Shown: positions 1 through 61,231 of the stretch, piece after piece
How positions within the stretch are numbered: the stretch's first letter is position 1
Layout of the letters: every line of letters starts with the position of its first letter
DNA from: an uncultured Bacilli bacterium
GTDB taxonomy: Bacteria; Bacillota_I; Bacilli_A; RF39; UBA660
DNA length: 61,231 nucleotides
Reading direction: 5' to 3'
Assembly (NCBI GenBank): GCA_934096715.1
Contig: CAKOMQ010000005.1
Span: 1-61,231 of the forward strand
The notes under the pieces: model-generated
What the model saw: only the letters and a program-made list of their open reading frames with translations
Told to the model about the DNA's origin: nothing
The model's database searches: none
Program-made: the position numbers and the translations under genes

Positions 1-74
<74 letters not shown>

Positions 75-88
75 GATAGCGAATAATT

Positions 89-107
89 CCCCAATTTGGG
101 GTTTTTT
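89..107 (+). terminator. Short intrinsic terminator after tRNA-Phe
   Basis: CCCC-AATTT-GGGG hairpin followed by TTTTTT. Confidence 0.45.
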
Positions 108-183
108 ATTTTGTAAAAAAATGTTAAAATTGTTTAGGAAGTTAGTTAAATGAAAGATTGATAGAAAGGACTTTTATTTAGCT

Positions 184-909
184 ATGAAAACTTATATAGT
201 ACTAGATGAATCAGGTGCAATGCATTTAAAAAATGAAAGATTCTTTATAATTGCTGGTTTCCTAACTCAAGAACTTCATAGAGTTACTTCAGCACATAAA
301 AGAGTAGAAAAGGAAGTTAAAATAAGAAAAAACATTCCTATTAATAAAAATGTTGAATTAAAATCTTCTAAGATAAATATTAATCAACAAGCTTTATTTA
401 TAAATGAACTTTATTCTTTAAATCATGTTATACCAATAGCAATTATAGTAGACAAAGATAATCTGAATCAGTTCGGAGCATCTGAAAATGTTGCTTATAA
501 TTTTTTTGTTAAAAATTTAATTAAATATTTATTTAAATGTAATATTACCGAGTTAGATACATGTGATATTGAACTCAGAGTAGATAATCGTAATACTTCG
601 GTAAAGACTCTTAAAGATCTAGAAACTTTTTTAGCGTGGGAATTTGAATTAATGAATTTAAAAGTATCGGTTAAATATTTGGATTCCAAAGATAACAGAG
701 ATGTTCAAATGGCTGACTATGTAGCTAATATGTTTTGGAAAAAATACAATTTAGATAAAAACAAATTATCAAGTAAAGTTAAAAGCGTCAGTAAAACATA
801 TATTTCTAAATTTCCAGTTCAATTATTTAATCATAATCCATCGTTAAAAAAAATGAGAAATACTACCATAAATTCTGATTTAAAGAAAGTGAAAATTTAT
901 GACAAATGA
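184..909 (+). CDS. DUF3800-like protein
   Basis: N-terminal YIVLDESG motif and C-terminal YLDSKDNRDVQMADYVAN (DS..Q.AD) motif, both typical of DUF3800. Overlaps the next ORF by 11 nt, which suggests an operon. Confidence 0.65.
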   Translation: MKTYIVLDESGAMHLKNERFFIIAGFLTQELHRVTSAHKRVEKEVKIRKNIPINKNVELKSSKININQQALFINELYSLNHVIPIAIIVDKDNLNQFGASENVAYNFFVKNLIKYLFKCNITELDTCDIELRVDNRNTSVKTLKDLETFLAWEFELMNLKVSVKYLDSKDNRDVQMADYVANMFWKKYNLDKNKLSSKVKSVSKTYISKFPVQLFNHNPSLKKMRNTTINSDLKKVKIYDK

Positions 910-1837
910 TGAATTAAAAAAATATATTAATGCACTTCTAGGCAAATCAGAAGAAGCATATCTAATGGCTATCGAAATTATAAATAAGCCAACATTAAGT
1001 TATAGAACAGAAGGCTTTTGCTTTTTTATCTGCAATGCTTGGGAATTGTTACTAAAGGCTTATTTGATTGAAACTCAGATGAATATAGAAGCAATTAATT
1101 ATAAGAATAAATTTAATAGAACTATTGGATTAGATGAATGTGTTGAAAAAGTATTTACAAGTAAAACAGATAAAATAAAAAATAATATACTTTTTATTAA
1201 AAACATTAGAAATAAAGCGACTCATTTAATATTGCCAGAGTATGATTATGAATTATCTCCAGCATTTCAACGATGTCTTACAAATTACAATAATTTTTTT
1301 AAGAACCATTTTTTATACTATAATTTAAATGAGAAAATTACCCCATTTGTAGCTTTAGTGAATTCTGTTGATTATAATAATGCTTCTTCATTGCTGTTAA
1401 ATCCAGCAAACTTATTGTCTTATAATGAAATAATATCTAAAATAAAATCTGATGATTCGTTATCTCTAACACTAAAACTAGTTGCTACGAAGAAAGAATC
1501 AGAAGCGGATGTCAAATACATATTATCTAAACGTGCTAATAAAAAAGCTACTATAATTAATGTGCCTAAAGAAATTGATAAAACTCATCCTTATACGACA
1601 AGTGAAATGGTAATAAAAATAAAAGAAATATTAGAAATATCATTAGGAAAAAATCATGGATTTAGTTCCAAAAAATTTCAGGATATATGTAAAAGAAAAA
1701 ATTTAAAAAGTAATCAAGATTATTGTTATCAATTTAAATATTCTAAAAATATTATATATAAGTATAGTTACAGTGCAATTGAATATATCTGTCAATTATA
1801 TATATCGGAGTACAAAGAATGCGAAAAAGAAAAATAG
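899..1837 (+). CDS. Hypothetical protein, DUF3644-like N-terminal region
   Basis: AYLMAIEIINKPTLSYRTEGFCFFICNAWELLLKAYL resembles the DUF3644 signature as I recall it. Translationally coupled to the DUF3800-like gene. Confidence 0.45.
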   Translation: MTNDELKKYINALLGKSEEAYLMAIEIINKPTLSYRTEGFCFFICNAWELLLKAYLIETQMNIEAINYKNKFNRTIGLDECVEKVFTSKTDKIKNNILFIKNIRNKATHLILPEYDYELSPAFQRCLTNYNNFFKNHFLYYNLNEKITPFVALVNSVDYNNASSLLLNPANLLSYNEIISKIKSDDSLSLTLKLVATKKESEADVKYILSKRANKKATIINVPKEIDKTHPYTTSEMVIKIKEILEISLGKNHGFSSKKFQDICKRKNLKSNQDYCYQFKYSKNIIYKYSYSAIEYICQLYISEYKECEKEK

Positions 1838-1874
1838 GGGTATTATTTTAGAAAAATTGTGATATAATTATATC

Positions 1875-1977
1875 AGTTGGGTACTTGGGAAGGAGTAACG
1901 ATGTGTTGGCAAAGCCAGTAAGCAAACTTATTAGTATGTGAGAATTCATCTCGCCTGGGGTACCCACTTTTATTTTT
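1875..1977 (+). ncRNA. Candidate ~100-nt orphan transcript carrying a 6-codon mini-ORF (MCWQSQ, 1901-1921)
   Basis: Extended -10 TGaTATAAT at 1860-1868. SD GGGAAGGAG at 1887-1895, 5 nt before ATG 1901. 5' TGGGTAC pairs with 3' GTACCCA, followed by a T-run at 1968-1977. Confidence 0.3.
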
Positions 1978-2042
1978 GAAAAAAGTTTAAAATAATCAAC
2001 ATTTTTCTTTGAAATTCAAAGGTTATATGTTATAATTTGTTT

Positions 2043-2156
2043 AGAAGACCTTTGAGATATATCGAGCCAAGCAATTACCGCGAATGTTCTAATCGTATGT
2101 TAAGTACGGGATTTCTCAGGCAGAAGCAACTTTTTTAAAGAGTTGCTTTTTATTTT
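2043..2156 (+). ncRNA. Candidate ~110-nt sRNA or cis-leader, class unassigned
   Basis: Promoter TTGAAA (2009-2014), 16-nt spacer, TGtTATAAT (2028-2036). Intrinsic terminator AAGCAACT-loop-AGTTGCTT plus T-run (2124-2156). The downstream gene has its own TTTACA-17-TATAAT promoter. Confidence 0.35.
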
Positions 2157-2245
2157 GTCGATTTTTGTATTTACAAGAGGTTGATTTTATACTATAATTT
2201 AATAGAAGGATAGGCAAATATCCATAAATGAAAGAGGATTATGTG

Positions 2246-3403
2246 ATGCTTGAAAAAATAAAAAATTATTACAAAAACCTATCTAAGAAAAATAAAAAAC
2301 AACTACCAATAGTAGTTGGTGTTTTTGTTGTCTTATTTTTTACAGGCATAAGCATGGTTTTAGCATTTTATAATGGCGCATATTCATTTCCTATTATCTC
2401 TAATAAAGTAGGAAATTTTGATAATGGTAATGGAGATTTAGCAATAGTAATATATAGACAATCAAATAATTTAAGTGATTCAACTAAAGAATACAAAAGA
2501 GTATATGGAATACCCCAAGTAGGATTTTCATTAGATCATGTTGACTGTACTCAAACTTGTACACAAAACCAAAGTGACGCTTGTCATTATACTTATGATG
2601 TTGAAAATAATTTATATTCACTAACAAGTGATAAAAAAGTAACATGTAGATTCTACTATAATAAAACTGCTGAAGCTGATGTAGAAGTTTCAATAATGAT
2701 AGAGGACGAAAATGGGGGAATAGTTCATGAAGGTAAAAACTATCGTGAAATAGATTCAATCCCAGCATTCGGTTATGAATACACAGGTTATTATTGCGCT
2801 AAAGCTGCAACAGTTACATATAATCAAGAGTTAAAAACTTTCAATGTTTCAACAACTACACGAAATTCTTGTCAAGCATTCTTTAATAAAGTAAATGATT
2901 CTGATATAACAGTAAAAGTATTTGTTCAAACTGCTCTTGGCGGAAGTATTTATCAAGAAGTTGAGTCAATTCCAACAAATAAATCATATATAATTTCAAC
3001 TAATGCAAATTATACAACTGCTTGCTACAACTCATCAGGGGCTAAGACTAGTGACACAATTACTTATAGTGGTGGATATATAACAGTTTCAGCTACTAGT
3101 AAAGTTAGTTGTAATGTATACTTAGATCTTTATAGTGGAGCACCTTTAATAAATAGTTTAACAGCTACATCTACAACAAACTCATTAGTTGTAACTGGAG
3201 ACGTTACTAAGGGAACAAATGGACTAAGCTGTTACAAATTCAAAATGGACGATGTTAGCGATTTAAGCGCTTGTCAATCTACACCAACAATGACATATTC
3301 TAACCTAGATAGTTGTACTTATTATCGTATTACAATGTACGCAGTTGACGATCAAGGTATTCAAGTAGGATATACAAAATCATTTAAAACTACAGGATGT
3401 TAA
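2246..3403 (+). CDS. Membrane-anchored surface protein, member A of the paralogous family (Cys-bracketed modules, no C-terminal RPVFYLT domain)
   Basis: SD AAAGAGG lies 8 nt before ATG 2246, so I preferred this start to the track start at 2228. It has an N-terminal TM segment. There are three repeats of the E/D-x-NG...GY.Y...C...C.(F/Y)(F/Y)NK module also found at the N-termini of the 34137 and 37012 ORFs. The C-terminal Ig-like module is shared with those ORFs. Confidence 0.75.
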   Translation: MLEKIKNYYKNLSKKNKKQLPIVVGVFVVLFFTGISMVLAFYNGAYSFPIISNKVGNFDNGNGDLAIVIYRQSNNLSDSTKEYKRVYGIPQVGFSLDHVDCTQTCTQNQSDACHYTYDVENNLYSLTSDKKVTCRFYYNKTAEADVEVSIMIEDENGGIVHEGKNYREIDSIPAFGYEYTGYYCAKAATVTYNQELKTFNVSTTTRNSCQAFFNKVNDSDITVKVFVQTALGGSIYQEVESIPTNKSYIISTNANYTTACYNSSGAKTSDTITYSGGYITVSATSKVSCNVYLDLYSGAPLINSLTATSTTNSLVVTGDVTKGTNGLSCYKFKMDDVSDLSACQSTPTMTYSNLDSCTYYRITMYAVDDQGIQVGYTKSFKTTGC

Positions 3404-3432
3404 TAGGCTAAAAAATAGCCTATTTTCTTTTT
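3403..3432 (+). terminator. Intrinsic terminator
   Basis: ATAGGCT-loop-AGCCTAT followed by a T-rich run. Confidence 0.6.
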
Positions 3433-3477
3433 ATATAAAAATGTGCTATAATCATCTTAGACAATACTAAGAAGGGT

Positions 3478-3632
3478 TGTAGCTGTATTGTTGAGCGCAT
3501 GGACCAGTAATGGTTGACGAGGATAGTAGTTGTCGAATTATCAGCGGATGCTACTACGGATAAGGTTTATTCGTTAAATATACTACAAAATGTAAAATCT
3601 AAGATTACAACAAAAAGTATATTAAGGAAAGG
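3478..3632 (+). promoter_or_regulatory. glmS ribozyme/riboswitch
   Basis: Lies directly upstream of glmS. Cleavage-site context TTG/AGCGC at 3494. Conserved core GACGAGG and CAGCGGATGC. Confidence 0.85.
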
Positions 3633-3641
3633 AAAATTAAA

Positions 3642-5402
3642 ATGTGTGGAATAGTTGGATATGTAGGTAAAGAAAAAGCGTTACCTATTATTTTAAACGG
3701 TTTAAAATTTTTGGAATACAGGGGATATGATAGTGCTGGAGTAGCTTACTATAAAAATGGAATGGTTGAAGTAAAGAAGAAAGTAGGAAAGATTGCAAAC
3801 TTAGATAAGCTAATCAATTATGATGAAGATACTTATTTAGGAATAGGACATACAAGATGGGCAACGCATGGTAAACCAAGTGTTACAAATGCTCATCCCC
3901 ATGTTAGTGGAAAATTTACAGTAGTACATAACGGTATAATTGAAAACTATCTGGAATTAAAAGACAAATTACTTAGAAATGGGGTATCATTTAAAAGTGA
4001 AACAGATACTGAAATAATTGCAGCACTTCTTGATTACAATTATAATGGTAATATTTTAGAAACTATTAAGAAAACATTAGATGAAGTTAGGGGAAGTTAT
4101 GCTTTAGGTATTATTTGTAGTGATGATGATAGTACTTTATATACTGCAAGACTTGGTAGTCCATTAATAATTGCTCATAACGATAATGGAAACTTTATTG
4201 CCAGTGATGTACCAGCAATTTTAAAATATACTAACAGATATTATTTATTAGATGATGGTGAAATAGCTACATTAACTAAAGATTCGATAACTATCTATGA
4301 TAAAGATTTAAATAAGATTGAAAAAGAAGAAAAAATATTTGAAGGAAGTCCTGAATCAGCAATGCTTAATGGATATGATCACTATATGATTAAAGAAATT
4401 AATGAACAACCAAAAGTATTTGTTGATACTCTAAATTATTATGTTGAAAACAACAATTTCAAAAATACTATGCCAGATTTTAATAAGTATAATAAAATCC
4501 ATATAGTAGCATGTGGTAGTAGTTACCATGTTGGACTAGTTGGTAAAAGAGTAATTGAAGAATATGCAAATATTCCAGTTGAAGTATATGTAGCAAGTGA
4601 ATATCGTTATGATAAAATTTTTTATAATAAAGATGAACTTGTTATATTAATTAGTCAAAGTGGAGAGACTGCAGATACATTAGCGGCTCTTCGTAAAGCT
4701 AAAAACGAAGGAGTAGATACTCTTGCTATCGTTAACGTAGTTGGTTCTAGTATTTCTCGTGAAGCTGACAAAACTTTATATATAAAAGCAGGACCAGAAA
4801 TATCAGTAGCAACAACTAAAGCTTATTCAGGACAATTATTATTATTAATATTAATAGCTATAAAGTTATCTAACAATTTAGAATTATTAAAGGAATTAGA
4901 TGGTACACTTGATGCAATTAAAGAAATTTTAAATATCGATTTAAGAGAAGCAGCAGAATATATTGCAAAATATGAAAATGCTTTCTTTATTGGTAGACTT
5001 ACTGACTATGCATTATGTATGGAAGGTGCTTTAAAACTTAAAGAAATTTCTTATATAAATTGTAGTGCTTTTGCTGCAGGAGAATTAAAACATGGTACAA
5101 TATCTTTAATTAATGAAGGTATACCAGTTATAAGTGTATGTACAGAAGAGTTAATAGCAGAAAAAACCATTAGTAACATTAAAGAAGTTAAAGCTAGAGA
5201 TGCTTATGTGTTATTTATAACTTGTGATGATATAGAAGGAGACTTCTATGACAAAAAAATAGTGATACCTAAAGTATCACCATTAACTCAAAGTTTAGTA
5301 GCTATTATACCACTTCAAATTTTAAGTTATGAAATTGCTAAAATACGTGGTTGTGAAATAGATAAACCAAGAAATTTAGCTAAATCAGTTACAGTAGAGT
5401 AA
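3642..5402 (+). CDS. glmS: Glutamine--fructose-6-phosphate aminotransferase
   Basis: N-terminal MCGIVGY (Ntn Cys), two SIS domains, C-terminal KPRNLAKSVTVE. Confidence 0.97.
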   Translation: MCGIVGYVGKEKALPIILNGLKFLEYRGYDSAGVAYYKNGMVEVKKKVGKIANLDKLINYDEDTYLGIGHTRWATHGKPSVTNAHPHVSGKFTVVHNGIIENYLELKDKLLRNGVSFKSETDTEIIAALLDYNYNGNILETIKKTLDEVRGSYALGIICSDDDSTLYTARLGSPLIIAHNDNGNFIASDVPAILKYTNRYYLLDDGEIATLTKDSITIYDKDLNKIEKEEKIFEGSPESAMLNGYDHYMIKEINEQPKVFVDTLNYYVENNNFKNTMPDFNKYNKIHIVACGSSYHVGLVGKRVIEEYANIPVEVYVASEYRYDKIFYNKDELVILISQSGETADTLAALRKAKNEGVDTLAIVNVVGSSISREADKTLYIKAGPEISVATTKAYSGQLLLLILIAIKLSNNLELLKELDGTLDAIKEILNIDLREAAEYIAKYENAFFIGRLTDYALCMEGALKLKEISYINCSAFAAGELKHGTISLINEGIPVISVCTEELIAEKTISNIKEVKARDAYVLFITCDDIEGDFYDKKIVIPKVSPLTQSLVAIIPLQILSYEIAKIRGCEIDKPRNLAKSVTVE

Positions 5403-6479
5403 TTATTTTCTTTCAAGTTTATCTTGTAAGTCACTTACGTAATCTGAAACATGAGAATTAGGATGTATTCCTAATTTTTTCATTTCTTTATAATATTCTA
5501 ATTCAGTTAAATTATTTAACATCATTAATTTTTTTAATACATAAATAGCTTTTTCACGATCAAATTTATATAGTTCATATAACTCAATTGCTACAAGATA
5601 TCCAAATAAGTTAGGAATTGTGTATTTTAAAATGTTTGAGTTAATAAAATCAATATACTCGCTATCATAGTTAAATCTTTTTAAAGCTTCTCTTTTAAAT
5701 ATTTTATTCTTTTTACATCCAATTTCATCAAATAACTTTGCTAAATTAATCATTTCATTCGCATCATAAGCAAGAGAAATATTGTCACCAAAAATGCTGT
5801 AAGCATAGTCATAAACATGATTCAACTTTTGTTTTTTTGCTAAGAAATCTGTAAGTAATAATTCAAAAAATAGAGAATACGATTCTTCTAAGAAAAGCTT
5901 TTTATCTGACATTAAATTAAAATGATTCATAGTAAATGCTATAGCGTGAGCATACTCATGTATACTAGAGTATATTGGAACTAAACCTTCTGATTGCCTG
6001 ATTTTCATGTAAACTTTATTAAAATAAGGTATTCCAAATGTACAAGCTTCAACAATATCATCAGCCATATTTCCGAATGTTACATTAGTATATCTTTCTT
6101 TGAATATTTCATTAAATATTTTAAAGAATTCTTTATCAAATGATTTGTAAAAATCATGTGTCATACTAAGTATTGCATCTTTACTAAATTTTTCTTTGTT
6201 TTCTTTTAATTCAAAAGGAAATAGAAATGTCTCATTATATTTAGCACTATTAATATCTTCAACTAAAAATGAATGTGTTTTCAAATATATAGAATTAGAT
6301 TCTAAACATTCCTTAGTTGATGCAAATTCTCCTAAGACTTCTAATTCTTGTATAAAATCTTCTATAGATCTAATATTTCTATTAATTTCAGCTCTCTCTT
6401 GATTACTTTTTCCTTTTTTTAATCTTTCTAATAAATCTATTTGATCCATTAAATTATATTTAGTCCATATATATTTCAT
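5403..6479 (-). CDS. HExxH-motif protein, possible zinc metallopeptidase
   Basis: HEYAH motif in a 358-aa ORF. Family not assignable by eye. Confidence 0.4.
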   Translation of the reverse strand: MKYIWTKYNLMDQIDLLERLKKGKSNQERAEINRNIRSIEDFIQELEVLGEFASTKECLESNSIYLKTHSFLVEDINSAKYNETFLFPFELKENKEKFSKDAILSMTHDFYKSFDKEFFKIFNEIFKERYTNVTFGNMADDIVEACTFGIPYFNKVYMKIRQSEGLVPIYSSIHEYAHAIAFTMNHFNLMSDKKLFLEESYSLFFELLLTDFLAKKQKLNHVYDYAYSIFGDNISLAYDANEMINLAKLFDEIGCKKNKIFKREALKRFNYDSEYIDFINSNILKYTIPNLFGYLVAIELYELYKFDREKAIYVLKKLMMLNNLTELEYYKEMKKLGIHPNSHVSDYVSDLQDKLERK

Positions 6480-6886
6480 TTTGTACCCGCTTCCTTGGTT
6501 ATTTATCCTATCATAATATTAACTTTATTACAATTAAAACTTGCATTAAAAACTTACAAATTATTTTTCTACATCATTTTTTACAATTTTTTATTAATGA
6601 TATAAAATCCGCAGGCAAAACTTACTTTCTACTATTTTTGTTTCAAATAATTATAAATCGATTTATAAATCTTGTCTTTTTTCTTATAATTTTCTTGTTT
6701 TGAAACATAACCTATGACTTAATACATATTGACTTTAAAATTAATTAATGATACATTTAACATGTAAGTAAAAATAGTACTTTTTAGTCATCAAGAATAT
6801 TAATTTTTTGATTATGAATATTATTATTATTATTGATGATTAAAACAACACATTTAATTCTTTTTAAGAACAAGGAGCGTGGTATT

Positions 6887-9295
6887 ATGTTAAAGAAGAT
6901 ATTAAATGCAATTATTTGTTTAGGCTTAATAATGCAAAATTTTGCTTTTATTTTTCAAGTAGAAGCAGAAGAAATTAATACACCTAATATTAAGACTAGT
7001 GATATTTATCAAGGAAATAAAAAAGCAAAGCTTGATGATAATAATAATTTTATTATTGATAACTATGATGGTGTTTATTTGGATTTGAAACTTGAAAATA
7101 TTGAAGAGTCTAAAGATTATTATATTAAACTTGAAAACAAACAATATTCGATTGGTTTTATGTATGATGATTCATATCAAGATAAAACAAAATTATATTT
7201 TCATTATTTAGATGATTCAAATGGAATTCTAACTTATAATATTAAAGTTTGCGATAACTGGGAATGCAATAAAGTATATACATCAAAAGCAATAAATGTT
7301 AAGATAGACCATTTTGATAAAATTAAAAACAGTAAAGTTATTATTAGTGATATTAATCAAGGTGATAATAATTTTGAGACTAAAGATGAATATGGTTATA
7401 AAAATATATATTTAAATAACAAGCAAACTATTTCTTTAAAATTAACAGGAGAAAATTTAATTGATGATGCTAGTTATGTAGTAAATGGCGATGGATTACA
7501 AAGTAATTTAATTTATAGTGGTAGTGAACTTAAAAAAGGGGTAGAAGTAAAATATTATCCTACTCTAAGATCTAGTAGCTTTAATATTAACGTAGAACTT
7601 CAAGGTATTCAAATTCAACCAAAGATAAAATACAATGATGGAACAAAAACATATGATTATTTTCAAATTATTTTAAATGAAGATGAAAATTTACAAAGTT
7701 ATTCATATAATCTTTTCTATACTAATTATCTGAACAAAAAAATAAAAAAATCTGACTTGGAATACAAAGAATATTATATTATTAATAGTAATTATCATAA
7801 TGATAATAATACATTATCATTGAATATTAATGGGAATAAATATTTAGATAAAGATTATCAAATAACAATCAGTGTCAAGCAAGCTAACAATACAATATAT
7901 AATAAAAAATTAAATGTTAATGGCCTATTATTAAATAATGGTTATCAAATAGAATTGGATGGCTTAGCATTAGAATTAAATAAAGATGAAAATGGAGAAT
8001 TATATGAATTCTATGTTGATGTAGATAATGCAGTGACAAAGCAAGAATACAAATACAACTCTGTAGGTAAAGATGCTTATATTAGTTCTAATATATTTTT
8101 TGAAAATGGTAAAAAAAATCTATCTGTGTTTAGAGGAGATGGAAACTACTTCTTTAATAGTGGAATATATGACACAAATAAAGATGTATTTACAAAGTAT
8201 AATTCAATTTTTCTAAGATATATGGGAAGTAATCTTAACAATGATGAAACTTATGAGTATATTTTAGAATATGGTAACTTTAATGAAAGTAACAATTCAA
8301 GAAACTATGAAGTAACCTTAAAAACAGGTAAAGTAACAGGTTTTTTATTAAATACAATTGGTTTATTATTTAAGGTAGATAATAATAAAAATTATATTAA
8401 TCCTGTATATAAGTTAACATTAAAAAAAGGTGATGAAATACTATATGTAGACGCTCCAGTTATATATATAGTTAATTCTCCAACATTAGCTAATGTAAGT
8501 TTAAAGGCAAATAAAAAGAATTTATATTTAAAAACTAGTGATTTATCATATATTGCCACAAGGAATAGTCAAATAGAATTTTCTGTTTCTGGACTTGGTT
8601 TTGAAGAAAACACATATTATGAATTTGATTATTGTACTTCTTTAAATTATAATAATGAAAATCCAAATGGTAACAATAAATGTGAAAAAGTAAAATTTAA
8701 AGGTAAAGATTTAAATAGTGGTACAGCAGTATTAAAATATGATAAAAAGATAGATAAAAATGTAAAATCAATTGATGTATATTTATATTGTGAATTAAAA
8801 AAATTCTCTTCAGAAAATTCTACTATTCAAGGAGGATTTAATGTTACATTTGTGGATAGTAAAGATTTCTTTCAAAATTTAACAAAATATTTTGTAGATA
8901 ATGTTAATGATTTAATCAAAAATATTAGTAAAAATACCAATGTAGAAGATTTTACTAAAAATGTTGATATTAAAGATAATGGTAAAGTTAAAATATTTGA
9001 TACAAATGGAACAACAGAGATTAACGGTAAAATTGGAACTGGAATGATAGCAAGAGTAGTAAATGAATATGATGAAAATGTGCTTGATTTAGATGTTGTA
9101 GTAAAAGGTGATGTAACTGGAGATGGTAATATTTCAGTTACGGATTTAGCTAAAATTAAAAGACATTTGGCAGGTAACGAAAAATTAACTGGAGTTTATG
9201 AAACAGCTGGAAATATTACTGATTCAGGAAGTGTAAGTATAACTGATTTAGTAAAAATTAGTAGAGATGTAGCTAAAATTCAGGAGGTTAAATAG
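6887..9295 (+). CDS. Large secreted N/K/Y-rich repeat protein with C-terminal dockerin-type repeats
   Basis: SD AAGGAG before ATG 6887, with a signal peptide ending FQVEA/EE. C-terminal GDVTGDGNISVTDLAKIKRHL and GNITDSGSVSITDLVKISRDV match the dockerin Ca-binding repeat pattern. Confidence 0.7.
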   Translation: MLKKILNAIICLGLIMQNFAFIFQVEAEEINTPNIKTSDIYQGNKKAKLDDNNNFIIDNYDGVYLDLKLENIEESKDYYIKLENKQYSIGFMYDDSYQDKTKLYFHYLDDSNGILTYNIKVCDNWECNKVYTSKAINVKIDHFDKIKNSKVIISDINQGDNNFETKDEYGYKNIYLNNKQTISLKLTGENLIDDASYVVNGDGLQSNLIYSGSELKKGVEVKYYPTLRSSSFNINVELQGIQIQPKIKYNDGTKTYDYFQIILNEDENLQSYSYNLFYTNYLNKKIKKSDLEYKEYYIINSNYHNDNNTLSLNINGNKYLDKDYQITISVKQANNTIYNKKLNVNGLLLNNGYQIELDGLALELNKDENGELYEFYVDVDNAVTKQEYKYNSVGKDAYISSNIFFENGKKNLSVFRGDGNYFFNSGIYDTNKDVFTKYNSIFLRYMGSNLNNDETYEYILEYGNFNESNNSRNYEVTLKTGKVTGFLLNTIGLLFKVDNNKNYINPVYKLTLKKGDEILYVDAPVIYIVNSPTLANVSLKANKKNLYLKTSDLSYIATRNSQIEFSVSGLGFEENTYYEFDYCTSLNYNNENPNGNNKCEKVKFKGKDLNSGTAVLKYDKKIDKNVKSIDVYLYCELKKFSSENSTIQGGFNVTFVDSKDFFQNLTKYFVDNVNDLIKNISKNTNVEDFTKNVDIKDNGKVKIFDTNGTTEINGKIGTGMIARVVNEYDENVLDLDVVVKGDVTGDGNISVTDLAKIKRHLAGNEKLTGVYETAGNITDSGSVSITDLVKISRDVAKIQEVK

Positions 9296-10224
9296 TGAAA
9301 AAAGTATTATTAAATTTAATTTTATTACTTTCCGTTTTTGCATTTGCAACCAATGTTAATGCAAGTGGTTTTGAAGCAAATATTATAGGAGATGATACTT
9401 TTAATGAGAGTATAACACTTTATCTTCAAGTTGATAATATGGTTGACTTTTCAGGAGCATGTAAAGGATTATGTGGCTTAGTAGGTAATTTAAATTATGA
9501 TTCAAATAAAATAGAATTATCATCTGTAAAAGCACTAAAACACTTTGATTTAACTCAAGGAGCTTCACTTGTACTTTATAAAAATACTGGTGTTGCAAAC
9601 AAGTCAAATATAATGGAAATGAAGTTTAAAAACAAATCTTTAATAAAAGATGAAACTACGAAAATAACACTTACAAATATAGTTGCTACTGATGGAGATA
9701 AAGATATCAGTACTGATGATGCATCAAAAACAATTAAATTTGTAAACAAAACGATAACTAATGAAAAAAATATCATATCATCAAAAAATAAAAGTACTAA
9801 CACATCAAAAAAGTCAAATAATAATTATTTGTCATCAATTAGTTTAAGTTCAGGGGACATTAAATTTAGTAAAGAAATCCTAACTTATAACATCGAAGTG
9901 GATTATGAAATATCTTCACTTGATATAAAAGCAGAAAGTGAAAACAATAAGGCAACAATTACCGGAATAGGTAACCATTCTTTAAATGTTGGAAAAAATG
10001 TCTTTAAAATAGTAGTTAAAGCTGAAGATAAAAGTTCGAGAGTGTATACATTAAATGTTACTCGTAAAGAAAAAGATTCTTCAACTAATAGTGATATTCT
10101 TAACAATAAAAAAACAGCAAATGATAATAATCGCACTGTAATTATTGTTGTACTTTCTATAATAGTCATTGCAGGAATAACTAGCATTGTTATTTGGAAG
10201 AAAAAAAAAGAAACTAGCATGTAG
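9295..10224 (+). CDS. C-terminally membrane-anchored protein: cohesin-like N-domain plus cadherin-like beta-sandwich domain
   Basis: Signal peptide present. LNYDSNKIELSSVKA is a cohesin-like core. NNYLSSISLSSGDIKFSKEILTYNIEV...YTLNVTRK is a cadherin-like pattern. C-terminal TM segment plus KKKK. The start overlaps the stop of the dockerin gene. Confidence 0.5.
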   Translation: MKKVLLNLILLLSVFAFATNVNASGFEANIIGDDTFNESITLYLQVDNMVDFSGACKGLCGLVGNLNYDSNKIELSSVKALKHFDLTQGASLVLYKNTGVANKSNIMEMKFKNKSLIKDETTKITLTNIVATDGDKDISTDDASKTIKFVNKTITNEKNIISSKNKSTNTSKKSNNNYLSSISLSSGDIKFSKEILTYNIEVDYEISSLDIKAESENNKATITGIGNHSLNVGKNVFKIVVKAEDKSSRVYTLNVTRKEKDSSTNSDILNNKKTANDNNRTVIIVVLSIIVIAGITSIVIWKKKKETSM

Positions 10225-10266
10225 GCAAATGCTTATATGCTTTTTTCTTGTTATAATATTTGGAAA

Positions 10267-10959
10267 CTACAGATTATTCTTACTTTTAATAAATTCTCTT
10301 AATATTTTAGTTAAAGCTCTTTTTTCTATTCTAGAAACATAACTTCTAGATATATTTAATTCTTTAGCTATTTCTTTTTGGGTCATGTCTTTCTTATTAT
10401 TAAGGCCATATCTTTTGATAATAATTTCTTTTTCTCTAGGCGATAAAATACTTAAATATTTAATTAATAATTCAATATTATTTTTATTATGAATAGTATC
10501 TATGATATCAGGTTGTTTATCTTCTATTAAATCTTCTAAATTAATTTCATTTCCTTCTTTATCAAATCCAATTGAGTCATTCAAAGAAACTGTATATTGA
10601 TTTTTCTTACTAGCTCTAAAGTGCATAAGTATTTCATTTTGAATACATCTTGCTGCATAAGTAGTAATCTTAGTAGTAGGATTTTTCTTATATGTATCAA
10701 TTCCCTTGATTAATCCAATAGTACCAATACTTATAAGATCATCACTAATTGTTCCTTTATTATCAAATTTTTTTACTATATGAGCAACTAGTCTTAAATT
10801 ATGTTCAATTAATTTACTACGAGCTTCCTTATCTCCTTCTAGCATCTTATCAACTAACATTTCTTCTTCTTCTTTTTCAAGTGGAGGTAAGAAAACATTA
10901 ACCCCATAACTACCAGTAAAAAATAGCATTCCTTTAATAATTGCTATTAAATTTAGCAT
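10267..10959 (-). CDS. sigK: Sporulation sigma factor, pro-sigma-K type
   Basis: LIEHNLRLVAHIVKKF, ISIGTIGLIKGI, YAARCIQNEILMHFR and ISRSYVSRIEKRAL closely match B. subtilis SigK. An N-terminal pro-sequence is present. The gene is uninterrupted. Confidence 0.85.
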   Translation of the reverse strand: MLNLIAIIKGMLFFTGSYGVNVFLPPLEKEEEEMLVDKMLEGDKEARSKLIEHNLRLVAHIVKKFDNKGTISDDLISIGTIGLIKGIDTYKKNPTTKITTYAARCIQNEILMHFRASKKNQYTVSLNDSIGFDKEGNEINLEDLIEDKQPDIIDTIHNKNNIELLIKYLSILSPREKEIIIKRYGLNNKKDMTQKEIAKELNISRSYVSRIEKRALTKILREFIKSKNNL

Positions 10960-11039
10960 TACATCACATCCTAATAAAGTATATTCTTAAAACTTGAAAA
11001 AAATATGATATAATTAGGTGGTAAAGAGAAGGTGAAAAA

Positions 11040-13586
11040 ATGACAAAAGTTATCTTAGTTGATGGTAATAATTTAATGTTTAGATCATTCTATGCTACTA
11101 TCCATTCTGGTCAAATTATGAAAAGTAGTAAAGGAGTACCAACCAATGCCTTATTTGGATTTACTAATATGATTAACAAAATAATAGATCAAGAAAAACC
11201 TGAGTATATGTGTGTAGCTTTTGATATAGGGAAAAATTTTCGTAAACAAGAATACGATTTTTATAAAGAAGGTCGTGAGTCTACTCCGGATGAATTAAAA
11301 ATTCAAATGAAACTTGCTCATGATATTCTTGATGTAATGGGAATAAAGCATGTTGAAATGGAACCATATGAAGCTGATGATATTATTGGTACAGTTGTAA
11401 ATATGGCTGAGAAAGACCCTAAATACGAATCAGTTATTATTTCTAGTGATAAAGATTTACTTCAACTAATTAGTGATGAAACGGAAGTTAAATTATTAAA
11501 ACAAGTAGGTAATATTAGATATAATAAATCTAAGTTTATTGAAGACTATGGAATTGATCCAATTAAAATTATTGATTTAAAAGCACTGATGGGAGATAAA
11601 AGCGATAATATTCCAGGCGTTAGGGGAATTGGCGAAAAGACAGCATTGAAATTATTACAAGAATATAAAGATTTAGATGGAGTATATAATAATCTAGATA
11701 AATTAACTCCTAAAATAAGACAATACTTAACTGAAGATAAAGAAAGCGCTTATATGAGTAAAAAAATAGCTACTATTTATAGAGAAGTACCACTTGATTG
11801 TAATTTTGAAGATTTTAAATACCTTGGACCAGACATAGATAAGTTATTGAAATTATATGATGAATTAGAATTTTTCTTCTTCTTAAAAAGATATAAAAGA
11901 GAAGAAAAAGTTGATACTAGTTTTATAACTATAAATAATGTTGATGAACTAATACTTGATAACTTTATATCAATTTATCTAGAAGTATCTGATAGTAACT
12001 ATCATATTGGAGAAATACTCGGTATGTCTATAACAGATAAAAATAATACATACTATATTAAGAAAGAATTAATTAATGAAGTACTTCCTTTAATTAAAAA
12101 TAAAGAAATAATCACTTATGATTTAAAGAAACATCTAGTTAAATTAGGAAAGATTAACTGTAATTTTGATTTGATGATTGCCGCTTATCTTCTTAACTAC
12201 AATATAAAAGATGACATTGGTGTTCTTATGAGTAGCATGGGATATGAAGTTACATATTATGATTTATTTAAGAAAAGTAAGTTTGAAAACTTAGAAAGTG
12301 TATGTTCTAAAAAGAGTAAATTTATCTTTAATGTTTATGAAATAATTAAAGAAAGACTTGAAAAAGAAGATCATATGTATTTATTCAATAAAATAGAGAT
12401 GCCTTTAATAGAAGTATTAACTGATATGGAATTAACTGGATTTAAAGTAGAAGACTCAATTTTAGAAAAAATGACTAAAGATATTGAAGCAAAGATAGAT
12501 ATAGTCAGTAGAGATATATTTAACTTAACTGGATGTGTTTTCAATATAGCTAGTCCTAAACAACTAGGAGAAGTCTTATTTGATAAACTTGAACTAGGTA
12601 AAGGTATAAAGAATAGAAGTGGATATAAAACTGATGTTAAGACACTTCAAAAACTTGTAGATGTTCATCCTGTTATTAATAAAATATTTGAATATAGAAA
12701 TCTTACTAAGATTAAAGGTACTTACTTAGATGGTTTAAGAAGTTATATCTTAAGTGATGGTAAAATACATACTATATTTAATCAAACACTTACAAGAACT
12801 GGTAGACTATCAAGTATGGATCCTAACTTACAAAATATTCCTGTAAGAGAAGAGTTAGGAAGAAAAGTAAGAATTGCTTTTGTTCCAGAAAATGATTATA
12901 TTTTAAGTAGTGATTACTCCCAAATAGAATTAAGACTTATGGCTCATATTAGTGACTCAAAAGAATTAAAAGATGCATTTATTCATGGAGAAGATATCCA
13001 TCGTAAAGTAGCTAGTGATATATATGGTGTACCACTTGAAGACGTAACAAAGAATATGCGTTCTACTGCTAAAGCAGTTATATTCGGGATTATTTATGGT
13101 ATCAGTGGTTATGGTTTAGGGGAAAACTTAAATATAAGTAAAAGTGAAGCCGATGAATTTATAAAAAAATATTATGAATTATATCCAGGTGTAAAAAAAT
13201 ATATGGATGATACCATTAGAACTACTAAAGAAACAGGATATGTAAAAACACTGTTTGGAAGAGTTAGAAAGATAGATGAAATAAAAAATTCTAATTTTAT
13301 GGTTCGTCAAATGGGAGAAAGAATGGCTCTAAACACTCCAATTCAAGGAACAAGTGCTGATATTATGAAACTTGCTATGATTAACATTTATAATAAATTT
13401 AAAGAATTAAATATTCAAAGTAAAATGATTTTACAAGTACATGATGAAATACTTGTTGATACTAAAAAAGAAGAATTAGAGTTGGTTAGTAAAATAGTTA
13501 AAGAAGAAATGGAAAATGTCTATAAACTAAGTGTACCATTAAAAGCTGAAGTAGATTATGGTATTAACTGGTATGAAGCAAAGTAG
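11040..13586 (+). CDS. polA: DNA polymerase I
   Basis: 5' nuclease domain (LVDGNNLMFRSFYA) and polymerase motifs (DYSQIELR, QVHDE). Confidence 0.97.
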   Translation: MTKVILVDGNNLMFRSFYATIHSGQIMKSSKGVPTNALFGFTNMINKIIDQEKPEYMCVAFDIGKNFRKQEYDFYKEGRESTPDELKIQMKLAHDILDVMGIKHVEMEPYEADDIIGTVVNMAEKDPKYESVIISSDKDLLQLISDETEVKLLKQVGNIRYNKSKFIEDYGIDPIKIIDLKALMGDKSDNIPGVRGIGEKTALKLLQEYKDLDGVYNNLDKLTPKIRQYLTEDKESAYMSKKIATIYREVPLDCNFEDFKYLGPDIDKLLKLYDELEFFFFLKRYKREEKVDTSFITINNVDELILDNFISIYLEVSDSNYHIGEILGMSITDKNNTYYIKKELINEVLPLIKNKEIITYDLKKHLVKLGKINCNFDLMIAAYLLNYNIKDDIGVLMSSMGYEVTYYDLFKKSKFENLESVCSKKSKFIFNVYEIIKERLEKEDHMYLFNKIEMPLIEVLTDMELTGFKVEDSILEKMTKDIEAKIDIVSRDIFNLTGCVFNIASPKQLGEVLFDKLELGKGIKNRSGYKTDVKTLQKLVDVHPVINKIFEYRNLTKIKGTYLDGLRSYILSDGKIHTIFNQTLTRTGRLSSMDPNLQNIPVREELGRKVRIAFVPENDYILSSDYSQIELRLMAHISDSKELKDAFIHGEDIHRKVASDIYGVPLEDVTKNMRSTAKAVIFGIIYGISGYGLGENLNISKSEADEFIKKYYELYPGVKKYMDDTIRTTKETGYVKTLFGRVRKIDEIKNSNFMVRQMGERMALNTPIQGTSADIMKLAMINIYNKFKELNIQSKMILQVHDEILVDTKKEELELVSKIVKEEMENVYKLSVPLKAEVDYGINWYEAK

Positions 13587-13592
13587 GTAATT

Positions 13593-14405
13593 ATGCCAGA
13601 AATAGCTGAAGTAGAAACAGTTAGAAGAACGCTTCTAAAAAGAATTATTCATAAAAAGATAACTAGTATAGATATAATTTATCCTGGTATAATAGAAAAT
13701 GATCTTAACTATTTTAAAGAAAACCTTATTAATGATGAATTTATAGATATAAAAAGAATAGGTAAGTGGTTAATATTTGAAACTAATAATAAGTATTTAT
13801 TATCTCATTTAAGAATGGAAGGCAAATATTTTATTAAAGATAAAAATTTACCTATTGAAAAACATGAACATATTATATTCTATTTTGATGACTCAAGTAC
13901 ATTAAGATATCATGATACTAGAAAATTTGGTAAGATGCTTCTTATTAATAAAGAAGAACTATATACTACTAAAGAAATATCTAAGCAAGGCATTGAACCA
14001 TTATCAAATAAATTATCTTCTACTTATTTATTAGATAATTTTAAAAATAAAAAGATACCTATTAAAACTGTTTTACTTGATCAAACTATAATAAGTGGAT
14101 TAGGCAATATTTATGCTGATGAAGTGTTATTTTCATCTAATATTAATCCATTAAAAAAAGCTTGTGATATTACTAAAGATGAAGCAGATAGAATAATTGA
14201 TTCATCTAATTCAATAATATCAAAAGCAATTGAATGTGGTGGTACTACTATTAAAAGTTATACATCTAGCCTAGGAGTATATGGTAGTTATCAAGAGTAC
14301 TTGTGTGTTCATAGGAAAACTATTTGTCCTACATGCAATTCTAAAATAGAAAGAATTAAAGTGGGTGGAAGGAGTACTTACTTCTGTCCTAATTGTCAAA
14401 AATAA
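13593..14405 (+). CDS. mutM: Formamidopyrimidine-DNA glycosylase
   Basis: N-terminal MPEIAEVETVRR and a C-terminal CxxC...CxxC zinc finger. Confidence 0.95.
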   Translation: MPEIAEVETVRRTLLKRIIHKKITSIDIIYPGIIENDLNYFKENLINDEFIDIKRIGKWLIFETNNKYLLSHLRMEGKYFIKDKNLPIEKHEHIIFYFDDSSTLRYHDTRKFGKMLLINKEELYTTKEISKQGIEPLSNKLSSTYLLDNFKNKKIPIKTVLLDQTIISGLGNIYADEVLFSSNINPLKKACDITKDEADRIIDSSNSIISKAIECGGTTIKSYTSSLGVYGSYQEYLCVHRKTICPTCNSKIERIKVGGRSTYFCPNCQK

Positions 14406-14603
14406 AAGAATGTTCATTTATCCGGAACATTCTTTTAAATTGTCGATTGATTGTCGAAAAAAGGCGAACGTTTTTTCTTGACTTTTATTGATTACTGAAT
14501 TAGGATATATAACTAAGCGAGCAGGTGTTGTGGCTTGTATCACCAAACTATCAGGGGGTTTTGGAACTTCGGTTTTAATTCATTACTGGGAGGAGATGAT
14601 ACG

Positions 14604-14729
14604 ATGAAATTAAGGCTTAAATATAAGTTATTAAAAGTAGCCTTTTGGTTAGTCATTTTGTATATTCATCTTGGTCTAATCAAAAAAGCCATCGACTATG
14701 TCGATAGCTTATTCACAATAATGGTATAA
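14604..14729 (+). CDS. 41-aa hydrophobic peptide, candidate type I toxin (MKLRLKYKLLKVAFWLVILYIHLGLIKKAIDYVDSLFTIMV)
   Basis: Strong SD GGGAGGAG 8 nt upstream. Promoter TTGACT at 14478. One predicted TM helix. The paralog at 15102 differs by synonymous changes in the first 28 codons. Confidence 0.6.
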   Translation: MKLRLKYKLLKVAFWLVILYIHLGLIKKAIDYVDSLFTIMV

Positions 14730-14755
14730 GTGAAACACACCTGCTCGCTTTACCT
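14682..14755 (-). ncRNA. Candidate antisense sRNA (antitoxin-like), convergent with the peptide gene
   Basis: Minus-strand promoter TTGATA (14785-14790 on the plus-strand scale), 17-nt spacer, TATACT (14762-14767). Minus-strand terminator GCTATCGAC-ATA-GTCGATGGC plus TTTTTT (14682-14708). Confidence 0.55.
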
Positions 14756-15101
14756 AAATTAAGTATACACAATAAATTGTAAAATATCAATCATAAATTT
14801 GTATAGAAAGTCAATACATGAACAAGGAGCCAATTTTATAAGTATCAATGAGTTAAAAAAGTTGAAACTGTTAAAATTGGGAGATCCTAATTGCCAAAAA
14901 TAATAGAATGTTCATTTATCTGAAACATTCTTTTAAATTGTCGATTGATTGTCGAAAAAAGGCGAACGTTTTTTCTTGACTTTTCTTGATTACTGAATTA
15001 GGATATATAGCCAAGCGAGCAGGAGTTGTGGCTTGTATCACCAAACTATCAGGGGGTTTTGGAACTTCGGTTTTAATTCATTACTGGGAGGAGATGATAC
15101 G

Positions 15102-15209
15102 ATGAAATTAAGGCTTAAGTATAAGTTATTAAAAGTAGCCTTTTGGTTAGTCATTTTGTATATACATCTTGGTCTAATCAAAAAAGTCATCGACTTTTTT
15201 GGTCGATAA
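15102..15209 (+). CDS. 35-aa hydrophobic peptide, paralog of the 14604 ORF (MKLRLKYKLLKVAFWLVILYIHLGLIKKVIDFFGR)
   Basis: Same SD and spacing. Promoter TTGACT at 14976. The aaa>aag and att>ata changes are synonymous. The C-terminus diverges. Confidence 0.55.
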   Translation: MKLRLKYKLLKVAFWLVILYIHLGLIKKVIDFFGR

Positions 15210-15258
15210 CTTATAGCAAGTTATAGGTATAAGTGAAACACACTTGCTCGCTTTACCT
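15180..15258 (-). ncRNA. Candidate antisense sRNA, second copy
   Basis: Minus-strand TTGATA (15288-15293), 17-nt spacer, TATACT (15265-15270). The terminator stem is conserved, with a different loop (CAAAAAA) plus a T-run. Confidence 0.5.
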
Positions 15259-15372
15259 AAATTAAGTATACACAATATCTTGTAAAATATCAATCATAAA
15301 TTATTTGTCTAAAAAATGTAAATAAGGTTTAATTAAATACTAAAGGGTGTTATAATTTATATTGTGAGTGTT

Positions 15373-16473
15373 ATGGAAAAAATAATAAAAAATATCTTAA
15401 AGAAAATAGAAAGTAACGGCTTTGAAGCTTACATAGTTGGGGGATATGTAAGAGATTTATTGTTAGGAAATATTTCTTATGATGTTGATATTTGTACTAA
15501 TGCATTACCAAAAGATTTACATACAATTTTTCCAAACACAGGTAACTCCAATAACTATGGGGGCTTTAAATTAAAAATAAAAAAATATAATATTGATATT
15601 ACAACATATAGAGAAGATGTTAAATATGAAAACAGAAAACCAATAGAAATAAATTATATAAACAATTTAATAGATGACATTAATAGAAGAGACTTTACTA
15701 TTAACGCTATATGTATGAATTATAATGGAGATATTATTGATATGATAAATGGTATTGACGATATAAAAAGTAAAACTATTAGAATAATTGGAGATGCCAA
15801 TAGAAAACTAAAAGATGACCCATTAAGAATATTAAGAGCAATAAGATTTTCTACTCTACTAGATTTTGATATTGAAAGTACTCTATATAAATCTATAAAA
15901 GATAATTATAAGTTAGTTAGCACATTATCTAACGAAAGAATTAAAAGTGAATTAACAAAAATACTAATGAGTCCTAATTATAAAAAAGGTTTAAGTATTC
16001 TTAAAGATACTAAAATATTAAAAGTACTTGGAATAGATTATCATAATATTGTTTATATAAATGATATAAATGGAATGTGGGCTCAACTTGAATTTAATAA
16101 AGACTTTTCATTTACAAAGAGTGAAAAGGAGAATATAATAAAGATTAAAGAAGTCCTTGCTATAGGTAAAATAGATAATAGAATATTATATAACTATGGA
16201 CTTTATATCTCTCAAATAGCAGGTAATATACTTGGCTATTCTAAAAAGGATATAAATAATATGTTTGATAAGCTTAATTTACCAAATAAGTATGAATTAG
16301 CAATAAAGAGTAAAGAAATAAAAGAAATATTGGATGTTGACTATAAATATATTAGCAAAATAGAAAATAAAATTATTAACTTAATATTAGATGGTAATTT
16401 AAAAAATGATTATAAATTATTAAAAAAATATTTAGTTAATAATAAAGAGGTGTTTAAGGGTGGGCAATTATAA
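15373..16473 (+). CDS. cca: CCA-adding tRNA nucleotidyltransferase
   Basis: GGYVRDLLLG...DVDICT nucleotidyltransferase motif and RRDFTINA. Start trimmed to ATG 15373. Confidence 0.85.
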   Translation: MEKIIKNILKKIESNGFEAYIVGGYVRDLLLGNISYDVDICTNALPKDLHTIFPNTGNSNNYGGFKLKIKKYNIDITTYREDVKYENRKPIEINYINNLIDDINRRDFTINAICMNYNGDIIDMINGIDDIKSKTIRIIGDANRKLKDDPLRILRAIRFSTLLDFDIESTLYKSIKDNYKLVSTLSNERIKSELTKILMSPNYKKGLSILKDTKILKVLGIDYHNIVYINDINGMWAQLEFNKDFSFTKSEKENIIKIKEVLAIGKIDNRILYNYGLYISQIAGNILGYSKKDINNMFDKLNLPNKYELAIKSKEIKEILDVDYKYISKIENKIINLILDGNLKNDYKLLKKYLVNNKEVFKGGQL

Positions 16474-17086
16474 GTTAGTAATAACAACCGATTTATTAGA
16501 TTATTCTATGAAAAAAGAACTTTCATTATATGAGTTAATATTATTAACTTATTTTGATAATTCTTATGATTTAACATTTGATTTAGATATTATAACAAGA
16601 GTAACTAGTTTAGACAAAGTAAAAATACTTGAAGCATTTAATGGATTATTAAATAAAAAAATTATAAATTTAACTAGTGAAAAAGATAATAGTGGAAAAA
16701 TAATAGACAAAATATCTTTAGATAATTTATATAACGATCATAAAGAAATTGAAAGAAAAAAAGAACAAGAAAAAACTAAAGAAGATATCTTTAGTAAATT
16801 TGAATCTTTTTTTGGTCGTCCATTATCTAGTAGTGAGATAGAAATAATTAAATTATGGATGGAAAAGTTATATTCTGAAGAAATTATTTTATGTGCATTA
16901 GATGAAGCTAATTATAATGGGGTTGCCACTATAAGATATATTGATAAGGTATTACATGAATGGAATAAAAAAGGATTTAAGACTAAAGAAGATGTAGATA
17001 ATTATTTAAAAAATAGATATGATGAAAAAAGATTAGAAGAAACTAATATTTTTGATTATAATTGGTTGGAAGATTATGACAAGTAA
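16460..17086 (+). CDS. dnaD: DnaD-domain replication initiation/membrane attachment protein
   Basis: C-terminal DnaD/DnaB_2-like FGRPLSSSEIEIIKLWME...IRYIDKVLHEWNKKG. Lies upstream of nth, as in Bacillus. Confidence 0.65.
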   Translation: MGNYKLVITTDLLDYSMKKELSLYELILLTYFDNSYDLTFDLDIITRVTSLDKVKILEAFNGLLNKKIINLTSEKDNSGKIIDKISLDNLYNDHKEIERKKEQEKTKEDIFSKFESFFGRPLSSSEIEIIKLWMEKLYSEEIILCALDEANYNGVATIRYIDKVLHEWNKKGFKTKEDVDNYLKNRYDEKRLEETNIFDYNWLEDYDK

Positions 17087-17699
17087 AGATTTGATGAGTA
17101 TATTGGATGATTATATAAAGAATCCAAAATGTGAACTTAACTATAATAAAGATTATGAACTACTAATCGCAACACTATTGTCTGCTCAATCAACAGATAA
17201 AAGAGTAAACTTAGTAACTAAAGAACTTTTTAGTAAATATGATACTCTTGATAAGTTAGCAAATGCTAATATATTAGATATAGAAAATATAATTCATTCT
17301 GTAGGAACATACAAAAGAAAAGCACATTATATAAAAGATTTAGCTAACTCTTTAGTTAAAGATTATAACGGTATTGTTCCAAATGACAGAGAGTATTTAG
17401 AAAGCTTACCAGGTGTAGGAAGAAAAACAACTAGTGTATTTTTAGCAGAAATATATAATGTTCCTACAATGCCTGTTGATACTCATATACTAAGAGTATC
17501 CAAAAAATTAGGAATTACAACAAATGAAGATGATGTACTTTCGACAGAAAAGAAATTAAAGAATTTTTTTCCAGAAACGTCATGGAATAGGTTGCATCTC
17601 CAGTTAGTACTTTTTGGTAGATACACTTGTAAAAGTAAAAATCCAGATTGTTTGAGATGCCCATTTAATAAAAATTGTAATTATAAAATAATTAAATAG
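17076..17699 (+). CDS. nth: Endonuclease III
   Basis: LLSAQSTDKRVN, an HhH-GPD region (LPGVGRKT), and a C-terminal Cx6Cx2Cx5C cluster. Confidence 0.93.
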   Translation: MTSKDLMSILDDYIKNPKCELNYNKDYELLIATLLSAQSTDKRVNLVTKELFSKYDTLDKLANANILDIENIIHSVGTYKRKAHYIKDLANSLVKDYNGIVPNDREYLESLPGVGRKTTSVFLAEIYNVPTMPVDTHILRVSKKLGITTNEDDVLSTEKKLKNFFPETSWNRLHLQLVLFGRYTCKSKNPDCLRCPFNKNCNYKIIK

Positions 17700-17717
17700 A
17701 AAGCGTGAAATATTAAA

Positions 17718-18809
17718 ATGAATTATGAAGATTTTGGAAGCTTGTTTGCTGCAAAAAGAAAAGAGAAGGGTTATACCCAAAAGACTATCGCAGCCGTACT
17801 TCATACAACTGATAAATCAATATCTAGATGGGAGACTAATAAAAGTTTACCAGATATTGATATGATGAAAGTTATTGGAGAAGTATTAGAAATACCATTG
17901 AATAACTTAATAAGATTTAAGATAAATGAAAATGATGATACATATGAAGTATTGATAGATGAACTTCAAGATAAGAATAAAAAATTAAAGAATAAACTTA
18001 GGATATCTTTATTGATATTTTTAATTTTGGTTTTATTCTTAATATTATTTCTATTCTTTGTTTCAACTTTTAATAAATTTAAAGTTTATAATGTTGGACT
18101 TACAGGTGATAACGTACATTCATCTTTTGGTATCTATATAGATACTTATTATGAAAATATTCTAAACCTAGGTCACATTTATGTTGATAATAATCCAGTT
18201 GAAGAAGGCCAAATAAATATCTATGCCATGGATGGTAAGAAAAGGATAAATATTGTAAAGAATGAAGAGTTATCTATAAATGATCAAATAATTCTAAATA
18301 AAGAAGTAGGCGACATGGTAAACTTCAATTATCTTGATAGCCTATACTTAGAACTATATGTCGATGATAAATTGTATACTTCCAAAATAGATTTTATGAA
18401 GAGATTTACCAATAATCAAATTTTCTATTTTAAAAAAAGCTTTAAAACTGACGAATATTCTTTAGATAAAAATAGAAATGAAATAATAAAAATATTAAGT
18501 AGTTTAAATTTTAAAAGTAAAGATAAAGATACTTATGTTAATGAAGAAAAACATTTAAAATATTTGTTAATGCCAAAAAAATTAATATATGAAAAAGAAT
18601 CTGAAAATATAAGTACTAAATACGATTATAATTTTAATTTAAAGTTGTTAGAGGTAAGAAGATTTTCGATTAATGGTAAAGAAAAAATACTACTATCTGA
18701 TTATATCTATGATTTTAAAATGAAAGAATTAATTTGTGAGACAGGATATTGCTCAGATTATCAAAAAGTGATAAATGAGTTAAAACCTTATATTAAGGCG
18801 CTTTCATAG
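17718..18809 (+). CDS. XRE-family HTH regulator with a central TM segment and an extracytoplasmic domain
   Basis: N-terminal KGYTQKTIAAVLHTTDKSISRWETNKSLPDIDMM is HTH_3-like. A TM stretch LLIFLILVLFLILFLFFV follows. Confidence 0.75.
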   Translation: MNYEDFGSLFAAKRKEKGYTQKTIAAVLHTTDKSISRWETNKSLPDIDMMKVIGEVLEIPLNNLIRFKINENDDTYEVLIDELQDKNKKLKNKLRISLLIFLILVLFLILFLFFVSTFNKFKVYNVGLTGDNVHSSFGIYIDTYYENILNLGHIYVDNNPVEEGQINIYAMDGKKRINIVKNEELSINDQIILNKEVGDMVNFNYLDSLYLELYVDDKLYTSKIDFMKRFTNNQIFYFKKSFKTDEYSLDKNRNEIIKILSSLNFKSKDKDTYVNEEKHLKYLLMPKKLIYEKESENISTKYDYNFNLKLLEVRRFSINGKEKILLSDYIYDFKMKELICETGYCSDYQKVINELKPYIKALS

Positions 18810-18844
18810 ACTCTCACTCAGTTCTCGCTGAGTGAGAGTTTTTA
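18810..18844 (+). terminator. Intrinsic terminator
   Basis: 12-bp perfect stem ACTCTCACTCAG / CTGAGTGAGAGT plus TTTTT. Confidence 0.85.
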
Positions 18845-18912
18845 ATCTCGGTCACTATAGGTTGCAATTAATGACAAAATATTTGATAATGAGTTCAGAA
18901 AGGAGAAAAAAA

Positions 18913-19806
18913 GTGGTAAAAAGAAAAATCAATATGGCATTTATTGCTACCGTTGCTACAGTTTGTTTTATACCTAGAGTGGTATCAGCTGAAGTGATCG
19001 AAGGGTCAACATCGGGATCTACAGTTGATAAAATAATTGTTAATAATCAAGGCGTAAAAATAACTCAAACAGATTATAATAATATATTAAAGACACATCC
19101 AGAAGGTTACTTAATGAGTATGTCTCAAGAACAATATGATTATTTAAGACAATTTGATTACTCTAATATAAAATCAGATACTAAGTATATTGAATCTACT
19201 TATAATAAGAATTTGGGAACAACATATGAAAGATATTTAACAAAAGAAGAATACAATAACATTAAAGAAGATGAAGTTAATTCAACTAGAGCTTCAAATT
19301 CAATAGAAACTACTTATAAAGCATTAACAATCAATGTTTCTACAACAACATCTGTTCATAATGTTACTTTAACTTGCAACTGGAAAATTGCACCAGCTTG
19401 TAGATCATTTGATGTTATCGGTGTTAGATTTGTTAATTATGATATAATAGGCGGAAGCCAAAGTGGATTACAAACTTACAAAGTAAATGGAAATTATAAA
19501 TATGTAAGATATTCTGCAACTGGAACAAATATTAAAGTAGATACTACAGGGTACGGAATATCAATGAACTTGGTAAATGATAAAATATCTGAGTTGTATT
19601 TAACAACTGATGTGTCAGGTGTACCAACAAGCAGTACTTCATATGCTATTTACGGGGCTTATCAACATGCCAAAGAAAATGTATCTTTAGCAACATCTAA
19701 AGGATATACAATTGGGCCTGCTGGATTAGGTGGAGTATTTGTATACCCTTATAGTACAGTAACTAAATATGATGGTATGTCAGGTGTAGCAGTAATAGGT
19801 GCTTAA
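18913..19806 (+). CDS. Secreted hypothetical protein
   Basis: SD AGGAGAAAAA before GTG 18913. The track start at 18832 lies inside the upstream terminator. Signal peptide ends VVSA/EV. Confidence 0.65.
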   Translation: MVKRKINMAFIATVATVCFIPRVVSAEVIEGSTSGSTVDKIIVNNQGVKITQTDYNNILKTHPEGYLMSMSQEQYDYLRQFDYSNIKSDTKYIESTYNKNLGTTYERYLTKEEYNNIKEDEVNSTRASNSIETTYKALTINVSTTTSVHNVTLTCNWKIAPACRSFDVIGVRFVNYDIIGGSQSGLQTYKVNGNYKYVRYSATGTNIKVDTTGYGISMNLVNDKISELYLTTDVSGVPTSSTSYAIYGAYQHAKENVSLATSKGYTIGPAGLGGVFVYPYSTVTKYDGMSGVAVIGA

Positions 19807-19825
19807 AAAATTTTTAACGGACAAA

Positions 19826-19920
19826 AATTAAAGGGTCAATTTGTTATAAAGGGTCAAAAATTAAAAGGGTCAACTTAATAATTAAAAGGGTCAAATAAAA
19901 GGACAATAATAGGGTCAATT
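19826..19920 (+). repeat. Five direct AAAGGGTCAA-type repeats (iteron-like)
   Basis: GGGTCAA at 19833, 19851, 19867, 19888 and 19912 (spacings 18, 16, 21, 24 nt), each preceded by an A-run. Confidence 0.8.
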
Positions 19921-20507
19921 TTAAAATTCGTAACGTAATATATAAACTTAATTAAAATATTAGATATAAAGTAAGTAATGTATTATATATAAAATAAAAT
20001 TTAACTATAATATAAACTTAATTAATAAATCCAATTTCATAATGCCTTAATATGTTACTTATAATATCTAATTAAATCGTGTTTTGTATGTTACACGTTA
20101 AAGAAATATACATGCTAAGTTATCGTTACTTGTTTTTTACTCAAAACAAAGTAACTTAAATTAATGGTTTGATTATTCCAAAAAAATAATCGAAAATTTA
20201 CGACAAGTGATTATTGATTGATTTAATTATGAGGATATCAAAAATAAAAAATATAGAGAGAAAAATAGGGCAAGCAAGGCTTGTCAACAAATCATCAAAC
20301 CTACAAGATATATAGTAATTAAATAAGTTAATAAAAATGCGTTGGAAAGTGCAATATTATTTTGATATTGTACTTTTTTGTCTTATAAGAAAGTTCATAA
20401 AAACCATTTGAAAATATTTGTAAATGTATTTCACTCCAAAAATTCATGTCAAAATATATTATTAATTTCTCTAGATATTTAACTTATATTTTGATAGAAT
20501 TAATGAT

Positions 20508-21713
20508 GTGATAAGTATGAGAGTAAAAATAGAAAAAATAGATGATTTTGGTAGGGGTATAAGTTATATTGATGATAAGATAACATTTATACCCAAGACT
20601 GTACCGGGGGATACTGTTGATGCATCCGTAGTAATTGATAAGAAAAAGTATAATGTTGCAAAAGTTAATGAGATTATAGATAAGTCAAAAAATAGGATTG
20701 ATAGTATTTGTCCATTTTATTTAGAATGTGGTGGTTGTTCTATGCAAAATTTAGAGTATCGCATCGAACTAGAATATAAACTAGATAAGATTAATAACTT
20801 ACTTAGGAAAAACAAGATAGATTATCAAGTTAATAAAATTATTAAGAGTAAGAAAAGATTTAATTATCGTAATAAGATATCTTTGAAAATAGAAAACGGA
20901 CATGTTGGTTATTATGAAGAATTAACTCATAATTTGATTGAAATTAATAATTGTGATTTAGTATGTAAAGCGATTAATGATATAGTAAAAGATATAGATA
21001 CTCTAGAAATTAAAAGTGGCACAATGATAATAAGAAGTAATTATAAAAATGAATTGTTATTAATAATTGATACCGATAGTTATAATAAGAATGGATTAAA
21101 ATTACTAATTGATAGATACAAAATAGCAGGCATTATTTTAAATAAAAAGTGTATTCATGGAGTAGATTTCTTTGTTGATAAAATAGGAGAATATTTATTT
21201 AAAATATCTTATAATTCATTCTTTCAAGTTAATAGGTACACCTGTAGTGAGTTATTTGATTTGGTAAATGAATATACAAAAGATAGTAAAAATGTAATTG
21301 ACTTATATTGTGGGGTAGGAACATTAGGTATAGTAGCTAAAAATAATTGTGAACATGTATTAGGTGTTGAGATAGTAGATAACGCTATATACAATGCCAA
21401 AACAAACTCCATTATGAATAATGTTACAAATATAGACTTTGTTTGTTCTGATACAAATAAAATAGTTGATTTTATTAAAGACAGCGATTTTGTAATAGTT
21501 GATCCACCTAGAAGTGGCTTAACTGATAAAGTAATAGATGCTATAAAAAAATATAAGGTTGATAAAATACTTTATGTATCATGTGACCCCAATACTTTAG
21601 TAAGAGATTTAAAAAGTTTATTAGAAGATTATGATATTACAGATTATAAATTATTGGATATGTTTCCTGGTACATATCATGTTGAATCAATTTGTATTTT
21701 AGAAAGAAAGTAG
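20508..21713 (+). CDS. 23S rRNA (uracil-5-)-methyltransferase, RumA/RlmD family
   Basis: TRAM-like N-terminus, Fe-S motif CPFYLECGGCSMQ, SAM motif DLYCGVGT, and the catalytic region YVSCDP. Confidence 0.88.
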   Translation: MISMRVKIEKIDDFGRGISYIDDKITFIPKTVPGDTVDASVVIDKKKYNVAKVNEIIDKSKNRIDSICPFYLECGGCSMQNLEYRIELEYKLDKINNLLRKNKIDYQVNKIIKSKKRFNYRNKISLKIENGHVGYYEELTHNLIEINNCDLVCKAINDIVKDIDTLEIKSGTMIIRSNYKNELLLIIDTDSYNKNGLKLLIDRYKIAGIILNKKCIHGVDFFVDKIGEYLFKISYNSFFQVNRYTCSELFDLVNEYTKDSKNVIDLYCGVGTLGIVAKNNCEHVLGVEIVDNAIYNAKTNSIMNNVTNIDFVCSDTNKIVDFIKDSDFVIVDPPRSGLTDKVIDAIKKYKVDKILYVSCDPNTLVRDLKSLLEDYDITDYKLLDMFPGTYHVESICILERK

Positions 21714-21785
21714 ATTTACTGATTGAAATAAAATTAAATGTTATAATTAGATTAGTTCTAATATTAAAAAGCAAGGATGAAATTT

Positions 21786-22106
21786 ATGGAAAAAAATTAT
21801 AATAAATTAGTTAGAGATAATATTCCGGATATAATTAGAAGTAATGGTGAAACACCAGTAACAAAAATACTAGATAATACTGAATATAAAAAAGAACTAG
21901 AAGCTAAATTGAATGAAGAATATTTGGAAGTTATTGAATCAAGTGGCAAAAGTAGAATTGAAGAACTTGGTGATATGCTTGAAGTAATAAAAGCTTTGGC
22001 AGAACTAGAAAATAGCAGTTTAGATGAAGTTATAGAAGTAAGAAAAGAAAAATGTTTAAAACGTGGTGGGTTTAGTAAAAGAATATACCTTATAAAGACA
22101 AAATAA
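21786..22106 (+). CDS. MazG-like nucleotide pyrophosphohydrolase family protein
   Basis: NKLVRDNIPDII...EELGDMLEVIKALAE pattern. Confidence 0.6.
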   Translation: MEKNYNKLVRDNIPDIIRSNGETPVTKILDNTEYKKELEAKLNEEYLEVIESSGKSRIEELGDMLEVIKALAELENSSLDEVIEVRKEKCLKRGGFSKRIYLIKTK

Positions 22107-22271
22107 TAAATATAAATAGAAGTGTATGGCGCGCCGCTTAAAATTTGTACACTAGGAAGATGTTTTAAAAATGAAGAAAAAATAGGAGATAGTCTTAGAT
22201 GAAAATAAATGAAAATAAGAAACAGTTTATGAAATATACAAATAAAGTTATTAAGTTAGAAAGGAAGGTTA

Positions 22272-22883
22272 ATGAATATGCCTAAGTGGGAAACTCATCT
22301 AAAATTTGGTAATAAACTAAATGATTATTTTAAATATCAAGGATTAGATTTAGAACTGTTTTTGCTAGGTAATATCTTACCTGATATTAATAACGCTTAT
22401 TTAGTAAAAGATATTAAAACCATTTTAAGTCATCAAGTTACTCATTTTATAAGTGATGATCATATGAATCATTTGAAGTTCTATAATAAGTATAAAGAAT
22501 ATATGAATAGTCCATTATTAAGAGGATATTTTGCTCATCTATATCTAGATTATTATTTTAATAATGATTATTATAGTAAGATAAAATATACTGATGATAT
22601 GGATTATTTAAGACACAGAAAGCAAGATGATTTTGATGTATTCAATAACAGGTTTATTAATAACAAGCTTGTGTTAAATTACTTGGATAATGATATAAAA
22701 GAATCTAAAATTATTAAAGAAATAGATATTACAAAAGAAGATTTAATTAACGTTGAGAATTATCTAAATAATAATAAAGTTCCAAGTAAGAAAGAATATA
22801 GTTTTTATAATGATGATTTACTTAATAAACTATTTAATGAAGCTTTAACTAGTATTGAAAGTATATATAAAGATTTATTGTAA
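22272..22883 (+). CDS. Hypothetical protein
   Basis: 203-aa ORF with SD AAAGGAAGG upstream. No motif recognised. Confidence 0.5.
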   Translation: MNMPKWETHLKFGNKLNDYFKYQGLDLELFLLGNILPDINNAYLVKDIKTILSHQVTHFISDDHMNHLKFYNKYKEYMNSPLLRGYFAHLYLDYYFNNDYYSKIKYTDDMDYLRHRKQDDFDVFNNRFINNKLVLNYLDNDIKESKIIKEIDITKEDLINVENYLNNNKVPSKKEYSFYNDDLLNKLFNEALTSIESIYKDLL

Positions 22884-22957
22884 ATAATTGTAAAAGATAG
22901 AGAATATATATTCTTTATCTTTTTTAAATATGTTAAAGTTAAATTAGGAGTGATATT

Positions 22958-23683
22958 ATGTTTATAAGTGATGAACCAATTCATATTAATGCAGAAATTG
23001 GAAGTATATCTGAACTTGTTTTAATGCCAGGAGATCCATTAAGAGCTAAGTATATAGCAGAGAACTTCTTGGATGATGCTAAAATGGTATGTAATTTAAG
23101 GAATATGCTTGGATATACAGGTTTTTATAAAGGAGTAAGGGTGAGTGTTATTGGTAGTGGTATGGGTATGCCATCAATGGGAATATACTCATGGGAGTTA
23201 TATCATTACTTTAATGTTAAAAAGATTATTCGTATTGGTACATGTGGCGCAGTAAGTAAAGATGTTGAAATTAAAGATTTAATACTTGCTAGTAATGTTT
23301 ATAGTGAATCTAATTTTGCTTATACTTATAATGATTATAAAGAGCATTTAGTGTATCCTAGTATGGATTTTAATAATAAAATAATAGAAACAGCTAATAA
23401 ATTAAAATATAAATTACATGTTGGTACAGTGTGTACAATGGATGTTTTTGGACCTTACATAGACTATGACAGGGTTCTTAATAGAATTCCAAAAGAATTA
23501 AATGTTATTGGAGAAGAAATGGAAGCATTTGCATTATGCCATATTGCAAATAGTTTTAAAAGAGAAGCTGCATGTATAATTACAGTAGTTGATTCCAAGT
23601 ATAGTGATGTTATTATTTCCGGTGAAGAAAGAGAAAAAAGTTTAAATGAAATGATAACTTTAGCTTTAGAATCCCTTATTTAA
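22958..23683 (+). CDS. deoD: Purine nucleoside phosphorylase, DeoD type
   Basis: LMPGDPLRAKYIAENFL and GMGMPS closely match DeoD. Confidence 0.92.
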   Translation: MFISDEPIHINAEIGSISELVLMPGDPLRAKYIAENFLDDAKMVCNLRNMLGYTGFYKGVRVSVIGSGMGMPSMGIYSWELYHYFNVKKIIRIGTCGAVSKDVEIKDLILASNVYSESNFAYTYNDYKEHLVYPSMDFNNKIIETANKLKYKLHVGTVCTMDVFGPYIDYDRVLNRIPKELNVIGEEMEAFALCHIANSFKREAACIITVVDSKYSDVIISGEEREKSLNEMITLALESLI

Positions 23684-23793
23684 AGGGTTTTTTTATTGAA
23701 TATTTTTTGATACGAACGAATGTACTAAAAACTATTGACAAGCCATTTTTTTTATTATACAATTAGAATGTCAGAGAATAAAGGAGAAAAAAT

Positions 23794-24840
23794 ATGGCAA
23801 AAGGTAAAGAATTAAAAGATGTAGTAAATAAAGATAAAGCACTTGAACAAGTATTAAAAGATATTGAAAAACAATTTGGTGCAGGTGCTATTATGAAATT
23901 AGGGGCTGACGATCATATTAAGATAGATGTAACAAGTAGTGGTTCTATTGCACTAGATGCTGCTTTAGGTGTTGGGGGATTTCCAAAAGGTAGAATTATA
24001 GAAATATATGGACCTGAATCAAGTGGTAAAACGACAATTGCTCTTCAAGCTATAGCAGCTGCTCAAAAAAAGGGTGGAAGAGCTGCATTCATAGATGCAG
24101 AACATGCACTTGATCCAGTTTATGCAAAAAATTTAGGAGTTAACATTAATGACTTACTATTATCTCAACCAGATACAGGAGAACAAGCATTAGAAATTTG
24201 TGATGCTCTTGTTAAAAGTGAAGCTATTGATTTAATTGTAATTGATTCAGTAGCGGCTTTAGTGCCACAAGCAGAAATTGATGGGGAAATGGGGGATAGT
24301 CATGTCGGATTACAAGCAAGACTAATGTCTCAAGCATTAAGAAAACTTTCTGGTAATTTAAATAAAACAAATACAACTTGCATTTTTATAAATCAATTAC
24401 GTGAGAAAGTGGGTATTATGTTTGGTAATCCAGAAACAACTCCAGGTGGTAGAGCATTAAAGTTTTATTCATCAGTTAGACTAGATATTCGAAAAGGAGA
24501 ACAAATAAAACAAGGTGACACTGTTATTGGTAACAAAACAAATATCAAAGTTGTTAAAAATAAAGTGGCACCACCATTTAAAACTGCCACAGTAGATATA
24601 ATGTATGGTAGTGGAATATCTAAAGAAGGAGAACTTCTTGACATAGGAAGTGACTTAGGTATTGTTGATAAAAGTGGAGCATGGTATGCTTATAATGGAG
24701 AAAAAATTGGTCAAGGTAAAGAAAACGCTAAAGAATACTTAAGAAACAATCCTGAAATAAGAGAAGAAATATCTAATAAAATTTATAGTCATTTTACTGA
24801 TAAAGATGAAATGGAAGAAGAAACAAATGAAGAAGAGTAA
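23794..24840 (+). CDS. recA: Recombinase A
   Basis: GPESSGKTT Walker [10 protein letters not shown], and the L1/L2 loop regions. Confidence 0.99.
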
Positions 24841-25076
24841 AATCTTCTTCGTTTTTATTTCAAAATATCATTTTTTTTCTGTTAGAAAAGATGAAAATAT
24901 AACAAAACAAATAATAAAATAAATTAATATATTTCCAGTAATTAGATAAATCACTTTACATAAATTGATGTACCTTTAAAAGTTAAACTTGAATAATATA
25001 ACAATTGTGTTTATAATAAAAATATAGATATATTTTAAAAAGATATATTTGTTATTAAATAGATAGGAGGAAGAAA

Positions 25077-26630
25077 ATGGAAAATTTAGCCACTTCCATT
25101 TTACTTCTTTTTGTTGGAGTCTTTGTTGGGGCAATTGTTGTAATAGTTATAAATACAATTAAAGGAAGCAATGCTCAAAATAAAGCTAATAAATTATTAG
25201 AAAATGCAAAAAAAGACGCTGAAAAGCAAAAAAGAGATGCAATTCTTGAGTTAAAAGAAGAATCTTATAAATTAAAACAGCTAACTGATATAGAAATTAA
25301 AGAAAAAAAATCAGAGATTAAAGATAGTGAAGAAAGACTTCTAGCACGTGAAAATAGCTTAGATAAAAGAGAAGAAATGTTGCAAAAAAGAGACTCTTCA
25401 CTAGAAGATAAAGAAAATAATTTGTTGGCTAAACAAAAAAGCTTACAAGAAAAAGAAGAAAAAATGGATAATCTAATTAAAGAAGAATTAGAAAAACTAG
25501 AAAAGATTTCTGGTATGAGTAAAGAAAAAGCCCATGATTTAATTATGGCTAGAGTTGAATCAGAAATGGCTTTAGAAATTACTGAATATATTCGTGATGA
25601 AGAAGCAAAAGCAAAATTAATTGCTAATGAAACTGCTAAGAATTTGATTGTTAATAGTATGGAAAGATATGCAGATGATGTTGTAGGAATGCAAACTGTC
25701 TCAACAATTGAGTTACCAAATGATGAAATGAAAGGTAGATTAATTGGTAGAGAAGGTAGAAATATTCGTACAATTGAATCAGTAACAGGAGTGGATTTGA
25801 TAATTGATGATACTCCAGAAGCTATAGTAATATCTTCATTCGATCCATTAAGAAGAGAAATAGCTAAAATAACAATTGAAACTTTAATTAAAGATGGAAG
25901 AATTCATCCAGCTAGAATTGAAGAAATATATGATAAGACTTGTAAAGATATGAATAACAAGATTACTGAAATTGGATCAAATACAATTAATGATTTAGGT
26001 ATTGCTAAAATGGATCCTGAATTAATTAATCTAATAGGAAAATTAAATTTTAGAACAAGTTATGGACAAAATGCCCTAAAACATTCAATTGAAGTTGCTA
26101 ATCTATGTGGATTAATGGCTAGTGAACTTGGTGAAAATGTTACTCTTGCTAAACGTGCTGGACTTTTACATGATATAGGTAAATCTATTGACTTTGAAGT
26201 CGAAGGAAGTCATGTTGAAATAGGAGAACAAATAGCTAAGAAATATCATGAAAACAAGGTAGTGCTTGATGCTATCGCGTCACATCATGGTAATGTTGAA
26301 CCTAAAAGTATTATTGCAGTGTTAGTAAGTGTTGCAGATTCATTATCTGCTGCTAGACCTGGTGCTAGAAATGATTCATTAGAAAACTACATTAAGAGAC
26401 TTGAACAACTTGAAGAAATTGGAAACTCATTTGATGGAGTTGAAAAGACTTTTGCAATGCAAGCGGGTAGAGAAGTTCGTGTTATGGTTAAACCTGATGA
26501 AGTAGATGATTTAAATAGTTACAAAATTGCTAGAGAAATGAAAAATAAAATAGAAAAAGAAATGCAATATCCTGGTACCATTAAAATCACAGTTATTCGT
26601 GAAACTAGAGCACAAGAAGAAGCAAAATAA
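25077..26630 (+). CDS. rny: Ribonuclease Y
   Basis: N-terminal TM segment, coiled coil, KH domain (GREGRNIRTIE), HD domain (LLHDIGK). Follows recA, as in other Firmicutes. Confidence 0.96.
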   Translation: MENLATSILLLFVGVFVGAIVVIVINTIKGSNAQNKANKLLENAKKDAEKQKRDAILELKEESYKLKQLTDIEIKEKKSEIKDSEERLLARENSLDKREEMLQKRDSSLEDKENNLLAKQKSLQEKEEKMDNLIKEELEKLEKISGMSKEKAHDLIMARVESEMALEITEYIRDEEAKAKLIANETAKNLIVNSMERYADDVVGMQTVSTIELPNDEMKGRLIGREGRNIRTIESVTGVDLIIDDTPEAIVISSFDPLRREIAKITIETLIKDGRIHPARIEEIYDKTCKDMNNKITEIGSNTINDLGIAKMDPELINLIGKLNFRTSYGQNALKHSIEVANLCGLMASELGENVTLAKRAGLLHDIGKSIDFEVEGSHVEIGEQIAKKYHENKVVLDAIASHHGNVEPKSIIAVLVSVADSLSAARPGARNDSLENYIKRLEQLEEIGNSFDGVEKTFAMQAGREVRVMVKPDEVDDLNSYKIAREMKNKIEKEMQYPGTIKITVIRETRAQEEAK

Positions 26631-26638
26631 AAAAAAGA

Positions 26639-27232
26639 TTACTTCGATTTTGAAGTAGTCTTTTTGCTTGTATTATTTTTCCTAGGAGAATTACTTTTTT
26701 TAGCTGGAGTATTTTTCTTGCTTACACTTGATTTATTATTATTTTTAGAATTATTATTCTTCTTAACTGTATTTGAAGCACCATTATTTTTTCTATTATT
26801 AGAAGTATTCTTTTTAACATTGTTCTTCTTACTATTACTATTACTTTTCTTAGTTTTAGTATTATTCTTCTTTACAGGTGTTTTTTCTTCTTCAACTTTA
26901 ATTTCTTTTGTTGAAGGAGTGTTGTTAACTACAGGCTTTTCAACACTTTCTTTTTTGTTGATAACTTTATTAGTTTCAACATCTTCTTTTTTAGGTAACT
27001 TTTCATAAATGAATTCAGCCACTATATGATAATATTTTTTAGTAAAAGCAATTATTTTATTAGAAGTATCATTTAACCAGTTTATATATTTATTATCATC
27101 AGCTACTTTATTACCAGAGTCATCATAATCTTTATTAAGATTAAATAAAACAAATATTAGAATTCCTAGAGTTAATAGATAAGTTCCTATTAAAACTATG
27201 AATACAATATCAATTGGATCAAAACTTCTCAA
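26639..27232 (-). CDS. Membrane-anchored protein with a K/N/S-rich basic low-complexity tail
   Basis: N-terminal TM segment, then ~100 aa of KKN/NSK low complexity. Convergent with rny. Confidence 0.55.
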   Translation of the reverse strand: MRSFDPIDIVFIVLIGTYLLTLGILIFVLFNLNKDYDDSGNKVADDNKYINWLNDTSNKIIAFTKKYYHIVAEFIYEKLPKKEDVETNKVINKKESVEKPVVNNTPSTKEIKVEEEKTPVKKNNTKTKKSNSNSKKNNVKKNTSNNRKNNGASNTVKKNNNSKNNNKSSVSKKNTPAKKSNSPRKNNTSKKTTSKSK

Positions 27233-27377
27233 AATATCACTTCCCTGTATATGAATTATATAATAAAATCATAAAAAATAATAGTAATTTTTGATACTTT
27301 CTTGACATTTTTTTATTAGACATTATTTAACAATTTCATTATACGTGCTATAATAATAGAGAATAGGAGATGATTTT

Positions 27378-29108
27378 ATGAATAAAAAGTATTTTGCATT
27401 TATAATGTTTTTATTTTTTATGTTATCTCCAACAATCGTTAGTGCTTTACCAAAGGGTGTAATAACAGGGACAGGAGTGTCATTAAGGACTGGTCCTGGA
27501 ACTAATTATGGAAAAATTAGTTTTACACTAAAAAAAGGAAATGCTTATGATATGGTAGATACTAATATTGTTAAAGATGAAGGTGGATGTAGTACAGGTT
27601 GGTATAGAATTTATTATAAAAATACAAGTGTTGGTTACGTATGTGGTAAATATTTAACTGTTGATGCAACTGGAACACTAGGAGATATATATGGAAGACC
27701 TTGGACTAGTCCAAAGAAATCAATTAATGGTGGCGCTAAGGTTATTGCTGAAGGCTACATTCAAGCGGGACAGTTTACTGCTTACTTAAAGAAATTCAAT
27801 GTTAATCCAGCAACAGGTAAGGTATATTGGCACCAATATATGGCCAACTTACAAGCTCCTTCTAGTGAAGCTAGAAGTACTTATAATAGTTATGTTAATG
27901 GTGGATTAATTAATTTACAAAGAGAGTTTACTATTCCAATCTTTACAGGAATGCCTGCAAATACTACGCTTCCAGGAAAAAATGCTGAATTATGTTATCA
28001 AGGTGTTATTGATCAAGCTTTTGAAAATAGTTTGAATGAGCAAGGATTTGATGAGACATATAAATGTAAACTTAGAAAACTTCACATTATTCATCCTAAC
28101 TGGATATTTAAATCACTTAAAACTAACTTAGACTTTAATAGATCAGTAATTGCAGAAAAAGGAGTATCATCTATTCAAGGTTCTACAAGTTTATTTGAAT
28201 CAATGGATTCAAATACTTGTAAAAGTTATAATCAAAATTATAATTTAAAAAATGGTTATTGTAATACTGAAGGTACATGGTATATAGCCAATAATCAAAC
28301 AGTTGGTTATTATTTAGACCCACGTAATTTTCTAGATGAAGTAAATATCATGATGTTTGAAAACTTAGGCTATAGTGCTAACTTTACTACTGGAGTTGTT
28401 CAAACTATATTAAATGGAACTTTTATGAGTGGAGCATCTATTCTAGATAATCAAACATATGCAGAAATATTTGTTGAAGCTGGTAAAAATAACAGTGTAA
28501 GTGCTGTATATTTAGCAAGCCTTGCTAGACAAGAAAGTGGAGTTAATGGCTCAATTGCCACAACAGGAGCAGAATTTAATTATGAAGGAATAACTTATAA
28601 AGGACTATATAACTTCTTTAATATTGGAGCTTATTCTACTGCAAGTAGTCCTATTAAAGCTGGTCTTGTATATGCTTCTGGTGGTTATGATAGTGTAAAG
28701 GTAAATCCTACAACACCAAGTGATTCTAATGAAACCACTATTATAAATAAAATAGGCGGTTCTAAATTTAATAATATAATTACTAATATTGGTGTAGGAA
28801 CTACGCAAGATACAATAAGGAACAGATTAAGTGGTCATACCGTATCATTTAGCGGTAGTGGAGTATTAAAAACAGGAATGACTATTACTGTTGACAATAA
28901 ATATACTTACACATTTGCTATTAAAGGTGATGTTGATGGCGATGGTAATATTATGGCTACAGATTATGTAAAAATTAAAAACTATATAATGGAAAGAAGT
29001 GGCAGCGAACTAAATGAAGCTCAAAGAGTGGCTGCTGACATGGATGGTAATGGTTATATAGTTGCAACAGATTATGTTAGAGTAAAAAATATAATAATGG
29101 GGAGATAG
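27378..29108 (+). CDS. Secreted SH3b plus N-acetylglucosaminidase (GH73-like) protein with a C-terminal dockerin
   Basis: Signal peptide. SH3b-like GVSLRTGPGTNY...WYRIYY. LARQESG...LYNFFNIGAY is glucosaminidase-like. Dockerin repeats GDVDGDGNIMATDYVKIKNYI and ADMDGNGYIVATDYVRVKNII. Confidence 0.75.
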   Translation: MNKKYFAFIMFLFFMLSPTIVSALPKGVITGTGVSLRTGPGTNYGKISFTLKKGNAYDMVDTNIVKDEGGCSTGWYRIYYKNTSVGYVCGKYLTVDATGTLGDIYGRPWTSPKKSINGGAKVIAEGYIQAGQFTAYLKKFNVNPATGKVYWHQYMANLQAPSSEARSTYNSYVNGGLINLQREFTIPIFTGMPANTTLPGKNAELCYQGVIDQAFENSLNEQGFDETYKCKLRKLHIIHPNWIFKSLKTNLDFNRSVIAEKGVSSIQGSTSLFESMDSNTCKSYNQNYNLKNGYCNTEGTWYIANNQTVGYYLDPRNFLDEVNIMMFENLGYSANFTTGVVQTILNGTFMSGASILDNQTYAEIFVEAGKNNSVSAVYLASLARQESGVNGSIATTGAEFNYEGITYKGLYNFFNIGAYSTASSPIKAGLVYASGGYDSVKVNPTTPSDSNETTIINKIGGSKFNNIITNIGVGTTQDTIRNRLSGHTVSFSGSGVLKTGMTITVDNKYTYTFAIKGDVDGDGNIMATDYVKIKNYIMERSGSELNEAQRVAADMDGNGYIVATDYVRVKNIIMGR

Positions 29109-29111
29109 TGT

Positions 29112-30491
29112 ATGAAAAATAAGATAAAATTAATTTTAACAGTATTTGTATCAATGTTATTTGTAGGTAATGTTGATGCTGCTAGTTTTTCAATAAGTGT
29201 TGGTAGTAGAACTCTTAATCCAGGTGGATCTACTACTTTAAGAATAACTGGTAATGATGTAACAGGGAGATTTAATATTACAACAAGTAATGGTTCTGTT
29301 ATATCACTTGGTGATGGAAGTGTATGGGTAGAAAATAATACTCAAACTATAAAGTTAAGTAGTTTAAATATTGGTTCTGCTACAATTACCGTATCACCCG
29401 TAAGTGGTGCAAGTGATTCTAGTGGTAATCCAGTAACTTTAGGGGCAAAAAGTGTAACAATTAATGTCCAAAAACCAAGAGATAAATCTAAAGATAATAA
29501 TTTAAAAAGTCTAAGCGTAGAAGGGTTTACATTAAACGAAGAATTCAGTAAAGATAAATTAGAATATACTGTAGATGTACCAGAAGGAACAACAAGTATA
29601 AATATAATAGCGCCTTCAAATGATGGATACGCAACAATTACTGGGGCTGGAGTTCAAACTGTTAATCCAGGAGCTAATAATTTTGATATAGTAGTAACAC
29701 CAGAACTTGGAGAAGCTAAGACATATAAATTAGTAGTTAATGTAATTGATCAAAATCCAGTTGAAGTTACTGTAGATAAGTTAAAATATACATTAGTAAA
29801 ATATGAAAATGCATTTACTTGTCCAGATAACTTTGAAGCTATTACAATTGAAATAGGAGAGTTCAAAGTACCTGCTTGTCAAAATGATAAAATTAAATAT
29901 ACTTTAGTAGGTTTAAAGAATGAAGATGGAACAGTTACGCTTGCAAACTATAAAAATAATAAATATACTCTATTTAATGAAATAAAAAATAGTAATCAAA
30001 GTATAGTTCCTTTAAAATTTAAAGGTAGTATAAATAATTATACTAAGAGTTCTGTTAAAATTAATGGACTTGATGTAGAGTGTTATAAATATACAAAATA
30101 TAGTAAAACCTGTATTATATACGCATTAAATGTTGATACTGGTAAAGAAAACTATTATATATATGATACAGAAAATAAGAATTATATAGCGTATGATAAT
30201 GAATATATTGATTATTTAGAGACTAATAATAAGTATATGTTTATTGCATGTATATCTTTTGCGGCTGGTTTATTTATATCATTTATATCTCTAATATGTG
30301 TTAGTAAAAAGAAAAAGAAGAAAAATAATTCTATAAAAGAAAATAAAACTAATATAGAAGAAAAGCCAGTAAAAGAAGAAGTAAAAAAGAAAGAAAAAAT
30401 TGAAAATAAAAAAGAAGAAATAGATACTGAAGAAGTTTATAATATTTTTGAAGAAGAAAAAAAATCTAAAAAGAAGAATAAAGTGAAATAG
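29112..30491 (+). CDS. C-terminally membrane-anchored protein: Ig-like or cohesin-like N-domain plus cadherin-like domain, with a K/E-rich tail
   Basis: Signal peptide. NNLKSLSVEGFTLNEEFSKDKLEYTVDV...YKLVVNV is a cadherin-like pattern. TM segment FIACISFAAGLFISFISLICV plus KKKKKK. Same architecture as the 9295-10224 ORF. Confidence 0.55.
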   Translation: MKNKIKLILTVFVSMLFVGNVDAASFSISVGSRTLNPGGSTTLRITGNDVTGRFNITTSNGSVISLGDGSVWVENNTQTIKLSSLNIGSATITVSPVSGASDSSGNPVTLGAKSVTINVQKPRDKSKDNNLKSLSVEGFTLNEEFSKDKLEYTVDVPEGTTSINIIAPSNDGYATITGAGVQTVNPGANNFDIVVTPELGEAKTYKLVVNVIDQNPVEVTVDKLKYTLVKYENAFTCPDNFEAITIEIGEFKVPACQNDKIKYTLVGLKNEDGTVTLANYKNNKYTLFNEIKNSNQSIVPLKFKGSINNYTKSSVKINGLDVECYKYTKYSKTCIIYALNVDTGKENYYIYDTENKNYIAYDNEYIDYLETNNKYMFIACISFAAGLFISFISLICVSKKKKKKNNSIKENKTNIEEKPVKEEVKKKEKIENKKEEIDTEEVYNIFEEEKKSKKKNKVK

Positions 30492-30553
30492 ACTACTTGT
30501 AAATAAGAGAATAATTTGATAAAATTATTTTGAAATATAGGAGGATGACTACA

Positions 30554-30952
30554 ATGGGATTATTTGATAAGATATTTGTTGATAAGGAAGATATGGAAAC
30601 ATCAAGTGATGATGAATTTTATGCAATGAGTGAAAGTGAAGCTTTAAAAGAAGCAGATAAAGTTGGAAATAAAATGATTCTTCTTGAACCAAGAGCATTC
30701 TCTGAAGCCCAACAAATTGCTGATCATTTAAAGAAAAGAAATAGTGTTGTTGTAAATTTAAAAAGAGTTACAAGTGCACAAGCTAAAAGAATAATTGATT
30801 TTCTAAGTGGTTGTATATATGCAATTGGTGGTAATATGCAAAAAATTGGTGTAGGTATTTATCTATGTACTCCAAATAACGTAAATGTACAAGGTAAAAT
30901 TACTGATGATACTGAAAAAGCAAAAAATGAAAATGATGAATTAGATTGGTAA
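30554..30952 (+). CDS. sepF: Cell division protein SepF
   Basis: LEPRAFSEAQQIADHLKKRNSVVVNL...IDFLSG..YA.GG SepF core. SD TAGGAGGA before ATG 30554. Confidence 0.85.
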   Translation: MGLFDKIFVDKEDMETSSDDEFYAMSESEALKEADKVGNKMILLEPRAFSEAQQIADHLKKRNSVVVNLKRVTSAQAKRIIDFLSGCIYAIGGNMQKIGVGIYLCTPNNVNVQGKITDDTEKAKNENDELDW

Positions 30953-30980
30953 TTTAGGGTAGTAAAAGGATGTGACATTC

Positions 30981-31406
30981 ATGAGAAAATTTAGTACGAG
31001 TTTTCCAGGATACAATAAAGGTGAAGTCAATTCTTTTGTTAGTAATGTAACTGGCGAATATGAATCCATGTTAAATAATTTAAAAAGTAGAGATAAAGAA
31101 ATAGAATCTTTAAAAAGAGAACTTGATAATTATAAGAGCATGGAAAGAACTCTTAATAGAGCATTATTAATAGCAGAAGAATCTTCAAATAATATTAAAA
31201 AAGTTGCTTATGATGAATCTAGAGCGATTGTTGAAGATGCTAAAAGGAATGCTTCAAGAATTATAAACAATGCTTTATTAAAAGCTGAACAAATAGATAC
31301 AGAAGCTAATAACTTAAAAAATCAAGTTATAAAATATAAAAAGAGATATAAGAATCTATTAGAAGAACAACTTGATGAAGTAGAAAGATTGGATGTTAAT
31401 TTATAA
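30981..31406 (+). CDS. divIVA: DivIVA-domain protein
   Basis: N-terminal F..S..GYNKGEVNSFV motif followed by a coiled coil. Confidence 0.75.
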   Translation: MRKFSTSFPGYNKGEVNSFVSNVTGEYESMLNNLKSRDKEIESLKRELDNYKSMERTLNRALLIAEESSNNIKKVAYDESRAIVEDAKRNASRIINNALLKAEQIDTEANNLKNQVIKYKKRYKNLLEEQLDEVERLDVNL

Positions 31407-31959
31407 AAATTTACTAGTTATAGTAGATTTTTTTTTAATGTAATGTTTTTATATATCAAGTGATATTAATCACTAAAAAAGATGGGTGAAGCCAGCTTTT
31501 ATAAATGTCAGCAAAAAATGAAGAGATTATTAAAATAAATAATTTAGAATATTTTGGACCTTTTCTAGTTCTAAAGGAAAACATTTAAGATTAAGTAATA
31601 ATATGATACCTGTTTGGAAGAATTGTTATGAAGAATATGATTTAAATACGAATAATTGTAGTAAATCACAATAATAATAAGTCAAATTAGATGGATAAAT
31701 AATAATAGTAAAGATATTTATTATAAGGATATATTACTTTATAAGTTATATAAAAATAACAATTACCAAGTAATGTAAAAGATAAATGTTGTGATTTTCC
31801 TTTACTTGAAGAAAAATGTAATGATTACAATGAGATATAAATTAACCAATAATTGTTATACTTTTGTAAAGTATTGTAATCTTTTTCTTTACTATAAATC
31901 TAAATAATAGTATACTTTTATTAGAAGGATATGTAAACAAGAAGGAAGGAATATAATAA

Positions 31960-32766
31960 ATGAAAACAAGAATTATTAGTGCGGCGATTGCTCTTGCAAT
32001 TTTTATACCACTTATTGTGGTTGGTGGTGTATACTTCGCTGTGGCGGCAAGCATATTATCAATACTTGCATATAAAGAAATTATTGATTTAAAGAAATCA
32101 CATAAGAAAATTCCAAAAGTAGTTAGCGTTTTGGGATTAGTATCACTTATATTAGTAGTTTTAGGTAATTATGAAAATCCTAGTAACATATATTTTATGG
32201 ATAGAGCGTTATTATTTATACCTATAATAGCTTTATTATTACCAGTTGTGTTTTATAAGAGTGAAAATTATTCTACTAAAGACGCATTTTATATGGTAGC
32301 TAGTGTATTATTAGTTGGATGTTTCTTTAACTCATTAATATCACTTCGTAATCTGCCTGGAGAGAATACTGGATTATTCTTATTTATCTATTTATTCTCA
32401 ATAACACTACTAACTGATACATTCGCTTATTTTATTGGTATTTTAATAGGTAAACATAAAATGGCACCAACTGTTAGTCCTAAAAAGAGTTGGGAAGGAT
32501 TCTTTGCAGGTTTAATTGGGGGAAGCGCTTGTGCATTAATTGTCTATTCGAATCTTTTAGGTGGTTTATCATTTAAAATTATTTTAATGACTATTCTGCT
32601 TTCAGTAATTGGACAATTAGGAGATTTAGTATTTAGTAAAATAAAAAGGGAAAATGATATTAAAGACTTTTCTAATATAATGCCAGGACATGGCGGAGTA
32701 TTAGATAGACTAGATAGTATAATTATGGTAGTAATTAGTTATATTATTATTATGAATATATTTTAG
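31960..32766 (+). CDS. cdsA: Phosphatidate cytidylyltransferase
   Basis: SPKKSWEGF and PGHGGVLDRLDS signature. Multi-TM protein. Confidence 0.93.
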   Translation: MKTRIISAAIALAIFIPLIVVGGVYFAVAASILSILAYKEIIDLKKSHKKIPKVVSVLGLVSLILVVLGNYENPSNIYFMDRALLFIPIIALLLPVVFYKSENYSTKDAFYMVASVLLVGCFFNSLISLRNLPGENTGLFLFIYLFSITLLTDTFAYFIGILIGKHKMAPTVSPKKSWEGFFAGLIGGSACALIVYSNLLGGLSFKIILMTILLSVIGQLGDLVFSKIKRENDIKDFSNIMPGHGGVLDRLDSIIMVVISYIIIMNIF

Positions 32767-32784
32767 ATAAGGAGAATATAAAAC

Positions 32785-33852
32785 ATGTGGATAGTTACAT
32801 TGCTAATATTTATATTTATTCTTAGTATAATTGTTTTAGTTCATGAACTAGGACACTTTTTTTGGGCTAAGAAGTTTGGAGTACATATTGATGAATTTTC
32901 AATAGGTATGGGTCCTAAAGTATGGGGTAAAAAAGGAAAAGATGGAATTGACTATAATATAAGAGCAATACCTATAGGTGGTTTTGTTGCTATGGCTGGA
33001 GAAGTATATGAAGAAGAAGGGATAGATATCCCTAAAGATAAATTTTTATGCAATAAGCCATGGTGGCAAAGAGCTATTGTAATGATAGCAGGAGTTGTTA
33101 ATAACTTTATACTTGCTTTACTATTAATATTCTTATCAACTATTTTCTTTAAAACAGTTGAACCAACTTTAACTATTGAAAGCGTTATACCTAATAGTCC
33201 AGTTAGTAATGCTGGAATTAAAGCTGGAGATACAATAGTGGCAGTAGGTGGTAAAGAAGTATCTTACTTAAATGAATTTAATATTAGATTAATATTTGAA
33301 AGTGATAAGAAAAGTCATGTTTTAACTATTGAACATGAAAATGGTAAAAGAGAAGATTATAAAATAACACCTAAAGAAATGACACTTGAAGATGGAACTA
33401 AAATAACTTATGGCTTTGAATATCATCAAGAAAAGATTGATACACTTGGTAAAAAGATAAGCTATACTTTTAGAACTTTCTTTGATACATTTGATACAAT
33501 GAACTTAACTTTATATGGGCTATTTACCGGTAAGGTAAGTGTATCAGATTTATCTGGTCCGGTTGGTATATTTGAATTAGTAGATGACTCAGTTACAACA
33601 GATCAATCATTCGTAACAAATATTCAAATTATTATTTATTTAATTTGGTTATTATCTATAAATGTTGGTTACTTAAATATCTTACCATTCCCAGCATTTG
33701 ATGGTGGTAGACTATTATTTATTGTAATTGAAAAAATTAAAGGTAGTCCAGTTAATGAGAAATTTGAAAACATATGTCATACAGTTGGATTTATCTTAAT
33801 AATGCTATTAATAGTATTCGTAACCATAAATGATATAATAAAACTATTTTAG
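32785..33852 (+). CDS. rseP: RIP metalloprotease RseP/RasP
   Basis: HELGHF motif, a PDZ domain, and a C-terminal LPFPAFDGG motif. Confidence 0.93.
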   Translation: MWIVTLLIFIFILSIIVLVHELGHFFWAKKFGVHIDEFSIGMGPKVWGKKGKDGIDYNIRAIPIGGFVAMAGEVYEEEGIDIPKDKFLCNKPWWQRAIVMIAGVVNNFILALLLIFLSTIFFKTVEPTLTIESVIPNSPVSNAGIKAGDTIVAVGGKEVSYLNEFNIRLIFESDKKSHVLTIEHENGKREDYKITPKEMTLEDGTKITYGFEYHQEKIDTLGKKISYTFRTFFDTFDTMNLTLYGLFTGKVSVSDLSGPVGIFELVDDSVTTDQSFVTNIQIIIYLIWLLSINVGYLNILPFPAFDGGRLLFIVIEKIKGSPVNEKFENICHTVGFILIMLLIVFVTINDIIKLF

Positions 33853-33855
33853 TAC

Positions 33856-33884
33856 TTGAAAATAATACTCGTTTGTAGTATTAT
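33856..33884 (+). promoter_or_regulatory. Sigma-A-type promoter of surface-protein gene B
   Basis: TTGAAA, 17-nt spacer, TATTAT. Duplicated at 36834-36862. Confidence 0.6.
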
Positions 33885-33922
33885 TTTTTTAGTAGAAAAA
33901 ATAGAAAGTGAGACCCCGAAAA

Positions 33923-36728
33923 ATGAAGAAAAATGCTAATTTATTAGCAACCTTCCAGAAGTTAAAAAGCCTACTGGGGGGGGGGCGAGAAACAACAAAA
34001 AAGAACTTTAATTATAGCATTAATATTAGTAGAATTTCTATTAATTATATGTGCTTACATTTCATATAATAATAAAAATTTAGACAAATATATATTTAAT
34101 TCAAAAGATTTAAAAAGTAGTGGTTTATTTGCCATTATGTTAGAAGATTCAGATGGTAATTACAAGCAAAGTACTAAAGATGAATTTCCAGGTTATGAAT
34201 ACTTTTATAATCAAACAAAATCAGGATGCATGAATTCTAGTGGTAAGACAATACCGGATTCTCTTTTATATGATCAAGAAAATAAAAAAGCTACAGTAAA
34301 ATTGAACTCATCTGGTATGTGTTATCTTTATTTTAATAAATATAAAACAGATAACTTTGCATCCAAACTAATTGATAGTGGCAATTTATGGGATAGTGGA
34401 CTTGAAGGCGATGGCTACAGATTTACAGGAACAGGAATAACATGTTCTTATGATGATGGTAAATATGTTATCGCAGCTGATAATCAACAAACAACACCAA
34501 GTTGTCCTAAAAGATATAATTATACAAGGACAACTATATCAGATGGTACAACTACAGATTATACTTATCAGACAAGTTGTCCAACAGATACGACAACCTA
34601 TACTTATTCATGCACTGAATTAAACGGAGAAACTAGTAGCAAAAATATTCCATCTAATTTTGTTTGTTTTGGAACAACCGATGTGTCTGAATGTACAGCA
34701 AACCAAGATAAATACATGTATAGAATAATTGGAGTATTTACTGATTCAAGTGAAAAGCAACACGTAAAACTTATAAAATATACTAGTATTGGTTCTTATC
34801 AATGGCATTCAGATGGTTCTGAAACAGTGACATGGAAAAATACAGATTTATATAGCGGATTAAATGGAAGTTATTTCTTAACAAATACAGCCTACGATTA
34901 TATACAAAATACAACATGGCTAAATAAAATCGAAAATTGGACATGGAATGCCTTGTTAACCAATGTTGGTGAAAATGAAGGGGATAATGATAATCCGGAT
35001 TTAGGCGGTAGTACTATTAAAGGTGTGTATTTCAGTGAAATGAATATAAATTCTAGCGAAAAATTATGTGGGAATTACAATGGAGAAAAAATTACATGCA
35101 ACAATGGTTTATTGACAACACCTACAGGAAAAATAGGCTTAATGTATGTAAGTGATATGTTGTTGTCCTATGGACCAGAGAATACAGAAACATCTAAACA
35201 TTCTCAATTAAACACAACATGGCTTAATGCAAATAGTAACATAGGCAAAATAAGTGACTGGTCAATATCTCAAGATGGTTTTTATCCAGATGACGATAGT
35301 TATGTCTACTACTTTGATTATGATGGTTCTCCTGATTATGGTTATTACACAGATAATTATGATACTAGGCCAGTATTTTATCTAACAAGTGATGTTTCTT
35401 CTAGTGAAGGCTCTGGTACAATAGATAATCCATATATTCTAGGCACGTCTTCTAGTAGTAGTTCTTTAAAAATAGATGTAAAAAATGCAAAGAATGTTAT
35501 GACTGCAACAATAAAAAAAGGAACAGGTAATTTAACTAAGTATTGCATAAATAATAAAGCAACAATAAATGACTGTGAATGGAAGAGTATTACAACTACA
35601 ACAATAACTTACACAATGCCTGAATATAAAAAATATTATATACATGTAATAGATAATCAAGGTTTTATTGCACATGCATACCTAAACTATGAAGCTAAGA
35701 TACTTAGTCAAAAACTTATAGATACAAAAGAAATGTGGCAAAGTGGACTTGAAGATGATGGATATCGTTATACTGGAACAGGAATAATTTGTTCATATGA
35801 TAATGGATTTTATTATAAGTTAGCAGATAATCAACTTTCTAATCCGAGTTGTCCTACACTCTATAATTATACTACTACCCAAGGTGGTTACTCTTATCAA
35901 GATTCATGTCCTGATGGAACCACATGTACATCAGTCAATGGTGAAGTTGCTGAAGATGCATCAATACCAAACAATTATATTTGCTTTGGAACAGTAAGTC
36001 AAAATGAATGTTTAAATAATAAGGATAAATATATGTATCGAATAATTGGAGTGTTTAAAGATGCGAGTGGTTCTAACCATGTAAAGTTAATAAAAAATGA
36101 AACGTTAGTAGGAGTACAATGGACTAGTGACACTAGTTATGTAAGCTTTGGCGAAAGTAATATTTATAATGAAATAAATGGAGATGCGTTTATGAATAAT
36201 ACTTATTATGATTATTTGCAAAACACAAAATGGTTAAATAAAATAGAGAATTGGACATGGAGTGCTCTTGATACTAATAATCAATATTACTACTATTTTC
36301 AAATAAGCGACATATATCTACATGAGCTAAATAAATCTTCAAATACAAATTCAACAGGAACATGGACAACCCCAGTAGGTAAAATAGGCTTAATGTATGT
36401 AAGTGATTATGCACTTTCAATTGGAGATAATGCTATAAATAGTGCACTAACACCAAGTAAAGAGTTGTTAAAAAATAGTTGGATTCATTGTAATTTATTA
36501 AAAGATAATTGTATGGAATATACTATTACAAATTATGGGGCGAGAATTGTTAATAATAGAAACTTAGGAATTTATGTATTTACAATATCTTATAATGGCG
36601 AAGTTCCTGTAAATGGTGGAACATCATCATCATTTATTTATCGACCGGTCTTCTATTTAACAAGTGATGTTAAATCAATTCCAGAAGGCGATGGTACTAT
36701 CACAAATCCATATATGATTGTGGAATAA
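33923..36728 (+). CDS. Phase-variable surface protein B. Two tandem RPVFYLT-type domains. Frame-shifted (OFF) at the G10 tract in this sequence.
   Basis: ATG 33923 reads MKKNANLLATFQKLKSLLGGG and then stops at 34067-34069. The body frame is open from 33966 and encodes a basic segment plus a TM anchor, with no start codon before 34137. G11 or G8 would give one continuous ORF. Confidence 0.75.
33976..33985 (+). repeat. G10 homopolymer tract (contingency tract) in the 5' coding region of gene B
   Basis: Counted directly: ctactGGGGGGGGGGcgag. Confidence 0.95.
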
Positions 36729-36833
36729 TTAAATACGGTATAAAGAATATCTACTAATGCTTTCTATCTATCTAATATAGTAGGTATCTTTATATATAGA
36801 TAAGCTTTCCTTAATGGAGAGCTTTTTTGGTAC

Positions 36834-36862
36834 TTGAAAATAATTGGAATTTGTTGTATCAT
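36834..36862 (+). promoter_or_regulatory. Sigma-A-type promoter of surface-protein gene C
   Basis: TTGAAA, 17-nt spacer, TATCAT. Confidence 0.6.
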
Positions 36863-36899
36863 TTTAGTAGAAAAAAATAGAAAGTGAGACCCCGAAACA

Positions 36900-39096
36900 A
36901 TGAAGAAAAATGCTAATTTATTAGCAACCTTCCAGTTTATAAAAAGCCTACTGGGGGGGGGGCGAGAAACAACAAAAGAAAACTTTAGTTATAGTATTAA
37001 TATTAATAGAATTGCTATTAATAATATGTGCTTATATATCATATAACAATAAAACTTTAGACAAATATATTTTTGGAAGTAGTGATTTAAAGAATACTAA
37101 TCTTTTTGCAATTATGATCGAAGATGCAAATGGAGAATATAAAGAAAGTTCATTAACTTCTTTTCCAGGATATGACTATTTTTATAATCAAGAAAAATCT
37201 AGTTGTATGGATATGTCTGGTAAACCAATAACTGACTCACTTTTATATAATCAAGACACTAAAACAGCAACAATAACAATTGGAGACACAAGTAGTTGTT
37301 ACTTATATTTTGATACTTGGAAAAGTACTCCGAATTTTGCATCTAAATTAATTGAGTCTAATGTGATGTGGCAAAGCGGACTTGATGGAGATGGTTATCG
37401 TTTTACTGGTACTGGATCTTATAGTAGTAGTACTACACCTTCAAACTTTATATGCTTTGGGACATTTGATAAATCTACATGTACAAGTAATCCTGATAAA
37501 TACATGTATCGTATAATTGGAGTATTTGATGGATATATTAAATTAATAAAATTAACAAGTTTAACTAGTAATCTTCAGTACGCAGGAGCTGGTTTTTCTC
37601 AAATTTCGGACTCTGGTCGTGTTTTTGCAAATTCTGTCTTAAAGAAAGAATTAAATGGGACATCATTTCTAACTAATACGACTTATGATTATCTGCAAAA
37701 TACAACTTGGTCAAATAAAATTGCTGTAAATACAAAAAAATCAGTTAATACTACAACATATACAAACAGTGGTCCAAATTATTATAATAGTGTTAGTCCA
37801 AGTCAAATATATCTTCATGAGTATAATAAATCAGGCAATTCTAATACTAATGGAGAATGGTCAACTTACAATGATAAAATTACAGTAATGGATGCAAGTG
37901 ACTATGTATTATCTTTAGGAAGCACAGCGAAATCAATGACTACTGGTACTTATACTAATAGAAATACTTTAAAAACAAGTTGGCTATTTCTGGGTAACAA
38001 TAAATATGGAAATACAAGTGGAAATTACACAACAGAACAAACAACAGCATCTTATGGAATACAATCAACTATAAGTTACATTTATTCTTGGACAATTAAT
38101 CCTAGTGGTTATTTATATCAAACATCTATAAGTAATTCATATGCAGTAAGACCAGTTTTCTATCTTACAAAAGATACAACTAGTAACAATGGTACAGGAA
38201 CATTAAGTGATCCATATTTAATAGATGAAGTTCCTAAAGGAATAAATATTAATTTATCAAATACTGATAATATTCTATCTATTAAAATAACTGATGATTA
38301 TAGTACTCAGCTTAAATATTGTGTTAATAATAGTTCTTCAATAAGTGGATGTGAGTGGAAAAATGTTAACTCAAGTAATATTTCATATAATATGACAGAT
38401 GATGGTACCTATTATGTTCATGTTATAGATAGCTTAGGTTATATAAATCATAATAGCTTTAGTTATGTTGCCAGTGATTCTTATAATTTTGTTTTAGCGA
38501 TACCAGAGAAATGTTCAGATATAAATGGAAATTATTTTAATTTGCAACGTATGCCATCTGCAGAAAAATTAGGTACAAGGGCTGATGCCATAACAGAAGA
38601 AGATATTACTGTTTATGGAGTAAAAACAGAAAATTTAATGAGTTCCGATATTATTAATACAACAGAAAATGGAATAATATCATTTCCAAGTAATTTTGAA
38701 ACACAAAATTCATTTCCTTCATTATTTGATGCTTTGTACACCTGGTACTACAAGCTTACGGCAGGATATTCCCAATTTGAGTATGATTTCTATACACCAT
38801 ATACTATAAATAATGCTAGATATGATGGAATATATCAAAATAAGATGTTTGGAAATAGCTCAGTAGCACTGGATTATGATGAAATAACTTATTGGGTCGG
38901 ATACAAATGGATATTTTATGAAGTACCGCCAGGAAGTAATTTTGATGTCTTGAATCCAGATAGTCAGTATAGAATAAATTTTGTAACTAAAAAAGATACA
39001 ACTTTACCAATATACCAACTAATAAACAATGTGAAACTTCGTGGTAATTATACTTACTATGGTATTTATGAATATTATGAAGTATATTCAGAATAA
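36900..39096 (+). CDS. Phase-variable surface protein C. One RPVFYLT-type domain, an Ig-like module and a unique C-terminal domain. Frame-shifted (OFF) at G10.
   Basis: ATG 36900 reads MKKNANLLATFQFIKSLLGGG and then stops at 37044-37046. The body frame from GGC 36961 encodes GEKQQKKTLVIVLILIELLLIICAYISYNNKTL.... The only in-frame alternative start (TTG 37012) lies inside the TM helix. Confidence 0.75.
36953..36962 (+). repeat. G10 homopolymer tract in the 5' coding region of gene C
   Basis: Counted directly: ctactGGGGGGGGGGcgag. Confidence 0.95.
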
Positions 39097-39240
39097 TTAT
39101 TAATATAATATAAAGAGTATGCTTTCGCTTTCTATCTATAACCTATAAGTATACCTTTATATAGATGACTTCTTAGAAATAAGGGGTCTTTTTCTTGATA
39201 AAATGGGCTAAATAAGATAAAATTATATTGGTGATTATAA

Positions 39241-40548
39241 ATGTTTGAATATATGGGAGATAGATTAAGTAACGCAATTAAGAATATCAAAGGTATGGGT
39301 AAGATTACAGAAGATAATATCAATGATGCAATAAAGGAAATTAGAATGGCTCTTTTAGAAGCTGATGTTAACTATGTTGTAGTAAAAGAGTTTATAAATA
39401 AAGTTAAAGAGAGCGCTCTCGGAGAAGAAGTAGGTAAGAGTTTAAAACCAGATGAATTATTTATTAAAATTGTTAAAGATGAACTTGTAAACTTACTTGG
39501 AACAGACTATGTTCCACTTGAAACTAAAAAGAATCCAACTATTATTATGTTAGTAGGACTTCAAGGTAGTGGTAAAACAACTACTAGTGCCAAAATTGCT
39601 AACTACGTAAGAAAAAAGTTTAATAAAAAACCACTTTTAGTGGCTTGTGATGTTTATAGACCAGCAGCTATTAACCAACTATGTGACCTAGGAAAAAGTT
39701 TAAATATACCAGTTTACAAAGAAGACGGGAAAGATGTTGTAAGTATAGCTAAAAACGGAGTAGAGTACGCAAAGAATAATAACTTAGATTATATTATTCT
39801 AGATACAGCAGGACGTCTTCAAATAGATAAAGAATTAATGAATGAATTAGAATGTGTTAATACAGAAGTAAAACCACATGAAGTAATACTTGTAATAGAT
39901 GCTATGATGGGACAAGATGCGATTAATGTAATAACTGGATTTAATGATAAATTAAAATTAACTGGTTGTGTTCTAACTAAACTTGATGGTAATACAAAAG
40001 GTGGAGTAGCTTTATCACTAAGGCATTTAACACAAGTTCCTATAAAATTTGTAGGAGACTCAGAAAAGCTAGATGGACTTAGTGAATTCTACCCAGAAAG
40101 AATGGCTAATAGAATTCTAGATATGGGTGATATCTTATCTATAGCCGATAAAGTTGAAGGTTTAATGGATGAAGATGAAGCTAAAAATCAAGCTATTAAA
40201 ATGAAAAAAGGAACTTTTGATTTAAATGATTTCTTAAATACAATGAATTCAATTAAGAAATTAGGACCACTTGAAAATATTCTTAAAATGTTACCACAGG
40301 CTAGAAAGATGGGACTTAATAATATCAATATAGATCCTAAAGATATGGCACATATTGAAGCTATTATCTTATCTATGACACCTTATGAGAGAAAACATCC
40401 CGAAGTACTTAAAGCAAGCCGTAAGCAAAGAATTGCAAAAGGTAGTGCAAGAAGTGTTGAAGAAGTAAATAGACTTTTAAATCAATTTGATAGTATGAAA
40501 AAAATGATGAAGCAAATAAGTAATGGAAATATGAAAATGCCTTTCTAA
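39241..40548 (+). CDS. ffh: Signal recognition particle protein Ffh
   Basis: GLQGSGKTTT, DTAGR, TKLDG, and a Met-rich M domain. Confidence 0.97.
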   Translation: MFEYMGDRLSNAIKNIKGMGKITEDNINDAIKEIRMALLEADVNYVVVKEFINKVKESALGEEVGKSLKPDELFIKIVKDELVNLLGTDYVPLETKKNPTIIMLVGLQGSGKTTTSAKIANYVRKKFNKKPLLVACDVYRPAAINQLCDLGKSLNIPVYKEDGKDVVSIAKNGVEYAKNNNLDYIILDTAGRLQIDKELMNELECVNTEVKPHEVILVIDAMMGQDAINVITGFNDKLKLTGCVLTKLDGNTKGGVALSLRHLTQVPIKFVGDSEKLDGLSEFYPERMANRILDMGDILSIADKVEGLMDEDEAKNQAIKMKKGTFDLNDFLNTMNSIKKLGPLENILKMLPQARKMGLNNINIDPKDMAHIEAIILSMTPYERKHPEVLKASRKQRIAKGSARSVEEVNRLLNQFDSMKKMMKQISNGNMKMPF

Positions 40549-40554
40549 GATATT

Positions 40555-40959
40555 ATGAATGATACAACAAAGTTAATGATCCAATTATATAAACTAGATA
40601 CTTTAGGGTATGATTTTATGGGGTATGAGATGTCAGGTAATGGAATGTATACTTATCATCATTTAATTATACCTAAAAGAAATGGCGGGTCATATTCAGT
40701 TAAGAATGGAGCAATAATAAGGCGTATTCCCCATGATTATTTGCATATTATTGAAAAATATGATTTAGAAATATTTAATTTGATTACTAGTGAAATGATA
40801 GATATGAACTTAAAAGGATATCTTGATTACAATAATATAGTACATATAGACAAATTATTAAGTATATTTGAAAGAGACTATGCAAGTGTACATAATAAAA
40901 AAGGTTCAGGTATTGTTAAAGAAGAATATACAAGAAGATTAGTAAGAAGGAAGTATTAG
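40555..40959 (+). CDS. Small hypothetical protein with a possible HNH-like motif
   Basis: YHHLIIPKRNGG...N.....H..LH spacing resembles an HNH core. Weak call. Confidence 0.3.
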   Translation: MNDTTKLMIQLYKLDTLGYDFMGYEMSGNGMYTYHHLIIPKRNGGSYSVKNGAIIRRIPHDYLHIIEKYDLEIFNLITSEMIDMNLKGYLDYNNIVHIDKLLSIFERDYASVHNKKGSGIVKEEYTRRLVRRKY

Positions 40960-40960
40960 T

Positions 40961-41491
40961 ATGAAGAAGTATTTAACTAAGAAAAATATATTATATTTAT
41001 TTATAATTTTTTTAGTAGGGGGATTTATTGGTTGGTTATATGAATTAGTATTTTATTATTTTACAGAAGGTAGAATTACTAATAGGGGAATCCTTTTTGG
41101 ACCATTTCTTCCTATTTATGGCTTAGGTACCGTATGTATATATGCTTTAAAACCATTAAAGAAGAATCCTTTCTTGTTATTCTTAGCATGTATGTTAGTA
41201 ACTGGTCTAATTGAATACATTATAGGTTATATATCTTTTAATATATTTGATATTAAGTTATGGGATTATTCTGGATTATTCTTAAATATTAATGGTATAG
41301 TTTGTTTAAGAAGTGTTGCATCTTTTGCCATAGGTGGATTAATATTTCATTATGTACTAGTAGATCCTTTAAGTAATATATATAATAAAACTAACTTCTT
41401 AGTAACTACAAAAATATGTTATATACTTATGTTCTTCTTAGTATTGGACGCTATTATCAGTCACTTTTATAGAACACCAATAACATATTAA
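40961..41491 (+). CDS. Multi-TM membrane protein (putative ABC-transporter type IV / CmpB-like family)
   Basis: GWLYE...GPFLPIYGLG pattern and 4-5 TM segments. Confidence 0.5.
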   Translation: MKKYLTKKNILYLFIIFLVGGFIGWLYELVFYYFTEGRITNRGILFGPFLPIYGLGTVCIYALKPLKKNPFLLFLACMLVTGLIEYIIGYISFNIFDIKLWDYSGLFLNINGIVCLRSVASFAIGGLIFHYVLVDPLSNIYNKTNFLVTTKICYILMFFLVLDAIISHFYRTPITY

Positions 41492-41502
41492 GGATAAAAT
41501 AT

Positions 41503-42177
41503 ATGAAGAAATTGTTAATAACAGGTATTAGTAGTGATATATCTAAAAGTATAATAAATACTTTTAAAGATGAATATAAAATAATTGGTATATATCATAC
41601 TAACTTAGATTTAAATATTGATAACATTGATTTATATAAGTGTAATGTAACAGATGAAGAAGAAGTACAAAAATTAACTACCATATTAAAAGAAAAATAT
41701 GGTACTATAGATTTACTTATTAATGCACATTCTAAAGAAAGTGACGAGTATATTCTTGATAAAACTGGAGACTGTTTTAATGAAGTATTATCTACTATAA
41801 TAACAGGAACTTTTTTAATGATGAAATATTCTATTAAATATTTAAATGTTTCTTATATAGTAAATGTATCTAGTACGGATTCTATAGATACGTATAATGA
41901 ATACAATCTAGATTATAGTGTTAGTAAATCTGGACTTAATATGATGACTAAAATATTTAGTGAAACATTTCCAAGTATTAATTTTAAACTAATTCTTCTT
42001 AATTATGTGGATACATATACTACTAGATTAATGAATCCAGAGTACTTAAAAAGTGAACTTAATAGAATAGGTCAAAAAGAATTAATAAAACCTGATTTTA
42101 TTGCAGATAAATTGAAAAATATAATTAATAGTAATAATAATAATAATTTAATAGTAAGGATAGATAATAATGATTGA
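41503..42177 (+). CDS. Short-chain dehydrogenase/reductase family protein, divergent
   Basis: TGISSDISKSI (degenerate TGxxxGIG) and YSVSK (YxxxK). Confidence 0.6.
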   Translation: MKKLLITGISSDISKSIINTFKDEYKIIGIYHTNLDLNIDNIDLYKCNVTDEEEVQKLTTILKEKYGTIDLLINAHSKESDEYILDKTGDCFNEVLSTIITGTFLMMKYSIKYLNVSYIVNVSSTDSIDTYNEYNLDYSVSKSGLNMMTKIFSETFPSINFKLILLNYVDTYTTRLMNPEYLKSELNRIGQKELIKPDFIADKLKNIINSNNNNNLIVRIDNND

Positions 42178-43396
42178 TATAGATAAACTAATAAATGATT
42201 GTGAAAAAGAATTAACAAGTGTATACAAAGATATAGATAATAATTTATTAATTAATAGTAAGAAAGTCTTAGATGCTTTTCATTTACATAAAGTAAATGA
42301 GTCACACTTTTCTACTACTACTGGATATGGTTATGGAGATATAGGTAGAGAAGTAACTGAATTGGTATTTGCCACTGTTTTAGGTGGTGAAGCATCATTA
42401 GTAAGAACTCAATTTATATCAGGAACTCATGCTTTAAGTACATGTTTTTTTAGTCTATTAAGACCAGGAGATTTACTTCTTAGTATAACTGGAACTCCAT
42501 ATGATACAATAAAAAAAGTAATAGGTATTGAAGAAAACTCTTCATCTTTAAAAGCCTTTGGTATTATCTATGATGAAATTGATCTATTAGATAATAACTT
42601 TGATATAGATAAAATTACTACATATTTAAAAAATAATAAAGTTAAAGTAATAGAAATTCAAAGATCTAAAGGCTATTCAACTAGAAAGAGTATTTTAGTT
42701 AGCCAAATAAAAGAAGTAATAGAAAAAATTAGAGAAGTAGACAAAGATGTTATTATAATGGTAGATAATTGTTATTGTGAATTTGTTGAACCTATAACTC
42801 CACTAGAAGTAGGAGCGGATGTAATAGTGGGATCACTTATTAAAAACTTAGGGGCAGGTATTGCACCAAATGGTGGATATATATGTGGAAAGAAAGAACT
42901 AGTTTTTCTTGCTAGTGAAAGGCTAAATGTTGCTGGGCAAGGCAGTGAAGTAGGTCCCACAAACAATATGAATAAAGTGTTTTTACAAGGTTTATTTTTT
43001 GCCCCTTCAGTAGTGGCATCTGCTTTAAAAACTTCTGTTTTAACTAGTCTTGTAATGGAAAAATTAGGTTATAAAGTAGAACCTAGGTATAATGATAAAA
43101 GAGCTGATATAGTAGAAAATATTTATTTTAATAATAGCGAAGAATTAATTAAATATACTCAAGGTATTCAAAGTGGTAGTCCAATTGACTCTGATTCACT
43201 TCCTATACCATGGGATATGCCGGGTTATAAAGATCAAGTAATTATGGCAAGTGGTTCATTTGTATCTGGTTCAAGCATTGAACTATCTTGTGACGCTCCA
43301 ATAAGAGAACCATATATCTTATATCAACAAGGATCTCTTACTTATGAGTATGGTAAGCTTGGTTTAATTAAAGCTCTTAAGTACTTTTATAAATGA
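42170..43396 (+). CDS. Methionine gamma-lyase-family / aluminium-resistance (YnbB-like) protein
   Basis: HF..TTGYGYGDIGR...LVRTQFISGTHA pattern. Confidence 0.7.
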   Translation: MIDIDKLINDCEKELTSVYKDIDNNLLINSKKVLDAFHLHKVNESHFSTTTGYGYGDIGREVTELVFATVLGGEASLVRTQFISGTHALSTCFFSLLRPGDLLLSITGTPYDTIKKVIGIEENSSSLKAFGIIYDEIDLLDNNFDIDKITTYLKNNKVKVIEIQRSKGYSTRKSILVSQIKEVIEKIREVDKDVIIMVDNCYCEFVEPITPLEVGADVIVGSLIKNLGAGIAPNGGYICGKKELVFLASERLNVAGQGSEVGPTNNMNKVFLQGLFFAPSVVASALKTSVLTSLVMEKLGYKVEPRYNDKRADIVENIYFNNSEELIKYTQGIQSGSPIDSDSLPIPWDMPGYKDQVIMASGSFVSGSSIELSCDAPIREPYILYQQGSLTYEYGKLGLIKALKYFYK

Positions 43397-43441
43397 TTTT
43401 TTAGAACTTTCCTATAAGATATAAAAAAGCATTTCTAATAA

Positions 43442-44806
43442 TTAAGAAATGCTTTTTATATAATCTCTTACTATTTCTGCATCATCAAAATGATGTTTAA
43501 CGTGTCCAATAATTTGATAATCTTCATGACCTTTACCAAGTATTAATAGGATATCATCTTTTTCTAATATTTCAAGTCCTTTATTAATAGCGTCTTTTCT
43601 ATTCTCAATAACCATGTAATTATCACTCTTATTATCTCTAGTTATATCTTCTAATATTTTTTTAGGATCTTCAGTACGTGGATTATCTGAAGTAAATATT
43701 ACTATATCACTATTATTAGTAGCAATATTACCCATAATAGGTCTTTTTTTAGGATCTCTATCTCCACCACAACCAATAATAGTAATTATTCTATTCTTCT
43801 TAAATTCATTATAGTTATTTAGTATCTTAAGTACTGCATCAGGTTTATGAGCATAATCAATAATAGCAAATCCATCTTTCACTTTAATAGTTTCACATCT
43901 ACCTTTAGGTGGATATAAATACTTTGTATTAAGAACTAAATCATCTAAAGAAAATCCTAAAGTATTAAGAATACTTATACAAGTTAAATAATTATAAATA
44001 TTAAATTTACCAGTTAAGTTAATAGTAGTGTTATATTCTTTATTATCATAAGAAAATTTTAAGTCAGTATGATCAGGTAATATATTATATTCAAGTATTT
44101 TATAATCACCATTTTCTCCAAAAGTTTTAACATGTTCATAATTCTTAAACTTACTGGAGTTTTCATCATCACTATTGACTATCATATAAGCATCATGATT
44201 TAAATAATTCATAATTTTTAATTTTTCATTTAAATAAGCTTCCATTGTTTTATGATAATCTAAATGATCTTGACTAAGGTTAGTGAAAGCTCCAATAGAT
44301 AACTCTACACCTTTAAGTCTTTCAAAGGCTAGGGAATGACTAGATACTTCCATAACTAAATATTCAACATTATCTTCTACTGCTTTAAGTAGTATCTTAT
44401 ATAAGTTTAATATATCTGGAGTAGTATTATTTTCTTCAATGAATATATTATTGTTATAGTATCCAAGTGTTCCTAAATAAGAAGCATTCTTTCCTAGTTT
44501 AAGAAGCATTTGGTATATAAGATAACAGCTTGTAGTTTTACCACTTGTACCGGTAACTCCTATAATTTTTAGACTTTTTATTTTATCTTTATATTCTTCA
44601 CTTATTTTATTTTTCAAATATTCTTCTGTATTATCTACAACTAGATATTCTACATCAGAATCAATATCATGTTCACATATAATTTTACTAGCACCATTTT
44701 TTATTGCGTCATTTATATAATCATGGCCATCTACTGTATGTCCTTTTATTGCAACAAATATTTGGCCATCTTTAACTTTTCTTGAATCTGTTTCATATTT
44801 CATCAT
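43442..44806 (-). CDS. murE: UDP-N-acetylmuramoyl-tripeptide synthetase
   Basis: DSRKVKDGQIFVAIKG, GVTGTSGKTT, TSDNPRTEDP. Confidence 0.9.
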   Translation of the reverse strand: MMKYETDSRKVKDGQIFVAIKGHTVDGHDYINDAIKNGASKIICEHDIDSDVEYLVVDNTEEYLKNKISEEYKDKIKSLKIIGVTGTSGKTTSCYLIYQMLLKLGKNASYLGTLGYYNNNIFIEENNTTPDILNLYKILLKAVEDNVEYLVMEVSSHSLAFERLKGVELSIGAFTNLSQDHLDYHKTMEAYLNEKLKIMNYLNHDAYMIVNSDDENSSKFKNYEHVKTFGENGDYKILEYNILPDHTDLKFSYDNKEYNTTINLTGKFNIYNYLTCISILNTLGFSLDDLVLNTKYLYPPKGRCETIKVKDGFAIIDYAHKPDAVLKILNNYNEFKKNRIITIIGCGGDRDPKKRPIMGNIATNNSDIVIFTSDNPRTEDPKKILEDITRDNKSDNYMVIENRKDAINKGLEILEKDDILLILGKGHEDYQIIGHVKHHFDDAEIVRDYIKSIS

Positions 44807-45261
44807 ATTTAATCACCCATTATATTATAGCATACTAACACACAAAAAGTTAAAAAAACACCTAATATTAAAATTAAAGGAAGAAGATGATTGAAATTAG
44901 AAATATATATATATTTATTATAAAAGAAACAAAAAACAACTATTGTGTTAAGATAGTATTAAAACGGGCAATTTTTTAATACATCTTTTTATTTTAAAAA
45001 TTTAAAAAAAATTTATTCATCTTCTTCCATAAATATAATAACATATTATATTACGTTTTGTCGAATAAAATTTAAGAGAAAAATAAGTTTACAATAAATA
45101 TTAATATTGATAATATGAGAGTGTAGAGAAACTGCTACTACTTTATATCTATCTTTATAGCAGGCCTTTATACATTTACTCATCTTCATTATGAAGGCAT
45201 TTTTTTCTTGAAAAAACATGTTAATTTTGATATTATTGATATAGTAAAGGGTAGTGTGATT

Positions 45262-47673
45262 ATGTTATATAATAATACTAGTAAAAATACTTCTTTAGAT
45301 AGACGCTTTAGTAATTCTAAAGTTGTTTTTAGTGGTGTTAATTATCGTATAACAATTCTTAGTGATAGATTAATCAGATTAGAGTATTCTACGAATAATG
45401 ATTTTAAAGATGATTTATCTCTTTTAGTTAAGAATAGACTTTTTAATGTACCGCATATTAAAGTTACTCAAGATGATAAATATTTGGTAATTACTAGTAA
45501 ATATTTTATTTTGCAGTACACTAAAGAAAAGCCATTTAAAGGACCTAAGTTTGCTCCCGATTCTAATTTAAAAATAAAATTAATAAATACAGATAAATTA
45601 TGGTACTATGATCATCCCGAAGCTCGTAACTTCTTAGGTAGTGCTTTTGCTATTGAAGACTTAAATAGTAAAACTAAGTTAGAAAAAGGTTTGTATTCTA
45701 CAGATGGATTTGCTACTCTTGATGACTCTAAAACTATGCTTGTAGATGAAGAAGGATTCGTTAAACAAAATGACTATACTGGAGTAGATATGTATTTATT
45801 CATGTATAAAAGAGACTTTGGTTTATGTTTAAAAGATTACTTTACTCTTACTGGGTTTCCACCACTTTTACCAAAGTATGCCTTAGGCATTTGGTGGAAT
45901 AGAGATTTAATATATACAAGTGATGACATTAAGAAATTAATTAAATCTTTTTATCATCATAAAATACCTTTATCAGTTTTATTACTAAGTGAGTTCTGGC
46001 ATAATAAAGATAAGAATAACTATAATTTACATAAAACTGGTTTTACATTTAATAAGAGTTTATTTAAAGATCCAAGTGAATTTACAGAGTATGTTCATAA
46101 CCATGGAGTTAGAATAGGTCTTAATATAGATCCATGTGATGGTATTACTAGTTTTGAAGAAAACTATGGAATTATGGCTCATGAATTAGGTGTTGAAAAG
46201 AATGAACCTATAAACTTAAATTTACTTGATAGAAAGTTTGTAGTATCTTACTTTAAAAATTTAATTGAACCTCTTTATAAATATACTGATTTCTTTTGGA
46301 TAGATTATAAAAATGATATAGATAATTTATTGCTTCTTAACTATTATCATTTTAAAGATATGAATAGATTTGAAGATCGAAGGGGACTCTTACTTTCTCG
46401 TAATTCATTAGTAGCAAGTCATAATTACCCTGTTCATTATTCTGGTGAAACAGTAGTTAGTTGGGATACTTTAAAATACTTACCATATTTTAATTTAACT
46501 GCATCTAATATAGGTATGTCTTTCTGGAGTCATGATGTTGGTGGATTTAAAGATGGTACAGAGAACAGTGAATTATATATAAGATATGTTGAAGCCTTAA
46601 CTTTTAGTCCAATATTCAGATTTAGTGCTAAAAGGGGAAATTTCTATAAAAGGGAACCATGGAGTTGGGATATGTTAACATTTACAATAGCGAGTTATTA
46701 TTGTAATTTAAGACAAAGACTAATTCCATATATATATACTGAAAGCAATGTATATCATGAAAATGGTATACCTTTAATTGAGCCACTTTATTGGTTTTAT
46801 CCAGAAATATATGATGAACCTTTATATAAAGATGAATATTTCTTTGGTACAGAGTTATTAGTTAAACCAATTACTAAGAAAATGGATAACATAATGAATA
46901 GAAGTGTTGAAAGAATATTCTTACCTAAAGGTGTATGGTATGACTTTAAAACTGGCAAGAAGTTTATTGGTGGTAAAAGATATGTTGCTTTTTATAAAAA
47001 AGAAGATTATCCAGTATTTGCTAAACCGGGTTCTATTATACCGATGAGTATCTTAGAAGATAATCTTAATGATACATCTTCTTCTAAGAAAATGGAAATA
47101 GTAGTATTCCCAGGTAAGAGTAATAACTATCTACTTTATGAAGATGATGGTATAACTAGATTATATGAAAAAGGATATTACTTAAAAACTAATGTAGAAT
47201 ATAAATATCAAAAAGATAATTTTAGTTTACTTATAGAGCCTAAAGAAGGTAAAACAGGAATAATACCTGATACAAGAGATTATGTTATTAGATTTAAAGA
47301 TACAAGAATGCCTGAAAAAATAGAATTACTTGTAGATGGTAAAGTATTATCTAGTATATATGATTCTCGTGTAGAAGATAATGATTTACTTATTAGTATA
47401 AAAGATATTAGTACTAAAAAACCTTTTCAAGTTAATTGCATGGGTAAAGATATAGAGATAGATGAATTAAGAATTATTAATGAAGATATTAACTTAATTA
47501 TTAGTGATCTAGATATTACTACTTATTTAAAAGAGAGAATAGCGTCTATTATATTTAGTGATTTACCTGTTAAGAAGAAAAGAATTAATATAAGAAAGCT
47601 TAAAAAAGAAGGATTAAATGAATTATTTATTAAAATGTTCTTAAAACTTCTTGAATATATTGATGAAATTTAA
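45262..47673 (+). CDS. Glycoside hydrolase family 31 (alpha-glucosidase/xylosidase-like)
   Basis: FWIDYKND nucleophile region and WSHDVGGF. Start trimmed to ATG 45262, which follows SD AAAGGG. Confidence 0.8.
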   Translation: MLYNNTSKNTSLDRRFSNSKVVFSGVNYRITILSDRLIRLEYSTNNDFKDDLSLLVKNRLFNVPHIKVTQDDKYLVITSKYFILQYTKEKPFKGPKFAPDSNLKIKLINTDKLWYYDHPEARNFLGSAFAIEDLNSKTKLEKGLYSTDGFATLDDSKTMLVDEEGFVKQNDYTGVDMYLFMYKRDFGLCLKDYFTLTGFPPLLPKYALGIWWNRDLIYTSDDIKKLIKSFYHHKIPLSVLLLSEFWHNKDKNNYNLHKTGFTFNKSLFKDPSEFTEYVHNHGVRIGLNIDPCDGITSFEENYGIMAHELGVEKNEPINLNLLDRKFVVSYFKNLIEPLYKYTDFFWIDYKNDIDNLLLLNYYHFKDMNRFEDRRGLLLSRNSLVASHNYPVHYSGETVVSWDTLKYLPYFNLTASNIGMSFWSHDVGGFKDGTENSELYIRYVEALTFSPIFRFSAKRGNFYKREPWSWDMLTFTIASYYCNLRQRLIPYIYTESNVYHENGIPLIEPLYWFYPEIYDEPLYKDEYFFGTELLVKPITKKMDNIMNRSVERIFLPKGVWYDFKTGKKFIGGKRYVAFYKKEDYPVFAKPGSIIPMSILEDNLNDTSSSKKMEIVVFPGKSNNYLLYEDDGITRLYEKGYYLKTNVEYKYQKDNFSLLIEPKEGKTGIIPDTRDYVIRFKDTRMPEKIELLVDGKVLSSIYDSRVEDNDLLISIKDISTKKPFQVNCMGKDIEIDELRIINEDINLIISDLDITTYLKERIASIIFSDLPVKKKRINIRKLKKEGLNELFIKMFLKLLEYIDEI

Positions 47674-47685
47674 TATAATACTTTT

Positions 47686-47876
47686 ATAGCAATTGAAGAA
47701 AGAGTAGTAATAATTATTCTTATTAATAGAGATATATCGGTTGGTGGAAGATATAAATAAGAAGTTATGAACTTGCTTTTGGATGCTTAATAGGGTAGTT
47801 ACTATATAGACTAAATAAGTTAAAATAAAGGTGGTACCGTGAGTTATACTCACCCTTTGGTATTACCTTTTTTCTA
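47686..47876 (+). promoter_or_regulatory. T-box leader, probable Leu specifier CUU
   Basis: Promoter TTGAAT (47651), 17-nt spacer, TATAAT (47674). Stem I GAAGAAAGAGTAGTAA and AGAGA motif. Specifier context GAACUUG. T-box sequence AAAGGTGGTACCGTG. The terminator AAAGGTGGTACC pairs with GGTATTACCTTT and is followed by TTTTT. Confidence 0.85.
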
Positions 47877-47893
47877 TTTTAAAGGAGAATTTT

Positions 47894-48265
47894 ATGGATT
47901 ATTTATATTATTTAATTTATTTTATAGGGGTATTTCTTATTATATTTCTATGTGACTATTTAATAATGAAGAAACCTTATTTAAACAAGAAAAAGAAGAA
48001 AAAAGATAATGAAGTATTTGAACTCACTTATATAGTTAGTAAATTTAAATTAGATAAGAGTAAACTAAATATTAAAAAGTGTTTAATAGAGTTTTCTTTA
48101 ATGAATGCCTTTATTATTAGCTTTACAGTAGTAGTACTCTATATACTAGATTTATTTATAATATGGCAATTCTTAATAGGATTTATCCTGTTAGTGGGTC
48201 TTATTTATTCAATATATGAAATTTATGGAAATATTTTAGTTAAGAAAGGATATATTAAAAAATGA
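47894..48265 (+). CDS. Small membrane protein, 123 aa, co-transcribed with leuS
   Basis: SD AAAGGAG. Hydrophobic segments flank a K-rich loop. The stop overlaps the leuS start (ATGA). Confidence 0.6.
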   Translation: MDYLYYLIYFIGVFLIIFLCDYLIMKKPYLNKKKKKKDNEVFELTYIVSKFKLDKSKLNIKKCLIEFSLMNAFIISFTVVVLYILDLFIIWQFLIGFILLVGLIYSIYEIYGNILVKKGYIKK

Positions 48266-51072
48266 ATTATAATGAGATAGAAAAAAAATGGCAAAGTATT
48301 TGGGATAAAGAAGAAAGTTTTAAAGCAGTTAATGGAAGTAGTAAAGAACCATACTATATTTTAGTAGAATTTCCTTATCCAAGTGGAGCAGGACTTCATG
48401 TAGGTCATGTACGTAGTTATACTGCTCAAGATGCGATAGCGAGAATGAAAAGAATGCAAGGCTACAACGTATTATTCCCAATGGGATGGGATGCTTTTGG
48501 AGCACCTGCTGAAGGATATGCAATAAAAAATCATATTCATCCTAAAGATGCTGTAAAAGAAAATATCCATACTTTTAAAGGACAAATGCAAAATTTAGGA
48601 TTTTCATTTGATTGGTCAAGAGAATTTTCAACAACTGATCCAGAATATTATAAATGGACACAATGGCAATTTTTAAAGTTCTTTGAACATGGTATGGCTT
48701 ATAAAGATAAAATACCTGTTAACTGGTGTCCTAATTGTAAAACAGTTCTTTCTAATGAAGATAGTGCTGGTGGTGTATGTGAAAGATGTGGTACTAGTGT
48801 AGTTCAAAAAGAAAAAAGTCAATGGATGCTAAGAATGAGTAATTATGCTGAAGACTTACTTAATGGACTTGAAGATACTCATTTTGCTAGTAAAGTAAAA
48901 CTAGGTCAAATTAACTGGATAGGTAAAAGTACTGGTGCAGAAGTGAATTTTAAAGTAGCTGATACTGATTATGAATTTACTGTTTATACTACTAGACCTG
49001 ATACATTATATGGAGTTACTTATTGTGTATTATCTCCAGAACATGAACTCGTGGATAAGATAACTAAACCTGAAAACTACGAAGAAGTATTTAAGTATAA
49101 AGAAGAATGTTCTCATAAGAATGAAATGGAAAGAACAGAACTTAATAAAGAAAAAACCGGTGTATTTACAGGAAGCTTTGCTATTAATCCAGTTAATAAT
49201 GAATTAATACCAATCTATATAAGTGATTATGTTTTAGTAAGTTATGGAACTGGTGCTATTATGGCTGTTCCAGCTCATGATGAAAGAGACTATGAATTTG
49301 CTAAAAAGTTTAATATTCCAATTAGGCAAGTTCTTGAAGAGATAACTGGCAAGAAAAATGATTCTGAAAGTAAGAAAAACTCAATAGTAGCGATTGTTTA
49401 TGATGAATTAGAAAATAAATATTTAACAATTAATTGGGGTAAACTTGGTGGTAGATTATTTGTTGGTGGAACTATTAAAGAAAATGAAACTCCTGTTGAA
49501 TGTGCTATTAGAGAAATAGCAGAGGAAACTGGCTATACTGATATTGAATTAGTAAGAGAATCATTTAAAATAAACCATCATTATTATGCTTATAATAAAG
49601 ATAAGTATTTTGATATAGAAGCAACACCTATATTATTTAAATTAAATAGTTACAAAAAAATTGAACAAAATCTTGATGAAGATGAGATATTTAAGATTGA
49701 ATGGGTGAGTAAAGATATTATTGAAAAAGAAATAATAGATGAATTACATAAAAAATCTTATTTATATACATTAAATGATACTGCTTTAGTAGGAGATGGT
49801 ATTCATATTAATTCTGGTATTTTAGATGGCCTTAATAAAGAAGATGGAATTAATAAGATGATCGAATACTTAACTACAAATAATATAGGTAAAAAGAAAA
49901 CTAATTATAAGATGCGTGATTGGATATTCTCAAGACAAAGATTCTGGGGAGAACCAATACCTATTGTAATATGTGATCATTGTGGTTATGTACCTCTTCC
50001 TGAAAGTGAATTACCATTAGTACTTCCTGATGTTGCTAATTATGAACCAACTGATAATGGAGAGAGTCCACTTGCTAATATAGAGTCTTGGGTTAATACT
50101 ACTTGTCCAAAGTGTGGTCGTCCTGCTAAAAGAGAAACAGATACAATGCCTAACTGGGCTGGATCTAGCTGGTATTTCTTAAGATTTATGGATGCTCATA
50201 ATGATAAAGAATTTGCTAGTATGGATGCTATGAAATATTGGCAAAAAGTTAACTGGTATAATGGTGGTATGGAACATACAGCAAGACACTTACTATATGC
50301 TAGATTTTGGGTACAATTTCTATATAATATAGGTCTTGTTCCTAATAAAGAAATGATTGATACAAGAGTTAGTCACGGTATGGTACTTGGTAGTGATAAT
50401 CAAAAAATGAGTAAAAGTAAAGGTAATGTAATTAATCCAGATGATATAGTTAGTGAGTTTGGAGCAGATACTCTAAGAGTATATGAAATGTTTATGGGTG
50501 ATTATGAACAAGATGCTCCATGGAGTACTGAATCCTTACGTGGATGTAAAAGATTTATTGACAGAGTAGTTAGACTTAAAGATAAAGTAGTTGAAGGAAC
50601 ATCTTATTCTTCTAACTTAGAAGTAATCATTAATAAATCTATTAAAAAGATTAGTTATGACTTACTAAATATGGGTTACAATACAGTAGTATCTCAATTA
50701 ATGATTATGTTAAATACTTATGAAGAACAAGACACTATTACTTCATCTGATTATAATGTATTCTTAAAACTATTAAATCCTATCGCTCCACATATAACTG
50801 AAGAGTTAAATGAACAAATAGGATATGAAAAAATATGTGATAGTACTTGGCCAGAGTATGATGAATCTAAAACTGTAGATAATAATCTTACTATTGGAGT
50901 ACAAGTAAATGGTAAGTTAAGAGCAGAAATTAATATTACTCTAAACGAAGATAAAGCTAGTATTTTAGCTAAAGCTAAAGAAGAAGAAAACATAAAAAAA
51001 TATCTTGAAGGACACACTATTATAAAAGAAATAGTAGTACCTAACAAGATAGTTAACATAGTTGTTAAATAG
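48262..51072 (+). CDS. leuS: Leucine--tRNA ligase with an inserted Nudix-fold domain
   Basis: HVGHVRSY (HIGH), KMSKSKGN, and the CP1 editing motif TTRPDTLYG. The extra segment at ~49339-49788 contains GTIKENETPVECAIREIAEETGY, which matches the Nudix box GX5EX7REUXEEXGU. Confidence 0.95.
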   Translation: MNYNEIEKKWQSIWDKEESFKAVNGSSKEPYYILVEFPYPSGAGLHVGHVRSYTAQDAIARMKRMQGYNVLFPMGWDAFGAPAEGYAIKNHIHPKDAVKENIHTFKGQMQNLGFSFDWSREFSTTDPEYYKWTQWQFLKFFEHGMAYKDKIPVNWCPNCKTVLSNEDSAGGVCERCGTSVVQKEKSQWMLRMSNYAEDLLNGLEDTHFASKVKLGQINWIGKSTGAEVNFKVADTDYEFTVYTTRPDTLYGVTYCVLSPEHELVDKITKPENYEEVFKYKEECSHKNEMERTELNKEKTGVFTGSFAINPVNNELIPIYISDYVLVSYGTGAIMAVPAHDERDYEFAKKFNIPIRQVLEEITGKKNDSESKKNSIVAIVYDELENKYLTINWGKLGGRLFVGGTIKENETPVECAIREIAEETGYTDIELVRESFKINHHYYAYNKDKYFDIEATPILFKLNSYKKIEQNLDEDEIFKIEWVSKDIIEKEIIDELHKKSYLYTLNDTALVGDGIHINSGILDGLNKEDGINKMIEYLTTNNIGKKKTNYKMRDWIFSRQRFWGEPIPIVICDHCGYVPLPESELPLVLPDVANYEPTDNGESPLANIESWVNTTCPKCGRPAKRETDTMPNWAGSSWYFLRFMDAHNDKEFASMDAMKYWQKVNWYNGGMEHTARHLLYARFWVQFLYNIGLVPNKEMIDTRVSHGMVLGSDNQKMSKSKGNVINPDDIVSEFGADTLRVYEMFMGDYEQDAPWSTESLRGCKRFIDRVVRLKDKVVEGTSYSSNLEVIINKSIKKISYDLLNMGYNTVVSQLMIMLNTYEEQDTITSSDYNVFLKLLNPIAPHITEELNEQIGYEKICDSTWPEYDESKTVDNNLTIGVQVNGKLRAEINITLNEDKASILAKAKEEENIKKYLEGHTIIKEIVVPNKIVNIVVK

Positions 51073-51121
51073 TTTTAACAGCTATTTTTTTATCTAAAAC
51101 ATTACGTACTTTGATGTAATT

Positions 51122-51197
51122 AAAAAAGCTGTCGAGTTAATTCTCGATAGCTTAACCAACATTTTGGCATAGGCGAAACATGCTTGCTCGTTTACCT
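51122..51197 (-). ncRNA. Orphan third copy of the antisense sRNA gene (no peptide ORF opposite)
   Basis: Minus-strand TTGATA (51227-51232), 17-nt spacer, TACACT (51204-51209). Terminator AAGCTATCGAG-loop-CTCGACAGCTT plus TTTTTT (51122-51152). The body is homologous to 14710-14755. Confidence 0.5.
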
Positions 51198-51304
51198 AAA
51201 TTAAGTGTACACAAAAATTTGTAAAATATCAACCATTTTATTGCAATTCATAATCAAATTTGGTATGATAAAATAGATAAATTAAATAAAAATATTTAAA
51301 AATT

Positions 51305-51451
51305 ATGAATTTTATGACCCGAAATTTTATACCGGTAAGTTATAAAATTCCCCTTCAGACGCTAAAAAGCCTACTGGGGGGGGGGGTTGAGAAAATGAGT
51401 CTGATGTGTGAATATAGGGAAGTAAAAATTTCTCTTTTTTATTTTTTATAA
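51305..51451 (+). CDS. 48-codon upstream ORF containing the G11 tract (MNFMTRNFIPVSYKIPLQTLKSLLGGGVEKMSLMCEYREVKISLFYFL)
   Basis: Not in the ORF track (under 60 aa). Shares ...LKSLLGGG-(G/V)EK with the B and C leaders. Ends 15 nt before ATG 51466. Confidence 0.4.
   Translation: MNFMTRNFIPVSYKIPLQTLKSLLGGGVEKMSLMCEYREVKISLFYFL
51376..51386 (+). repeat. G11 homopolymer tract in the leader of gene D
   Basis: Counted directly: ctactGGGGGGGGGGGttgag. Confidence 0.95.
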
Positions 51452-51465
51452 AAGGAAGTGAGAAA

Positions 51466-52998
51466 ATGAAAAAAATGGATAAGAAACAAAGAATATCTTT
51501 TATCATTGGGATATTTGCATTATTGATTTTTGTAATAGGAGCAACATATGCATACTTTAGTATTGGAACTAATAATACTACTACAGATTCAAGTGTTGTA
51601 GGTACAACAAACAAGTATGGTACAGCAAGTTTAACAACTAATACAAGCAAACTATATTTAAAATTTACGAGTGATGAAATGAGTGAAGACTATCAAGGTA
51701 CAACATATTACGCAAATTCTGATAGTGCTGGAACACCCCTTACAACTAATCCAAACTATGTGTTAGCAACCGCAAGTCTAGCAGATGGAGATTTACCACT
51801 TGATTGCGAGTATAATTATAAGGTAACTGCTACAGTAACAAAAGAAATTAATGATGGTAGTGACTCTGATGTAAAAATAACCATTGGAAGTACAACAAAA
51901 ACATTAAAAGAATTAACTGCTGCAGGTACTGATGGAATAGTAATAAATGGTAAACTAAAAAACTTAGTAACAGGAACAAATCAAACAATAAGTTTATCCA
52001 GTACAGTAACAAATACACCATCAAATCAAAATGGACTATCAGGTAATTCATATACAGTAACTATTTCTCCATATATAAGTGGTAATACAAAGTCATTTTC
52101 ATGTAAGTTGCATGAAAAAACACTTGCCGAAAAATTAATAGCAAGTGGAAACTTATGGGAAAGTGGACTAGAAGGCGATGGATATCGTTATATAGGAAGT
52201 GGTGCAGTAGGAACTAGTACTAATCCAAATAACTTTATATGCTTTGGTACAACAGATAAATCTGCTTGTACAGCAAATCAAGATAAATACATGTATAGAG
52301 TAATAGGAGTATTCTCAGATGCAAATGGAGATAATCATGTTAAGCTAATCAAATATAAACAACTAGTATCAGCAAAATGGAATACAAAAGATACAAATGT
52401 AAATTGGGAAGATAGTACATTATATGCAAGTCTAAATGGCACAGAATTCTTAACAAATACAACATATGATTATTTACAAGATACAACATGGAGTAATAAA
52501 ATAGAAAACTGGACATGGAGTGCCATAAATACAAAAACGTCTAATGGAGGTAATGGATCAAATTATTACAGCGTATTAACACCAAGTCAAATATATTTAC
52601 ATGAAATGAACAGAAGTACAAAAACAAGTACAGTAGGTGAATGGACAACACCAGCAGGAAAAATAGGATTAATGTATGCAAGTGATTATACATTATCATT
52701 GGGATCAAGTGCTTTAGCAATAACAGGAAGTACTAGTGCAAATCAAGACAAATTAAAAACAGGCTGGATGCATCAAAGTAATAATGATATTTCTAAATCA
52801 ACTACAGAATGGACGCTTTCTCGTCGTGGGTCTAATGCTGGTTACTTCGAAGCGTGGAGTGTCGCTAGTAGCGGCTTTGTCAGCGGCATTTTTGTGTACA
52901 CTGCGTATGGTACTCGACCAGTCTTCTATCTTACATCTAACGAATCGACTTCTAGTGGAGATGGAAGTTTAGAAAATCCATTTATCATTAGTGAATAA
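51466..52998 (+). CDS. Surface protein D of the family (one RPVFYLT-type domain) with a SipW-type-looking signal peptide
   Basis: SD AAAGGAAGTGAG. N-terminal TM segment ending IGATYAYFS. The C-terminal ~290 aa align with the B and C domains (LWESGLEGDGYRY, DKYMYRVIGVF, NKIENWTWSA, GKIGLMYASDY, RPVFYLTS). Confidence 0.85.
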   Translation: MKKMDKKQRISFIIGIFALLIFVIGATYAYFSIGTNNTTTDSSVVGTTNKYGTASLTTNTSKLYLKFTSDEMSEDYQGTTYYANSDSAGTPLTTNPNYVLATASLADGDLPLDCEYNYKVTATVTKEINDGSDSDVKITIGSTTKTLKELTAAGTDGIVINGKLKNLVTGTNQTISLSSTVTNTPSNQNGLSGNSYTVTISPYISGNTKSFSCKLHEKTLAEKLIASGNLWESGLEGDGYRYIGSGAVGTSTNPNNFICFGTTDKSACTANQDKYMYRVIGVFSDANGDNHVKLIKYKQLVSAKWNTKDTNVNWEDSTLYASLNGTEFLTNTTYDYLQDTTWSNKIENWTWSAINTKTSNGGNGSNYYSVLTPSQIYLHEMNRSTKTSTVGEWTTPAGKIGLMYASDYTLSLGSSALAITGSTSANQDKLKTGWMHQSNNDISKSTTEWTLSRRGSNAGYFEAWSVASSGFVSGIFVYTAYGTRPVFYLTSNESTSSGDGSLENPFIISE

Positions 52999-53073
52999 GC
53001 AACTTTGGTTGTTTTTTCTTTATTACGACAATTTATTTAAAAAACTCTTGATATGATATAACTGGTGAAGAGA

Positions 53074-53244
53074 ATGAAAGTAAAAGTAATAGATGAGTCA
53101 CATGAAAAAGACTTAGAAAATAGTATTAATACTTTTCTAAGTGAGAATGATATTGAACTAGTTGATATTAAGTTTCAGGTATCAGTAGCTCTTGGTGGAG
53201 AAGAACAAGTTTATTGTTTTAGTGCAATGATTATTTATTATTAG
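53074..53244 (+). CDS. Cse60-like small sporulation protein, 56 aa
   Basis: MKVKVIDESHEKDLENSINTFLSENDIELVDIKFQVSVALGGEEQVYCFSAMIIYY matches the Cse60 pattern (..HE.DLE..IN.FL......V.DI......EEQ.YCFSAM) as I recall it. Below the ORF-track size cut-off. Confidence 0.6.
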   Translation: MKVKVIDESHEKDLENSINTFLSENDIELVDIKFQVSVALGGEEQVYCFSAMIIYY

Positions 53245-53531
53245 ACCATGTACATATTATTGTCATTAATATCATAGTCATCAGTTGATATTATATTAGC
53301 TTGATTTTCTAATTTAGATAATCTGTAATCTATTCGATTTATTTGTCTTTCAATTTTAGCAAGTCTACTTTCTAATTCATTTGGTTGTGTGTTATAATTA
53401 TATGGGTTTGTAGGGCCTTGATAAAATGAACTATTAGCATATTGGGTTGGCATCATATTATTCATATTTGGAGCCATAAATCCACTTTGTGTATTAGTTT
53501 CAGTAAAGAAAGAGTTTCTATTTCTTTTCAT
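53241..53531 (-). CDS. Hypothetical N/Q/Y-rich small protein with a C-terminal coiled-coil segment
   Basis: 96-aa ORF divergent from trmB. No motif recognised. Confidence 0.5.
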   Translation of the reverse strand: MKRNRNSFFTETNTQSGFMAPNMNNMMPTQYANSSFYQGPTNPYNYNTQPNELESRLAKIERQINRIDYRLSKLENQANIISTDDYDINDNNMYMV

Positions 53532-53554
53532 AATAATCCCCCTATAAACAATAT

Positions 53555-54202
53555 ATGATGGTTTTAGAAAGTAGTGAAAATATGAGAATGAGAAATCCTA
53601 AATATAAAGATGAAGTTATAAATAACTGTGATTTTTTAATTACAGATAATATAGAATTTGATAATAATAATGAGCTTCTATATATTGAAATAGGTATGGG
53701 TAAAGGAGATTTTATATTAAAGAATGCTTTAAATAATCCTAATATTAATTATATTGGGATTGAAAAATATTCTAGTGTAGCGGCAGTTGCAATAAAGAAG
53801 ATAATGGACTATAAGTTAGATAATTTAAAAGTGATTATAAGTGATGTAAGTAAATTAGAAGACTTACTTAAGAATAAAGTTGATAGAATATATCTTAATT
53901 TTTCTGATCCATGGCCAAAAGATAGACATGCTAAAAGAAGATTAACACATGAAAATTTTCTATGTATGTATGATAACTTCTTTAAAGGGAATAATGAAAT
54001 AATTATGAAAACTGATAATGATAACTTATTTTTATTTAGTTTAGATAGTTTAAAAGAATATGGCTATACTTTAGAAGAAGTAGAATATGATCTACATAGT
54101 ACAGATAAAGATAATATTGAAACAGAGTATGAAACTAAGTTTAGTAATATGGGATATACAATAAAATATTTAAAAGCAACAAAGAAAAATTTACATAAAT
54201 AG
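53555..54202 (+). CDS. trmB: tRNA (guanine-N7)-methyltransferase
   Basis: EIGMGKGDF and FSDPWPKDRHAKRRL. Confidence 0.9.
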   Translation: MMVLESSENMRMRNPKYKDEVINNCDFLITDNIEFDNNNELLYIEIGMGKGDFILKNALNNPNINYIGIEKYSSVAAVAIKKIMDYKLDNLKVIISDVSKLEDLLKNKVDRIYLNFSDPWPKDRHAKRRLTHENFLCMYDNFFKGNNEIIMKTDNDNLFLFSLDSLKEYGYTLEEVEYDLHSTDKDNIETEYETKFSNMGYTIKYLKATKKNLHK

Positions 54203-54234
54203 TTATATTTGCTATAATAATATTTGGAGAAATT

Positions 54235-54882
54235 ATGAAGATAAAGAAATTAATATTAATAGTTATAAGTGTGTTGTTATTAAGTGGATGTACTAATATA
54301 AATGATTTAGATTATGATGATATATTAGTAACTTTTACTCATGATAGTAAGAATGCTAATAAAACAAGAAGTGGTTATAAATACTATTTGCCTAGTGATA
54401 TGAATGTTATAAATTATGGACCATATTATGAAATAATTAAGAGTAGTAAGAATTATTATTATTTATATGTTGATATGATAAGTTATATAAATAAGAGTGA
54501 ATTTAAATATGAAATAAATAAGGATGCAGAGTATTCAAAAATAATAAATAATGATGGTAAATACGGCTATTTAGAAATAAATTTAGTAGAAAATAATCAA
54601 TATTTGATTGAAATTATGTATAATTATGCTAAAATAGAAGTAATGGTAGATAGTAATCTTCTTAATGAAGCATTAATCTACTCAGTTAACATATTAAATA
54701 GTGTTGAGTATAATAATAGTGTAATTAATAGTTTATTAAATAAAGATGCACTTAATTATACAGAAGAAGAATTTGATTTATTTAAAACAGGTGTCGATAA
54801 TAAAAGTACGATTGATTATATTGATGAAGAACCTGATAATACTGAAGAAGATAAAATAATAGATACAGATTATGTTGACTAA
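54235..54882 (+). CDS. Lipoprotein, function unknown
   Basis: Lipobox LLSGC at the N-terminus. Confidence 0.7.
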   Translation: MKIKKLILIVISVLLLSGCTNINDLDYDDILVTFTHDSKNANKTRSGYKYYLPSDMNVINYGPYYEIIKSSKNYYYLYVDMISYINKSEFKYEINKDAEYSKIINNDGKYGYLEINLVENNQYLIEIMYNYAKIEVMVDSNLLNEALIYSVNILNSVEYNNSVINSLLNKDALNYTEEEFDLFKTGVDNKSTIDYIDEEPDNTEEDKIIDTDYVD

Positions 54883-54896
54883 GAAAGGAAATTATC

Positions 54897-55760
54897 ATGA
54901 GTTTAGTAAAAAAAATTAAAGATATATTATTTGAAGAAGAACCAACTGAGCAAATTAAAATAGTTAAAGAAACACCTACAGAAAGAATAAAAGAAGAAGT
55001 AACTGTTAGAGAGTATCATGAACCTAAAGAATCTTTTAGTGAACCAGTGGTAGAGTCTAGGCCAAGAATAGAGCCTAAGGAAGATTTCACTCCTAAAAGA
55101 GAACCAGTAGTAGATAATACTTTTAAGTTTCCTGATTTTGATGAAGAAGAATTTATAAGTAGTATGCCTAGAAGACAAAGTACTAATAATGTTCTAGATT
55201 ATGAAAGAAAGAAAGTTCAAGAAAATAGAAGTACTTATAAGTATGAAAGAGCAGAAAGAAATGAACCTAAAGAATTAATTGACAAGAAGAAGTTTAAACC
55301 TTCACCAATAATATCTCCTGTATATGGAGTATTAAATCAAGACTATAAACCAGAAGATATTAAGAAGAAGGATGACGAAGAAGAACTTTTAAGTATAGAT
55401 GTAGTTAGAAAGAAAGCCTTTGAAACTGCTCCTATTAAAGAAGTAAAAGAAGAAGTTAAAATAGAAGATGAAGAGTTTATTGATACTATTGATGAACCTG
55501 TTGTTAAGTTCTTTGATGAAAAATCTAGTGATACTGAAATGAAAAGTATAGATGACCTATTAGAAGATGCTAGTGATGTAGAAGTGAAATTAGAAGATGA
55601 GTTAGAAATAACAGGTGAAACTAATATTGACGCTATTCATGAAGAATTAGATAATTATGAACCATTAGAACCAAAAAAAGATAAATTAGAAGATACATTA
55701 GAAAATGATTTATTTGAATTAATTGATTCAATGTATGAAACTAAAGAAGGTGGTGAATAA
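54897..55760 (+). CDS. Highly acidic E/K/D-rich hypothetical protein
   Basis: 287-aa ORF of biased composition. Confidence 0.5.
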   Translation: MSLVKKIKDILFEEEPTEQIKIVKETPTERIKEEVTVREYHEPKESFSEPVVESRPRIEPKEDFTPKREPVVDNTFKFPDFDEEEFISSMPRRQSTNNVLDYERKKVQENRSTYKYERAERNEPKELIDKKKFKPSPIISPVYGVLNQDYKPEDIKKKDDEEELLSIDVVRKKAFETAPIKEVKEEVKIEDEEFIDTIDEPVVKFFDEKSSDTEMKSIDDLLEDASDVEVKLEDELEITGETNIDAIHEELDNYEPLEPKKDKLEDTLENDLFELIDSMYETKEGGE

Positions 55761-55762
55761 AA

Positions 55763-56059
55763 ATGGAGTTTTTACAAGCATTTTTACCTATAGTTATTTA
55801 TTTTTTACTAATAATATTAATTGTAGTTTTAATAATATTAGGTATTAAATTTTTAATTACTGTGAATAAAGTTGAGAAAATTGTAGATAATGTTAATGAT
55901 AAATTAGAAGCAGTAAGTCCAATATTTAATATACTTGGCTATGCATCTAGTCAAGTTACAACAGTATTTGATACTGTATTTGAATTTATTGAAGGTTTAT
56001 TAGCAAAATTGTTTACCAAAAAGAATAAAATTGAAATGGAGGAAGATGAAGATGAGTAA
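55763..56059 (+). CDS. DUF948-like small membrane protein
   Basis: N-terminal TM segment plus a helical tail. Lies upstream of a YtxH-like gene, as with ytxG/ytxH in Bacillus. Confidence 0.5.
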   Translation: MEFLQAFLPIVIYFLLIILIVVLIILGIKFLITVNKVEKIVDNVNDKLEAVSPIFNILGYASSQVTTVFDTVFEFIEGLLAKLFTKKNKIEMEEDEDE

Positions 56060-56480
56060 GAAAGGTAAATTTTTATTAGGAGCAGGAATTGGAGTTGGAT
56101 TAGGACTATTATTAGCGCCTCAATCTGGAAAGAAAACAAGAGCAGACTTGTCTAAGAAAACTAAAGAATTAATTGAAAAGGCAAAAGAAATAGATGTTGA
56201 AGAAGTTAAAAATTCTTTAGTAGCTAAAGTACAAGAATTACAAGACGCTATTAAAGACATGGATAAAGAAAAAGCAACAGAAATTGCTCGTGAAAAAGCT
56301 GAAGTAGTTAGAAATAAAGCTCAAGAATTAGTTGATATTGCAGTAGAAAAAGGAACTCCAGTAGTAGAAAAGGCTGCTAAAGAAGTTAAAGTTAAAACTG
56401 CTAAAATATTATCTGATACTGCTAAAAAATTAGATGATGACTCTAAAAAAATAAAAAAATCTGCTAAAGAAACTAAGTAG
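56052..56480 (+). CDS. YtxH-like protein
   Basis: GKFLLGAGIGVGLGLLLAPQSGKKTR signature. SD GGAGGAAG before ATG 56052. Confidence 0.7.
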   Translation: MSKKGKFLLGAGIGVGLGLLLAPQSGKKTRADLSKKTKELIEKAKEIDVEEVKNSLVAKVQELQDAIKDMDKEKATEIAREKAEVVRNKAQELVDIAVEKGTPVVEKAAKEVKVKTAKILSDTAKKLDDDSKKIKKSAKETK

Positions 56481-56593
56481 TGTAAAGCTACTTTTTTTTA
56501 TGAAAGAATAAAAAAAGTGGTCGATTATTAATTGCTTTTGTATATATACTTGTAAAAAAGAATTTGCTATAATAAAGTAGAAAGGAGTCTAAG

Positions 56594-56989
56594 ATGTACG
56601 ATTATATTGAATATGATTATGGAATGATTGATTCAGTTTTTGGAGCAATGTTTGGTGGAGCTTATCTTTCAATAGTTAGTATTTATACAATACTTTGCTT
56701 GGTTGGAACGTGGAAAATGTTTACTAAAGCAGGACAAGCTGGTTGGAAAAGTTTAATTCCTATTTATAATTTGTGGGTATTATTTCAAATTGCTGGTAAA
56801 CCTGGATGGTATGCACTATTATTGTGGGTTCCAATTCTAAATGTAATACTTTTAATATTTATGTATATTAATATTTCTAAAGCATTTGGTAAATCTGGAT
56901 TATATGCATTAGGATTATTACTACTAAATCCAATTTTTACTATAATACTTGGATTCGATAATTCTGTATACGACAAAAATAACATTTAA
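56594..56989 (+). CDS. DUF5684-like small membrane protein
   Basis: WKMFTKAGQAGWKSLIPIYNLWVLFQIAGKPGWY pattern. Confidence 0.6.
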   Translation: MYDYIEYDYGMIDSVFGAMFGGAYLSIVSIYTILCLVGTWKMFTKAGQAGWKSLIPIYNLWVLFQIAGKPGWYALLLWVPILNVILLIFMYINISKAFGKSGLYALGLLLLNPIFTIILGFDNSVYDKNNI

Positions 56990-57065
56990 AAATACACACA
57001 AACGTGTATTTTTTTGATATAATAACTTTATGATAGAGAGAACGTTTAGTTAGGGAGAAGTTATT

Positions 57066-57614
57066 ATGTTGTTTTATATTTTTTTAGTTATAATATTTAT
57101 AATCATTGTTTATGCTTTTATTGTTTATAATATCTTTGTTAAATTAAATAATAAAGTGGATGAAGCATTTTCAACAATGGATGTCTATTTAAAGAAAAGA
57201 TGGGATTTAATTCCTAATCTAGTTGAAGTTGTTAAAGGTTATACTATTCATGAAAAGAATACTTTAAAAGAAGTTATTGATTTAAGAAATAATACTTATG
57301 ATAATTTAACAAGTGAAGAAAAAATAGAAACTAATGAAAGATTAAATCAAGAATTAGGTAAGATTATACTTTTAAAAGAGTCTTATCCTGAATTAAAAGC
57401 AAGTGATAGTTTTAATAAATTAACTAATGAACTAGTAAATATTGAAGAAGATATTGCTAATTCAAGAAAATATTATAATGGTATAGTTAGAATGTTTAAT
57501 AATAAAGTAGAAATGTTTCCTAGTAATATCTTTGCTAAATTATTTGGCTATAAAACTAAATTAATGTTTGAAGCTAAAAAGAGTGAAAGAAAAAATATTA
57601 AGGTGGATTTATAG
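57066..57614 (+). CDS. lemA: LemA family protein
   Basis: N-terminal TM segment and the typical LemA helical region (RKYYNGIVRMFNNKVEMFPSNIFA). Confidence 0.88.
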   Translation: MLFYIFLVIIFIIIVYAFIVYNIFVKLNNKVDEAFSTMDVYLKKRWDLIPNLVEVVKGYTIHEKNTLKEVIDLRNNTYDNLTSEEKIETNERLNQELGKIILLKESYPELKASDSFNKLTNELVNIEEDIANSRKYYNGIVRMFNNKVEMFPSNIFAKLFGYKTKLMFEAKKSERKNIKVDL

Positions 57615-57625
57615 TATAGGAGAAT

Positions 57626-59965
57626 ATGATGAAAAGAATAATAAAGGAGTTATTAATATTTACTATAATATCTATATTATATGTTATTCCTATAAATGGA
57701 TTTGCTATAACTAAAAATACATCATCTACTAATATAAATTATCAAGATAATCTAGAAGTAGGTAGCTTAGATTTTAAAAATATAACATTTAATAGTTTTA
57801 AAGTTAGAGAGTATAATGCGATTGGATTAAGTGGTCTTGTAACCAATAATTCTAATAATGATATTGATTATACAGCTACTATTTACTTGTATGATTTTAG
57901 TCGTAATTTAATAGCAGAGTGGGATAGTACTGCGACCGCTAAGAGTGGATCTAATAGCTTTAGTAGCATGGAAGACAGTGATATTTTAAATAATTATTTA
58001 GTAGATGATATATATTATTATAGTTTTAAAATAGATACTAATGAAATTGAAAATACATTATCTATTTATGGTAATTATACACCTAGTCAATTATCAGAAT
58101 ATAAATATAAAGATTATGTAATAGATAAATATAATATAGATATGGTTGTTAATAAAAATAATACTTTTGATATAACGGAGACTATAGTAGCTTATTTTAA
58201 TTATAGTAGACATGGAATTATTAGAAGTATTCCCAAGTTTAATGAACTAACTAGATTAGATGGTACAAGTTCTAAGAATAGAGCTCAAATAACTAATATA
58301 TATGTTAATAAAGATTATAAATCTTATAAAGAAAATAATTATTTAAAACTAAAAATAGGATCATCTATGGAACTTGTATCAGGTAAACAAGAATATGTTA
58401 TAAAGTATACTTATAATATAGGTAAAGATCCATTAAAAGATATTGATGAATTATATTATAATTTGATTGGAAATGAATGGGACACTGTAATTGGTAATAT
58501 ATCATTTAAAATTACTATGCCAGATAATTTTGATAAAAGTAAGTTAGGTTTTTCTTCTGGTCCACTTGGATATACAAGTAATAGTAATATTAAATATAAT
58601 ATTTCTGGTAATGTTATAACTGGTCAGTATGAAGGTATATTAGATCAAAAAGAAGCTTTAACAATAAGATGTGAACTTCCTGAAGGATATTTTGTTGGGA
58701 CAGGTTATGATGTTAATCCACTCACTTATATTTCCTATTTATTACCACTAGTATTTTTAATAATATCAATTATTATATGGTATAAATATGGTCGTGATGA
58801 TGACGTAGTTGAAACAATTGAATTTTATCCACCAAATGGAGTTAATAGCTTAGATGCAGGTTTTCTATATAAGGGTATAGCAGATAGTAAAGATGTAACC
58901 TCATTACTTATTTACTTAGCAAATCTTGGTTATATAAAAATAACAGAAACAGAAACTAAATTAGTATTTTCAAAAACTAAAGGATTTAAAATAACAAGAT
59001 TAAAAGAATATGATGGACAAAATAGAAATGAAGAATTATTCTTAAATGGATTATTTGATATCTCTAAAGTATCTTGGAATATATTTAATACTAATGAAGA
59101 TAGTTTAGTTGATAGAAATGTTGTTACTAATGATCAGTTATATGATAACTTTTATAGAACTAAAAATAAGATATTAAAAAATGTTAATAGTGATGAGAAT
59201 AAAGCAAGAGTATTTGATAAAAAATCTAATAAATATTCTAAAACTATTATTATAATGATTATATTATCTTATATAATGATATCTATCCCATCAACCCTAG
59301 AATTTGGAAATTTAGAGATGTTAATAGGTACACTTTTTATGACGCTTATGGGATTTGGTTTTATGATTTTAACTTTATTTGATAGTAATATGACTAAAAC
59401 AGCTTCATCATTAATATCACAAAAAATAATTGGTATAATAATAGGAATTATTTTTGGAGTAGTACCACTTGCATTTAATTTAATACCAACACTTGTATAT
59501 GATAAATTATATTTAATTGGTTATATATTAGGTATGTTTAGTATTATAGGAATGATTATAGTATTAAAAATATTACCAAGAAGAACTGAGTATGGTCGTG
59601 AAATGCTAGGTAAGTTAAAAGGATTTAAAAATTTCTTAGAAACTGCTGAAAAAGAAACATTAGAAGATATGGTTATGAAAGATCCAGAATATTTTTATAA
59701 CGTATTACCATATGCATATGTTTTAGGAGTTTCAAGTAAATGGATAAGTAAGTTTGAATCAATTAATTTAAGAGCACCAAATTGGTTAGATTCTACTAGT
59801 CCATTTGATATCCATACATTTAATACGTTTATGGATTCAACAATGTCTACTGCATTAAATTCAATGTCATCAACTCCAAGTAGTTCTGATGGTGGTTCAT
59901 CTAGTGGTGGTGGTCCATTTGATGGATATGGTGAAAGTGGCGACGGTGGCGGAAGCTCATGGTAG
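57626..59965 (+). CDS. DUF2207-like membrane protein with a G/S-rich C-terminal tail
   Basis: Follows lemA, which is a common pairing. Signal peptide, a large extracellular domain, several TM segments, and a C-terminal SSSDGGSSSGGG tail. Confidence 0.7.
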   Translation: MMKRIIKELLIFTIISILYVIPINGFAITKNTSSTNINYQDNLEVGSLDFKNITFNSFKVREYNAIGLSGLVTNNSNNDIDYTATIYLYDFSRNLIAEWDSTATAKSGSNSFSSMEDSDILNNYLVDDIYYYSFKIDTNEIENTLSIYGNYTPSQLSEYKYKDYVIDKYNIDMVVNKNNTFDITETIVAYFNYSRHGIIRSIPKFNELTRLDGTSSKNRAQITNIYVNKDYKSYKENNYLKLKIGSSMELVSGKQEYVIKYTYNIGKDPLKDIDELYYNLIGNEWDTVIGNISFKITMPDNFDKSKLGFSSGPLGYTSNSNIKYNISGNVITGQYEGILDQKEALTIRCELPEGYFVGTGYDVNPLTYISYLLPLVFLIISIIIWYKYGRDDDVVETIEFYPPNGVNSLDAGFLYKGIADSKDVTSLLIYLANLGYIKITETETKLVFSKTKGFKITRLKEYDGQNRNEELFLNGLFDISKVSWNIFNTNEDSLVDRNVVTNDQLYDNFYRTKNKILKNVNSDENKARVFDKKSNKYSKTIIIMIILSYIMISIPSTLEFGNLEMLIGTLFMTLMGFGFMILTLFDSNMTKTASSLISQKIIGIIIGIIFGVVPLAFNLIPTLVYDKLYLIGYILGMFSIIGMIIVLKILPRRTEYGREMLGKLKGFKNFLETAEKETLEDMVMKDPEYFYNVLPYAYVLGVSSKWISKFESINLRAPNWLDSTSPFDIHTFNTFMDSTMSTALNSMSSTPSSSDGGSSSGGGPFDGYGESGDGGGSSW

Positions 59966-59997
59966 CCACAATATAAATTATAGAAAAGGAAGTACGT

Positions 59998-60921
59998 ATG
60001 AAAAAAATTAAATATTTATTATTAGTTAGTGTTTTAACATTATTAACTGGTTGTGTTAAATTTAATGCAACTATGGACATTAAAAAAGATAAGTCAATGG
60101 GCTTTTCAATTATATATGCCTTTGATACATCATTATTTGGTAGTCAAGATTTATTAGAAGAATCTGATAAAAAAGAGTTGGAGTCACAAGGATTTATAGT
60201 AGAAGATTATAATCAAAACAATATGAAAGGATTTACTATTAAGAAGAGTATAAGTAATATAGATGATGTTAGTAGTACTAGTGACACTAATTACGATATG
60301 TCTGGATTACTTAATAATTCCACAGATAATAATTATTTCTTTAAGGTAAAGAAAGGTATATTAAAAAATACTTATATAGCTAAGTTTAAATTTGATGCTA
60401 AAGAAAGTGATTTAAATACTGATGAATCTAATGATACTTCATCTGGTGTTACAGATGATAGTGACTCTATTAATATGGATGATTTAGATTTATCTAGTAT
60501 GACATCTAACTTAGATTTAAGTTTTAATGTTAAACTACCATATTCATCTATTAGTAGTAATGCTACTACAAAGAATAATGATGGTAAAGAATTAACATGG
60601 AATTTATCTTCTAGCCAAGAAGAAATGATCGAGTTTGAATTTGAACTTTATAATATGACAAACATTTATATAGGAGCAGGTATTATACTAGTACTTCTAA
60701 TAATTATTATCATTTCTATTCTTAATAAAAAGAAAAATAAACCTATAAAAGAACAAGTTAATAATAATGTAGAACAAGAACCTGTAGTTAATAATTATCC
60801 TAATGAATCTGTACAAGAAGTTCCAAATATAAACCCCACAATTTCTCCAATAACTCTAGGAGCAAGTATTGGGGCTAGTCAAGTCGATAATACTAGTAAT
60901 GATGAACAAAATAATATTTAG
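59998..60921 (+). CDS. Lipoprotein with an additional C-terminal TM segment
   Basis: Lipobox LLTGC. TM segment IYIGAGIILVLLIIIIISIL near the C-terminus. Confidence 0.65.
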   Translation: MKKIKYLLLVSVLTLLTGCVKFNATMDIKKDKSMGFSIIYAFDTSLFGSQDLLEESDKKELESQGFIVEDYNQNNMKGFTIKKSISNIDDVSSTSDTNYDMSGLLNNSTDNNYFFKVKKGILKNTYIAKFKFDAKESDLNTDESNDTSSGVTDDSDSINMDDLDLSSMTSNLDLSFNVKLPYSSISSNATTKNNDGKELTWNLSSSQEEMIEFEFELYNMTNIYIGAGIILVLLIIIIISILNKKKNKPIKEQVNNNVEQEPVVNNYPNESVQEVPNINPTISPITLGASIGASQVDNTSNDEQNNI

Positions 60922-61003
60922 ATGTGAAGTTTTAGTTGCATATCTATACTAAAAATGATATGATTAATTTGATAATAAAAGAGAATAAAATTATTTAAAA
61001 ATT

Positions 61004-61192
61004 ATGAATTTTATGACCCGAAATTTTATACCGATAAGTTATAAAATTCCCCTTCAGAACGCTAAAAAGCCTACTGGGGGGGGGGTTGAGAAAATGAGTC
61101 TGATGTGTAAATATAGGGAAGTAAGTTCTTCTCTTTTTTATTTAGAAAAGAAGGAAGGTAGTCTGAAAACAAAAAACAAATTTATTTTATAG
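61004..61192 (+). CDS. Fourth copy of the G-tract leader ORF. The downstream partner gene is absent, decayed, or lies beyond the window.
   Basis: Homologous to 51305-51451 at the nucleotide level. Reads through G10 in frame (…PTGGGVEKMSLMCKYREV…). Confidence 0.35.
   Translation: MNFMTRNFIPISYKIPLQNAKKPTGGGVEKMSLMCKYREVSSSLFYLEKKEGSLKTKNKFIL
61076..61085 (+). repeat. G10 homopolymer tract, fourth copy
   Basis: Counted directly: ctactGGGGGGGGGGttgag. Confidence 0.95.
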
Positions 61193-61231
61193 AATTAAGT
61201 AAAAAAGGGCAGACTTCCCCTTACCCCAAAG

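Follow-up and report, generated by a model that had tools for sequence, protein, structure and literature searches.

A candidate orphan type I toxin-antitoxin cassette with bsrG/SR4-like architecture in an uncultured, AT-rich gut Bacilli species

The locus described here is probably a new, orphan chromosomal type I toxin-antitoxin cassette, a candidate whose architecture is that of bsrG/SR4 and not that of par or hok, and which has no sequence membership in the bsrG, txpA, Fst/par or Hok families. It belongs to an uncultured, very AT-rich gut Bacilli whose DNA has a G+C content of 26.6% over the window, i.e. the whole stretch of 61,231 nt that was analyzed. The module is present as a tandem duplicate, with copy 1 at 14387-14884 and copy 2 at 14885-~15302 sharing 96-97% identity; both copies sit between fpg and cca, and each unit opens with the last 19 nt of fpg followed by an AT-rich terminator. 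The first-pass annotation of this DNA had proposed a candidate type I toxin-antitoxin locus with a convergent antisense RNA overlapping the 3' end of the toxin mRNA; this remains the best explanation and is strengthened by natural alleles, although several of its details are corrected below. The elements it listed were checked coordinate by coordinate and all lie where they had been placed. The features of the two tandem copies are the following:

14403 to 14437, plus strand: AT-rich terminator hairpin downstream of fpg, which heads the elements of the repeated unit and recurs at 14901-14935
14478 to 14506, plus strand: putative toxin promoter of copy 1, TTGACT-17-TAGGAT, with a predicted transcription start at ~14512-14515
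14515 to 14528, plus strand: 5' arm of copy 1, AAGCGAGCAGGTGT, at the extreme 5' end of the predicted mRNA
14535 to 14604, plus strand: structured leader of copy 1 (leader length 91 nt)
14588 to 14595, plus strand: strong Shine-Dalgarno sequence GGGAGGAG, 8 nt upstream of the ATG
14604 to 14729, plus strand: candidate toxin ORF of copy 1, 41 aa, MKLRLKYKLLKVAFWLVILYIHLGLIKKAIDYVDSLFTIMV, with its ATG at 14604
14737 to 14750, plus strand: 3' arm of copy 1, in the 3' UTR and covered by the antisense RNA
14680 to 14755, minus strand: predicted antisense sRNA of copy 1, ~75 nt, consisting of a 5' hairpin, a single-stranded linker and a terminator
14710 to 14686, minus strand: terminator stem of the copy 1 sRNA, 11 bp, plus U6
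14762 to 14790, minus strand: putative sRNA promoter of copy 1, TTGATA-17-TATACT
14976 to 15004, plus strand: putative toxin promoter of copy 2
15013 to 15026, plus strand: 5' arm of copy 2, AAGCGAGCAGGAGT
15102 to 15209, plus strand: candidate toxin ORF of copy 2, 35 aa, MKLRLKYKLLKVAFWLVILYIHLGLIKKVIDFFGR
15240 to 15253, plus strand: 3' arm of copy 2, ACACTTGCTCGCTT
15178 to 15258, minus strand: predicted antisense sRNA of copy 2, ~81 nt, with its terminator stem at 15212-15184 plus U6
15265 to 15293, minus strand: putative sRNA promoter of copy 2, TTGATA-17-TATACT

The cassette (~0.5-1 kb) is a species-specific insertion among housekeeping genes, because fpg and cca are adjacent in related species: cca lies directly 3' of fpg in 23 of them, with a gap of 13 nt at the junction in one relative, and the nearest sister, whose fpg is 76% identical, carries a different gene 64 nt after fpg. 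Its position is among core genes and not within a prophage. Comparisons rely on 13 distinct alleles of the unit, taken from contigs of the same species in several human gut studies; since no homologue was found elsewhere, the comparative evidence is confined to this one species, at ~95% identity.

The plus-strand ORF of 35-41 aa, preceded by a ribosome-binding site of its own in the form of the Shine-Dalgarno sequence, has the size (<60 aa) and the hydrophobic or membrane character expected of a type I toxin. The peptide starts with a cationic N-terminus (MKLRLKYKLLK), continues with a 15-residue hydrophobic core (residues 12-26) that is followed by KK, contains no proline and bears a net charge of +5 in the copy 1 ORF and of +5 to +7 overall; its predicted structure is one continuous helix spanning residues 3-40 (pLDDT 87), and this cationic, single-helix peptide is predicted to be membrane-active. 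The first 28 residues are identical in copies 1 and 2 and the tails differ, because the terminator loop of the antisense gene, which the tail shares, is 4 nt longer in copy 2. The leader that precedes the ORF contains an 8-bp stem (14535-42 with 14597-14604) covering the spacer between the Shine-Dalgarno sequence and the AUG, together with a UUCG hairpin at 14561-14578, and across alleles its stems are either invariant or altered only from U-A to U.G. In one allele the Shine-Dalgarno sequence is replaced by GAAAGGAG, another good one.

Promoter-like hexamers occur in this DNA at chance frequency (20 found versus 16.4 expected in shuffles), and at the sequence level the support for both promoters is their conservation, not the hexamer match itself. 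The hexamers of the toxin promoter are invariant in the 13 alleles, with two variable positions in the spacer, and its -10 hexamer, TAGGAT, is a weak match; for the sRNA promoter all 12 hexamer positions are invariant in the same alleles while 6 of the 17 spacer positions vary.

The minus-strand gene has, as far as sequence can tell, its own promoter, its own terminator and complementarity to the toxin mRNA. The 76-nt antisense RNA folds with a z-score of -3.75, and terminator-like sites, in contrast to promoter-like hexamers, exceed chance (3 found against 0.4 expected), two of the three being the antisense terminators. The stem of this terminator is kept across alleles, with loops of 3, 6 or 7 nt and 97.8% of stem cells paired on the minus strand, and one of its pairs shows a compensatory change, being C-G in eight alleles and U-A in five; a second compensatory change, from C-G to G-C at the top pair, is found in a further copy of the sRNA gene (copy 3, described below). 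Three features favor the minus strand as the one that carries the hairpin, namely a stem position at which all alleles have U.G on this strand but C.A on the opposite one, folding energies that favor the minus strand in both copies (-14.6 versus -10.8 kcal/mol in copy 1, -13.0 versus -11.6 kcal/mol in copy 2) and a U tract that exists on the minus strand only. Complementarity between sRNA and mRNA is complete and extends over the last 15 codons and the 3' UTR, with the 3' helix arm included, and the computed sRNA-mRNA duplex comprises ~74 bp at -137 kcal/mol.

The two 14-nt arms of copy 1 (14515-14528 and 14737-14750), which had been claimed to be perfectly complementary, are indeed so in the sequence. 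The arm motif occurs four times in the window, all within the tandem copies, against 0.06 expected, with no others in the 61 kb, and a repeat of this quality, with 14 nt perfectly inverted, 8 or more of them G/C, and its arms spaced 50-400 nt apart, arose in none of 100 Markov-simulated windows; on these two counts the G+C-rich inverted repeat is not due to chance. The minimum-free-energy structure of the predicted 248-nt mRNA, at -73.8 kcal/mol (z = -5.4), contains the 5'/3' helix, and RNAalifold applied to the alleles finds the same helix independently. The perfect Watson-Crick 14-mer is a minority state, present in 2 of the 13 alleles: position 10 of the helix is G.U in ten alleles and position 12 is A.A in three, 11 of the 14 pairs never vary and two change only to G.U or U.G. 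The changes in the 3' arm, C to U and A to G, preserve pairing as G.U only in the plus-strand RNA. Because no double compensatory change occurs among the 13 alleles, the allele evidence is consistent with the helix but weak.

These arms could also be read as the 14-bp terminal inverted repeats of a mobile or repeat element of the MITE kind, or the entire set of motifs as a chance combination in AT-rich DNA, given that the repeats flank a segment of ~236 bp, that the region is an insertion present in several copies and that promoter-like hexamers arise frequently by chance. We regard this account as highly improbable. The repeat is imperfect as DNA in 10 of the 13 alleles and yet pairs as plus-strand RNA through G.U, no target-site duplication stands beside the arms, and copy 3 has one arm only, its bounds being those of the sRNA transcription unit and not those of the repeats; on these grounds the MITE reading was rejected. 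Moreover, the repeat is found nowhere else in the 61 kb, and the compensatory terminator changes and invariant hexamers argue for function.

What the helix might do to the toxin mRNA is narrowed by folding under constraints, in which the accessibility of the Shine-Dalgarno sequence and of the AUG is barely changed by opening the helix or by binding of the sRNA; with the sRNA bound, the unpaired probabilities of the Shine-Dalgarno sequence fall only slightly, and the 8-bp leader stem is predicted to cover the spacer before the AUG in both states. A role of the helix as a gate for the ribosome-binding site is consequently unsupported by constrained folding. The further claim that the helix closes the whole mRNA stands unproven, no plus-strand terminator being present after the 3' arm: in copy 1 none precedes ~14931, where the fpg terminator is repeated, and no plus-strand terminator-like site lies between copy 2 and cca, likewise in single-copy strains. 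Read-through of the toxin mRNA into cca is therefore possible.

The natural alleles treat the two sides of the module differently. Codons 1-29 of the ORF carry seven synonymous and six non-synonymous changes (pN/pS 0.22), with five replacements, all of them conservative (L5V, K8R, A13V, V17A and A29V), and the corresponding test gives a binomial p of 0.008 but, when the mutation spectrum is preserved by simulation, p = 0.10, which weakly suggests purifying selection on this part of the ORF. The C-terminal tail is unconstrained and comes in three types, AIDYVDSLFTIMV, VIDFFGR and VIDYFVDNL, which arise from indels in the loop of the antisense terminator. Two alleles, seen in three assemblies, have lost 1 nt and retain a reading frame of only 9 codons (MKLGLSISY), and the peptide is therefore dispensable. 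The sRNA genes, on the other hand, retain promoter and terminator in 14 of 14 cases, so that the toxin side is frameshifted in some copies and deleted in copy 3 and the sRNA side is always intact. Judged from these sequences, loss restricted to the toxin side would be exactly the pattern predicted by a toxin-antitoxin pair.

The persistence of frameshifted alleles in natural strains, where loss of the peptide is tolerated, could also be taken to mean that the ORF is an ordinary gene for a small, non-toxic membrane protein tuned by a cis-antisense RNA and bears no relation to toxin-antitoxin systems. The ORF, the Shine-Dalgarno sequence and the antisense features would fit such a gene too, the hydrophobic core reaches only 15 residues and the peptide resembles no known toxin family. 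We consider this unlikely, since a lineage-specific insertion, a tandem duplication, an sRNA-only copy and loss on the toxin side only are the habits of selfish type I modules, and since a clamped mRNA combined with a 3' antisense RNA is the layout of the bsrG/SR4 toxin.

A third copy of the sRNA gene, devoid of the toxin part, is located elsewhere in the window:

51120 to 51197, minus strand: copy 3 sRNA gene, just downstream of leuS and convergent with it
51204 to 51232, minus strand: putative copy 3 sRNA promoter, TTGATA-17-TACACT

It is recovered by a covariance model of the sRNA (46.4 bits, E 8e-8), and an nhmmer HMM of the unit matches 51109-51235 at E 6.5e-21, involving only unit positions 192-316. 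The promoter, the terminator together with the U6 tract, and the 5' segment AGGUAAA-CGAGCAAG are all retained in copy 3, whereas on its plus strand the toxin promoter, the leader, the Shine-Dalgarno sequence and the ATG are all absent. Homology starts at about codon 22 of the toxin, and the relic reading frame ends at the same stop position, from which we conclude that copy 3 descends from a complete module. Two further strains share it in conserved form, and the sRNA gene is the best-conserved block among the three copies. A hand count between the toxin tail and copy 3 gives about 11 non-synonymous and 3 synonymous differences; protein-level conservation of the C-terminal tail relative to copy 3 was dropped on account of this near-neutral ratio.

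A stand-alone gene at 51120-51197 with a promoter and a terminator of its own, conserved across strains, together with the status of the sRNA as the best-conserved block of the three copies, might indicate that the functional unit is a family of minus-strand sRNAs acting on other targets in trans, the plus-strand ORF being incidental or decaying. This is improbable in our view, considering that the plus-strand leader, Shine-Dalgarno sequence and ATG are conserved (one allele even exchanging one good Shine-Dalgarno sequence for another), that codons 1-29 show a synonymous excess, that wobble substitutions in the 5'/3' helix are intelligible only in terms of a plus-strand RNA, that the relic toxin codons and shared stop of copy 3 point to an origin from the full module, and that the non-overlapped mRNA offers no trans target site. 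For the cassette as a toxin-antitoxin pair, a more ambitious proposal would see in the three sRNA genes a small network of antitoxins directed at a toxin family without known relatives, in which the leuS-side copy serves as a trans back-up antitoxin, the sRNA acts mainly as a mimic of the mRNA 5' end that unlocks a protective clamp and not as a blocker of the ribosome-binding site, and read-through couples the module to cca; we deem this combination quite unlikely. In the computed duplexes with the 3' arm, the 5' 20 nt of the copy 3 sRNA still reach -19 to -23 kcal/mol, and the mRNA's own 5' arm reaches -21 to -28 kcal/mol.

Among characterized type I systems, the closest counterpart is bsrG/SR4 of the Bacillus subtilis SPbeta prophage. 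In bsrG, nucleotides 1-35 of the mRNA form helix P1 with nucleotides 232-262, binding of SR4 to the 3' arm of this helix leaves bsrG nucleotides 1-33 single-stranded, and decay of the mRNA depends on RNase III (PMC3834814). Common to both loci are a small hydrophobic toxin, a convergent antisense RNA overlapping the 3' end of the mRNA, a long 5'/3' mRNA helix (predicted in the present case) whose 3' arm falls inside the antisense overlap, and an antitoxin promoter that is, or in the present case is predicted to be, stronger than the toxin promoter. The loci differ in that SR4 measures 180 nt whereas the sRNA described here measures ~75 nt and has its terminator inside the ORF, that the present peptide has no sequence similarity to any known family, that no toxin-mRNA terminator follows the helix, that no clear tightening of the Shine-Dalgarno helix of the SR4 type is predicted, and that bsrG/SR4 resides in a prophage and the present cassette among core genes. 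The first-pass annotation had also noted that the 5' part of the sRNA resembles the 5' end of the mRNA and that the two would compete for the same 3' site. The likeness is present, yet it is not an independent observation, as it follows from the sRNA being antisense to the 3' arm; the competition is a plausible layout, albeit one already documented as the logic of bsrG/SR4.

In the txpA/RatA pair of B. subtilis the genes likewise converge, their transcripts overlap at the 3' ends by roughly 75 nt, and degradation depends on the duplex. Convergence and 3' overlap are shared with the present locus, whereas no Rfam match to RatA was obtained, the peptides are unrelated and their charge layouts differ, the cationic N-terminus preceding the membrane helix in the peptide studied here. 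For AapA1/IsoA1 of Helicobacter pylori, long-distance pairing of the 5' and 3' ends of the mRNA is part of toxin control. Such pairing connects AapA1 and the fold-back inhibition element (fbi) of hok/sok with our mRNA, and to this extent the suggested resemblance to hok is justified; in hok/sok and AapA1/IsoA1, however, it is the 5' leader (in hok/sok the leader or the mok start) that is targeted by the antisense RNA, and activation requires processing at the 3' end, whereas the antisense RNA of the present locus lies over the 3' arm itself, control of the ribosome-binding site by the helix is not predicted, and the peptide has no Hok homology (no HOK_GEF match).

Of the three layouts to which the locus had originally been likened, bsrG/SR4 and txpA/RatA hold good as 3'-overlapping antitoxins, and fst/RNAII does not, there being neither a shared bidirectional terminator nor a second complementarity. 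In par of pAD1, an intramolecular helix (5'-UH) sequesters the extreme 5' end of the toxin mRNA and stabilizes the toxin RNA, and the toxin that defines the system, of the Fst type, carries a PXXXG(C) motif and has a C terminus that ends in a charged tail (PMC7472228). Convergent promoters, a 5'-sequestering helix and a hairpin common to both genes are found in par and here alike. Our hairpin, however, lies inside the ORF and has a C.A mismatch and no U tract on the plus strand, thereby differing from a bidirectional terminator; the sRNA lacks a DRa/DRb-type stretch complementary to the translation start, and, as opposed to par/Fst/Ldr toxins, the peptide has neither a PXXXG motif nor proline and gives no Fst match in Pfam. 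A par-like second interaction site was examined and rejected: in the non-overlapped mRNA the best duplex with the sRNA is no better than with shuffled sRNA, and since the sRNA thus has no second target site there, par-like control through direct repeats is excluded.

Some of these observations may be brought together by assuming the following sequence of events. The plus strand would give rise to an mRNA of at least 250 nt whose 5' end pairs with its own 3' UTR, the helix enclosing the 91-nt leader, the strong Shine-Dalgarno sequence and the 35-41-codon ORF for a membrane-active peptide, and the somewhat better minus-strand promoter would yield an sRNA of ~75 nt ending inside the last codons of the ORF. 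Pairing between sRNA and mRNA may begin in the unstructured linker and the loops and spread to a duplex of ~74 bp, a potential RNase III substrate, whereby the sRNA would expel the 5' end of the mRNA from the helix and the mRNA would decay or refold without toxin being made. Should the sRNA supply be low, the clamped and more stable mRNA would be translated and the peptide would damage the membrane. Given that the comparable 5' helix of par stabilizes the toxin RNA, unclamping could speed up decay of the mRNA. We infer, in this scheme, transcription, toxicity, the involvement of RNase and the consequence of displacing the 5' end.

Searches for relatives support the description of the module as an orphan. 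The first-pass annotation had recognized neither peptide nor RNA, and no homologue turned up in any collection searched. For the peptide, a protein word-index search and back-translated scans of genome, metagenome and viral contigs found none, and HMMER over 1.84 billion representatives returned only three long repetitive proteins, which we judged spurious. No toxin family of Pfam-A or NCBIfam, libraries that may not include a BsrG model, matched at E up to 10; DUF7554 (15.7-16.6 bits, cutoff 25), PSM-epsilon and PHROG holin matches were rejected, their scores being low and the similarity being that of a hydrophobic helix. No match came from PADLOC, the Rfam covariance models gave only spurious sub-threshold matches at E up to 10 and none at the gathering score, and neither blastn against plasmids and phages nor exact-pattern scans of viral and metagenome contigs yielded relatives. 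The covariance-model search in related genomes that had been recommended was carried out and came back empty for 80 related fpg loci and the nearest sister, as did nhmmer and tblastn over the same fpg loci and sister.

If confirmed, the cassette would add an orphan toxin family and its antitoxin RNA from an uncultured, very AT-rich gut Bacilli lineage in which, to our knowledge, no type I system has been characterized. Its proposed mechanism is the one expected from bsrG/SR4, the gain being one of breadth and not of a new principle. We regard the locus as being of moderate interest, mainly because of the natural allelic series (frameshifted toxins, three tail types produced by terminator-loop indels) and the antitoxin-only copy; across the series one can follow how an RNA hairpin and a peptide tail co-evolve on shared nucleotides. 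It also illustrates how small cassettes such as this toxin/sRNA unit escape gene callers, no gene being called at its position in any assembly examined.

A few observations concern the tandem arrangement itself. Both the tandem duplicate and the third, toxin-less sRNA gene were absent from the first-pass annotation. The duplication of fpg is limited to its last 19 nt; the possibility that the 85-nt spacer at 14800-14884 is a decayed 3' end of fpg was rejected, the similarity being no better than that of shuffles. Contigs with a single copy exist (L005, L104, L106, L109 and L111) and could be assembly collapses of the 500-bp repeat. The nearest named relatives of the host are Candidatus Caccenecus or records titled "uncultured Bacilli/Tenericutes".

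The antisense sRNA gene of this candidate type I toxin-antitoxin module is kept where the toxin ORF is frameshifted or missing, as same-species contigs and a further copy in the window show. In three independent assemblies a 1-nt deletion in codon 3/4 cuts the toxin ORF to MKLGLSISY followed by a stop codon, and the remainder of the module is intact, sRNA promoter included. A third copy in the window comprises the antisense sRNA gene without the toxin part, lying immediately 3' of leuS in convergent orientation and carrying its own promoter and terminator; the duplexes predicted between its sRNA and the 3' regions of the toxin mRNAs reach -62 to -67 kcal/mol, as against -22 kcal/mol for a shuffled sRNA.

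Frameshifted alleles in same-species contigs and the toxin-less copy in the window
L106:1224-1543, frameshifted allele
L111:998-1317, frameshifted allele
L110:723-1042, frameshifted allele
51109-51235 (homology) and 51120-51197 (sRNA), minus strand, copy 3

A further same-species allele (L104:210-535) bears 7 substitutions within 39 nt of the ORF, equivalent to window 14615-14653, comprising L5V, K8R and V17A together with synonymous changes, and elsewhere agrees with the other alleles; this cluster looks like a gene-conversion patch whose donor would be an unseen paralogue.

Both toxin-bearing copies contain a direct repeat, TTGTCGA-N4-TTGTCGA, flanked on one side by the upstream terminator and on the other by the toxin -35 hexamer, and followed by an A6...T6 tract; such a repeat could be an operator or an UP-like element. 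The spacer that separates the copies holds an AT-rich hairpin (14830-48 with 14862-80), and its comparison with fpg and with the tail of copy 2 revealed no detectable relation.

Elements around the two toxin-bearing copies
14440-14457, TTGTCGA repeat, copy 1
14938-14955, TTGTCGA repeat, copy 2
14800-14884, spacer of 85 nt

The leucyl-tRNA synthetase (LeuRS) encoded by leuS carries a NUDIX insertion (PF00293, 45.3 bits against a cutoff of 21.1) directly after the CP1 editing domain, a fusion for which a full-text search of one paper collection yielded no description.

Other features of the window
48262-51072, LeuRS gene, NUDIX domain inserted at aa 399-490
3483-3632, glmS ribozyme (Rfam, gathering threshold, 67.3 bits)
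1-71, 5'-truncated tRNA (Rfam, gathering threshold)

A poly-G tract (~51367-51377) lies within the leader of a 510-aa gene (51466-52998), and because strain L115 has two G fewer there, the tract may be phase-variable.

Follow-up and report, generated by a model that had tools for sequence, protein, structure and literature searches.

A probable poly-G on/off switch in a multigene family of an AT-rich gut Firmicute

The ten-G tract in the 5' coding region of gene B most probably (we put the probability at about 0.8) acts as a slipped-strand on/off switch, which would make it a new homopolymer contingency locus in a multigene family of a gut Firmicute. The tract is out of frame at G10 in the analyzed DNA, a stretch of 61,231 nucleotides hereafter called the window, and in frame at G9 in samples from other people; taken together, these two states make it look like a slipped-strand switch. 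The window carries the alleles of gene B and of its paralog, gene C, both OFF at G10 and one deletion short of ON.

Tract, leader and reading frame of genes B and C

The features of the two loci are as follows, all on the + strand.

33856..33884, +: promoter-like site of gene B, TTGAAA-17-TATTAT (10/12 matches in a consensus scan; putative function)
33903..33917, +: Shine-Dalgarno-like AGAAAGTGAG, then C-block 1, CCCC, at 33914-33917 (sequence)
33923..33975, +: start codon and first 17.7 codons of gene B, MKKNANLLATFQKLKSLL (translation)
33934-33949, +: hairpin TGCTAA-TTTA-TTAGCA in the gene B leader (sequence)
33951-33956, +: C-block 2, CCTTCC, in the gene B leader (sequence)
33963-33975, +: box TAAAAAGCCTACT of gene B, identical at all four tracts of the window
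33976..33985, +: G10 homopolymer tract of gene B, OFF length (sequence and frame rebuild)
33984..36728, +: body of gene B, in the +1 frame relative to ATG 33923 and joined to it only at G9 or G12
34067..34069, +: premature stop TAA, reached from ATG 33923 at G10 (translation)
36802..36824, +: terminator-like hairpin and T run 3' of gene B (scan)
36834..36862, +: promoter-like site of gene C, TTGAAA-17-TATCAT (consensus scan)
36900..36962, +: leader of gene C, with ATG 36900, hairpin, C-blocks and box as in B, and G10 at 36953-36962, OFF (sequence)
36961..39096, +: body of gene C, paralog of B (sequence comparison)

The tract of gene B occupies codons 18-21 from ATG 33923, within the 5' coding region, and at G10 this frame comprises 48 codons (MKKNANLLATFQKLKSLLGGGRETT...). 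The long frame is open from 33966, directly after TAA 33963-33965. Its start encodes GEKQQKRTLIIALILVEFLLIICAYISY..., where a basic stretch precedes a hydrophobic anchor, and its first ATG, GTG or TTG is ATG 34137. An earlier note on this DNA had described the same layout; the promoter was recovered by the consensus scan as a promoter-like site, and the start codon, tract, stop and long frame are read directly from the sequence. The note erred in the direction of the switch. It expected the frame to be restored by G11 or G8; however, when gene B was rebuilt with G7-G13, G9 yielded a protein of 934 aa and G12 one of 935 aa, whereas G8, G10 and G11 led to a stop after 28-48 codons. Because G9 restores the frame, the ON neighbour of the G10 allele has one G fewer, not more. 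Gene C behaves in the same way (731 aa at G9, 732 aa at G12), and in both rebuilds gain or loss of one G switches the product from full-length to truncated or back.

That the gene B tract spaces a promoter, or serves an internal start as its Shine-Dalgarno sequence, was ruled out because no start codon lies within 150 nt 3' of it. An ATG directly 3' of the tract is present in some relatives (P0154, P0155, L043).

The body of gene B is an intact ORF of 2.7 kb. It encodes the basic stretch, the anchor (~34008-34058), which is the single N-terminal hydrophobic segment read from the sequence, and two repeated modules of ~400 aa. Sequence searches of Pfam, NCBIfam and PDB gave no family match for the proteins of gene B and gene D (see below), and Foldseek with the AlphaFold (AF2) model of gene B module 1 (pLDDT 87) found no match at E < 0.1. 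The family has more than 1600 database relatives and no Pfam domain. Gene C is 58% identical to gene B over the first 190 aa and ~36% beyond. Each gene has a separate promoter-like site, and the scan places a terminator after B. Gene B belongs to a multigene family whose products carry an N-terminal anchor and are probably located at the cell surface. The host bacterium carries sporulation genes.

The tracts are strongly over-represented. With 26.6% G+C and 16.1% G, the window is expected to contain ~61231 x 0.161^10 = 7e-4 runs of ten G. It contains four G runs longer than five, all of them G10-G11 with no G6-G9, which bears out the earlier claim that such a tract is very unlikely to arise by chance; C runs longer than five are absent from the window. 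The 13-nt box precedes each of the four tracts. The + strand of the window has only 19 occurrences of CCCC, and CC[CT][CT]CC is found in the window just twice, in the leaders of B and C. Scans for the exact box in GTDB genomes and JGI metagenomes gave only chance matches in high-GC DNA; thus, the element is seen only in human-gut assemblies from ENA/NCBI. The organism has at least six poly-G loci.

According to the proposed mechanism, the poly-G tract in the first 20 codons would gate the expression of each family member. Slipped-strand mispairing during replication may add or remove a G. At G9 or G12 (G6 in relatives), translation from ATG 33923 would run across the Gly codons and on into basic stretch, anchor and 900-aa body, giving the ON state. 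At G10 or G11 it would end after 28-48 codons, and the anchor would have no in-frame start upstream (OFF). Switching within a clone would be reversible and occur at a high rate, and the products, presumably located at the surface, might benefit the cells, for instance by helping them evade immunity or phages.

Natural tract lengths and alternative explanations

Both states are found among natural alleles. The 90%-identity cluster of gene B contains 863-aa calls in 15 contigs and 934-aa calls in three, and the N-terminus of the 934-aa alleles (P0136, P0138, P0140) is that of the predicted G9 fusion. At the DNA level, the tract is G10 in the window, in L006-L010 and in L012, and G9 in L023 and L024, with otherwise near-identical flanks; seven of the eight copies read at the window locus have G10. 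All gene C copies that were read have G10, and in-frame gene C alleles of 731/732 aa occur in four contigs vs 24 truncated calls (P0145 and P0150 are natural in-frame alleles). A paralog at the TopA locus, which appears to come from the same organism since it is found in the same samples, has an identical 777-aa product in four contigs with tracts of G11, G10, G11, and G10. Leader D, accompanied by an identical D protein, likewise has G11, G10 or G9 depending on the contig. ON and OFF products coexist in every 90% cluster examined. Taken with the mixed lengths among paralogs, the natural G9 alleles support the earlier note's view of gene B as a slipped-strand switch caught OFF, and the comparison between related contigs (G10 vs G9 for B, G9/G10/G11 for leader D) does so at the level of short-read consensus.

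More distant relatives extend this picture. L020 and L021 have G9 and are ON, L019 has G10 twice, and three tandem paralogs in L022 have G10, an in-frame CG10, and G12. The tracts keep the same codon position across species. Among the best 120 of more than 1600 relatives whose starts were surveyed, 13 cassette-bearing proteins begin with MK[KR]NANLLATFQ..KSLLGG(G)(G)E, and a further 22 are truncated calls. The tract is interrupted in 3 of the 13 (LLEGGE, LLDGGE); by their sequence, these would be locked-ON alleles.

All these lengths are the assembly consensus of short-read metagenomes, and G10 is poorly handled by Illumina reads. Several contigs end at a tract or have an N gap there (L007, L011, L013, L014, L017, L023, L041, L044, L045), so some of the single-base differences could be errors. 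One apparent in-frame copy of gene B, in L011, was set aside, since a stretch of N directly 5' of its tract shifts the frame. The contig breaks, together with two assemblies of one biosample that have G11 (L016) and G10 (L017), are only hints of switching within a clone.

Could the tract lengths then be sequencing or assembly errors, or gene B a frameshifted pseudogene? The breaks and N gaps in short-read assemblies and the out-of-frame allele of the window would fit such an explanation, but we consider it very improbable. G10 is recovered across assemblers and studies, as judged from contig naming styles (scaffold_, NODE_, k141_), box and tract are common to four loci in one window, and tracts stand at the same codon position in different species. 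Further points against it are the intact 2.7-kb body and the existence of in-frame alleles. Programmed recoding is somewhat less improbable, yet still unlikely. Here G10 would be the working allele, the protein would be made via RNA-polymerase slippage or +1 ribosomal slippage on GGG codons, and the OFF state would be leaky or not off at all. Ten identical bases permit perfect re-pairing in any register, as in other slippery runs; B and C most often carry G10, and the tract is embedded in a predicted structure of the nascent RNA. However, a programmed site should hold an out-of-frame length, whereas alleles in frame through G9, G12 or an interrupted tract are common, and G10 and G11 both occur in the same or sister genes. 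A typical downstream element stimulating frameshifting was not identified. In bacteria, slippage during transcription has been documented mainly for A/T runs (PMC1088944).

Cassettes D and E and a predicted leader-RNA fold

The two other tracts of the window belong to the following features, also on the + strand.

51241..51269, +: promoter-like site of cassette D, TTGCAA-17-TATGAT with upstream TG (scan; putative)
51305..51451, +: cassette D, the 5' leader of gene D, with GACCCGAAA, hairpin, CCCCTTC, box, and G11 at 51376-51386
51466..52998, +: gene D, 510 aa, with its own Shine-Dalgarno sequence and ATG and an N-terminal anchor or signal
61004..61120, +: cassette E, leader as in D, with G10 at 61076-61085 (sequence)

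Gene D shares a C-terminal domain of ~300 aa with gene B (~40% identity). In both D and E the cassette sits upstream of the main ORF, not within it: at D, the promoter-like site and the tract both precede the start codon at 51466, and at E no intact start codon was found downstream up to the end of the window. The frame-shift model alone fails to account for tract and box in these untranslated leaders, for which the reading frame should be irrelevant. Cassette D does contain an upstream ORF of 48 codons, open only at G8 or G11, whose stop (51449-51451) lies 14 nt 5' of the gene D start. Coupling of gene D to this ORF is a weak idea: a second upstream AUG (51396) joins the same frame at any tract length, and the hairpin that translation of the ORF would open, predicted to mask the gene D Shine-Dalgarno sequence, is absent from the predictions for E and L038.

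A different explanation, to which we give some credence although we regard it as doubtful, is that the tract primarily serves as 3' strand in a conserved RNA with a three-way junction, part of a portable promoter-leader cassette. Tract length would then tune folding near the ribosome-binding site or, for downstream genes (D, E), their termination or translation; alternatively, the fold itself may promote slippage, frame switching at B and C being one read-out only. This explanation complements the frame switch rather than excluding it. A tentative combined model is a portable phase-variation cassette, composed of promoter, structured leader and poly-G run, attached both to coding starts (B, C and other paralogs) and to untranslated leaders (D, E). 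In such a cassette, the G run would provide the 3' strand for two helices at once, tract length might act on the reading frame as well as on RNA folding, translation or termination, and the fold might set the slippage rate, as has been proposed for the H. influenzae hmw 5'-UTR.

The underlying hypothesis is a three-way junction, common to all copies, in which two rare C-rich blocks are the pairing partners of the G's. In the predicted junction, P1 is formed by GACCC(C) with the 3' G's (their predicted partner in gene B is C-block 1), P2 is the local hairpin, and P3 joins CC(C)UUC(C)AG to CUGGGGGG. One topology is predicted in 17/17 distinct cassettes. P2 is built from three different self-complementary sequences (TGCTAA/TTAGCA, TTGCTAAA/TTTAGCAA and AATTTTATA/TATAAAATT). 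A few changes among the cassettes are compensatory. In L022a, a change from CCTTCCAG...CTACTG to CCCTTCGATA...TGTTG keeps the pairing, at the cost of two amino-acid changes (FQ to LR). The C-rich blocks are very rare in window DNA, yet they flank every tract; with 4+6 pyrimidines in B and 3+7 in D/E, they add up to ten in both. The predicted stability of the B leader is -17.3 at G8, -19.4 at G9 and -22.8 at G10, and then saturates. A functional RNA also agrees with the position of the D/E cassettes upstream of the main ORF, D-type genes occurring without a cassette as well (L039), and it has a precedent in the 5'-UTR repeat hairpin of H. influenzae hmw (PMC12721329).

Against a primary role of the fold, any G run pairs with nearby pyrimidines, the folding z-scores are modest (-1.5 to -2.1), and the cassettes represent only about four independent sequence lineages, too few for a formal covariation test. 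In a MAFFT alignment, 5' ends and hairpin P2 came out of register. The masking hairpin of D, as noted, is not shared by E or L038. In L038 the whole leader forms one ORF with the gene; D-type cassettes could therefore have arisen by decay of an N-terminal coding extension. Compared with Rfam 15, the cassettes matched no family at the gathering threshold or at a permissive E-value (best E > 0.4, far below threshold), and the window as a whole matched only glmS and a tRNA.

Significance and comparison with known systems

For gut commensals, discussions of phase variation deal mostly with invertible promoters and methyltransferase switches. Contingency loci driven by repeats are standard textbook examples for Neisseria, Haemophilus, Campylobacter, Helicobacter and mycoplasmas; to our knowledge, they are not so for spore-forming gut Firmicutes, for which our literature search found nothing comparable. 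If the switch operates as proposed, the poly-G loci of an uncultured human-gut bacterium with very AT-rich DNA gate a large unannotated protein family. The practical consequences are that gene callers systematically truncate such genes, assemblies break at the tracts, and strain comparisons will mistake ON/OFF states for pseudogenes.

The Campylobacter jejuni genome is AT-rich with strongly over-represented long G/C homopolymers, which lie within surface-structure genes or a short way upstream and gate them by frame shift; the tract lengths, G8-G13, vary between isolates. These poly-G/C contingency genes constitute the phasome (PMC6321876, PMC8355987). The loci described here are similar in their AT-rich surroundings, over-represented poly-G, proposed frame-shift gating and length variation. 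In contrast, their host is a Gram-positive-type gut bacterium with sporulation genes, and the gated genes make up a single paralogous family of unknown fold. Every tract here also has the 13-nt box and a conserved leader in front of it, an arrangement that the Campylobacter loci lack.

Variable surface proteins encoded by multigene families are exemplified by opa of Neisseria, vlp of Mycoplasma hyorhinis and vaa of M. hominis. Their repeats, CTCTT pentamers in opa and poly-A in vlp and vaa, lie in the signal-peptide coding region (opa, vaa) or in the promoter (vlp), within a conserved 5' expression region, and most copies are OFF at any time. The family of gene B resembles them in being multigene and in carrying the repeat of every copy in a highly conserved 5' region. 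It differs in having poly-G, in the organism, and in the protein family, B and D lacking any Pfam/NCBIfam match.

The closest analogue of cassettes D and E, and of the pairing predicted between G's and pyrimidines, is the 5'-UTR of H. influenzae hmw1A, where a transcribed heptamer repeat pairs with a complementary G-rich region (PMC12721329). The RNA fold there matters for expression and for repeat-length change, with involvement of RNase III, and at least ten 7-nt units form a long hairpin with a graded effect (PMC12721329). If the leader-RNA idea is true, the cassettes would be a second, independent SSR case working through RNA structure, in which, unlike hmw1A, a single G10-G11 run takes part in a predicted three-way junction.

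Leaders, tracts, and frames in the window

Reading of the sequence bore out the positions that the earlier note had assigned to the promoter, start codon, tract, stop, and long frame of gene B, the ~2.6-kb gene of an anchored protein. These features and the other long tracts are:

33856-33884, + strand: gene B promoter-like site, TTGAAA-17-TATTAT
33923, + strand: gene B start codon ATG; its peptide frame MKKNANLLATFQKLKSLLGGG enters the G tract
33966 (open) down to 36728, + strand: gene B long frame
33976-33985, + strand: gene B G10 tract
34067-34069, + strand: stop TAA ending the ATG 33923 frame in the window allele
36953-36962: G10 tract of gene C, the next gene after B
51376-51386: G11 tract of cassette D, preceding gene D by 80 nt
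61076-61085: G10 tract of locus E, at the window edge

Between the promoter-like site and ATG 33923 lies AGAAAGTGAG. The long frame encodes a basic stretch and the sole hydrophobic segment GEKQQKRTLIIALILVEFLLIICAYISY, followed by ~880 more residues, and contains no ATG, GTG, or TTG upstream of 34137. When the gene was rebuilt in silico with G7 to G13, ATG 33923 was joined to the body by G9 (934 aa) or G12 (935 aa) and not by G8, G10, or G11; thus, the proposal that G11 or G8 produces the fusion was wrong. The window has 26.6% G+C and 16.1% G, and the four ten-G runs observed (G10-G11) compare with ~7e-4 expected by chance, in agreement with the claim that such a run is very unlikely to be accidental. 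There is no G run of length between G5 and G10 in the window, and no C run longer than 5. An identical box, TAAAAAGCCTACT, precedes all four long G runs (0.3 matches expected by chance).

Gene C repeats the layout of gene B, and its 731/732-aa product requires G9 or G12. Each of the two genes has its own promoter-like site, with a terminator-like hairpin between them; their leaders are ~90% identical in DNA, and the proteins share 58% identity in the first 190 residues and ~36% beyond. In the window, both alleles are OFF (early stop) and one deletion from ON (ATG in frame with anchor and body).

At D and E, the box and tract are placed in the leader, outside the gene. Gene D is equipped with a Shine-Dalgarno sequence and ATG of its own, and has in common with B only a C-terminal domain of ~300 aa (~40% identity); a D-type gene without any cassette also exists (L039). 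In the D-type 5' leader (window 51305-51465 and 61004-61231; L038 5880-6085), an upstream ORF (MNFMTRNFIP...) spans the tract. Its frame agrees with that of another small ORF (MSLMCEYREV...) in D (G11) and likewise in E and L038, where G10 is accompanied by one additional A upstream. In L038 the second ORF runs on into the gene itself, so the leader and gene of a D-type locus can form a single uninterrupted ORF. At locus E (window 61140-61231; L040 6140-6298), Shine-Dalgarno-like GAAGGAAGG is followed by CTG (ATG in L038), and the frame after CTG stops after nine codons. Cassette E is possibly an orphan or in decay; each of the contigs recovered with it ends at most ~370 nt downstream.

Tract length in related assemblies

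The window stems from an uncultured bacterium recovered in assemblies of human gut metagenomes (Hadza and 'MERR22' samples). A comparison across related assemblies indicates that the tract is not invariant, all lengths being the consensus of short-read assemblies. The 90%-identity cluster of gene B, built from the 863-aa ORF, includes 863-aa calls in 15 contigs and 934-aa proteins in three. The N-terminus of the latter exactly matches the predicted G9 fusion, and one of them (P0140) matches the window protein at all but one residue. At the DNA level, G9 is present in two of these three contigs (L023 and L024; near-identical flanks, no N nearby), versus G10 in the window, L006-L010, and L012. 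Contig L011, a further candidate for an in-frame gene B, proved to be an N-gap artefact at the tract.

Other loci vary likewise. In-frame 731/732-aa forms of gene C occur in four contigs and truncated calls in 24. A paralog downstream of topA in the same samples has an identical 777-aa product and tracts of G11, G10, G11, and G10 in four contigs. Three contigs whose D protein is 100% identical differ in the D leader, which has G11, G10, and G9, respectively; because the protein call is independent of the tract, this sample is unbiased. Related genomes contain G9 (ON; L020, L021), G10 in two copies (L019), and, in a tandem set of three paralogs, G10, in-frame CG10, and G12 (L022). Among the 120 best homologs, 13 cassette-bearing proteins begin with MK[KR]NANLLATFQ..KSLL followed by 2-4 Gly or an interrupted version, and 22 begin at internal methionines, as gene callers give for OFF alleles. 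The interrupted starts LLEGGE and LLDGGE would be locked-ON alleles.

Downstream of topA, one strain has a B-like 934-aa gene (L024 4001-6805) and others the different 777-aa paralog (L043-L046), and the first gene of the rseP locus has a C-like leader (L012 4492-5210). Paralogs seem to have moved from one locus to another; recombination through the conserved leaders may be the route. In some paralogs an ATG lies right behind the tract, G10-CATGAAACGA (L043 16713-16730; P0154, P0155), so that an anchored protein minus its first 21 residues could be made at any tract length.

The homopolymer contingency locus is the most likely explanation of this pattern. The same genes commonly occur as in-frame alleles or as alleles out of frame in a different way, which makes programmed recoding from a constant G10 unlikely. 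Many contigs stop at a tract (L013, L014, L017, L041, L044, L045) or hold N gaps there (L007, L011, L023), where gene callers yield truncated or falsely in-frame products; such breaks would fit a heterogeneous population as well as reads of poor quality through G10. An artefact or pseudogene is very unlikely, given four tract loci within one window, independent assemblies, a gene B body intact over 2.7 kb, and conservation across species.

A predicted fold of the leader RNA

The frame-shift model leaves the leader tracts of D and E unexplained. For 17 of 17 distinct cassettes, energy minimization predicts one and the same three-way junction. In it, GACCC(C) pairs with the 3' G's and CC(C)UUC(C)AG with the 5' G's plus CU (helix P3); a local hairpin, represented by three distinct self-complementary sequences across lineages, lies between the two helices. 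In one L022 paralog (L022a) both P3 strands are changed and pairing is kept, although this alters two amino acids. The tract's C-rich partners are very rare in the window, with 19 occurrences of CCCC on the + strand and two of CC[CT][CT]CC, in cassettes B and C. The pyrimidine blocks of B/C (4+6) and of D/E (3+7) each sum to ten, and the predicted stability of the B leader climbs to G10 and saturates beyond. These features hint at a function of the tract in the RNA, for which the transcribed repeat hairpin of Haemophilus influenzae hmw (PMC12721329) is a precedent. However, folding z-scores are modest, the independent lineages are too few for a formal covariation test, and the D-type leader of L038 is continuous with its gene; no Rfam family matches the cassette. 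On balance, we consider an RNA-level role of the tract possible but rather doubtful.

Protein family, host, and proposed switch

The proteins of genes B and D have no relative in Pfam, NCBIfam, or PDB, and the confident AlphaFold model of module 1 (pLDDT 87) matched no known fold; the family comprises >1600 unannotated database relatives. Neighboring genes and the relatives' loci contain the sporulation-associated domains Cse60, YunB, and YutH, a weak, sub-threshold match to Ger(x)C, and cell-wall genes, consistent with the earlier view of the host as a spore-forming low-GC Firmicute. Two large genes without a G tract upstream of sepF/divIVA (window 27378-30491) match Dockerin_1 together with a weak SagB-like glucosaminidase, and a Cadherin-like domain; they are candidate surface or cell-wall proteins. 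Directly behind its editing-domain match (residues 218-369), the 936-aa leucyl-tRNA synthetase (48262-51072) matches a NUDIX domain (residues 399-490, E = 1e-11), and an identical protein has another class I synthetase match C-terminal to NUDIX; related contigs show the same architecture. A glmS ribozyme (67 bits; 3483-3632), ordinary in Firmicutes, lies upstream of a 586-aa ORF (3642-5402).

In the proposed mechanism, replication slippage would alter the number of G's, and every third length would set the start codon in frame with anchor and body. Natural ON alleles support the slipped-strand switch caught OFF, with the ON rule corrected to G9 or G12; we infer that slippage is its cause, that it is reversible, that the protein is exposed at the surface, and that a selective agent acts. 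What appears to be one organism has, besides D and E, at least four B-type genes as independent tract-bearing loci. Literature searches found no poly-G phase-variable surface family described for gut Firmicutes, in line with the earlier note. The system is of a well-known kind, here in an unusual host and an unannotated protein family; interest would be greater if the RNA fold and the role of the untranslated leader prove functional. Several independently switching paralogs would generate combinatorial surface variation, as known for the opa and vlp genes.

Follow-up and report, generated by a model that had tools for sequence, protein, structure and literature searches.

Organization of the paralog C locus

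The window (the whole 61,231-nucleotide stretch that was analysed) comes from an uncultured bacterium of the human gut. Within it, paralog C follows paralog B on the same strand, with 2,977 bp from one G tract to the other, and is headed by the same 5’ cassette (Table 1). Its other neighbours are rseP, cdsA and ffh, with no sortase or pilus operon beside it. The promoter-like sequence, the start codon, the G tract and the out-of-frame stop described in the initial annotation were all found where it had placed them, as were the peptides that it had quoted from either side of the tract. In what follows, alleles in which the two sides of the tract are in frame are called ON, and those in which they are out of frame are called OFF.

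Promoter-like matches in this AT-rich window number 56 against 43.6 expected, and the TTGAAA-17-TATCAT of C is therefore statistically undistinctive alone. The site is kept in paralog B, and in C it stands immediately 3’ of a terminator-like hairpin, which probably closes the transcription unit of paralog B just 5’ of the C promoter. The Shine-Dalgarno-like motif of C is present in all homologous leaders, a motif of the same GAAGTGAG type stands before the ATG of gene D at 51466, and the pre-tract leader ORF is intact in every allele seen, ON and OFF alike.

Table 1 Features of the paralog C locus and of related leaders in the window
Feature	Coordinates	Strand	Remarks
Paralog B, same cassette	33856–36728	+	promoter-like 33856–84, ATG 33923, G10 33976–85, ORF end 36728
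Terminator-like hairpin and T run	36802–36824	+	9-pair stem with 4 G-C pairs, then TTTTGG
Promoter-like TTGAAA-17-TATCAT, paralog C	36834–36862	+	counterpart before B at 33856–33884; both 5’ regions nearly identical
Shine-Dalgarno-like GAAAGTGAG	36880–36888	+	11 nt 5’ of ATG; read from sequence
Predicted three-way junction, leader RNA of C	36890–36962	+	folding prediction
Pre-tract leader ORF (MKKNANLLATFQFIKSLL), ATG 36900	36900–36952	+	predicted N-terminal cytoplasmic tail of the full-length protein
G10 homopolymeric tract, putative switch	36953–36962	+	G10 out of frame (OFF); G9 or G12 in frame (ON)
Paralog C main reading frame	36961–39096	+	+1 relative to ATG 36900; 731 aa with G9
Single transmembrane anchor, coding region (TLVIVLILIELLLIICAYISY)	36982–37044	+	sequence read directly
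TAA closing the OFF-state product	37044–37046	+	ORF 36900–37046, 48 codons
G11 tract, flanks AAAAAGCCTACT-Gn-TTGAGAAA, untranslated leader of family gene D (ORF 51466–52998)	51376–51386	+	
G10 tract, second D-type leader (E), at the window end	61076–61085	+	

Rarity of the G tracts and frame arithmetic

Runs of at least nine G’s are expected 0.01 times per shuffle, compared to the four separate tracts observed in the window. Only four G/C runs of at least seven occur in the 61 kb; each is G10–11, and all four lie at the 5’ ends of genes or in leaders of one putative surface-protein family.

Frame reconstruction for paralog C gives products of 731 aa with G9, 48 aa with G10, 29 aa with G11 and 732 aa with G12, such that a change of one unit in the tract toggles the gene between a full-length and a truncated product. 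The corresponding G9 product of paralog B has 934 aa. The initial annotation had proposed that the gain of one G would switch C ON. In fact, because the main ORF lies in the +1 frame, the frames join upon loss of one G (G9) or gain of two (G12), and G11 leads to a stop after 29 codons. The peptide across the tract junction of the ON product reads ...KSLLGGGEKQQK... The first possible start 3’ of the tract in the main frame is a TTG at 37012, in the middle of the transmembrane helix, and the complete anchor is supplied by the upstream ATG only.

It had further been claimed that the peptides on both sides of the tract are conserved between B and C despite nucleotide changes. This stands 3’ of the tract, where 45 codons compared in the +1 frame contain 8 synonymous and 9 mostly conservative changes. 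It does not stand 5’ of the tract, where two codons differ with 0 synonymous and 2 non-synonymous changes; a B/C comparison there cannot tell peptide from nucleotide conservation. A predicted RNA structure, found again in untranslated leaders, also appears to constrain the 5’ segment, and on that model the peptide does not by itself account for the conservation of the segment.

Tract alleles in other assemblies and in homologs

Paralog C is G10 at seven of the loci read (the window, L015–L018, L042 and L044) and G9 at another four (L036–L039), where it encodes intact 731/732-aa proteins; the flanks of the G10 alleles are identical to those of the G9 alleles. Paralog B, read directly from the DNA, is G9 in L019 and L039. 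These assemblies of the same species are consensus sequences from gut metagenomes of various projects and assemblers. Several of the G9 contigs are thinly covered (about 3x, judging from their names), and homopolymer length is error-prone. N-gaps fall exactly at the tracts in two scaffolds, L036 (at B) and L043 (at C), which is at most a hint of switching within a clonal population. Of the contigs that carry both the B and the C tract, four had the lengths (10,10) and one had (9,9), and none was discordant. Among orthologs of at least 90% identity, those of C were called as OFF products of 694/695 aa on ~24 contigs and as ON products of 731/732 aa on 4, and those of B as 863 aa on ~15 contigs and 934 aa on 3. 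The protein P0127 matches the G9 reconstruction of C in length (731 aa) and in its opening residues, the two features on which they were compared.

In-frame read-through from the leader into the transmembrane segment was also found in diverged homologs, in 14 of the top 68 homolog clusters. Their leader consensus is MK(K/R)NANLLATFQ..KSLLGG(G)(G)EKQ, with Gly runs of two (two clusters), three (seven) or four (one), equal to G6, G9 and G12; the four further clusters have interrupted but in-frame tracts. Internal starts were called in 17 of the same 68 clusters, as is expected for OFF alleles. In one allele, L046, the tract is GGAGGGGGG, 9 nt and in frame, and this allele looks locked ON. Two unrelated family leaders, L047 and L048, contain a G9–G12 tract at the equivalent site before the transmembrane helix; the recurring feature is thus the tract and not its flanks. 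An exact-motif scan (AAAAGCCTACTGGGGGG) of genome and metagenome contigs returned only chance matches in unrelated GC-rich organisms, and the viral contigs scanned gave no match.

These alleles support the proposal of the initial annotation that the leader switches frames and that both frames are coding, given that the G9 alleles encode uninterrupted proteins and diverged clusters read through. The same two observations bear out its view that C is not a decayed pseudogene; the intact G9 alleles come from other gut metagenomes. By its own terms the annotation would have been contradicted by a pre-tract ORF confined to this genome; we checked this and found the ORF conserved in other genomes.

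The out-of-frame alleles of KSLL-type (B/C-type) leaders from short-read assemblies are all exactly G10, and none is G8; the sole other out-of-frame length in such leaders is a G11 on one long-read-like contig. We counted the occurrence of G10 as the lone short-read OFF length against a purely slippage-based explanation, and it is compatible with the known G9/G10 mutational bias. OFF lengths restricted to G10 would also fit a maintained G10 combined with RNA-level recoding.

The protein family

The G9 protein of paralog C has a short basic tail, one transmembrane helix and a large part that is predicted to be extracellular. AF2 gave a confident model for residues 1–490, which includes an FN3-like β-sandwich, the remainder having no PDB match, and Foldseek returned only a generic FN3-like domain. 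Sequence searches of Pfam, NCBIfam and PDB with B, C and D gave no match. An LPXTG motif was not found in paralog C, which ends in ...GIYEYYEVYSE. Homologous ectodomains occur behind other export signals, and one such protein, P0062, carries PF07963. A type IV prepilin-like (PF07963 N_methyl) reading of the LIELLL segment was considered for C itself and rejected, as C had no Pfam match and KKTLVIVLILIELLL lacks the Gly at -1 of the G|F(T/S)LIE cleavage/methylation motif that opens the hydrophobic segment in that class. The gene family is new and unnamed; the switch is probably of the ordinary slippage kind.

Predicted RNA structure of the leader

For the leader RNA of C, folding predicts a three-way junction. 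In this fold, P1 pairs CCCC (36890–93) with GGGG (36959–62), P2 is the hairpin TGCTAATTTATTAGCA at 36911–26, and P3 pairs CCTTCCAGT (36928–36) with ACTGGGGGG (36950–58); the P3 pairing of the shared junction is CCUUCCAG:CUGGGGGG. The start codon lies inside the predicted junction, and the G tract forms its 3’ strand and is fully base-paired. In the minimum-energy fold both helices need exactly 10 G’s (6 + 4), and closure occurs only with ten or more. The leaders have folding z-scores of -1.7 to -3.1, and at the nucleotide level they are far better conserved than the remainder of the protein, where identity is about 50%.

The same order of elements, ACCC(C)GAAA, hairpin, C/U-rich strand and AAAAAGCCTACT-Gn, is found in the untranslated D-type leaders; a terminator-like hairpin and its T run come next there, ahead of a Shine-Dalgarno sequence and ATG. 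The junction is predicted in the untranslated leaders of D, E, L041b and L049. P2 has four different sequences, each of them self-complementary, and the base of the P3 helix covaries in L041a and L041b. The L047 and L048 leaders have the tract without predicted structure. When aligned with MAFFT, the two classes of leader have their P2 helices in different columns, and the independent sequences are few. At the gathering threshold, Rfam 15 found only glmS and a tRNA in the whole window, and permissive Rfam scans of 36800–37100 and 51230–51480 gave only chance-level matches.

We also considered a uORF running through the D/E tract and coupled to the terminator. In the window, D (G11) and E (G10, with a compensating +1 nt upstream) each have a uORF that reads through the hairpin. 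This candidate was rejected: L041b has no start codon, and in L049 a stop precedes the tract.

Discussion

We think it likely that paralog C is a contingency gene, turned ON and OFF by slipped-strand mispairing at the run of G’s in the 5’ part of its coding sequence. Four points are established: the tract itself, the arithmetic of the frames, the occurrence of both G9 and G10 alleles within one species, and the in-frame read-through in diverged homologs. The length changes probably originate from replication slippage at a high rate within a population. C would be transcribed from its own promoter and translated from ATG 36900, with 18 codons for a cytoplasmic tail on the 5’ side of the tract and the only transmembrane anchor on its 3’ side. 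With nine or twelve G’s the ribosome would read on into a 731-aa membrane-anchored extracellular protein, presumably exposed at the surface. With the ten G’s of the window, translation would end after 48 codons, and the protein would not be displayed because no alternative start supplies a complete anchor. One G gained or lost during replication would thus flip C in a heritable and reversible manner. The cassette of promoter, leader and tract also stands at the head of paralog B and of many other members of the family, at further loci as well as in related genomes, and this sharing would give each cell lineage a combinatorial surface repertoire. The switching of C may be adaptive.

Alternatively, G10 could be a maintained genotype from which full-length protein is produced at a set low efficiency by recoding at the RNA level, either through RNA-polymerase slippage that loses one G in the transcript or through +1 ribosomal frameshifting on GGG-GGG-GGG-C, stimulated either by the conserved structure of the leader or by its SD-like run of G’s. 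Nascent-RNA hairpins adjoining a slippery run stimulate transcriptional slippage, and +1 frameshifting in prfB is promoted by an SD-like element immediately upstream; the leader resembles both in having a slippery homopolymer that adjoins or lies in a helix of the nascent RNA, and a G-rich, SD-like sequence immediately upstream of the shift site. Recoding would account for the predominance of G10 in most assemblies and in several paralogs and genomes (B, C and E in the window, L040 twice and L045 twice), for the absence of G8 among the alleles read, and for a tract that provides the 3’ strand of the predicted, conserved junction with exactly the 10 G’s that both helices require. However, programmed systems of this type have one fixed out-of-frame genotype in all relatives, whereas here in-frame alleles are common and the context of the shift site is variable. 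An obligatory recoding system would not tolerate the in-frame G6, G9, G12 and interrupted alleles, and the codon after the tract varies (CGA, CAA, CAT), which leaves neither a “hungry” codon nor a stop conserved at that place. The L047 and L048 leader types, with a tract and no structure, also argue against recoding, and we regard it as improbable. It is more improbable still that G10 reflects an error of homopolymer sequencing or of assembly in an intact gene, or that C is a frameshifted pseudogene. Homopolymers are error-prone and the N-gaps of L036 and L043 lie exactly at the tracts, but G10 is repeated in at least 7 independent assemblies from different pipelines and four like tracts occur at homologous positions within one window. 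Decay is also hard to reconcile with ON alleles and with a leader ORF, Shine-Dalgarno sequence, promoter and 2.1-kb downstream ORF that are intact in all alleles.

A further explanation, to which we give a small probability, is that the G tract is chiefly structural, acting in termination or initiation as part of a cis-regulatory leader RNA, and that its length polymorphism is incidental. The recurrence of the element in D-type untranslated leaders ahead of a terminator-like hairpin, Shine-Dalgarno sequence and ATG would fit such a role, as would the four self-complementary P2 sequences, the covariation at the base of P3 in L041a and L041b and the folding z-scores. Nevertheless, Rfam contains no match, any C/U-rich stretch can pair with a run of G’s, which makes part of the fold cheap, and the covariation is thin, coming from only about 8 distinct sequences, many of them close kin. 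A structural role also leaves unexplained the 3n rule of the ON alleles and the G9–G12 tracts in unrelated leaders. It could coexist with the slippage switch and, being paired in a conserved predicted junction, the tract may have a second role beyond pure DNA slippage. The specific proposal that the tract is both a slippage counter and the 3’ strand of the conserved junction, its length setting the frame in B and C and the fold in D and E, strikes us as unlikely. If true, termination, initiation or transcript slippage could be under the control of the fold in genes of the D/E type, and the cassette would then amount to a phase-variable riboregulator disseminated among the members of a putative surface-protein family. 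The leader structure and its untranslated copies, if real, would be a new way for a hypermutable tract to control expression.

Phase variation of the slippage type, the reading that we favour for paralog C, is textbook biology in a few pathogens, and to our knowledge it is hardly documented in uncultured gut Firmicutes. Poly-G/C contingency loci are found in Campylobacter jejuni, Helicobacter, Neisseria and Haemophilus. The locus described here resembles them in its AT-rich genome, in G8–G12 tracts near the 5’ end of the coding sequence of genes for surface determinants (presumed ones in the present case), in two-state G9/G10 alleles, and in several such genes per genome, which would give combinatorial phasotypes. 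Unlike them, it belongs to another phylum and an unnamed protein family, has near-identical tract flanks between paralogs in the form of a 5’ cassette, and has copies of the tract element in untranslated leaders as well. The vlp, vsp and vsa types of Mycoplasma also combine a conserved 5’ cassette of promoter, leader and signal with a homopolymeric ON/OFF tract, and like the present, presumably surface-exposed family they are multigene families in which a shared cassette is fused to divergent ectodomains. In the Mycoplasma families the tract is as a rule a poly-A or poly-T run within the promoter spacer, with an effect on transcription, whereas here a poly-G tract lies inside the ORF and would act on the reading frame.

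A close parallel in a Gram-positive gut commensal is provided by the sortase-dependent pilus genes bbr_0113 and bbr_1889 of Bifidobacterium breve UCC2003, which are switched by replication slippage at an intragenic G tract that splits the ORF for the signal peptide from the main ORF, and which are OFF in the reference genome (PMC9187656). In both cases a short 5’ ORF with the start and the export or anchor signals is followed by a G tract and then a long main ORF, and the reference genome is OFF; in B. breve a change in tract length restores a surface structure. In contrast to that high-GC actinobacterium, the host of paralog C is a low-GC Firmicute, and the protein has an N-terminal transmembrane anchor without LPXTG or a sortase operon. 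Its cassette is also common to a multigene family, with the tract in a conserved predicted RNA junction.

The locus reveals a family of large, unannotated membrane-anchored proteins with a portable cassette of promoter, leader and poly-G tract. Both ON and OFF alleles of the family turn up in metagenomes of the human gut. Gene callers truncate members of this family, as the clusters called from internal starts indicate, and inventories of surface proteins based on MAGs will therefore undercount it. Strain-level ON/OFF states could be read straight from metagenomic reads.

Loss of one G would join the two frames of paralog C

Reading the DNA from 36700 to 37300 bore out every position given in the initial annotation for C, whose tandem paralog B lies 5' of it. 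The main ORF of C, which extends to 39096, is in the +1 frame relative to ATG 36900. We rebuilt the gene in silico with different G counts: nine and twelve Gs (G9 and G12) gave proteins of 731 and 732 residues, and G8, G10 and G11 ran into stops after 28, 48 and 29 codons, respectively. The initial annotation had gain of one G turning C ON (leader and main ORF in one frame); the G11 rebuild contradicts this, and the nearest ON state is instead loss of one G. The same is true of B (ATG 33923, G10 at 33976-33985), for which the G9 rebuild gave 934 residues. The downstream frame of C has a stop codon just 5' of the tract and no ATG, GTG or TTG 3' of it before TTG 37012. Because this TTG falls in the middle of the sole transmembrane segment (TLVIVLILIELLLIICAYISY), a complete anchor could be delivered only from the upstream ATG.

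The window has a G+C content of ~26%, and dinucleotide-preserving shuffling predicts 0.01 G runs of at least 9 per shuffle. It contains exactly four G/C runs of at least 7, all on the + strand and with identical flanks (AAAAAGCCTACT-Gn-(C/TT)GAGAAA, Gn being a tract of n Gs). Promoter-like matches such as that 5' of C are commonplace in this AT-rich DNA (56 observed versus 43.6 expected in the consensus scan). The terminator-like hairpin parts B from the C promoter, which argues that C is its own transcription unit.

Features of the tract-bearing loci in the window
Feature	Position	Strand	Basis or remark
Terminator-like hairpin and T run between B and C promoter	36802-36824	+	hairpin scan
Promoter-like TTGAAA-17-TATCAT	36834-36862	+	read directly and consensus scan
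Start codon ATG of C	36900	+	read directly
G10 tract of C	36953-36962	+	read directly
TAA ending the 48-codon OFF ORF of C	37044-37046	+	ORF reading
G10	start 33976	+	G/C-run scan of window
G11	51376-51386	+	G/C-run scan of window
G10	61076-61085	+	G/C-run scan of window
D leader, ~190 nt, TTGCAA-17-TGgTATGAT promoter, tract 51376-51386	51243-51470	+	then ORF 51466-52998
E leader, ~190 nt, tract 61076-61085	60940-61160	+	flanks same as B and C

Alleles of both lengths in other assemblies

A protein search with the G9 product of C returned 342 homologs, all unnamed and nearly all from human-gut metagenome assemblies. Among the top 68 homolog clusters, 14 read in frame from an MK(K/R)NANLLATFQ..KSLL-Gly(n)-EKQ(Q/H)KRTL leader into the membrane helix, 17 begin internally (MLLIICAY.., MIED..), which is how gene callers treat OFF alleles (frames split), and three (P0006, P0011 and P0014) start immediately 3' of the tract; five have other leaders with a Gly run, and 29 have their own short tail and helix without one. 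Seven of the 14 in-frame clusters have n = 3, two have n = 2 and one has n = 4; the other four have an interrupted run (GGD, EGG, DGG). Leader and tract therefore recur in relatives, rather than being replaced by another conserved start or lacking a conserved pre-tract ORF, the outcomes that the initial annotation had set against its own reading.

In 90% clusters, C is OFF-called (694/695 aa) on ~24 contigs and ON (731/732 aa) on 4, and B is OFF-called (863 aa) on ~15 and ON (934 aa) on 3. At the DNA level, C is G10 in the window and in L015, L016, L017, L018, L042 and L044 (contigs from other assemblies) and G9 in L036, L037, L038 and L039; B is G10 in the window, L015 and L042-L044, and G9 in L039 and L019. 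The tract flanks are the same in every B and C allele read. Contigs with both tracts (B,C) were (10,10) in four cases, (9,9) in one and gapped in two, with no discordant pair among them, such as independent variation of the two tracts would produce. In scaffolds of two independent assemblies N-gaps fall exactly on the tract (L036 2184-2197, in B; L043 6822-6831, in C), compatible with length heterogeneity or poor poly-G read-through.

The same arrangement is found in related genomes. Both paralogs in L040 (an NCBI MAG with 26% GC and sporulation genes) carry G10, as does the topA-linked paralog in L045. A B/C-type gene in L046 (8192-8200) has an interrupted, in-frame tract of 9 nt, GGAGGGGGG, and a D-type leader in L049 (2975-2984) has the interrupted tract GGGAGGGGGG; both are candidate locked alleles. 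L047 combines an unrelated leader and a strong SD with an in-frame G12, and L048 a third leader type with an out-of-frame G9. Recurring across leader types is a G9-G12 tract between short tail and membrane helix, and the 3n rule holds for ON alleles.

The greA-linked paralog of L045 reads G10-C-ATG-AAA... (9990-10003; protein MKRQKRTL...), so that this gene may have escaped phase control, its G run acting as an SD-like element. L019 6001-8805 is a B-type allele (at least 90% identical to window 33923-36728; 934 aa, G9, ON) located 3' of topA, with a further leader copy at 8961-9015 3' of it. Window B sits 3' of rseP, and the topA site in L045 holds a different paralog, which suggests that family members are exchanged between loci.

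A predicted RNA element in the leader

The initial annotation had invoked peptide conservation on both sides of the tract. Downstream this held up: over 45 codons in the +1 frame, the changes between B and C are synonymous in 8 cases and mostly conservative in the other 9, a coding signature. Upstream, two adjacent codons differ, with 0 synonymous and 2 non-synonymous changes, so the comparison alone cannot tell peptide conservation from plain nucleotide identity, and this half of the argument is weaker than stated.

The leader is near-identical in nucleotides across paralogs and genomes whose proteins share only ~50% identity. A predicted three-way junction fits 13/13 leaders of the KSLL type (B/C) and the D/E type (window 36890-36962 and 33914-33985; L019, L040, L041, L045, L046 and L049); 12 were folded independently, and the thirteenth (L049) is backed by the alignment consensus fold only. 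In predicted P1, ACCC(C) pairs with the last Gs of the tract; the P2 hairpin occurs with four different self-complementary sequences (TGCTAAT/ATTAGCA, TTGCTAAA/TTTAGCAA, AATTTTATA/TATAAAATT and TTTATAAC/GTTATAAA); and in P3 a C/U-rich strand plus CAG pairs with CTG plus six Gs, with compensatory changes at its base in L041a and L041b. In the predicted fold the tract is the 3' strand of this junction. Closing both helices there takes 10 Gs (6 + 4), and in minimum-energy folds P1 appears only at 10 or more. Folding z-scores were -1.7 to -3.1. An Rfam search gave no family matching the element, and the leaders of L047 and L048, which are of two unrelated types, lack the junction. The L041 flanks are unlike those of the window but alike in both L041 copies (tgtt-G11-caagaaac), a case of within-genome concerted evolution. 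Given this predicted element, the pre-tract conservation is not purely a peptide signal. The element may modulate slippage, initiation or termination.

In D (the family gene with the G11 leader), E (a second D-type leader, at the window end), L041b and L049, the element lies within an untranslated leader, in the order TTGCAA-17-TGnTATGAT promoter, element, terminator-like hairpin and T run, SD, ATG. The D-type leaders of relatives (L041b, L049) have no conserved ORF that spans the tract, which therefore cannot work through the reading frame in these genes. At 61140-61231 the E leader has an SD-like GAAGGAAGG with no start codon after it. The window end is atypically GC-rich (GGGCAGACTTCCCCTTACCCCAAAG) and could mark where the contig stops or where it joins foreign or repeated DNA.

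The protein that would be switched

B, C and D have in common an ectodomain module of ~300-350 aa, found by blastp twice in tandem in B (34137-36728) and once each in C and D. Searches of the family proteins (B, C, D) against Pfam, NCBIfam and PDB sequences gave no match. An AlphaFold model of C built on 48 homologs is confident over residues 1-490 and low in the C-terminal 200 residues (mean pLDDT 70 overall); Foldseek against the PDB recognised only an FN3-like beta-sandwich, with no match for the main domain. Homologous ectodomains also follow export signals of other kinds at the N terminus: P0062 has a prepilin-type N_methyl domain, and D has a GATYAYFS-type signal, which may resemble SipW-dependent signals. 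The C product would be an exported, membrane-anchored surface protein.

Elsewhere in the window, 27378-30491 encodes two adjoining putative surface proteins, one with SH3_3 and type I dockerin domains and one with a cadherin-like beta-sandwich. A glmS ribozyme (3483-3632; Rfam RF00234, 67 bits) 5' of ORF 3642-5402 fits a Firmicute-type genome. A leucyl-tRNA synthetase ORF (48262-51072, 936 aa) carries ~90 residues (399-490) that match a NUDIX domain (PF00293, E = 1e-11), an unusual insertion that separates the editing domain from the remaining catalytic core.

Probable mechanism of the switch

The best-supported reading of C is a classical contingency locus, in which replication slippage would take the tract from G9 (ON) to G10 (OFF) or the reverse; an OFF gene would yield the 48-aa peptide but not the anchor-bearing protein. 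That G10 predominates and G8 is absent would also be expected if G10 were fixed and the frames were joined obligatorily at the RNA level, through slippage in the transcript or +1 frameshifting, but this is contradicted by the many alleles that are in frame or interrupted, as well as by the lack of conservation of the codon 3' of the tract. That G10 is an artefact, or C a pseudogene, is likewise contradicted, since G10 is reproduced across pipelines and ORFs and signals are intact in all alleles. The leader RNA element leaves the replication-slippage reading standing.

Among gut commensals, the closest documented analogue comes from Bifidobacterium breve UCC2003, where a G tract splits a short ORF with the start and export signals from a pilin ORF and is in the OFF state in the reference genome (PMC9187656). 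The switch is of a kind already known, and C is a new instance of it. C appears to carry a real poly-G ON/OFF switch, as a member of what would be a new and unnamed family of surface proteins in an uncultured low-GC Firmicute of the gut.

Follow-up and report, generated by a model that had tools for sequence, protein, structure and literature searches.

A length-variable G tract forms one strand of a predicted RNA junction in a Bacilli gene leader and may act as a structural switch

The run of 11 G's upstream of paralog D, a gene of an uncultured Bacilli bacterium, is one strand of a conserved, predicted RNA three-way junction, and expression of D is probably tuned via this RNA structure rather than via the small upstream reading frame that crosses the same tract. 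Specifically, we propose that tract length decides the state of a 5′ CCC strand, which would either be sequestered by the G tract or be available for pairing to the 5′ arm of a terminator-like hairpin, and we assign this reading a probability of roughly 0.4. The analysis covers a window of 61,231 nt (contig CAKOMQ010000005.1 of assembly GCA_934096715.1), and the features discussed below are collected in Table 1.

Table 1. Features of the D leader and of the related cassettes in the window
Feature	Position	Strand	Remarks
Conserved block 5′ of the promoter, TTACCTAAATTAAGTGTACACAAAAATTTGTAAAATATCAACCATTTT	51192..51240	+	Near-identical in L019a, L018a and L018b
Sigma-70-type promoter TTGCAA-17-TATGAT, extended −10	51241..51269	+	Promoter scan; TG at 51261-51262
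ORF crossing the G tract, 48 codons	51305..51451	+	ATG 51305, stop 51449-51451
P0, 5′ strand, GACCC	51316..51320	+	Predicted to pair with last tract G's and UU (51384-51388)
P1, A/U-rich hairpin, AAUUUUAUA...UAUAAAAUU	51323..51349	+	Predicted fold, covariation
P2, variable loop	51350..51382	+	Pyrimidine tract CCCCUUCAG predicted to pair with CUG and first seven tract G's
G tract, G11	51376..51386	+	3′ strand shared by P2 and P0
Terminator-like hairpin AGGGAAGU-AAAA-AUUUCUCU, then UUUUUUAUUUUUU	51416..51447	+	Stem-loop 51416-51435
Shine-Dalgarno of D, AAGGAAGTGAG	51452..51462	+	−9.9 kcal/mol vs anti-Shine-Dalgarno
Paralog D, 510 aa	51466..52998	+	N-terminal hydrophobic helix
Cassette in B, coding	33906..33985	+	Shine-Dalgarno, GACCCC, ATG 33924, P1 hairpin, CCUUCCAG, loop, G10
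Cassette in C, coding	36883..36962	+	ATG 36901, G10 at 36953-36962
Copy E, leader near-identical to that of D	60936..61192	+	Same fold, promoter TTGCAT-17-TATGAT

A shared cassette with a variable G tract

The initial annotation of this DNA had described a single G-tract cassette that is put to two different uses, namely direct control of the reading frame in paralogs B and C and control through the leader in D. The reuse is real and extends to a fourth copy, E, and the two settings are likewise as described, the cassette being in frame in B and C and part of a noncoding leader in D. What the copies share is a fold of ~75 nt, which is much larger than the tract and a few flanking bases. In both B and C the tract sits 17 codons past the ATG and contains 10 G's, and the frame is consequently OFF relative to the main ORF (34137-36728 in B and 37012-39096 in C); a length of G11 would switch either gene ON by restoring the frame into a transmembrane segment and the main ORF. 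Homologues were called in the ON state (P0004, P0005 and P0041) as well as in the OFF state (P0008 and P0019). Copy E is followed by no D-type gene, which marks it as an orphan or decayed locus, and it nonetheless retains G10 (61076-61085).

The tract of D was confirmed as a hypermutable G11 at the position originally assigned to it. In the window, whose GC content is 26.6%, runs of at least 8 G's account for 13 overlapping matches where 0.10 would be expected, and these matches resolve into four tracts only, all of them on the + strand (starting at 33976, 36953, 51376 and 61076). Runs of at least 7 G's or C's also number just four in the 61 kb, every one of them within the shared cassette. 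Short-read assemblies are broken at these loci.

With respect to tract length, public contigs from the same strain carry G11 (L004), G10 (L005) and G9 (L006). Over 4.2-4.6 kb no other indel separates them, and mismatches amount to none in L006 and one in L005, a homopolymer assembly error being a possible source of the length differences. The tract is thus length-polymorphic, with G9, G10 and G11 among otherwise identical contigs. In addition, an uninterrupted run of G9-G11 is kept in all eight of the leaders compared, which represent three sequence types and three genomes, and the distance from tract to ATG is 75-89 nt in those leaders that have a gene downstream. The D tract thus displays both marks of a contingency locus, an overlong homopolymer and length polymorphism; judged from sequence, its effect on expression is putative.

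Promoter assignment in the D leader

The promoter that the annotation had placed at 51241-51269 is present, and it carries an upstream TG in addition to the hexamers. Transcription of the D leader likely starts from this promoter, and the transcription start would fall near 51276. An equivalent promoter occupies the same position in copy E and in L019a, L018a, L018b and L021a (with TATGAT or TAAGAT as the −10 element), while L017a has a weaker TTGCAT version and L020a has TTTACA-17-TATAAT. The block that precedes the promoter at 51192-51240, whose near-identical counterparts come from another genome (L019a, L018a and L018b), could be a candidate site for a regulator or a UP-type site.

In terms of promoter-based control by the tract, a promoter-spacer arrangement was not found in this leader, as the tract neither lies between nor overlaps the −35 and −10 hexamers. 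It begins 106 nt beyond the −10 element (51264-51269), and it is also situated 5′ of the motif TTGAGA. This motif featured in a second reading offered by the annotation, in which TTGAGA (51387-51392), a 17-nt spacer and TGTGAATAT (51407-51415) would make up a further promoter (TTGAGA-17-TGnGAATAT, 51387-51415), and the phase of an upstream element relative to it would depend on tract length. The components are indeed in place: TTGAGA agrees with five of the six positions of the −35 consensus, it is separated by 17 nt from the −10-like hexamer, which has a TG before it, and such a hexamer recurs 20-24 nt past the tract in all leader types (GAATAT, TAGAAT and TATAAT). The consensus scan nevertheless made no call here, because GAATAT fits only three positions of six, and in types 2 and 3 GGCAAG, GGGAAG or GGGCAA stands where the −35 would be. 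Moreover, a tract located 5′ of the −35 cannot alter the spacer. A transcript starting at this site would also be devoid of the helices P0, P1 and P2 described below, though their covariation and G-U pairs indicate an RNA read from the sense strand, and a stronger promoter, ~105 nt upstream, is conserved in all copies. Phasing of a second promoter by the tract is accordingly very improbable in our estimation.

The reading frame across the tract

The 48-codon upstream reading frame (uORF) exists as the annotation had described it, with a stop that ends 14 nt 5′ of ATG 51466, and so does its early closure upon a change in tract length: at G10 the frame reads ...GGGLRK and ends at TGA 51396-51398, and at G12 or G9 it ends at TGA 51388-51390. 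On this basis, ribosomes on the uORF would reach the ribosome-binding site of D only at G11 (or at G8 or G14) and could act there by translational coupling, by unmasking of the ribosome-binding site or by antitermination. Several features are in keeping with such a role. At G11 the frame extends across the hairpin (51416-51435) and its U run and closes 14 nt short of the ATG, copy E maintains a downstream frame identical to that of D because an additional A makes up for a G tract shorter by one, L019a has one frame that ends 5 nt before the ATG, and the G11 reading LKSLLGGG-VEK resembles the ON frame of B. On the other side, the frame may have stayed open as a remnant of the coding frame of a B-type gene.

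These points are countered by the initiation signals and by the comparative data. Neither of the two ATGs of the uORF has a Shine-Dalgarno sequence, the pairing energies with the anti-Shine-Dalgarno being +1.6 and +0.4 kcal/mol compared with a median of −7.85 kcal/mol for 32 genes of the window and −9.9 kcal/mol for D. A tract-crossing ORF that starts with ATG is absent from four of the eight homologous leaders, in which the tract, the fold, the hairpin with its U run and the Shine-Dalgarno sequence are all kept. Two of these four (L017a and L018b) have no tract-crossing ORF with any NTG start, and the other two (L018a and L020a) offer only GTG or TTG starts that are 5-31 nt before the tract and have no Shine-Dalgarno sequence. 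In L021a the nearest that any frame comes to the gene start is 42 nt, and the observed frame of L019a stops within the hairpin loop. The open length is also within chance, as 24% of shuffles of the 79 nt past the tract keep at least one frame open for at least 20 codons, and a protein search with the uORF peptide returned no match in a collection of 5.8 billion proteins.

Taken together, these observations suggest that the ORF at 51305-51451 is probably not translated. They also speak against the uORF as a general mechanism, and we consider control of D by ribosomes travelling along it to be unlikely. Of the consequences that the annotation had envisaged, protection from premature termination comes closest to the comparative data, with the qualification that the protecting agent would be RNA pairing and not a ribosome.

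A conserved, predicted RNA fold that includes the tract

In the fold predicted for the leader, the G tract is the 3′ partner strand in P2 as well as in P0, and P0/P1/P2 is the predicted minimum-free-energy structure in 10 of 10 cassettes. The z-scores relative to shuffled sequences range from −2.3 to −6.1 for the seven cassettes tested, and P1 and P2 are also recovered by RNAalifold. Compensatory changes are found in both of these helices. The inner pairs of P1 covary between type 2 (AACU/AGUU) and type 3 (AUCA/UGAU), and in B and C the place of P1 is taken by another hairpin, UGCUAA/UUAGCA. In P2, every C/U change is still compatible with pairing to G, and the apical pairs covary as CAG:CUG, CGGUAC:GUGCUG and CAGAAGU:GCUUCUG. 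Because P2 contains many G-U pairs, the fold is one that only the sense strand can form. As for P0, the CCC at this position is conserved in all 10 cassettes. A search of Rfam with the leader gave nothing at the gathering threshold and only chance-level matches at E ≤10.

Two hmw1A-like properties, location of the repeat within the leader and pairing in cis, are thus found in the modelled fold, given an inferred transcription start. The coding cassettes of B and C contain the same fold with no terminator after it, from which it follows that the fold does not require an attenuator.

This conservation bears on a further alternative, in which the cassette would have no regulatory effect in D. The leader would then be a B-type 5′ end brought by recombination before a gene with a start of its own, a relic whose tract and fold persist through recent duplication or gene conversion from functional cassettes of the B/C type, or its fold would serve mutability only. 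Consistent with this, homology between the cassettes of D and B extends to both sides of the tract, the orphan copy E holds G10 with no gene after it, the paralog leaders are near-identical and their repeats disrupt public assemblies, and ordinary promoters, with no leader of this kind, precede at least eight further D-type paralogs. The presence of G10 in the orphan does mean that maintenance of the tract could partly reflect recent duplication or gene conversion. Set against the relic account is the retention, in three diverged types, of the tract, of the fold with its compensatory changes, and of a hairpin with a U run at equal distance, a pattern that is hard to explain without selection. 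A neutral run of 11 G's in DNA of 26.6% GC, moreover, should soon be interrupted. We therefore view the absence of any regulatory effect as rather unlikely, if somewhat less so than control through the uORF.

A terminator-like hairpin and its possible pairing with the CCC region

The preferred reading, in which D is tuned via RNA structure, draws on a second element of the leader. Seven of the eight leaders have a hairpin with a trailing U run 47-54 nt past the tract, just before the ribosome-binding site of the gene; in L021a the hairpin has been lost altogether. The stems are unrelated in sequence between types, and their energies span −5.9 to −13.8 kcal/mol. The D hairpin is weak (−5.9 kcal/mol, with two G-C and two G-U pairs). 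A scan tool flags the hairpin as terminator-like in copy E (61115-61134) and in L019a, and does not flag that of D. On sequence grounds, we regard the D hairpin as a candidate attenuator.

The 5′ arm of this hairpin is complementary to the CCC region in three of three types, and the resulting duplex is more stable than those of shuffled sequences (p 0.002-0.07). The pairs concerned are type-specific, comprising CCC:GGG and UUUUAU:GUAAAA in type 1, UAGCC:GGCUA in type 2 and CCCUU:AAGGG in type 3. Part of the CCC:GGG complementarity is to be expected, because the CCC pairs with the tract and terminators need G's. When the transcript was modelled up to the terminator loop, the probability of pairing between the 5′ arm and the CCC region was 0.4-0.75 at short tracts in all seven leaders. 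It dropped with a longer tract in six of the seven, and among those six the drop mostly begins within or just above the observed range of G9-G11. In a control with shuffled arms, the observed value was reached 4, 1, 7, 3 and 18 times per 100, which makes the controls modestly significant at best and, in the last case, that of type 3, not significant; these comparisons involve only three leader types, and the tested segments were picked after the pattern had been seen. A helix between G's and pyrimidines also tolerates shifts of register, which means that gaining or losing a single G may have little effect.

Other structural routes were set aside. A terminator switch read from the equilibrium terminator probability alone is inconsistent between leaders, as this probability has a threshold between 9 and 10 G's in D and L018a, shows little or no effect of length in L017a, L018b and L020a, and is low throughout in copy E and L019a. 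A helix in which the U run sequesters the Shine-Dalgarno sequence was also rejected, being part of the minimum-energy fold of the D leader and absent from the other leaders.

A model for length-dependent expression of D

From these features we infer that transcripts terminate at the hairpin, that the CCC region acts as an antiterminator by pairing, and in which direction tract length works. In the resulting model, D would be transcribed from the promoter at 51241-51269 with a leader of ~190 nt, in which the tract would serve not as coding sequence but as a strand of the conserved three-way junction. The first ~7 G's would pair with the upstream pyrimidine tract to form P2 and the last three with the 5′ CCC to form P0, with P1 in between. 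Some 30 nt beyond, directly before the ribosome-binding site of D, the hairpin and U run would function as an intrinsic terminator or attenuator. With a long tract (of about 10 G's or more), P0 would form and lock the CCC, the terminator would fold, and expression would be low. With a short tract (of about 9 G's or fewer), P2 would use all of the G's, and the CCC would be free to act as an antiterminator, leading to read-through into D. Changes in length by slipped-strand events would in this way be converted into a heritable level of D expression, and the response would take the form of a length threshold with no three-base periodicity.

The fold may also have a role that is independent of context, since B and C carry it in coding sequence with no terminator. 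One such role would be to promote instability of the tract, as reported for the hairpin in the 5′-UTR of hmw1A. Building from this, a more far-reaching possibility is that a hypermutable repeat acts as the sensor strand of a riboswitch-like attenuator, in which the ligand has been replaced by heritable mutation, and that the same junction in B and C promotes its own instability, making it a portable switch module with two read-outs. We consider this extended version doubtful, though conceivable.

Relation to known phase-variable systems

Homopolymer frameshift phase variation, of which Neisseria pilC is one example, is the classical form of control by such tracts. In the poly-G genes of Campylobacter, the homopolymer is in the 5′ coding region and phase variation likewise occurs by frameshift (PMC11955535). 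B and C work in this manner. The tract of D, in contrast, is outside the coding frame of D, and no frame connects the two. Promoter-spacer phase variation is known from porA or opc of N. meningitidis, vlp of M. hyorhinis and hif of H. influenzae. These systems share with D a homopolymer 5′ of a surface-protein gene and an untouched coding frame, but their tract lies between the −35 and −10 elements, whereas that of D is 106 nt past a conserved −10.

The nearest parallels are found in H. influenzae hmw1A and in the tlpB/RepG pair of H. pylori. In hmw1A, a repeat in the 5′-UTR pairs in cis with a complementary purine/pyrimidine arm, and the hairpin is reportedly needed both for expression and for changes in repeat number (PMC12721329). 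The leaders of hmw1A and D have in common a hypermutable, transcribed repeat between the promoter and the start codon of a surface-protein gene, and a hairpin role in repeat-number change would fit a fold that is common to coding and leader contexts. The hmw1A repeat is a heptamer, ATCTTTC, present in at least 11 repeats and forming the pyrimidine arm opposite a fixed G-rich arm (PMC12721329), while the variable element here is a G homopolymer that would close two helices of a three-way junction. The downstream terminator-like hairpin of the D leader is not known to be part of the hmw1A model. The hosts differ as well, hmw1A belonging to a proteobacterium and D to a spore-former of 26.6% GC.

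In H. pylori tlpB, the length of a G repeat in the leader sets expression post-transcriptionally via the C/U-rich sRNA RepG (PMC8295292). A variable homopolymeric G repeat in an mRNA leader is found in D as well, where control of expression by its length is putative. The partner in tlpB is a trans-acting sRNA; in D the leader itself would provide the pyrimidine partner, in cis and 20-30 nt upstream. With regard to riboswitch-type attenuators, the D leader resembles these in its order of promoter, structured 5′ domain, and hairpin with U run just before the Shine-Dalgarno sequence, and also in the complementarity between a 5′-domain strand and the 5′ arm of the terminator. It differs in that neither a ligand nor a ribosome would be involved, the input being instead the heritable length of a DNA repeat.

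The usual routes of phase variation are coding frameshifts and promoter spacing, and repeats in transcribed leaders are known from few cases, hmw1A and tlpB among them. Those act via RNase III or an sRNA, whereas the repeat described here is itself a strand of a conserved, predicted RNA junction, placed before a terminator-like hairpin in a low-GC lineage of uncultured spore-formers. Should tract length indeed gate read-through, the leader would constitute a compact and portable stochastic switch, of a kind that frame-based predictors of phase variation would miss completely. Gene callers and repeat-based phasome tools should examine leaders besides coding regions. The occurrence of a coding mode (B and C) and a leader mode (D) in one genome also provides a good system for studying the effects of a fold on repeat instability.

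Gene D and its relatives

In agreement with the annotation, D retains a start and a ribosome-binding site of its own, and the D-type homologues all begin at this start, none of them being fused to the uORF. An N-terminal extension of D was considered and ruled out, as the D frame is closed by a TAG at 51415-51417. Shine-Dalgarno sequences are widely used in this genome.

The distribution of the leader was surveyed in several collections. Five of the twelve contigs looked up contain D-type paralogs without the leader, and a protein-profile scan of metagenome contigs yielded five loci, again with the leader in none. A scan of genome contigs with the cassette core produced just three chance matches, all in high-GC genomes, and a degenerate leader pattern gave 29 matches in viral contigs, 0 of which has a G tract. 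A simple repeat search beside the paralog in L020 did not find the template/variable repeat pair of a diversity-generating retroelement (DGR). At the protein level, B, C and D have no family match in Pfam or NCBIfam. The AlphaFold model of D is poor (mean pLDDT 51.6), and a Foldseek search with it returned nothing below an E value of 0.001. By homology, D is a member of a large family of uncharacterised proteins whose C-terminal domain (...RPVFYLT...) is conserved.

Tract length and organization of the cassettes

Upstream of D, one of several paralogous genes associated with the G-tract cassette, the elements named in the initial annotation (promoter, upstream ATG, G11 tract, upstream stop, Shine-Dalgarno sequence and D start codon) are all present as described (see table). 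The promoter-like sequence was called by a consensus scan and carries a TG one base before its −10 hexamer. Computed changes in tract length also bore out the early stops expected for the upstream ORF (uORF): it ends as ...GGGLRK* at G10, with a TGA at 51396-98, and at 51388-90 (TGA) at G12 or G9. Within the window, runs of at least 8 G gave 13 overlapping matches versus 0.10 expected, and only four G or C runs of at least 7 occur in its 61 kb (26.6% GC), all of them G runs on the + strand and all belonging to this cassette. Along with the promoter, genomes share a conserved block of ~50-70 nt 5′ of the −35 (…TTACCTAAATTAAGTRTACACAAAAATTTGTAAAATATCAAC…), which may be a UP-type element, a site for a regulator, or merely part of the duplicated cassette.

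Public contigs (L numbers) encoding exactly the same D protein carry D tracts of G11 (L004), G10 (L005) and G9 (L006). Specifically, alignment of L006 with the window (4,214 bases) shows no substitutions and a single 2-nt gap, which is the tract, and alignment of L005 (4,630 bases) shows one substitution and one 1-nt gap. Judged from these assembled contigs, in which some homopolymer assembly error is possible, the D tract is hypervariable. Several public contigs end in or beside the leaders, which fits a repeated, length-heterogeneous sequence. Contig ends fall repeatedly within leaders, a few bases away from the tract (L005 and L021 at position 1; L008, L009 and L010 at their ends). The cassette therefore disrupts short-read assembly, and MAGs will lack many of its copies.

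With respect to the coding copies, the frames of B and C at G10 reach a stop within ~10 codons, and at G11 they enter a transmembrane segment and long ORFs. Gene calls of public B/C homologues are of two kinds, ON (N-termini MK.NANLLATFQ..KSLLGGG...) and OFF (start at an internal Met). B and C are thus classical frameshift switches, as the initial annotation had proposed. In some B-type homologues (P0003, P0010, P0012) the called start lies directly 3′ of the tract position (MKRQKRTLIIAL...), pointing either to an alternative start or to a variant B-type 5′ end that has no tract.

Coordinates of features in the window and in public contigs
Feature	Position	Strand	Remarks
Block 5′ of −35	51192-51240; L019 ~340-390; L018 ~7300-7355 and ~14700-14745		
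D promoter-like sequence	51241-51269		TTGCAA-17-TATGAT
D uORF	ATG 51305 to stop 51449-51451		48 codons, through G11
D tract	51376-51386	+	G11
D Shine-Dalgarno	51452-62		AAGGAAGTGAG, then ATG 51466
Cassette G tracts	B 33976; C 36953; D 51376; E 61076	+	
B and C starts	ATG 33924; ATG 36901		Each then 17 codons, then G10
B and C long ORFs	34137-36728; 37012-39096		Entered at G11
Copy E	60936-61192; L007 6949-7298		Fourth cassette copy
Type-3 P2 loop	L020 9855-9895		14-nt palindrome CGAACACGTGTTCG
Leaderless D-type paralogs	L022 7009, 11830, 13364, 16688; L019 8001; L052 224; L053 10001; L054 10001		
Tandem D-type genes	L017 6429-9539; L016 1-3099; L022 11830-14884		
DGR gene set	L020 7688-9456		bAvd + reverse transcriptase
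Adjacent D-type paralog	L020 10001-11527		
Leucyl-tRNA synthetase gene	48262-51072		
glmS ribozyme	3483-3632		Upstream of ORF 3642-5402

Homologous leaders in the D family

The D family is large and uncharacterized, with at least 493 homologues in our search and several paralogs per genome. All D-type proteins begin at the same place as D, in keeping with the view that D retains its own start. Twelve contig look-ups added six G-tract leaders preceding D-type genes (five from GCA_977040245.1, one from GCA_964327805.1), giving, with D and E, a comparison set of eight leaders in three sequence types. A good promoter ~100-145 nt 5′ of the tract and an uninterrupted G9-G11 tract are kept in all eight, and a Shine-Dalgarno sequence and ATG follow 75-89 nt after the tract in all except E. 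This copy is a complete leader, having promoter, fold, G10, hairpin with U run and SD-like GAAGGAAGG, lacks a downstream start codon or D-type gene, and continues into a convergent gene's terminator; it resembles an orphan or decayed locus that has retained the tract.

Only part of the family has been placed under the hypermutable cassette, at least eight D-type paralogs having short promoter regions of the ordinary kind and no G-tract leader. D-type genes are often arranged in tandem pairs with 16-27 nt between them; a single leader precedes such a pair in L017, and its one tract may control both paralogs. In L020 a diversity-generating retroelement (DGR) gene set lies immediately 5′ of a G-tract leader and D-type paralog; a simple search for repeats there yielded no template/variable pair. 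Variability within the D family is greatest in the C-terminal region preceding RPVFYLT. Sporulation genes, including SpoVA, CotE and YlbD, are present on related contigs.

A conserved predicted fold around the tract

The same structure was predicted in all ten cassettes, coding copies B and C included. P0 forms between a 5′ (G/A)(A/G)CCC strand and the final three or four G's of the tract, and encloses P1, an A/U-rich hairpin. In P2, the 5′ strand is a pyrimidine stretch (UUCCCCUUC, UUCUCUCUC, UUCCUUCUCUC or CCUUCC) with CAG after it, and the 3′ strand is CUG plus the six to eight G's at the start of the tract. Fold z-scores versus shuffles were −2.3 to −6.1 in the seven cassettes tested, and RNAalifold on a MAFFT alignment recovered P1 and P2. 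P1 shows a compensatory change (type 2 AACU/AGUU versus type 3 AUCA/UGAU) and is replaced in B and C by a different hairpin (UGCUAA/UUAGCA); the apical part of P2 covaries (CAG:CUG, CGGUAC:GUGCUG, CAGAAGU:GCUUCUG). No part of the leader varies more than the P2 loop, which in the type-3 leader alone holds a perfect palindrome. The G count matches the available partners: with the G10 of winE (the E leader) every G is paired when the junction closes, and with the G11 of winD (the D leader) one G is bulged. Because the fold is rich in G-U pairs, which would be C-A mismatches on the opposite strand, the predicted structure is one of the sense strand, most simply RNA. A search of Rfam returned no family matching it.

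Possible attenuation of D

In seven of the eight leaders, a terminator-like stem-loop with an immediate U run starts 47-54 nt 3′ of the tract, ahead of the ribosome-binding site; in L021a it is lost through a G-to-T change. The stems are unrelated between types (type 1 GGGAAG.../...CUUCUC; type 2 AAAGGCUA/UAGUCUUU; type 3 GAAGAAGGGAAG/CUUACCCUUCUU), with energies of −5.9 to −13.8 kcal/mol; the hairpin was called by scan in winE and L019a and is weak and uncalled in D. The hairpin 5′ arm, like the tract, is complementary to the CCC strand with its flank in all three types (type 1 CCC:GGG + UUUUAU:GUAAAA; type 2 UAGCC:GGCUA; type 3 CCCUU:AAGGG), and this duplex is better than shuffles (p 0.002-0.07). 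When seven leaders were modeled at the decision point, with the transcript extending up to the terminator loop, the arm paired with the CCC region at short tracts in all seven (probability 0.4-0.75). Lengthening the tract lowered this probability in six, the fall beginning within or just above the observed G9-G11 in most of them; shuffled arms reached the observed value 4, 1, 7, 3 and 18 times per 100. Full-length equilibrium folding gave a 9-to-10 threshold in winD and L018a only.

Taken together, the complementarity of CCC to both tract and arm, and the fall in predicted pairing as the tract lengthens, suggest that the D leader could be a three-state attenuator. A long tract would lock CCC in P0 and allow the terminator to form, and a short one would leave CCC free to act as an antiterminator. 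The evidence is modest, as the threshold appears in two leaders only, just three leader types are independent, CCC:GGG complementarity is low in information, and the segments were chosen after the pattern was seen. Moreover, since B and C have the fold with no terminator after it, the fold may have a role independent of context, for example in promoting repeat instability, in addition to attenuation or in its place.

Leader control of D had instead been proposed to act through the uORF, which is real but statistically unremarkable and, from the comparison of leaders, not conserved. An ATG-started ORF crosses the tract in only the four type-1 leaders. Among the remaining four, L017a and L018b lack a tract-crossing ORF with any NTG start, and L018a has only a GTG and L020a only a TTG (5 and 31 nt before the tract, respectively). 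In L021a no frame ends <42 nt from the gene. Against the anti-SD, the two ATGs of the D uORF give +1.6 and +0.4 kcal/mol, amounting to no Shine-Dalgarno, compared with a median of −7.85 for 32 window genes and −9.9 for D, and 24% of shuffles have an open stretch of at least 20 codons 3′ of the tract in at least one frame. On these grounds uORF translation is unlikely, and D lacks two defining features of leader-peptide control; of the idea of one cassette used in two modes, the frame switch in B and C is supported, and the uORF-based mode in D is poorly supported. As its G11 reading (LKSLLGGG-VEK) parallels the ON frame of B, the uORF may be a relic of a coding ancestor.

Alternatively, the tract would act through a second promoter that it adjoins. 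The proposed sequence, TTGAGA-17-GAATAT, is indeed present 3′ of the D tract, but the promoter scan made no call there, and conservation of the −35 does not extend to types 2 and 3. Moreover, the tract lies 5′ of this −35, so its length cannot change the spacer, and a transcript from there would be without the conserved fold.

With respect to known systems, D does not belong with promoter-spacer switches. In position and predicted pairing, with the repeat inside the transcribed leader, it resembles Haemophilus influenzae hmw1A, where a cis hairpin in the 5′ UTR, pairing the repeat with a G-rich arm and involving RNase III, is reportedly needed both for expression and for changes in repeat number (PMC12721329), and Helicobacter pylori tlpB, whose leader G repeat is targeted by the sRNA RepG (PMC8295292). 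Unlike these, in D the homopolymer that varies itself forms one strand of a predicted three-way junction, its pyrimidine partner is in cis, and a terminator-like hairpin follows. Such leader-acting repeats are a small known group, and attenuation of D would be the more novel possibility.

Other features of the window

The leucyl-tRNA synthetase gene has an unusual architecture, in that a NUDIX-domain match at residues 399-490 follows the editing domain as an insertion. The window also contains a glmS ribozyme (Rfam RF00234, 67.3 bits).
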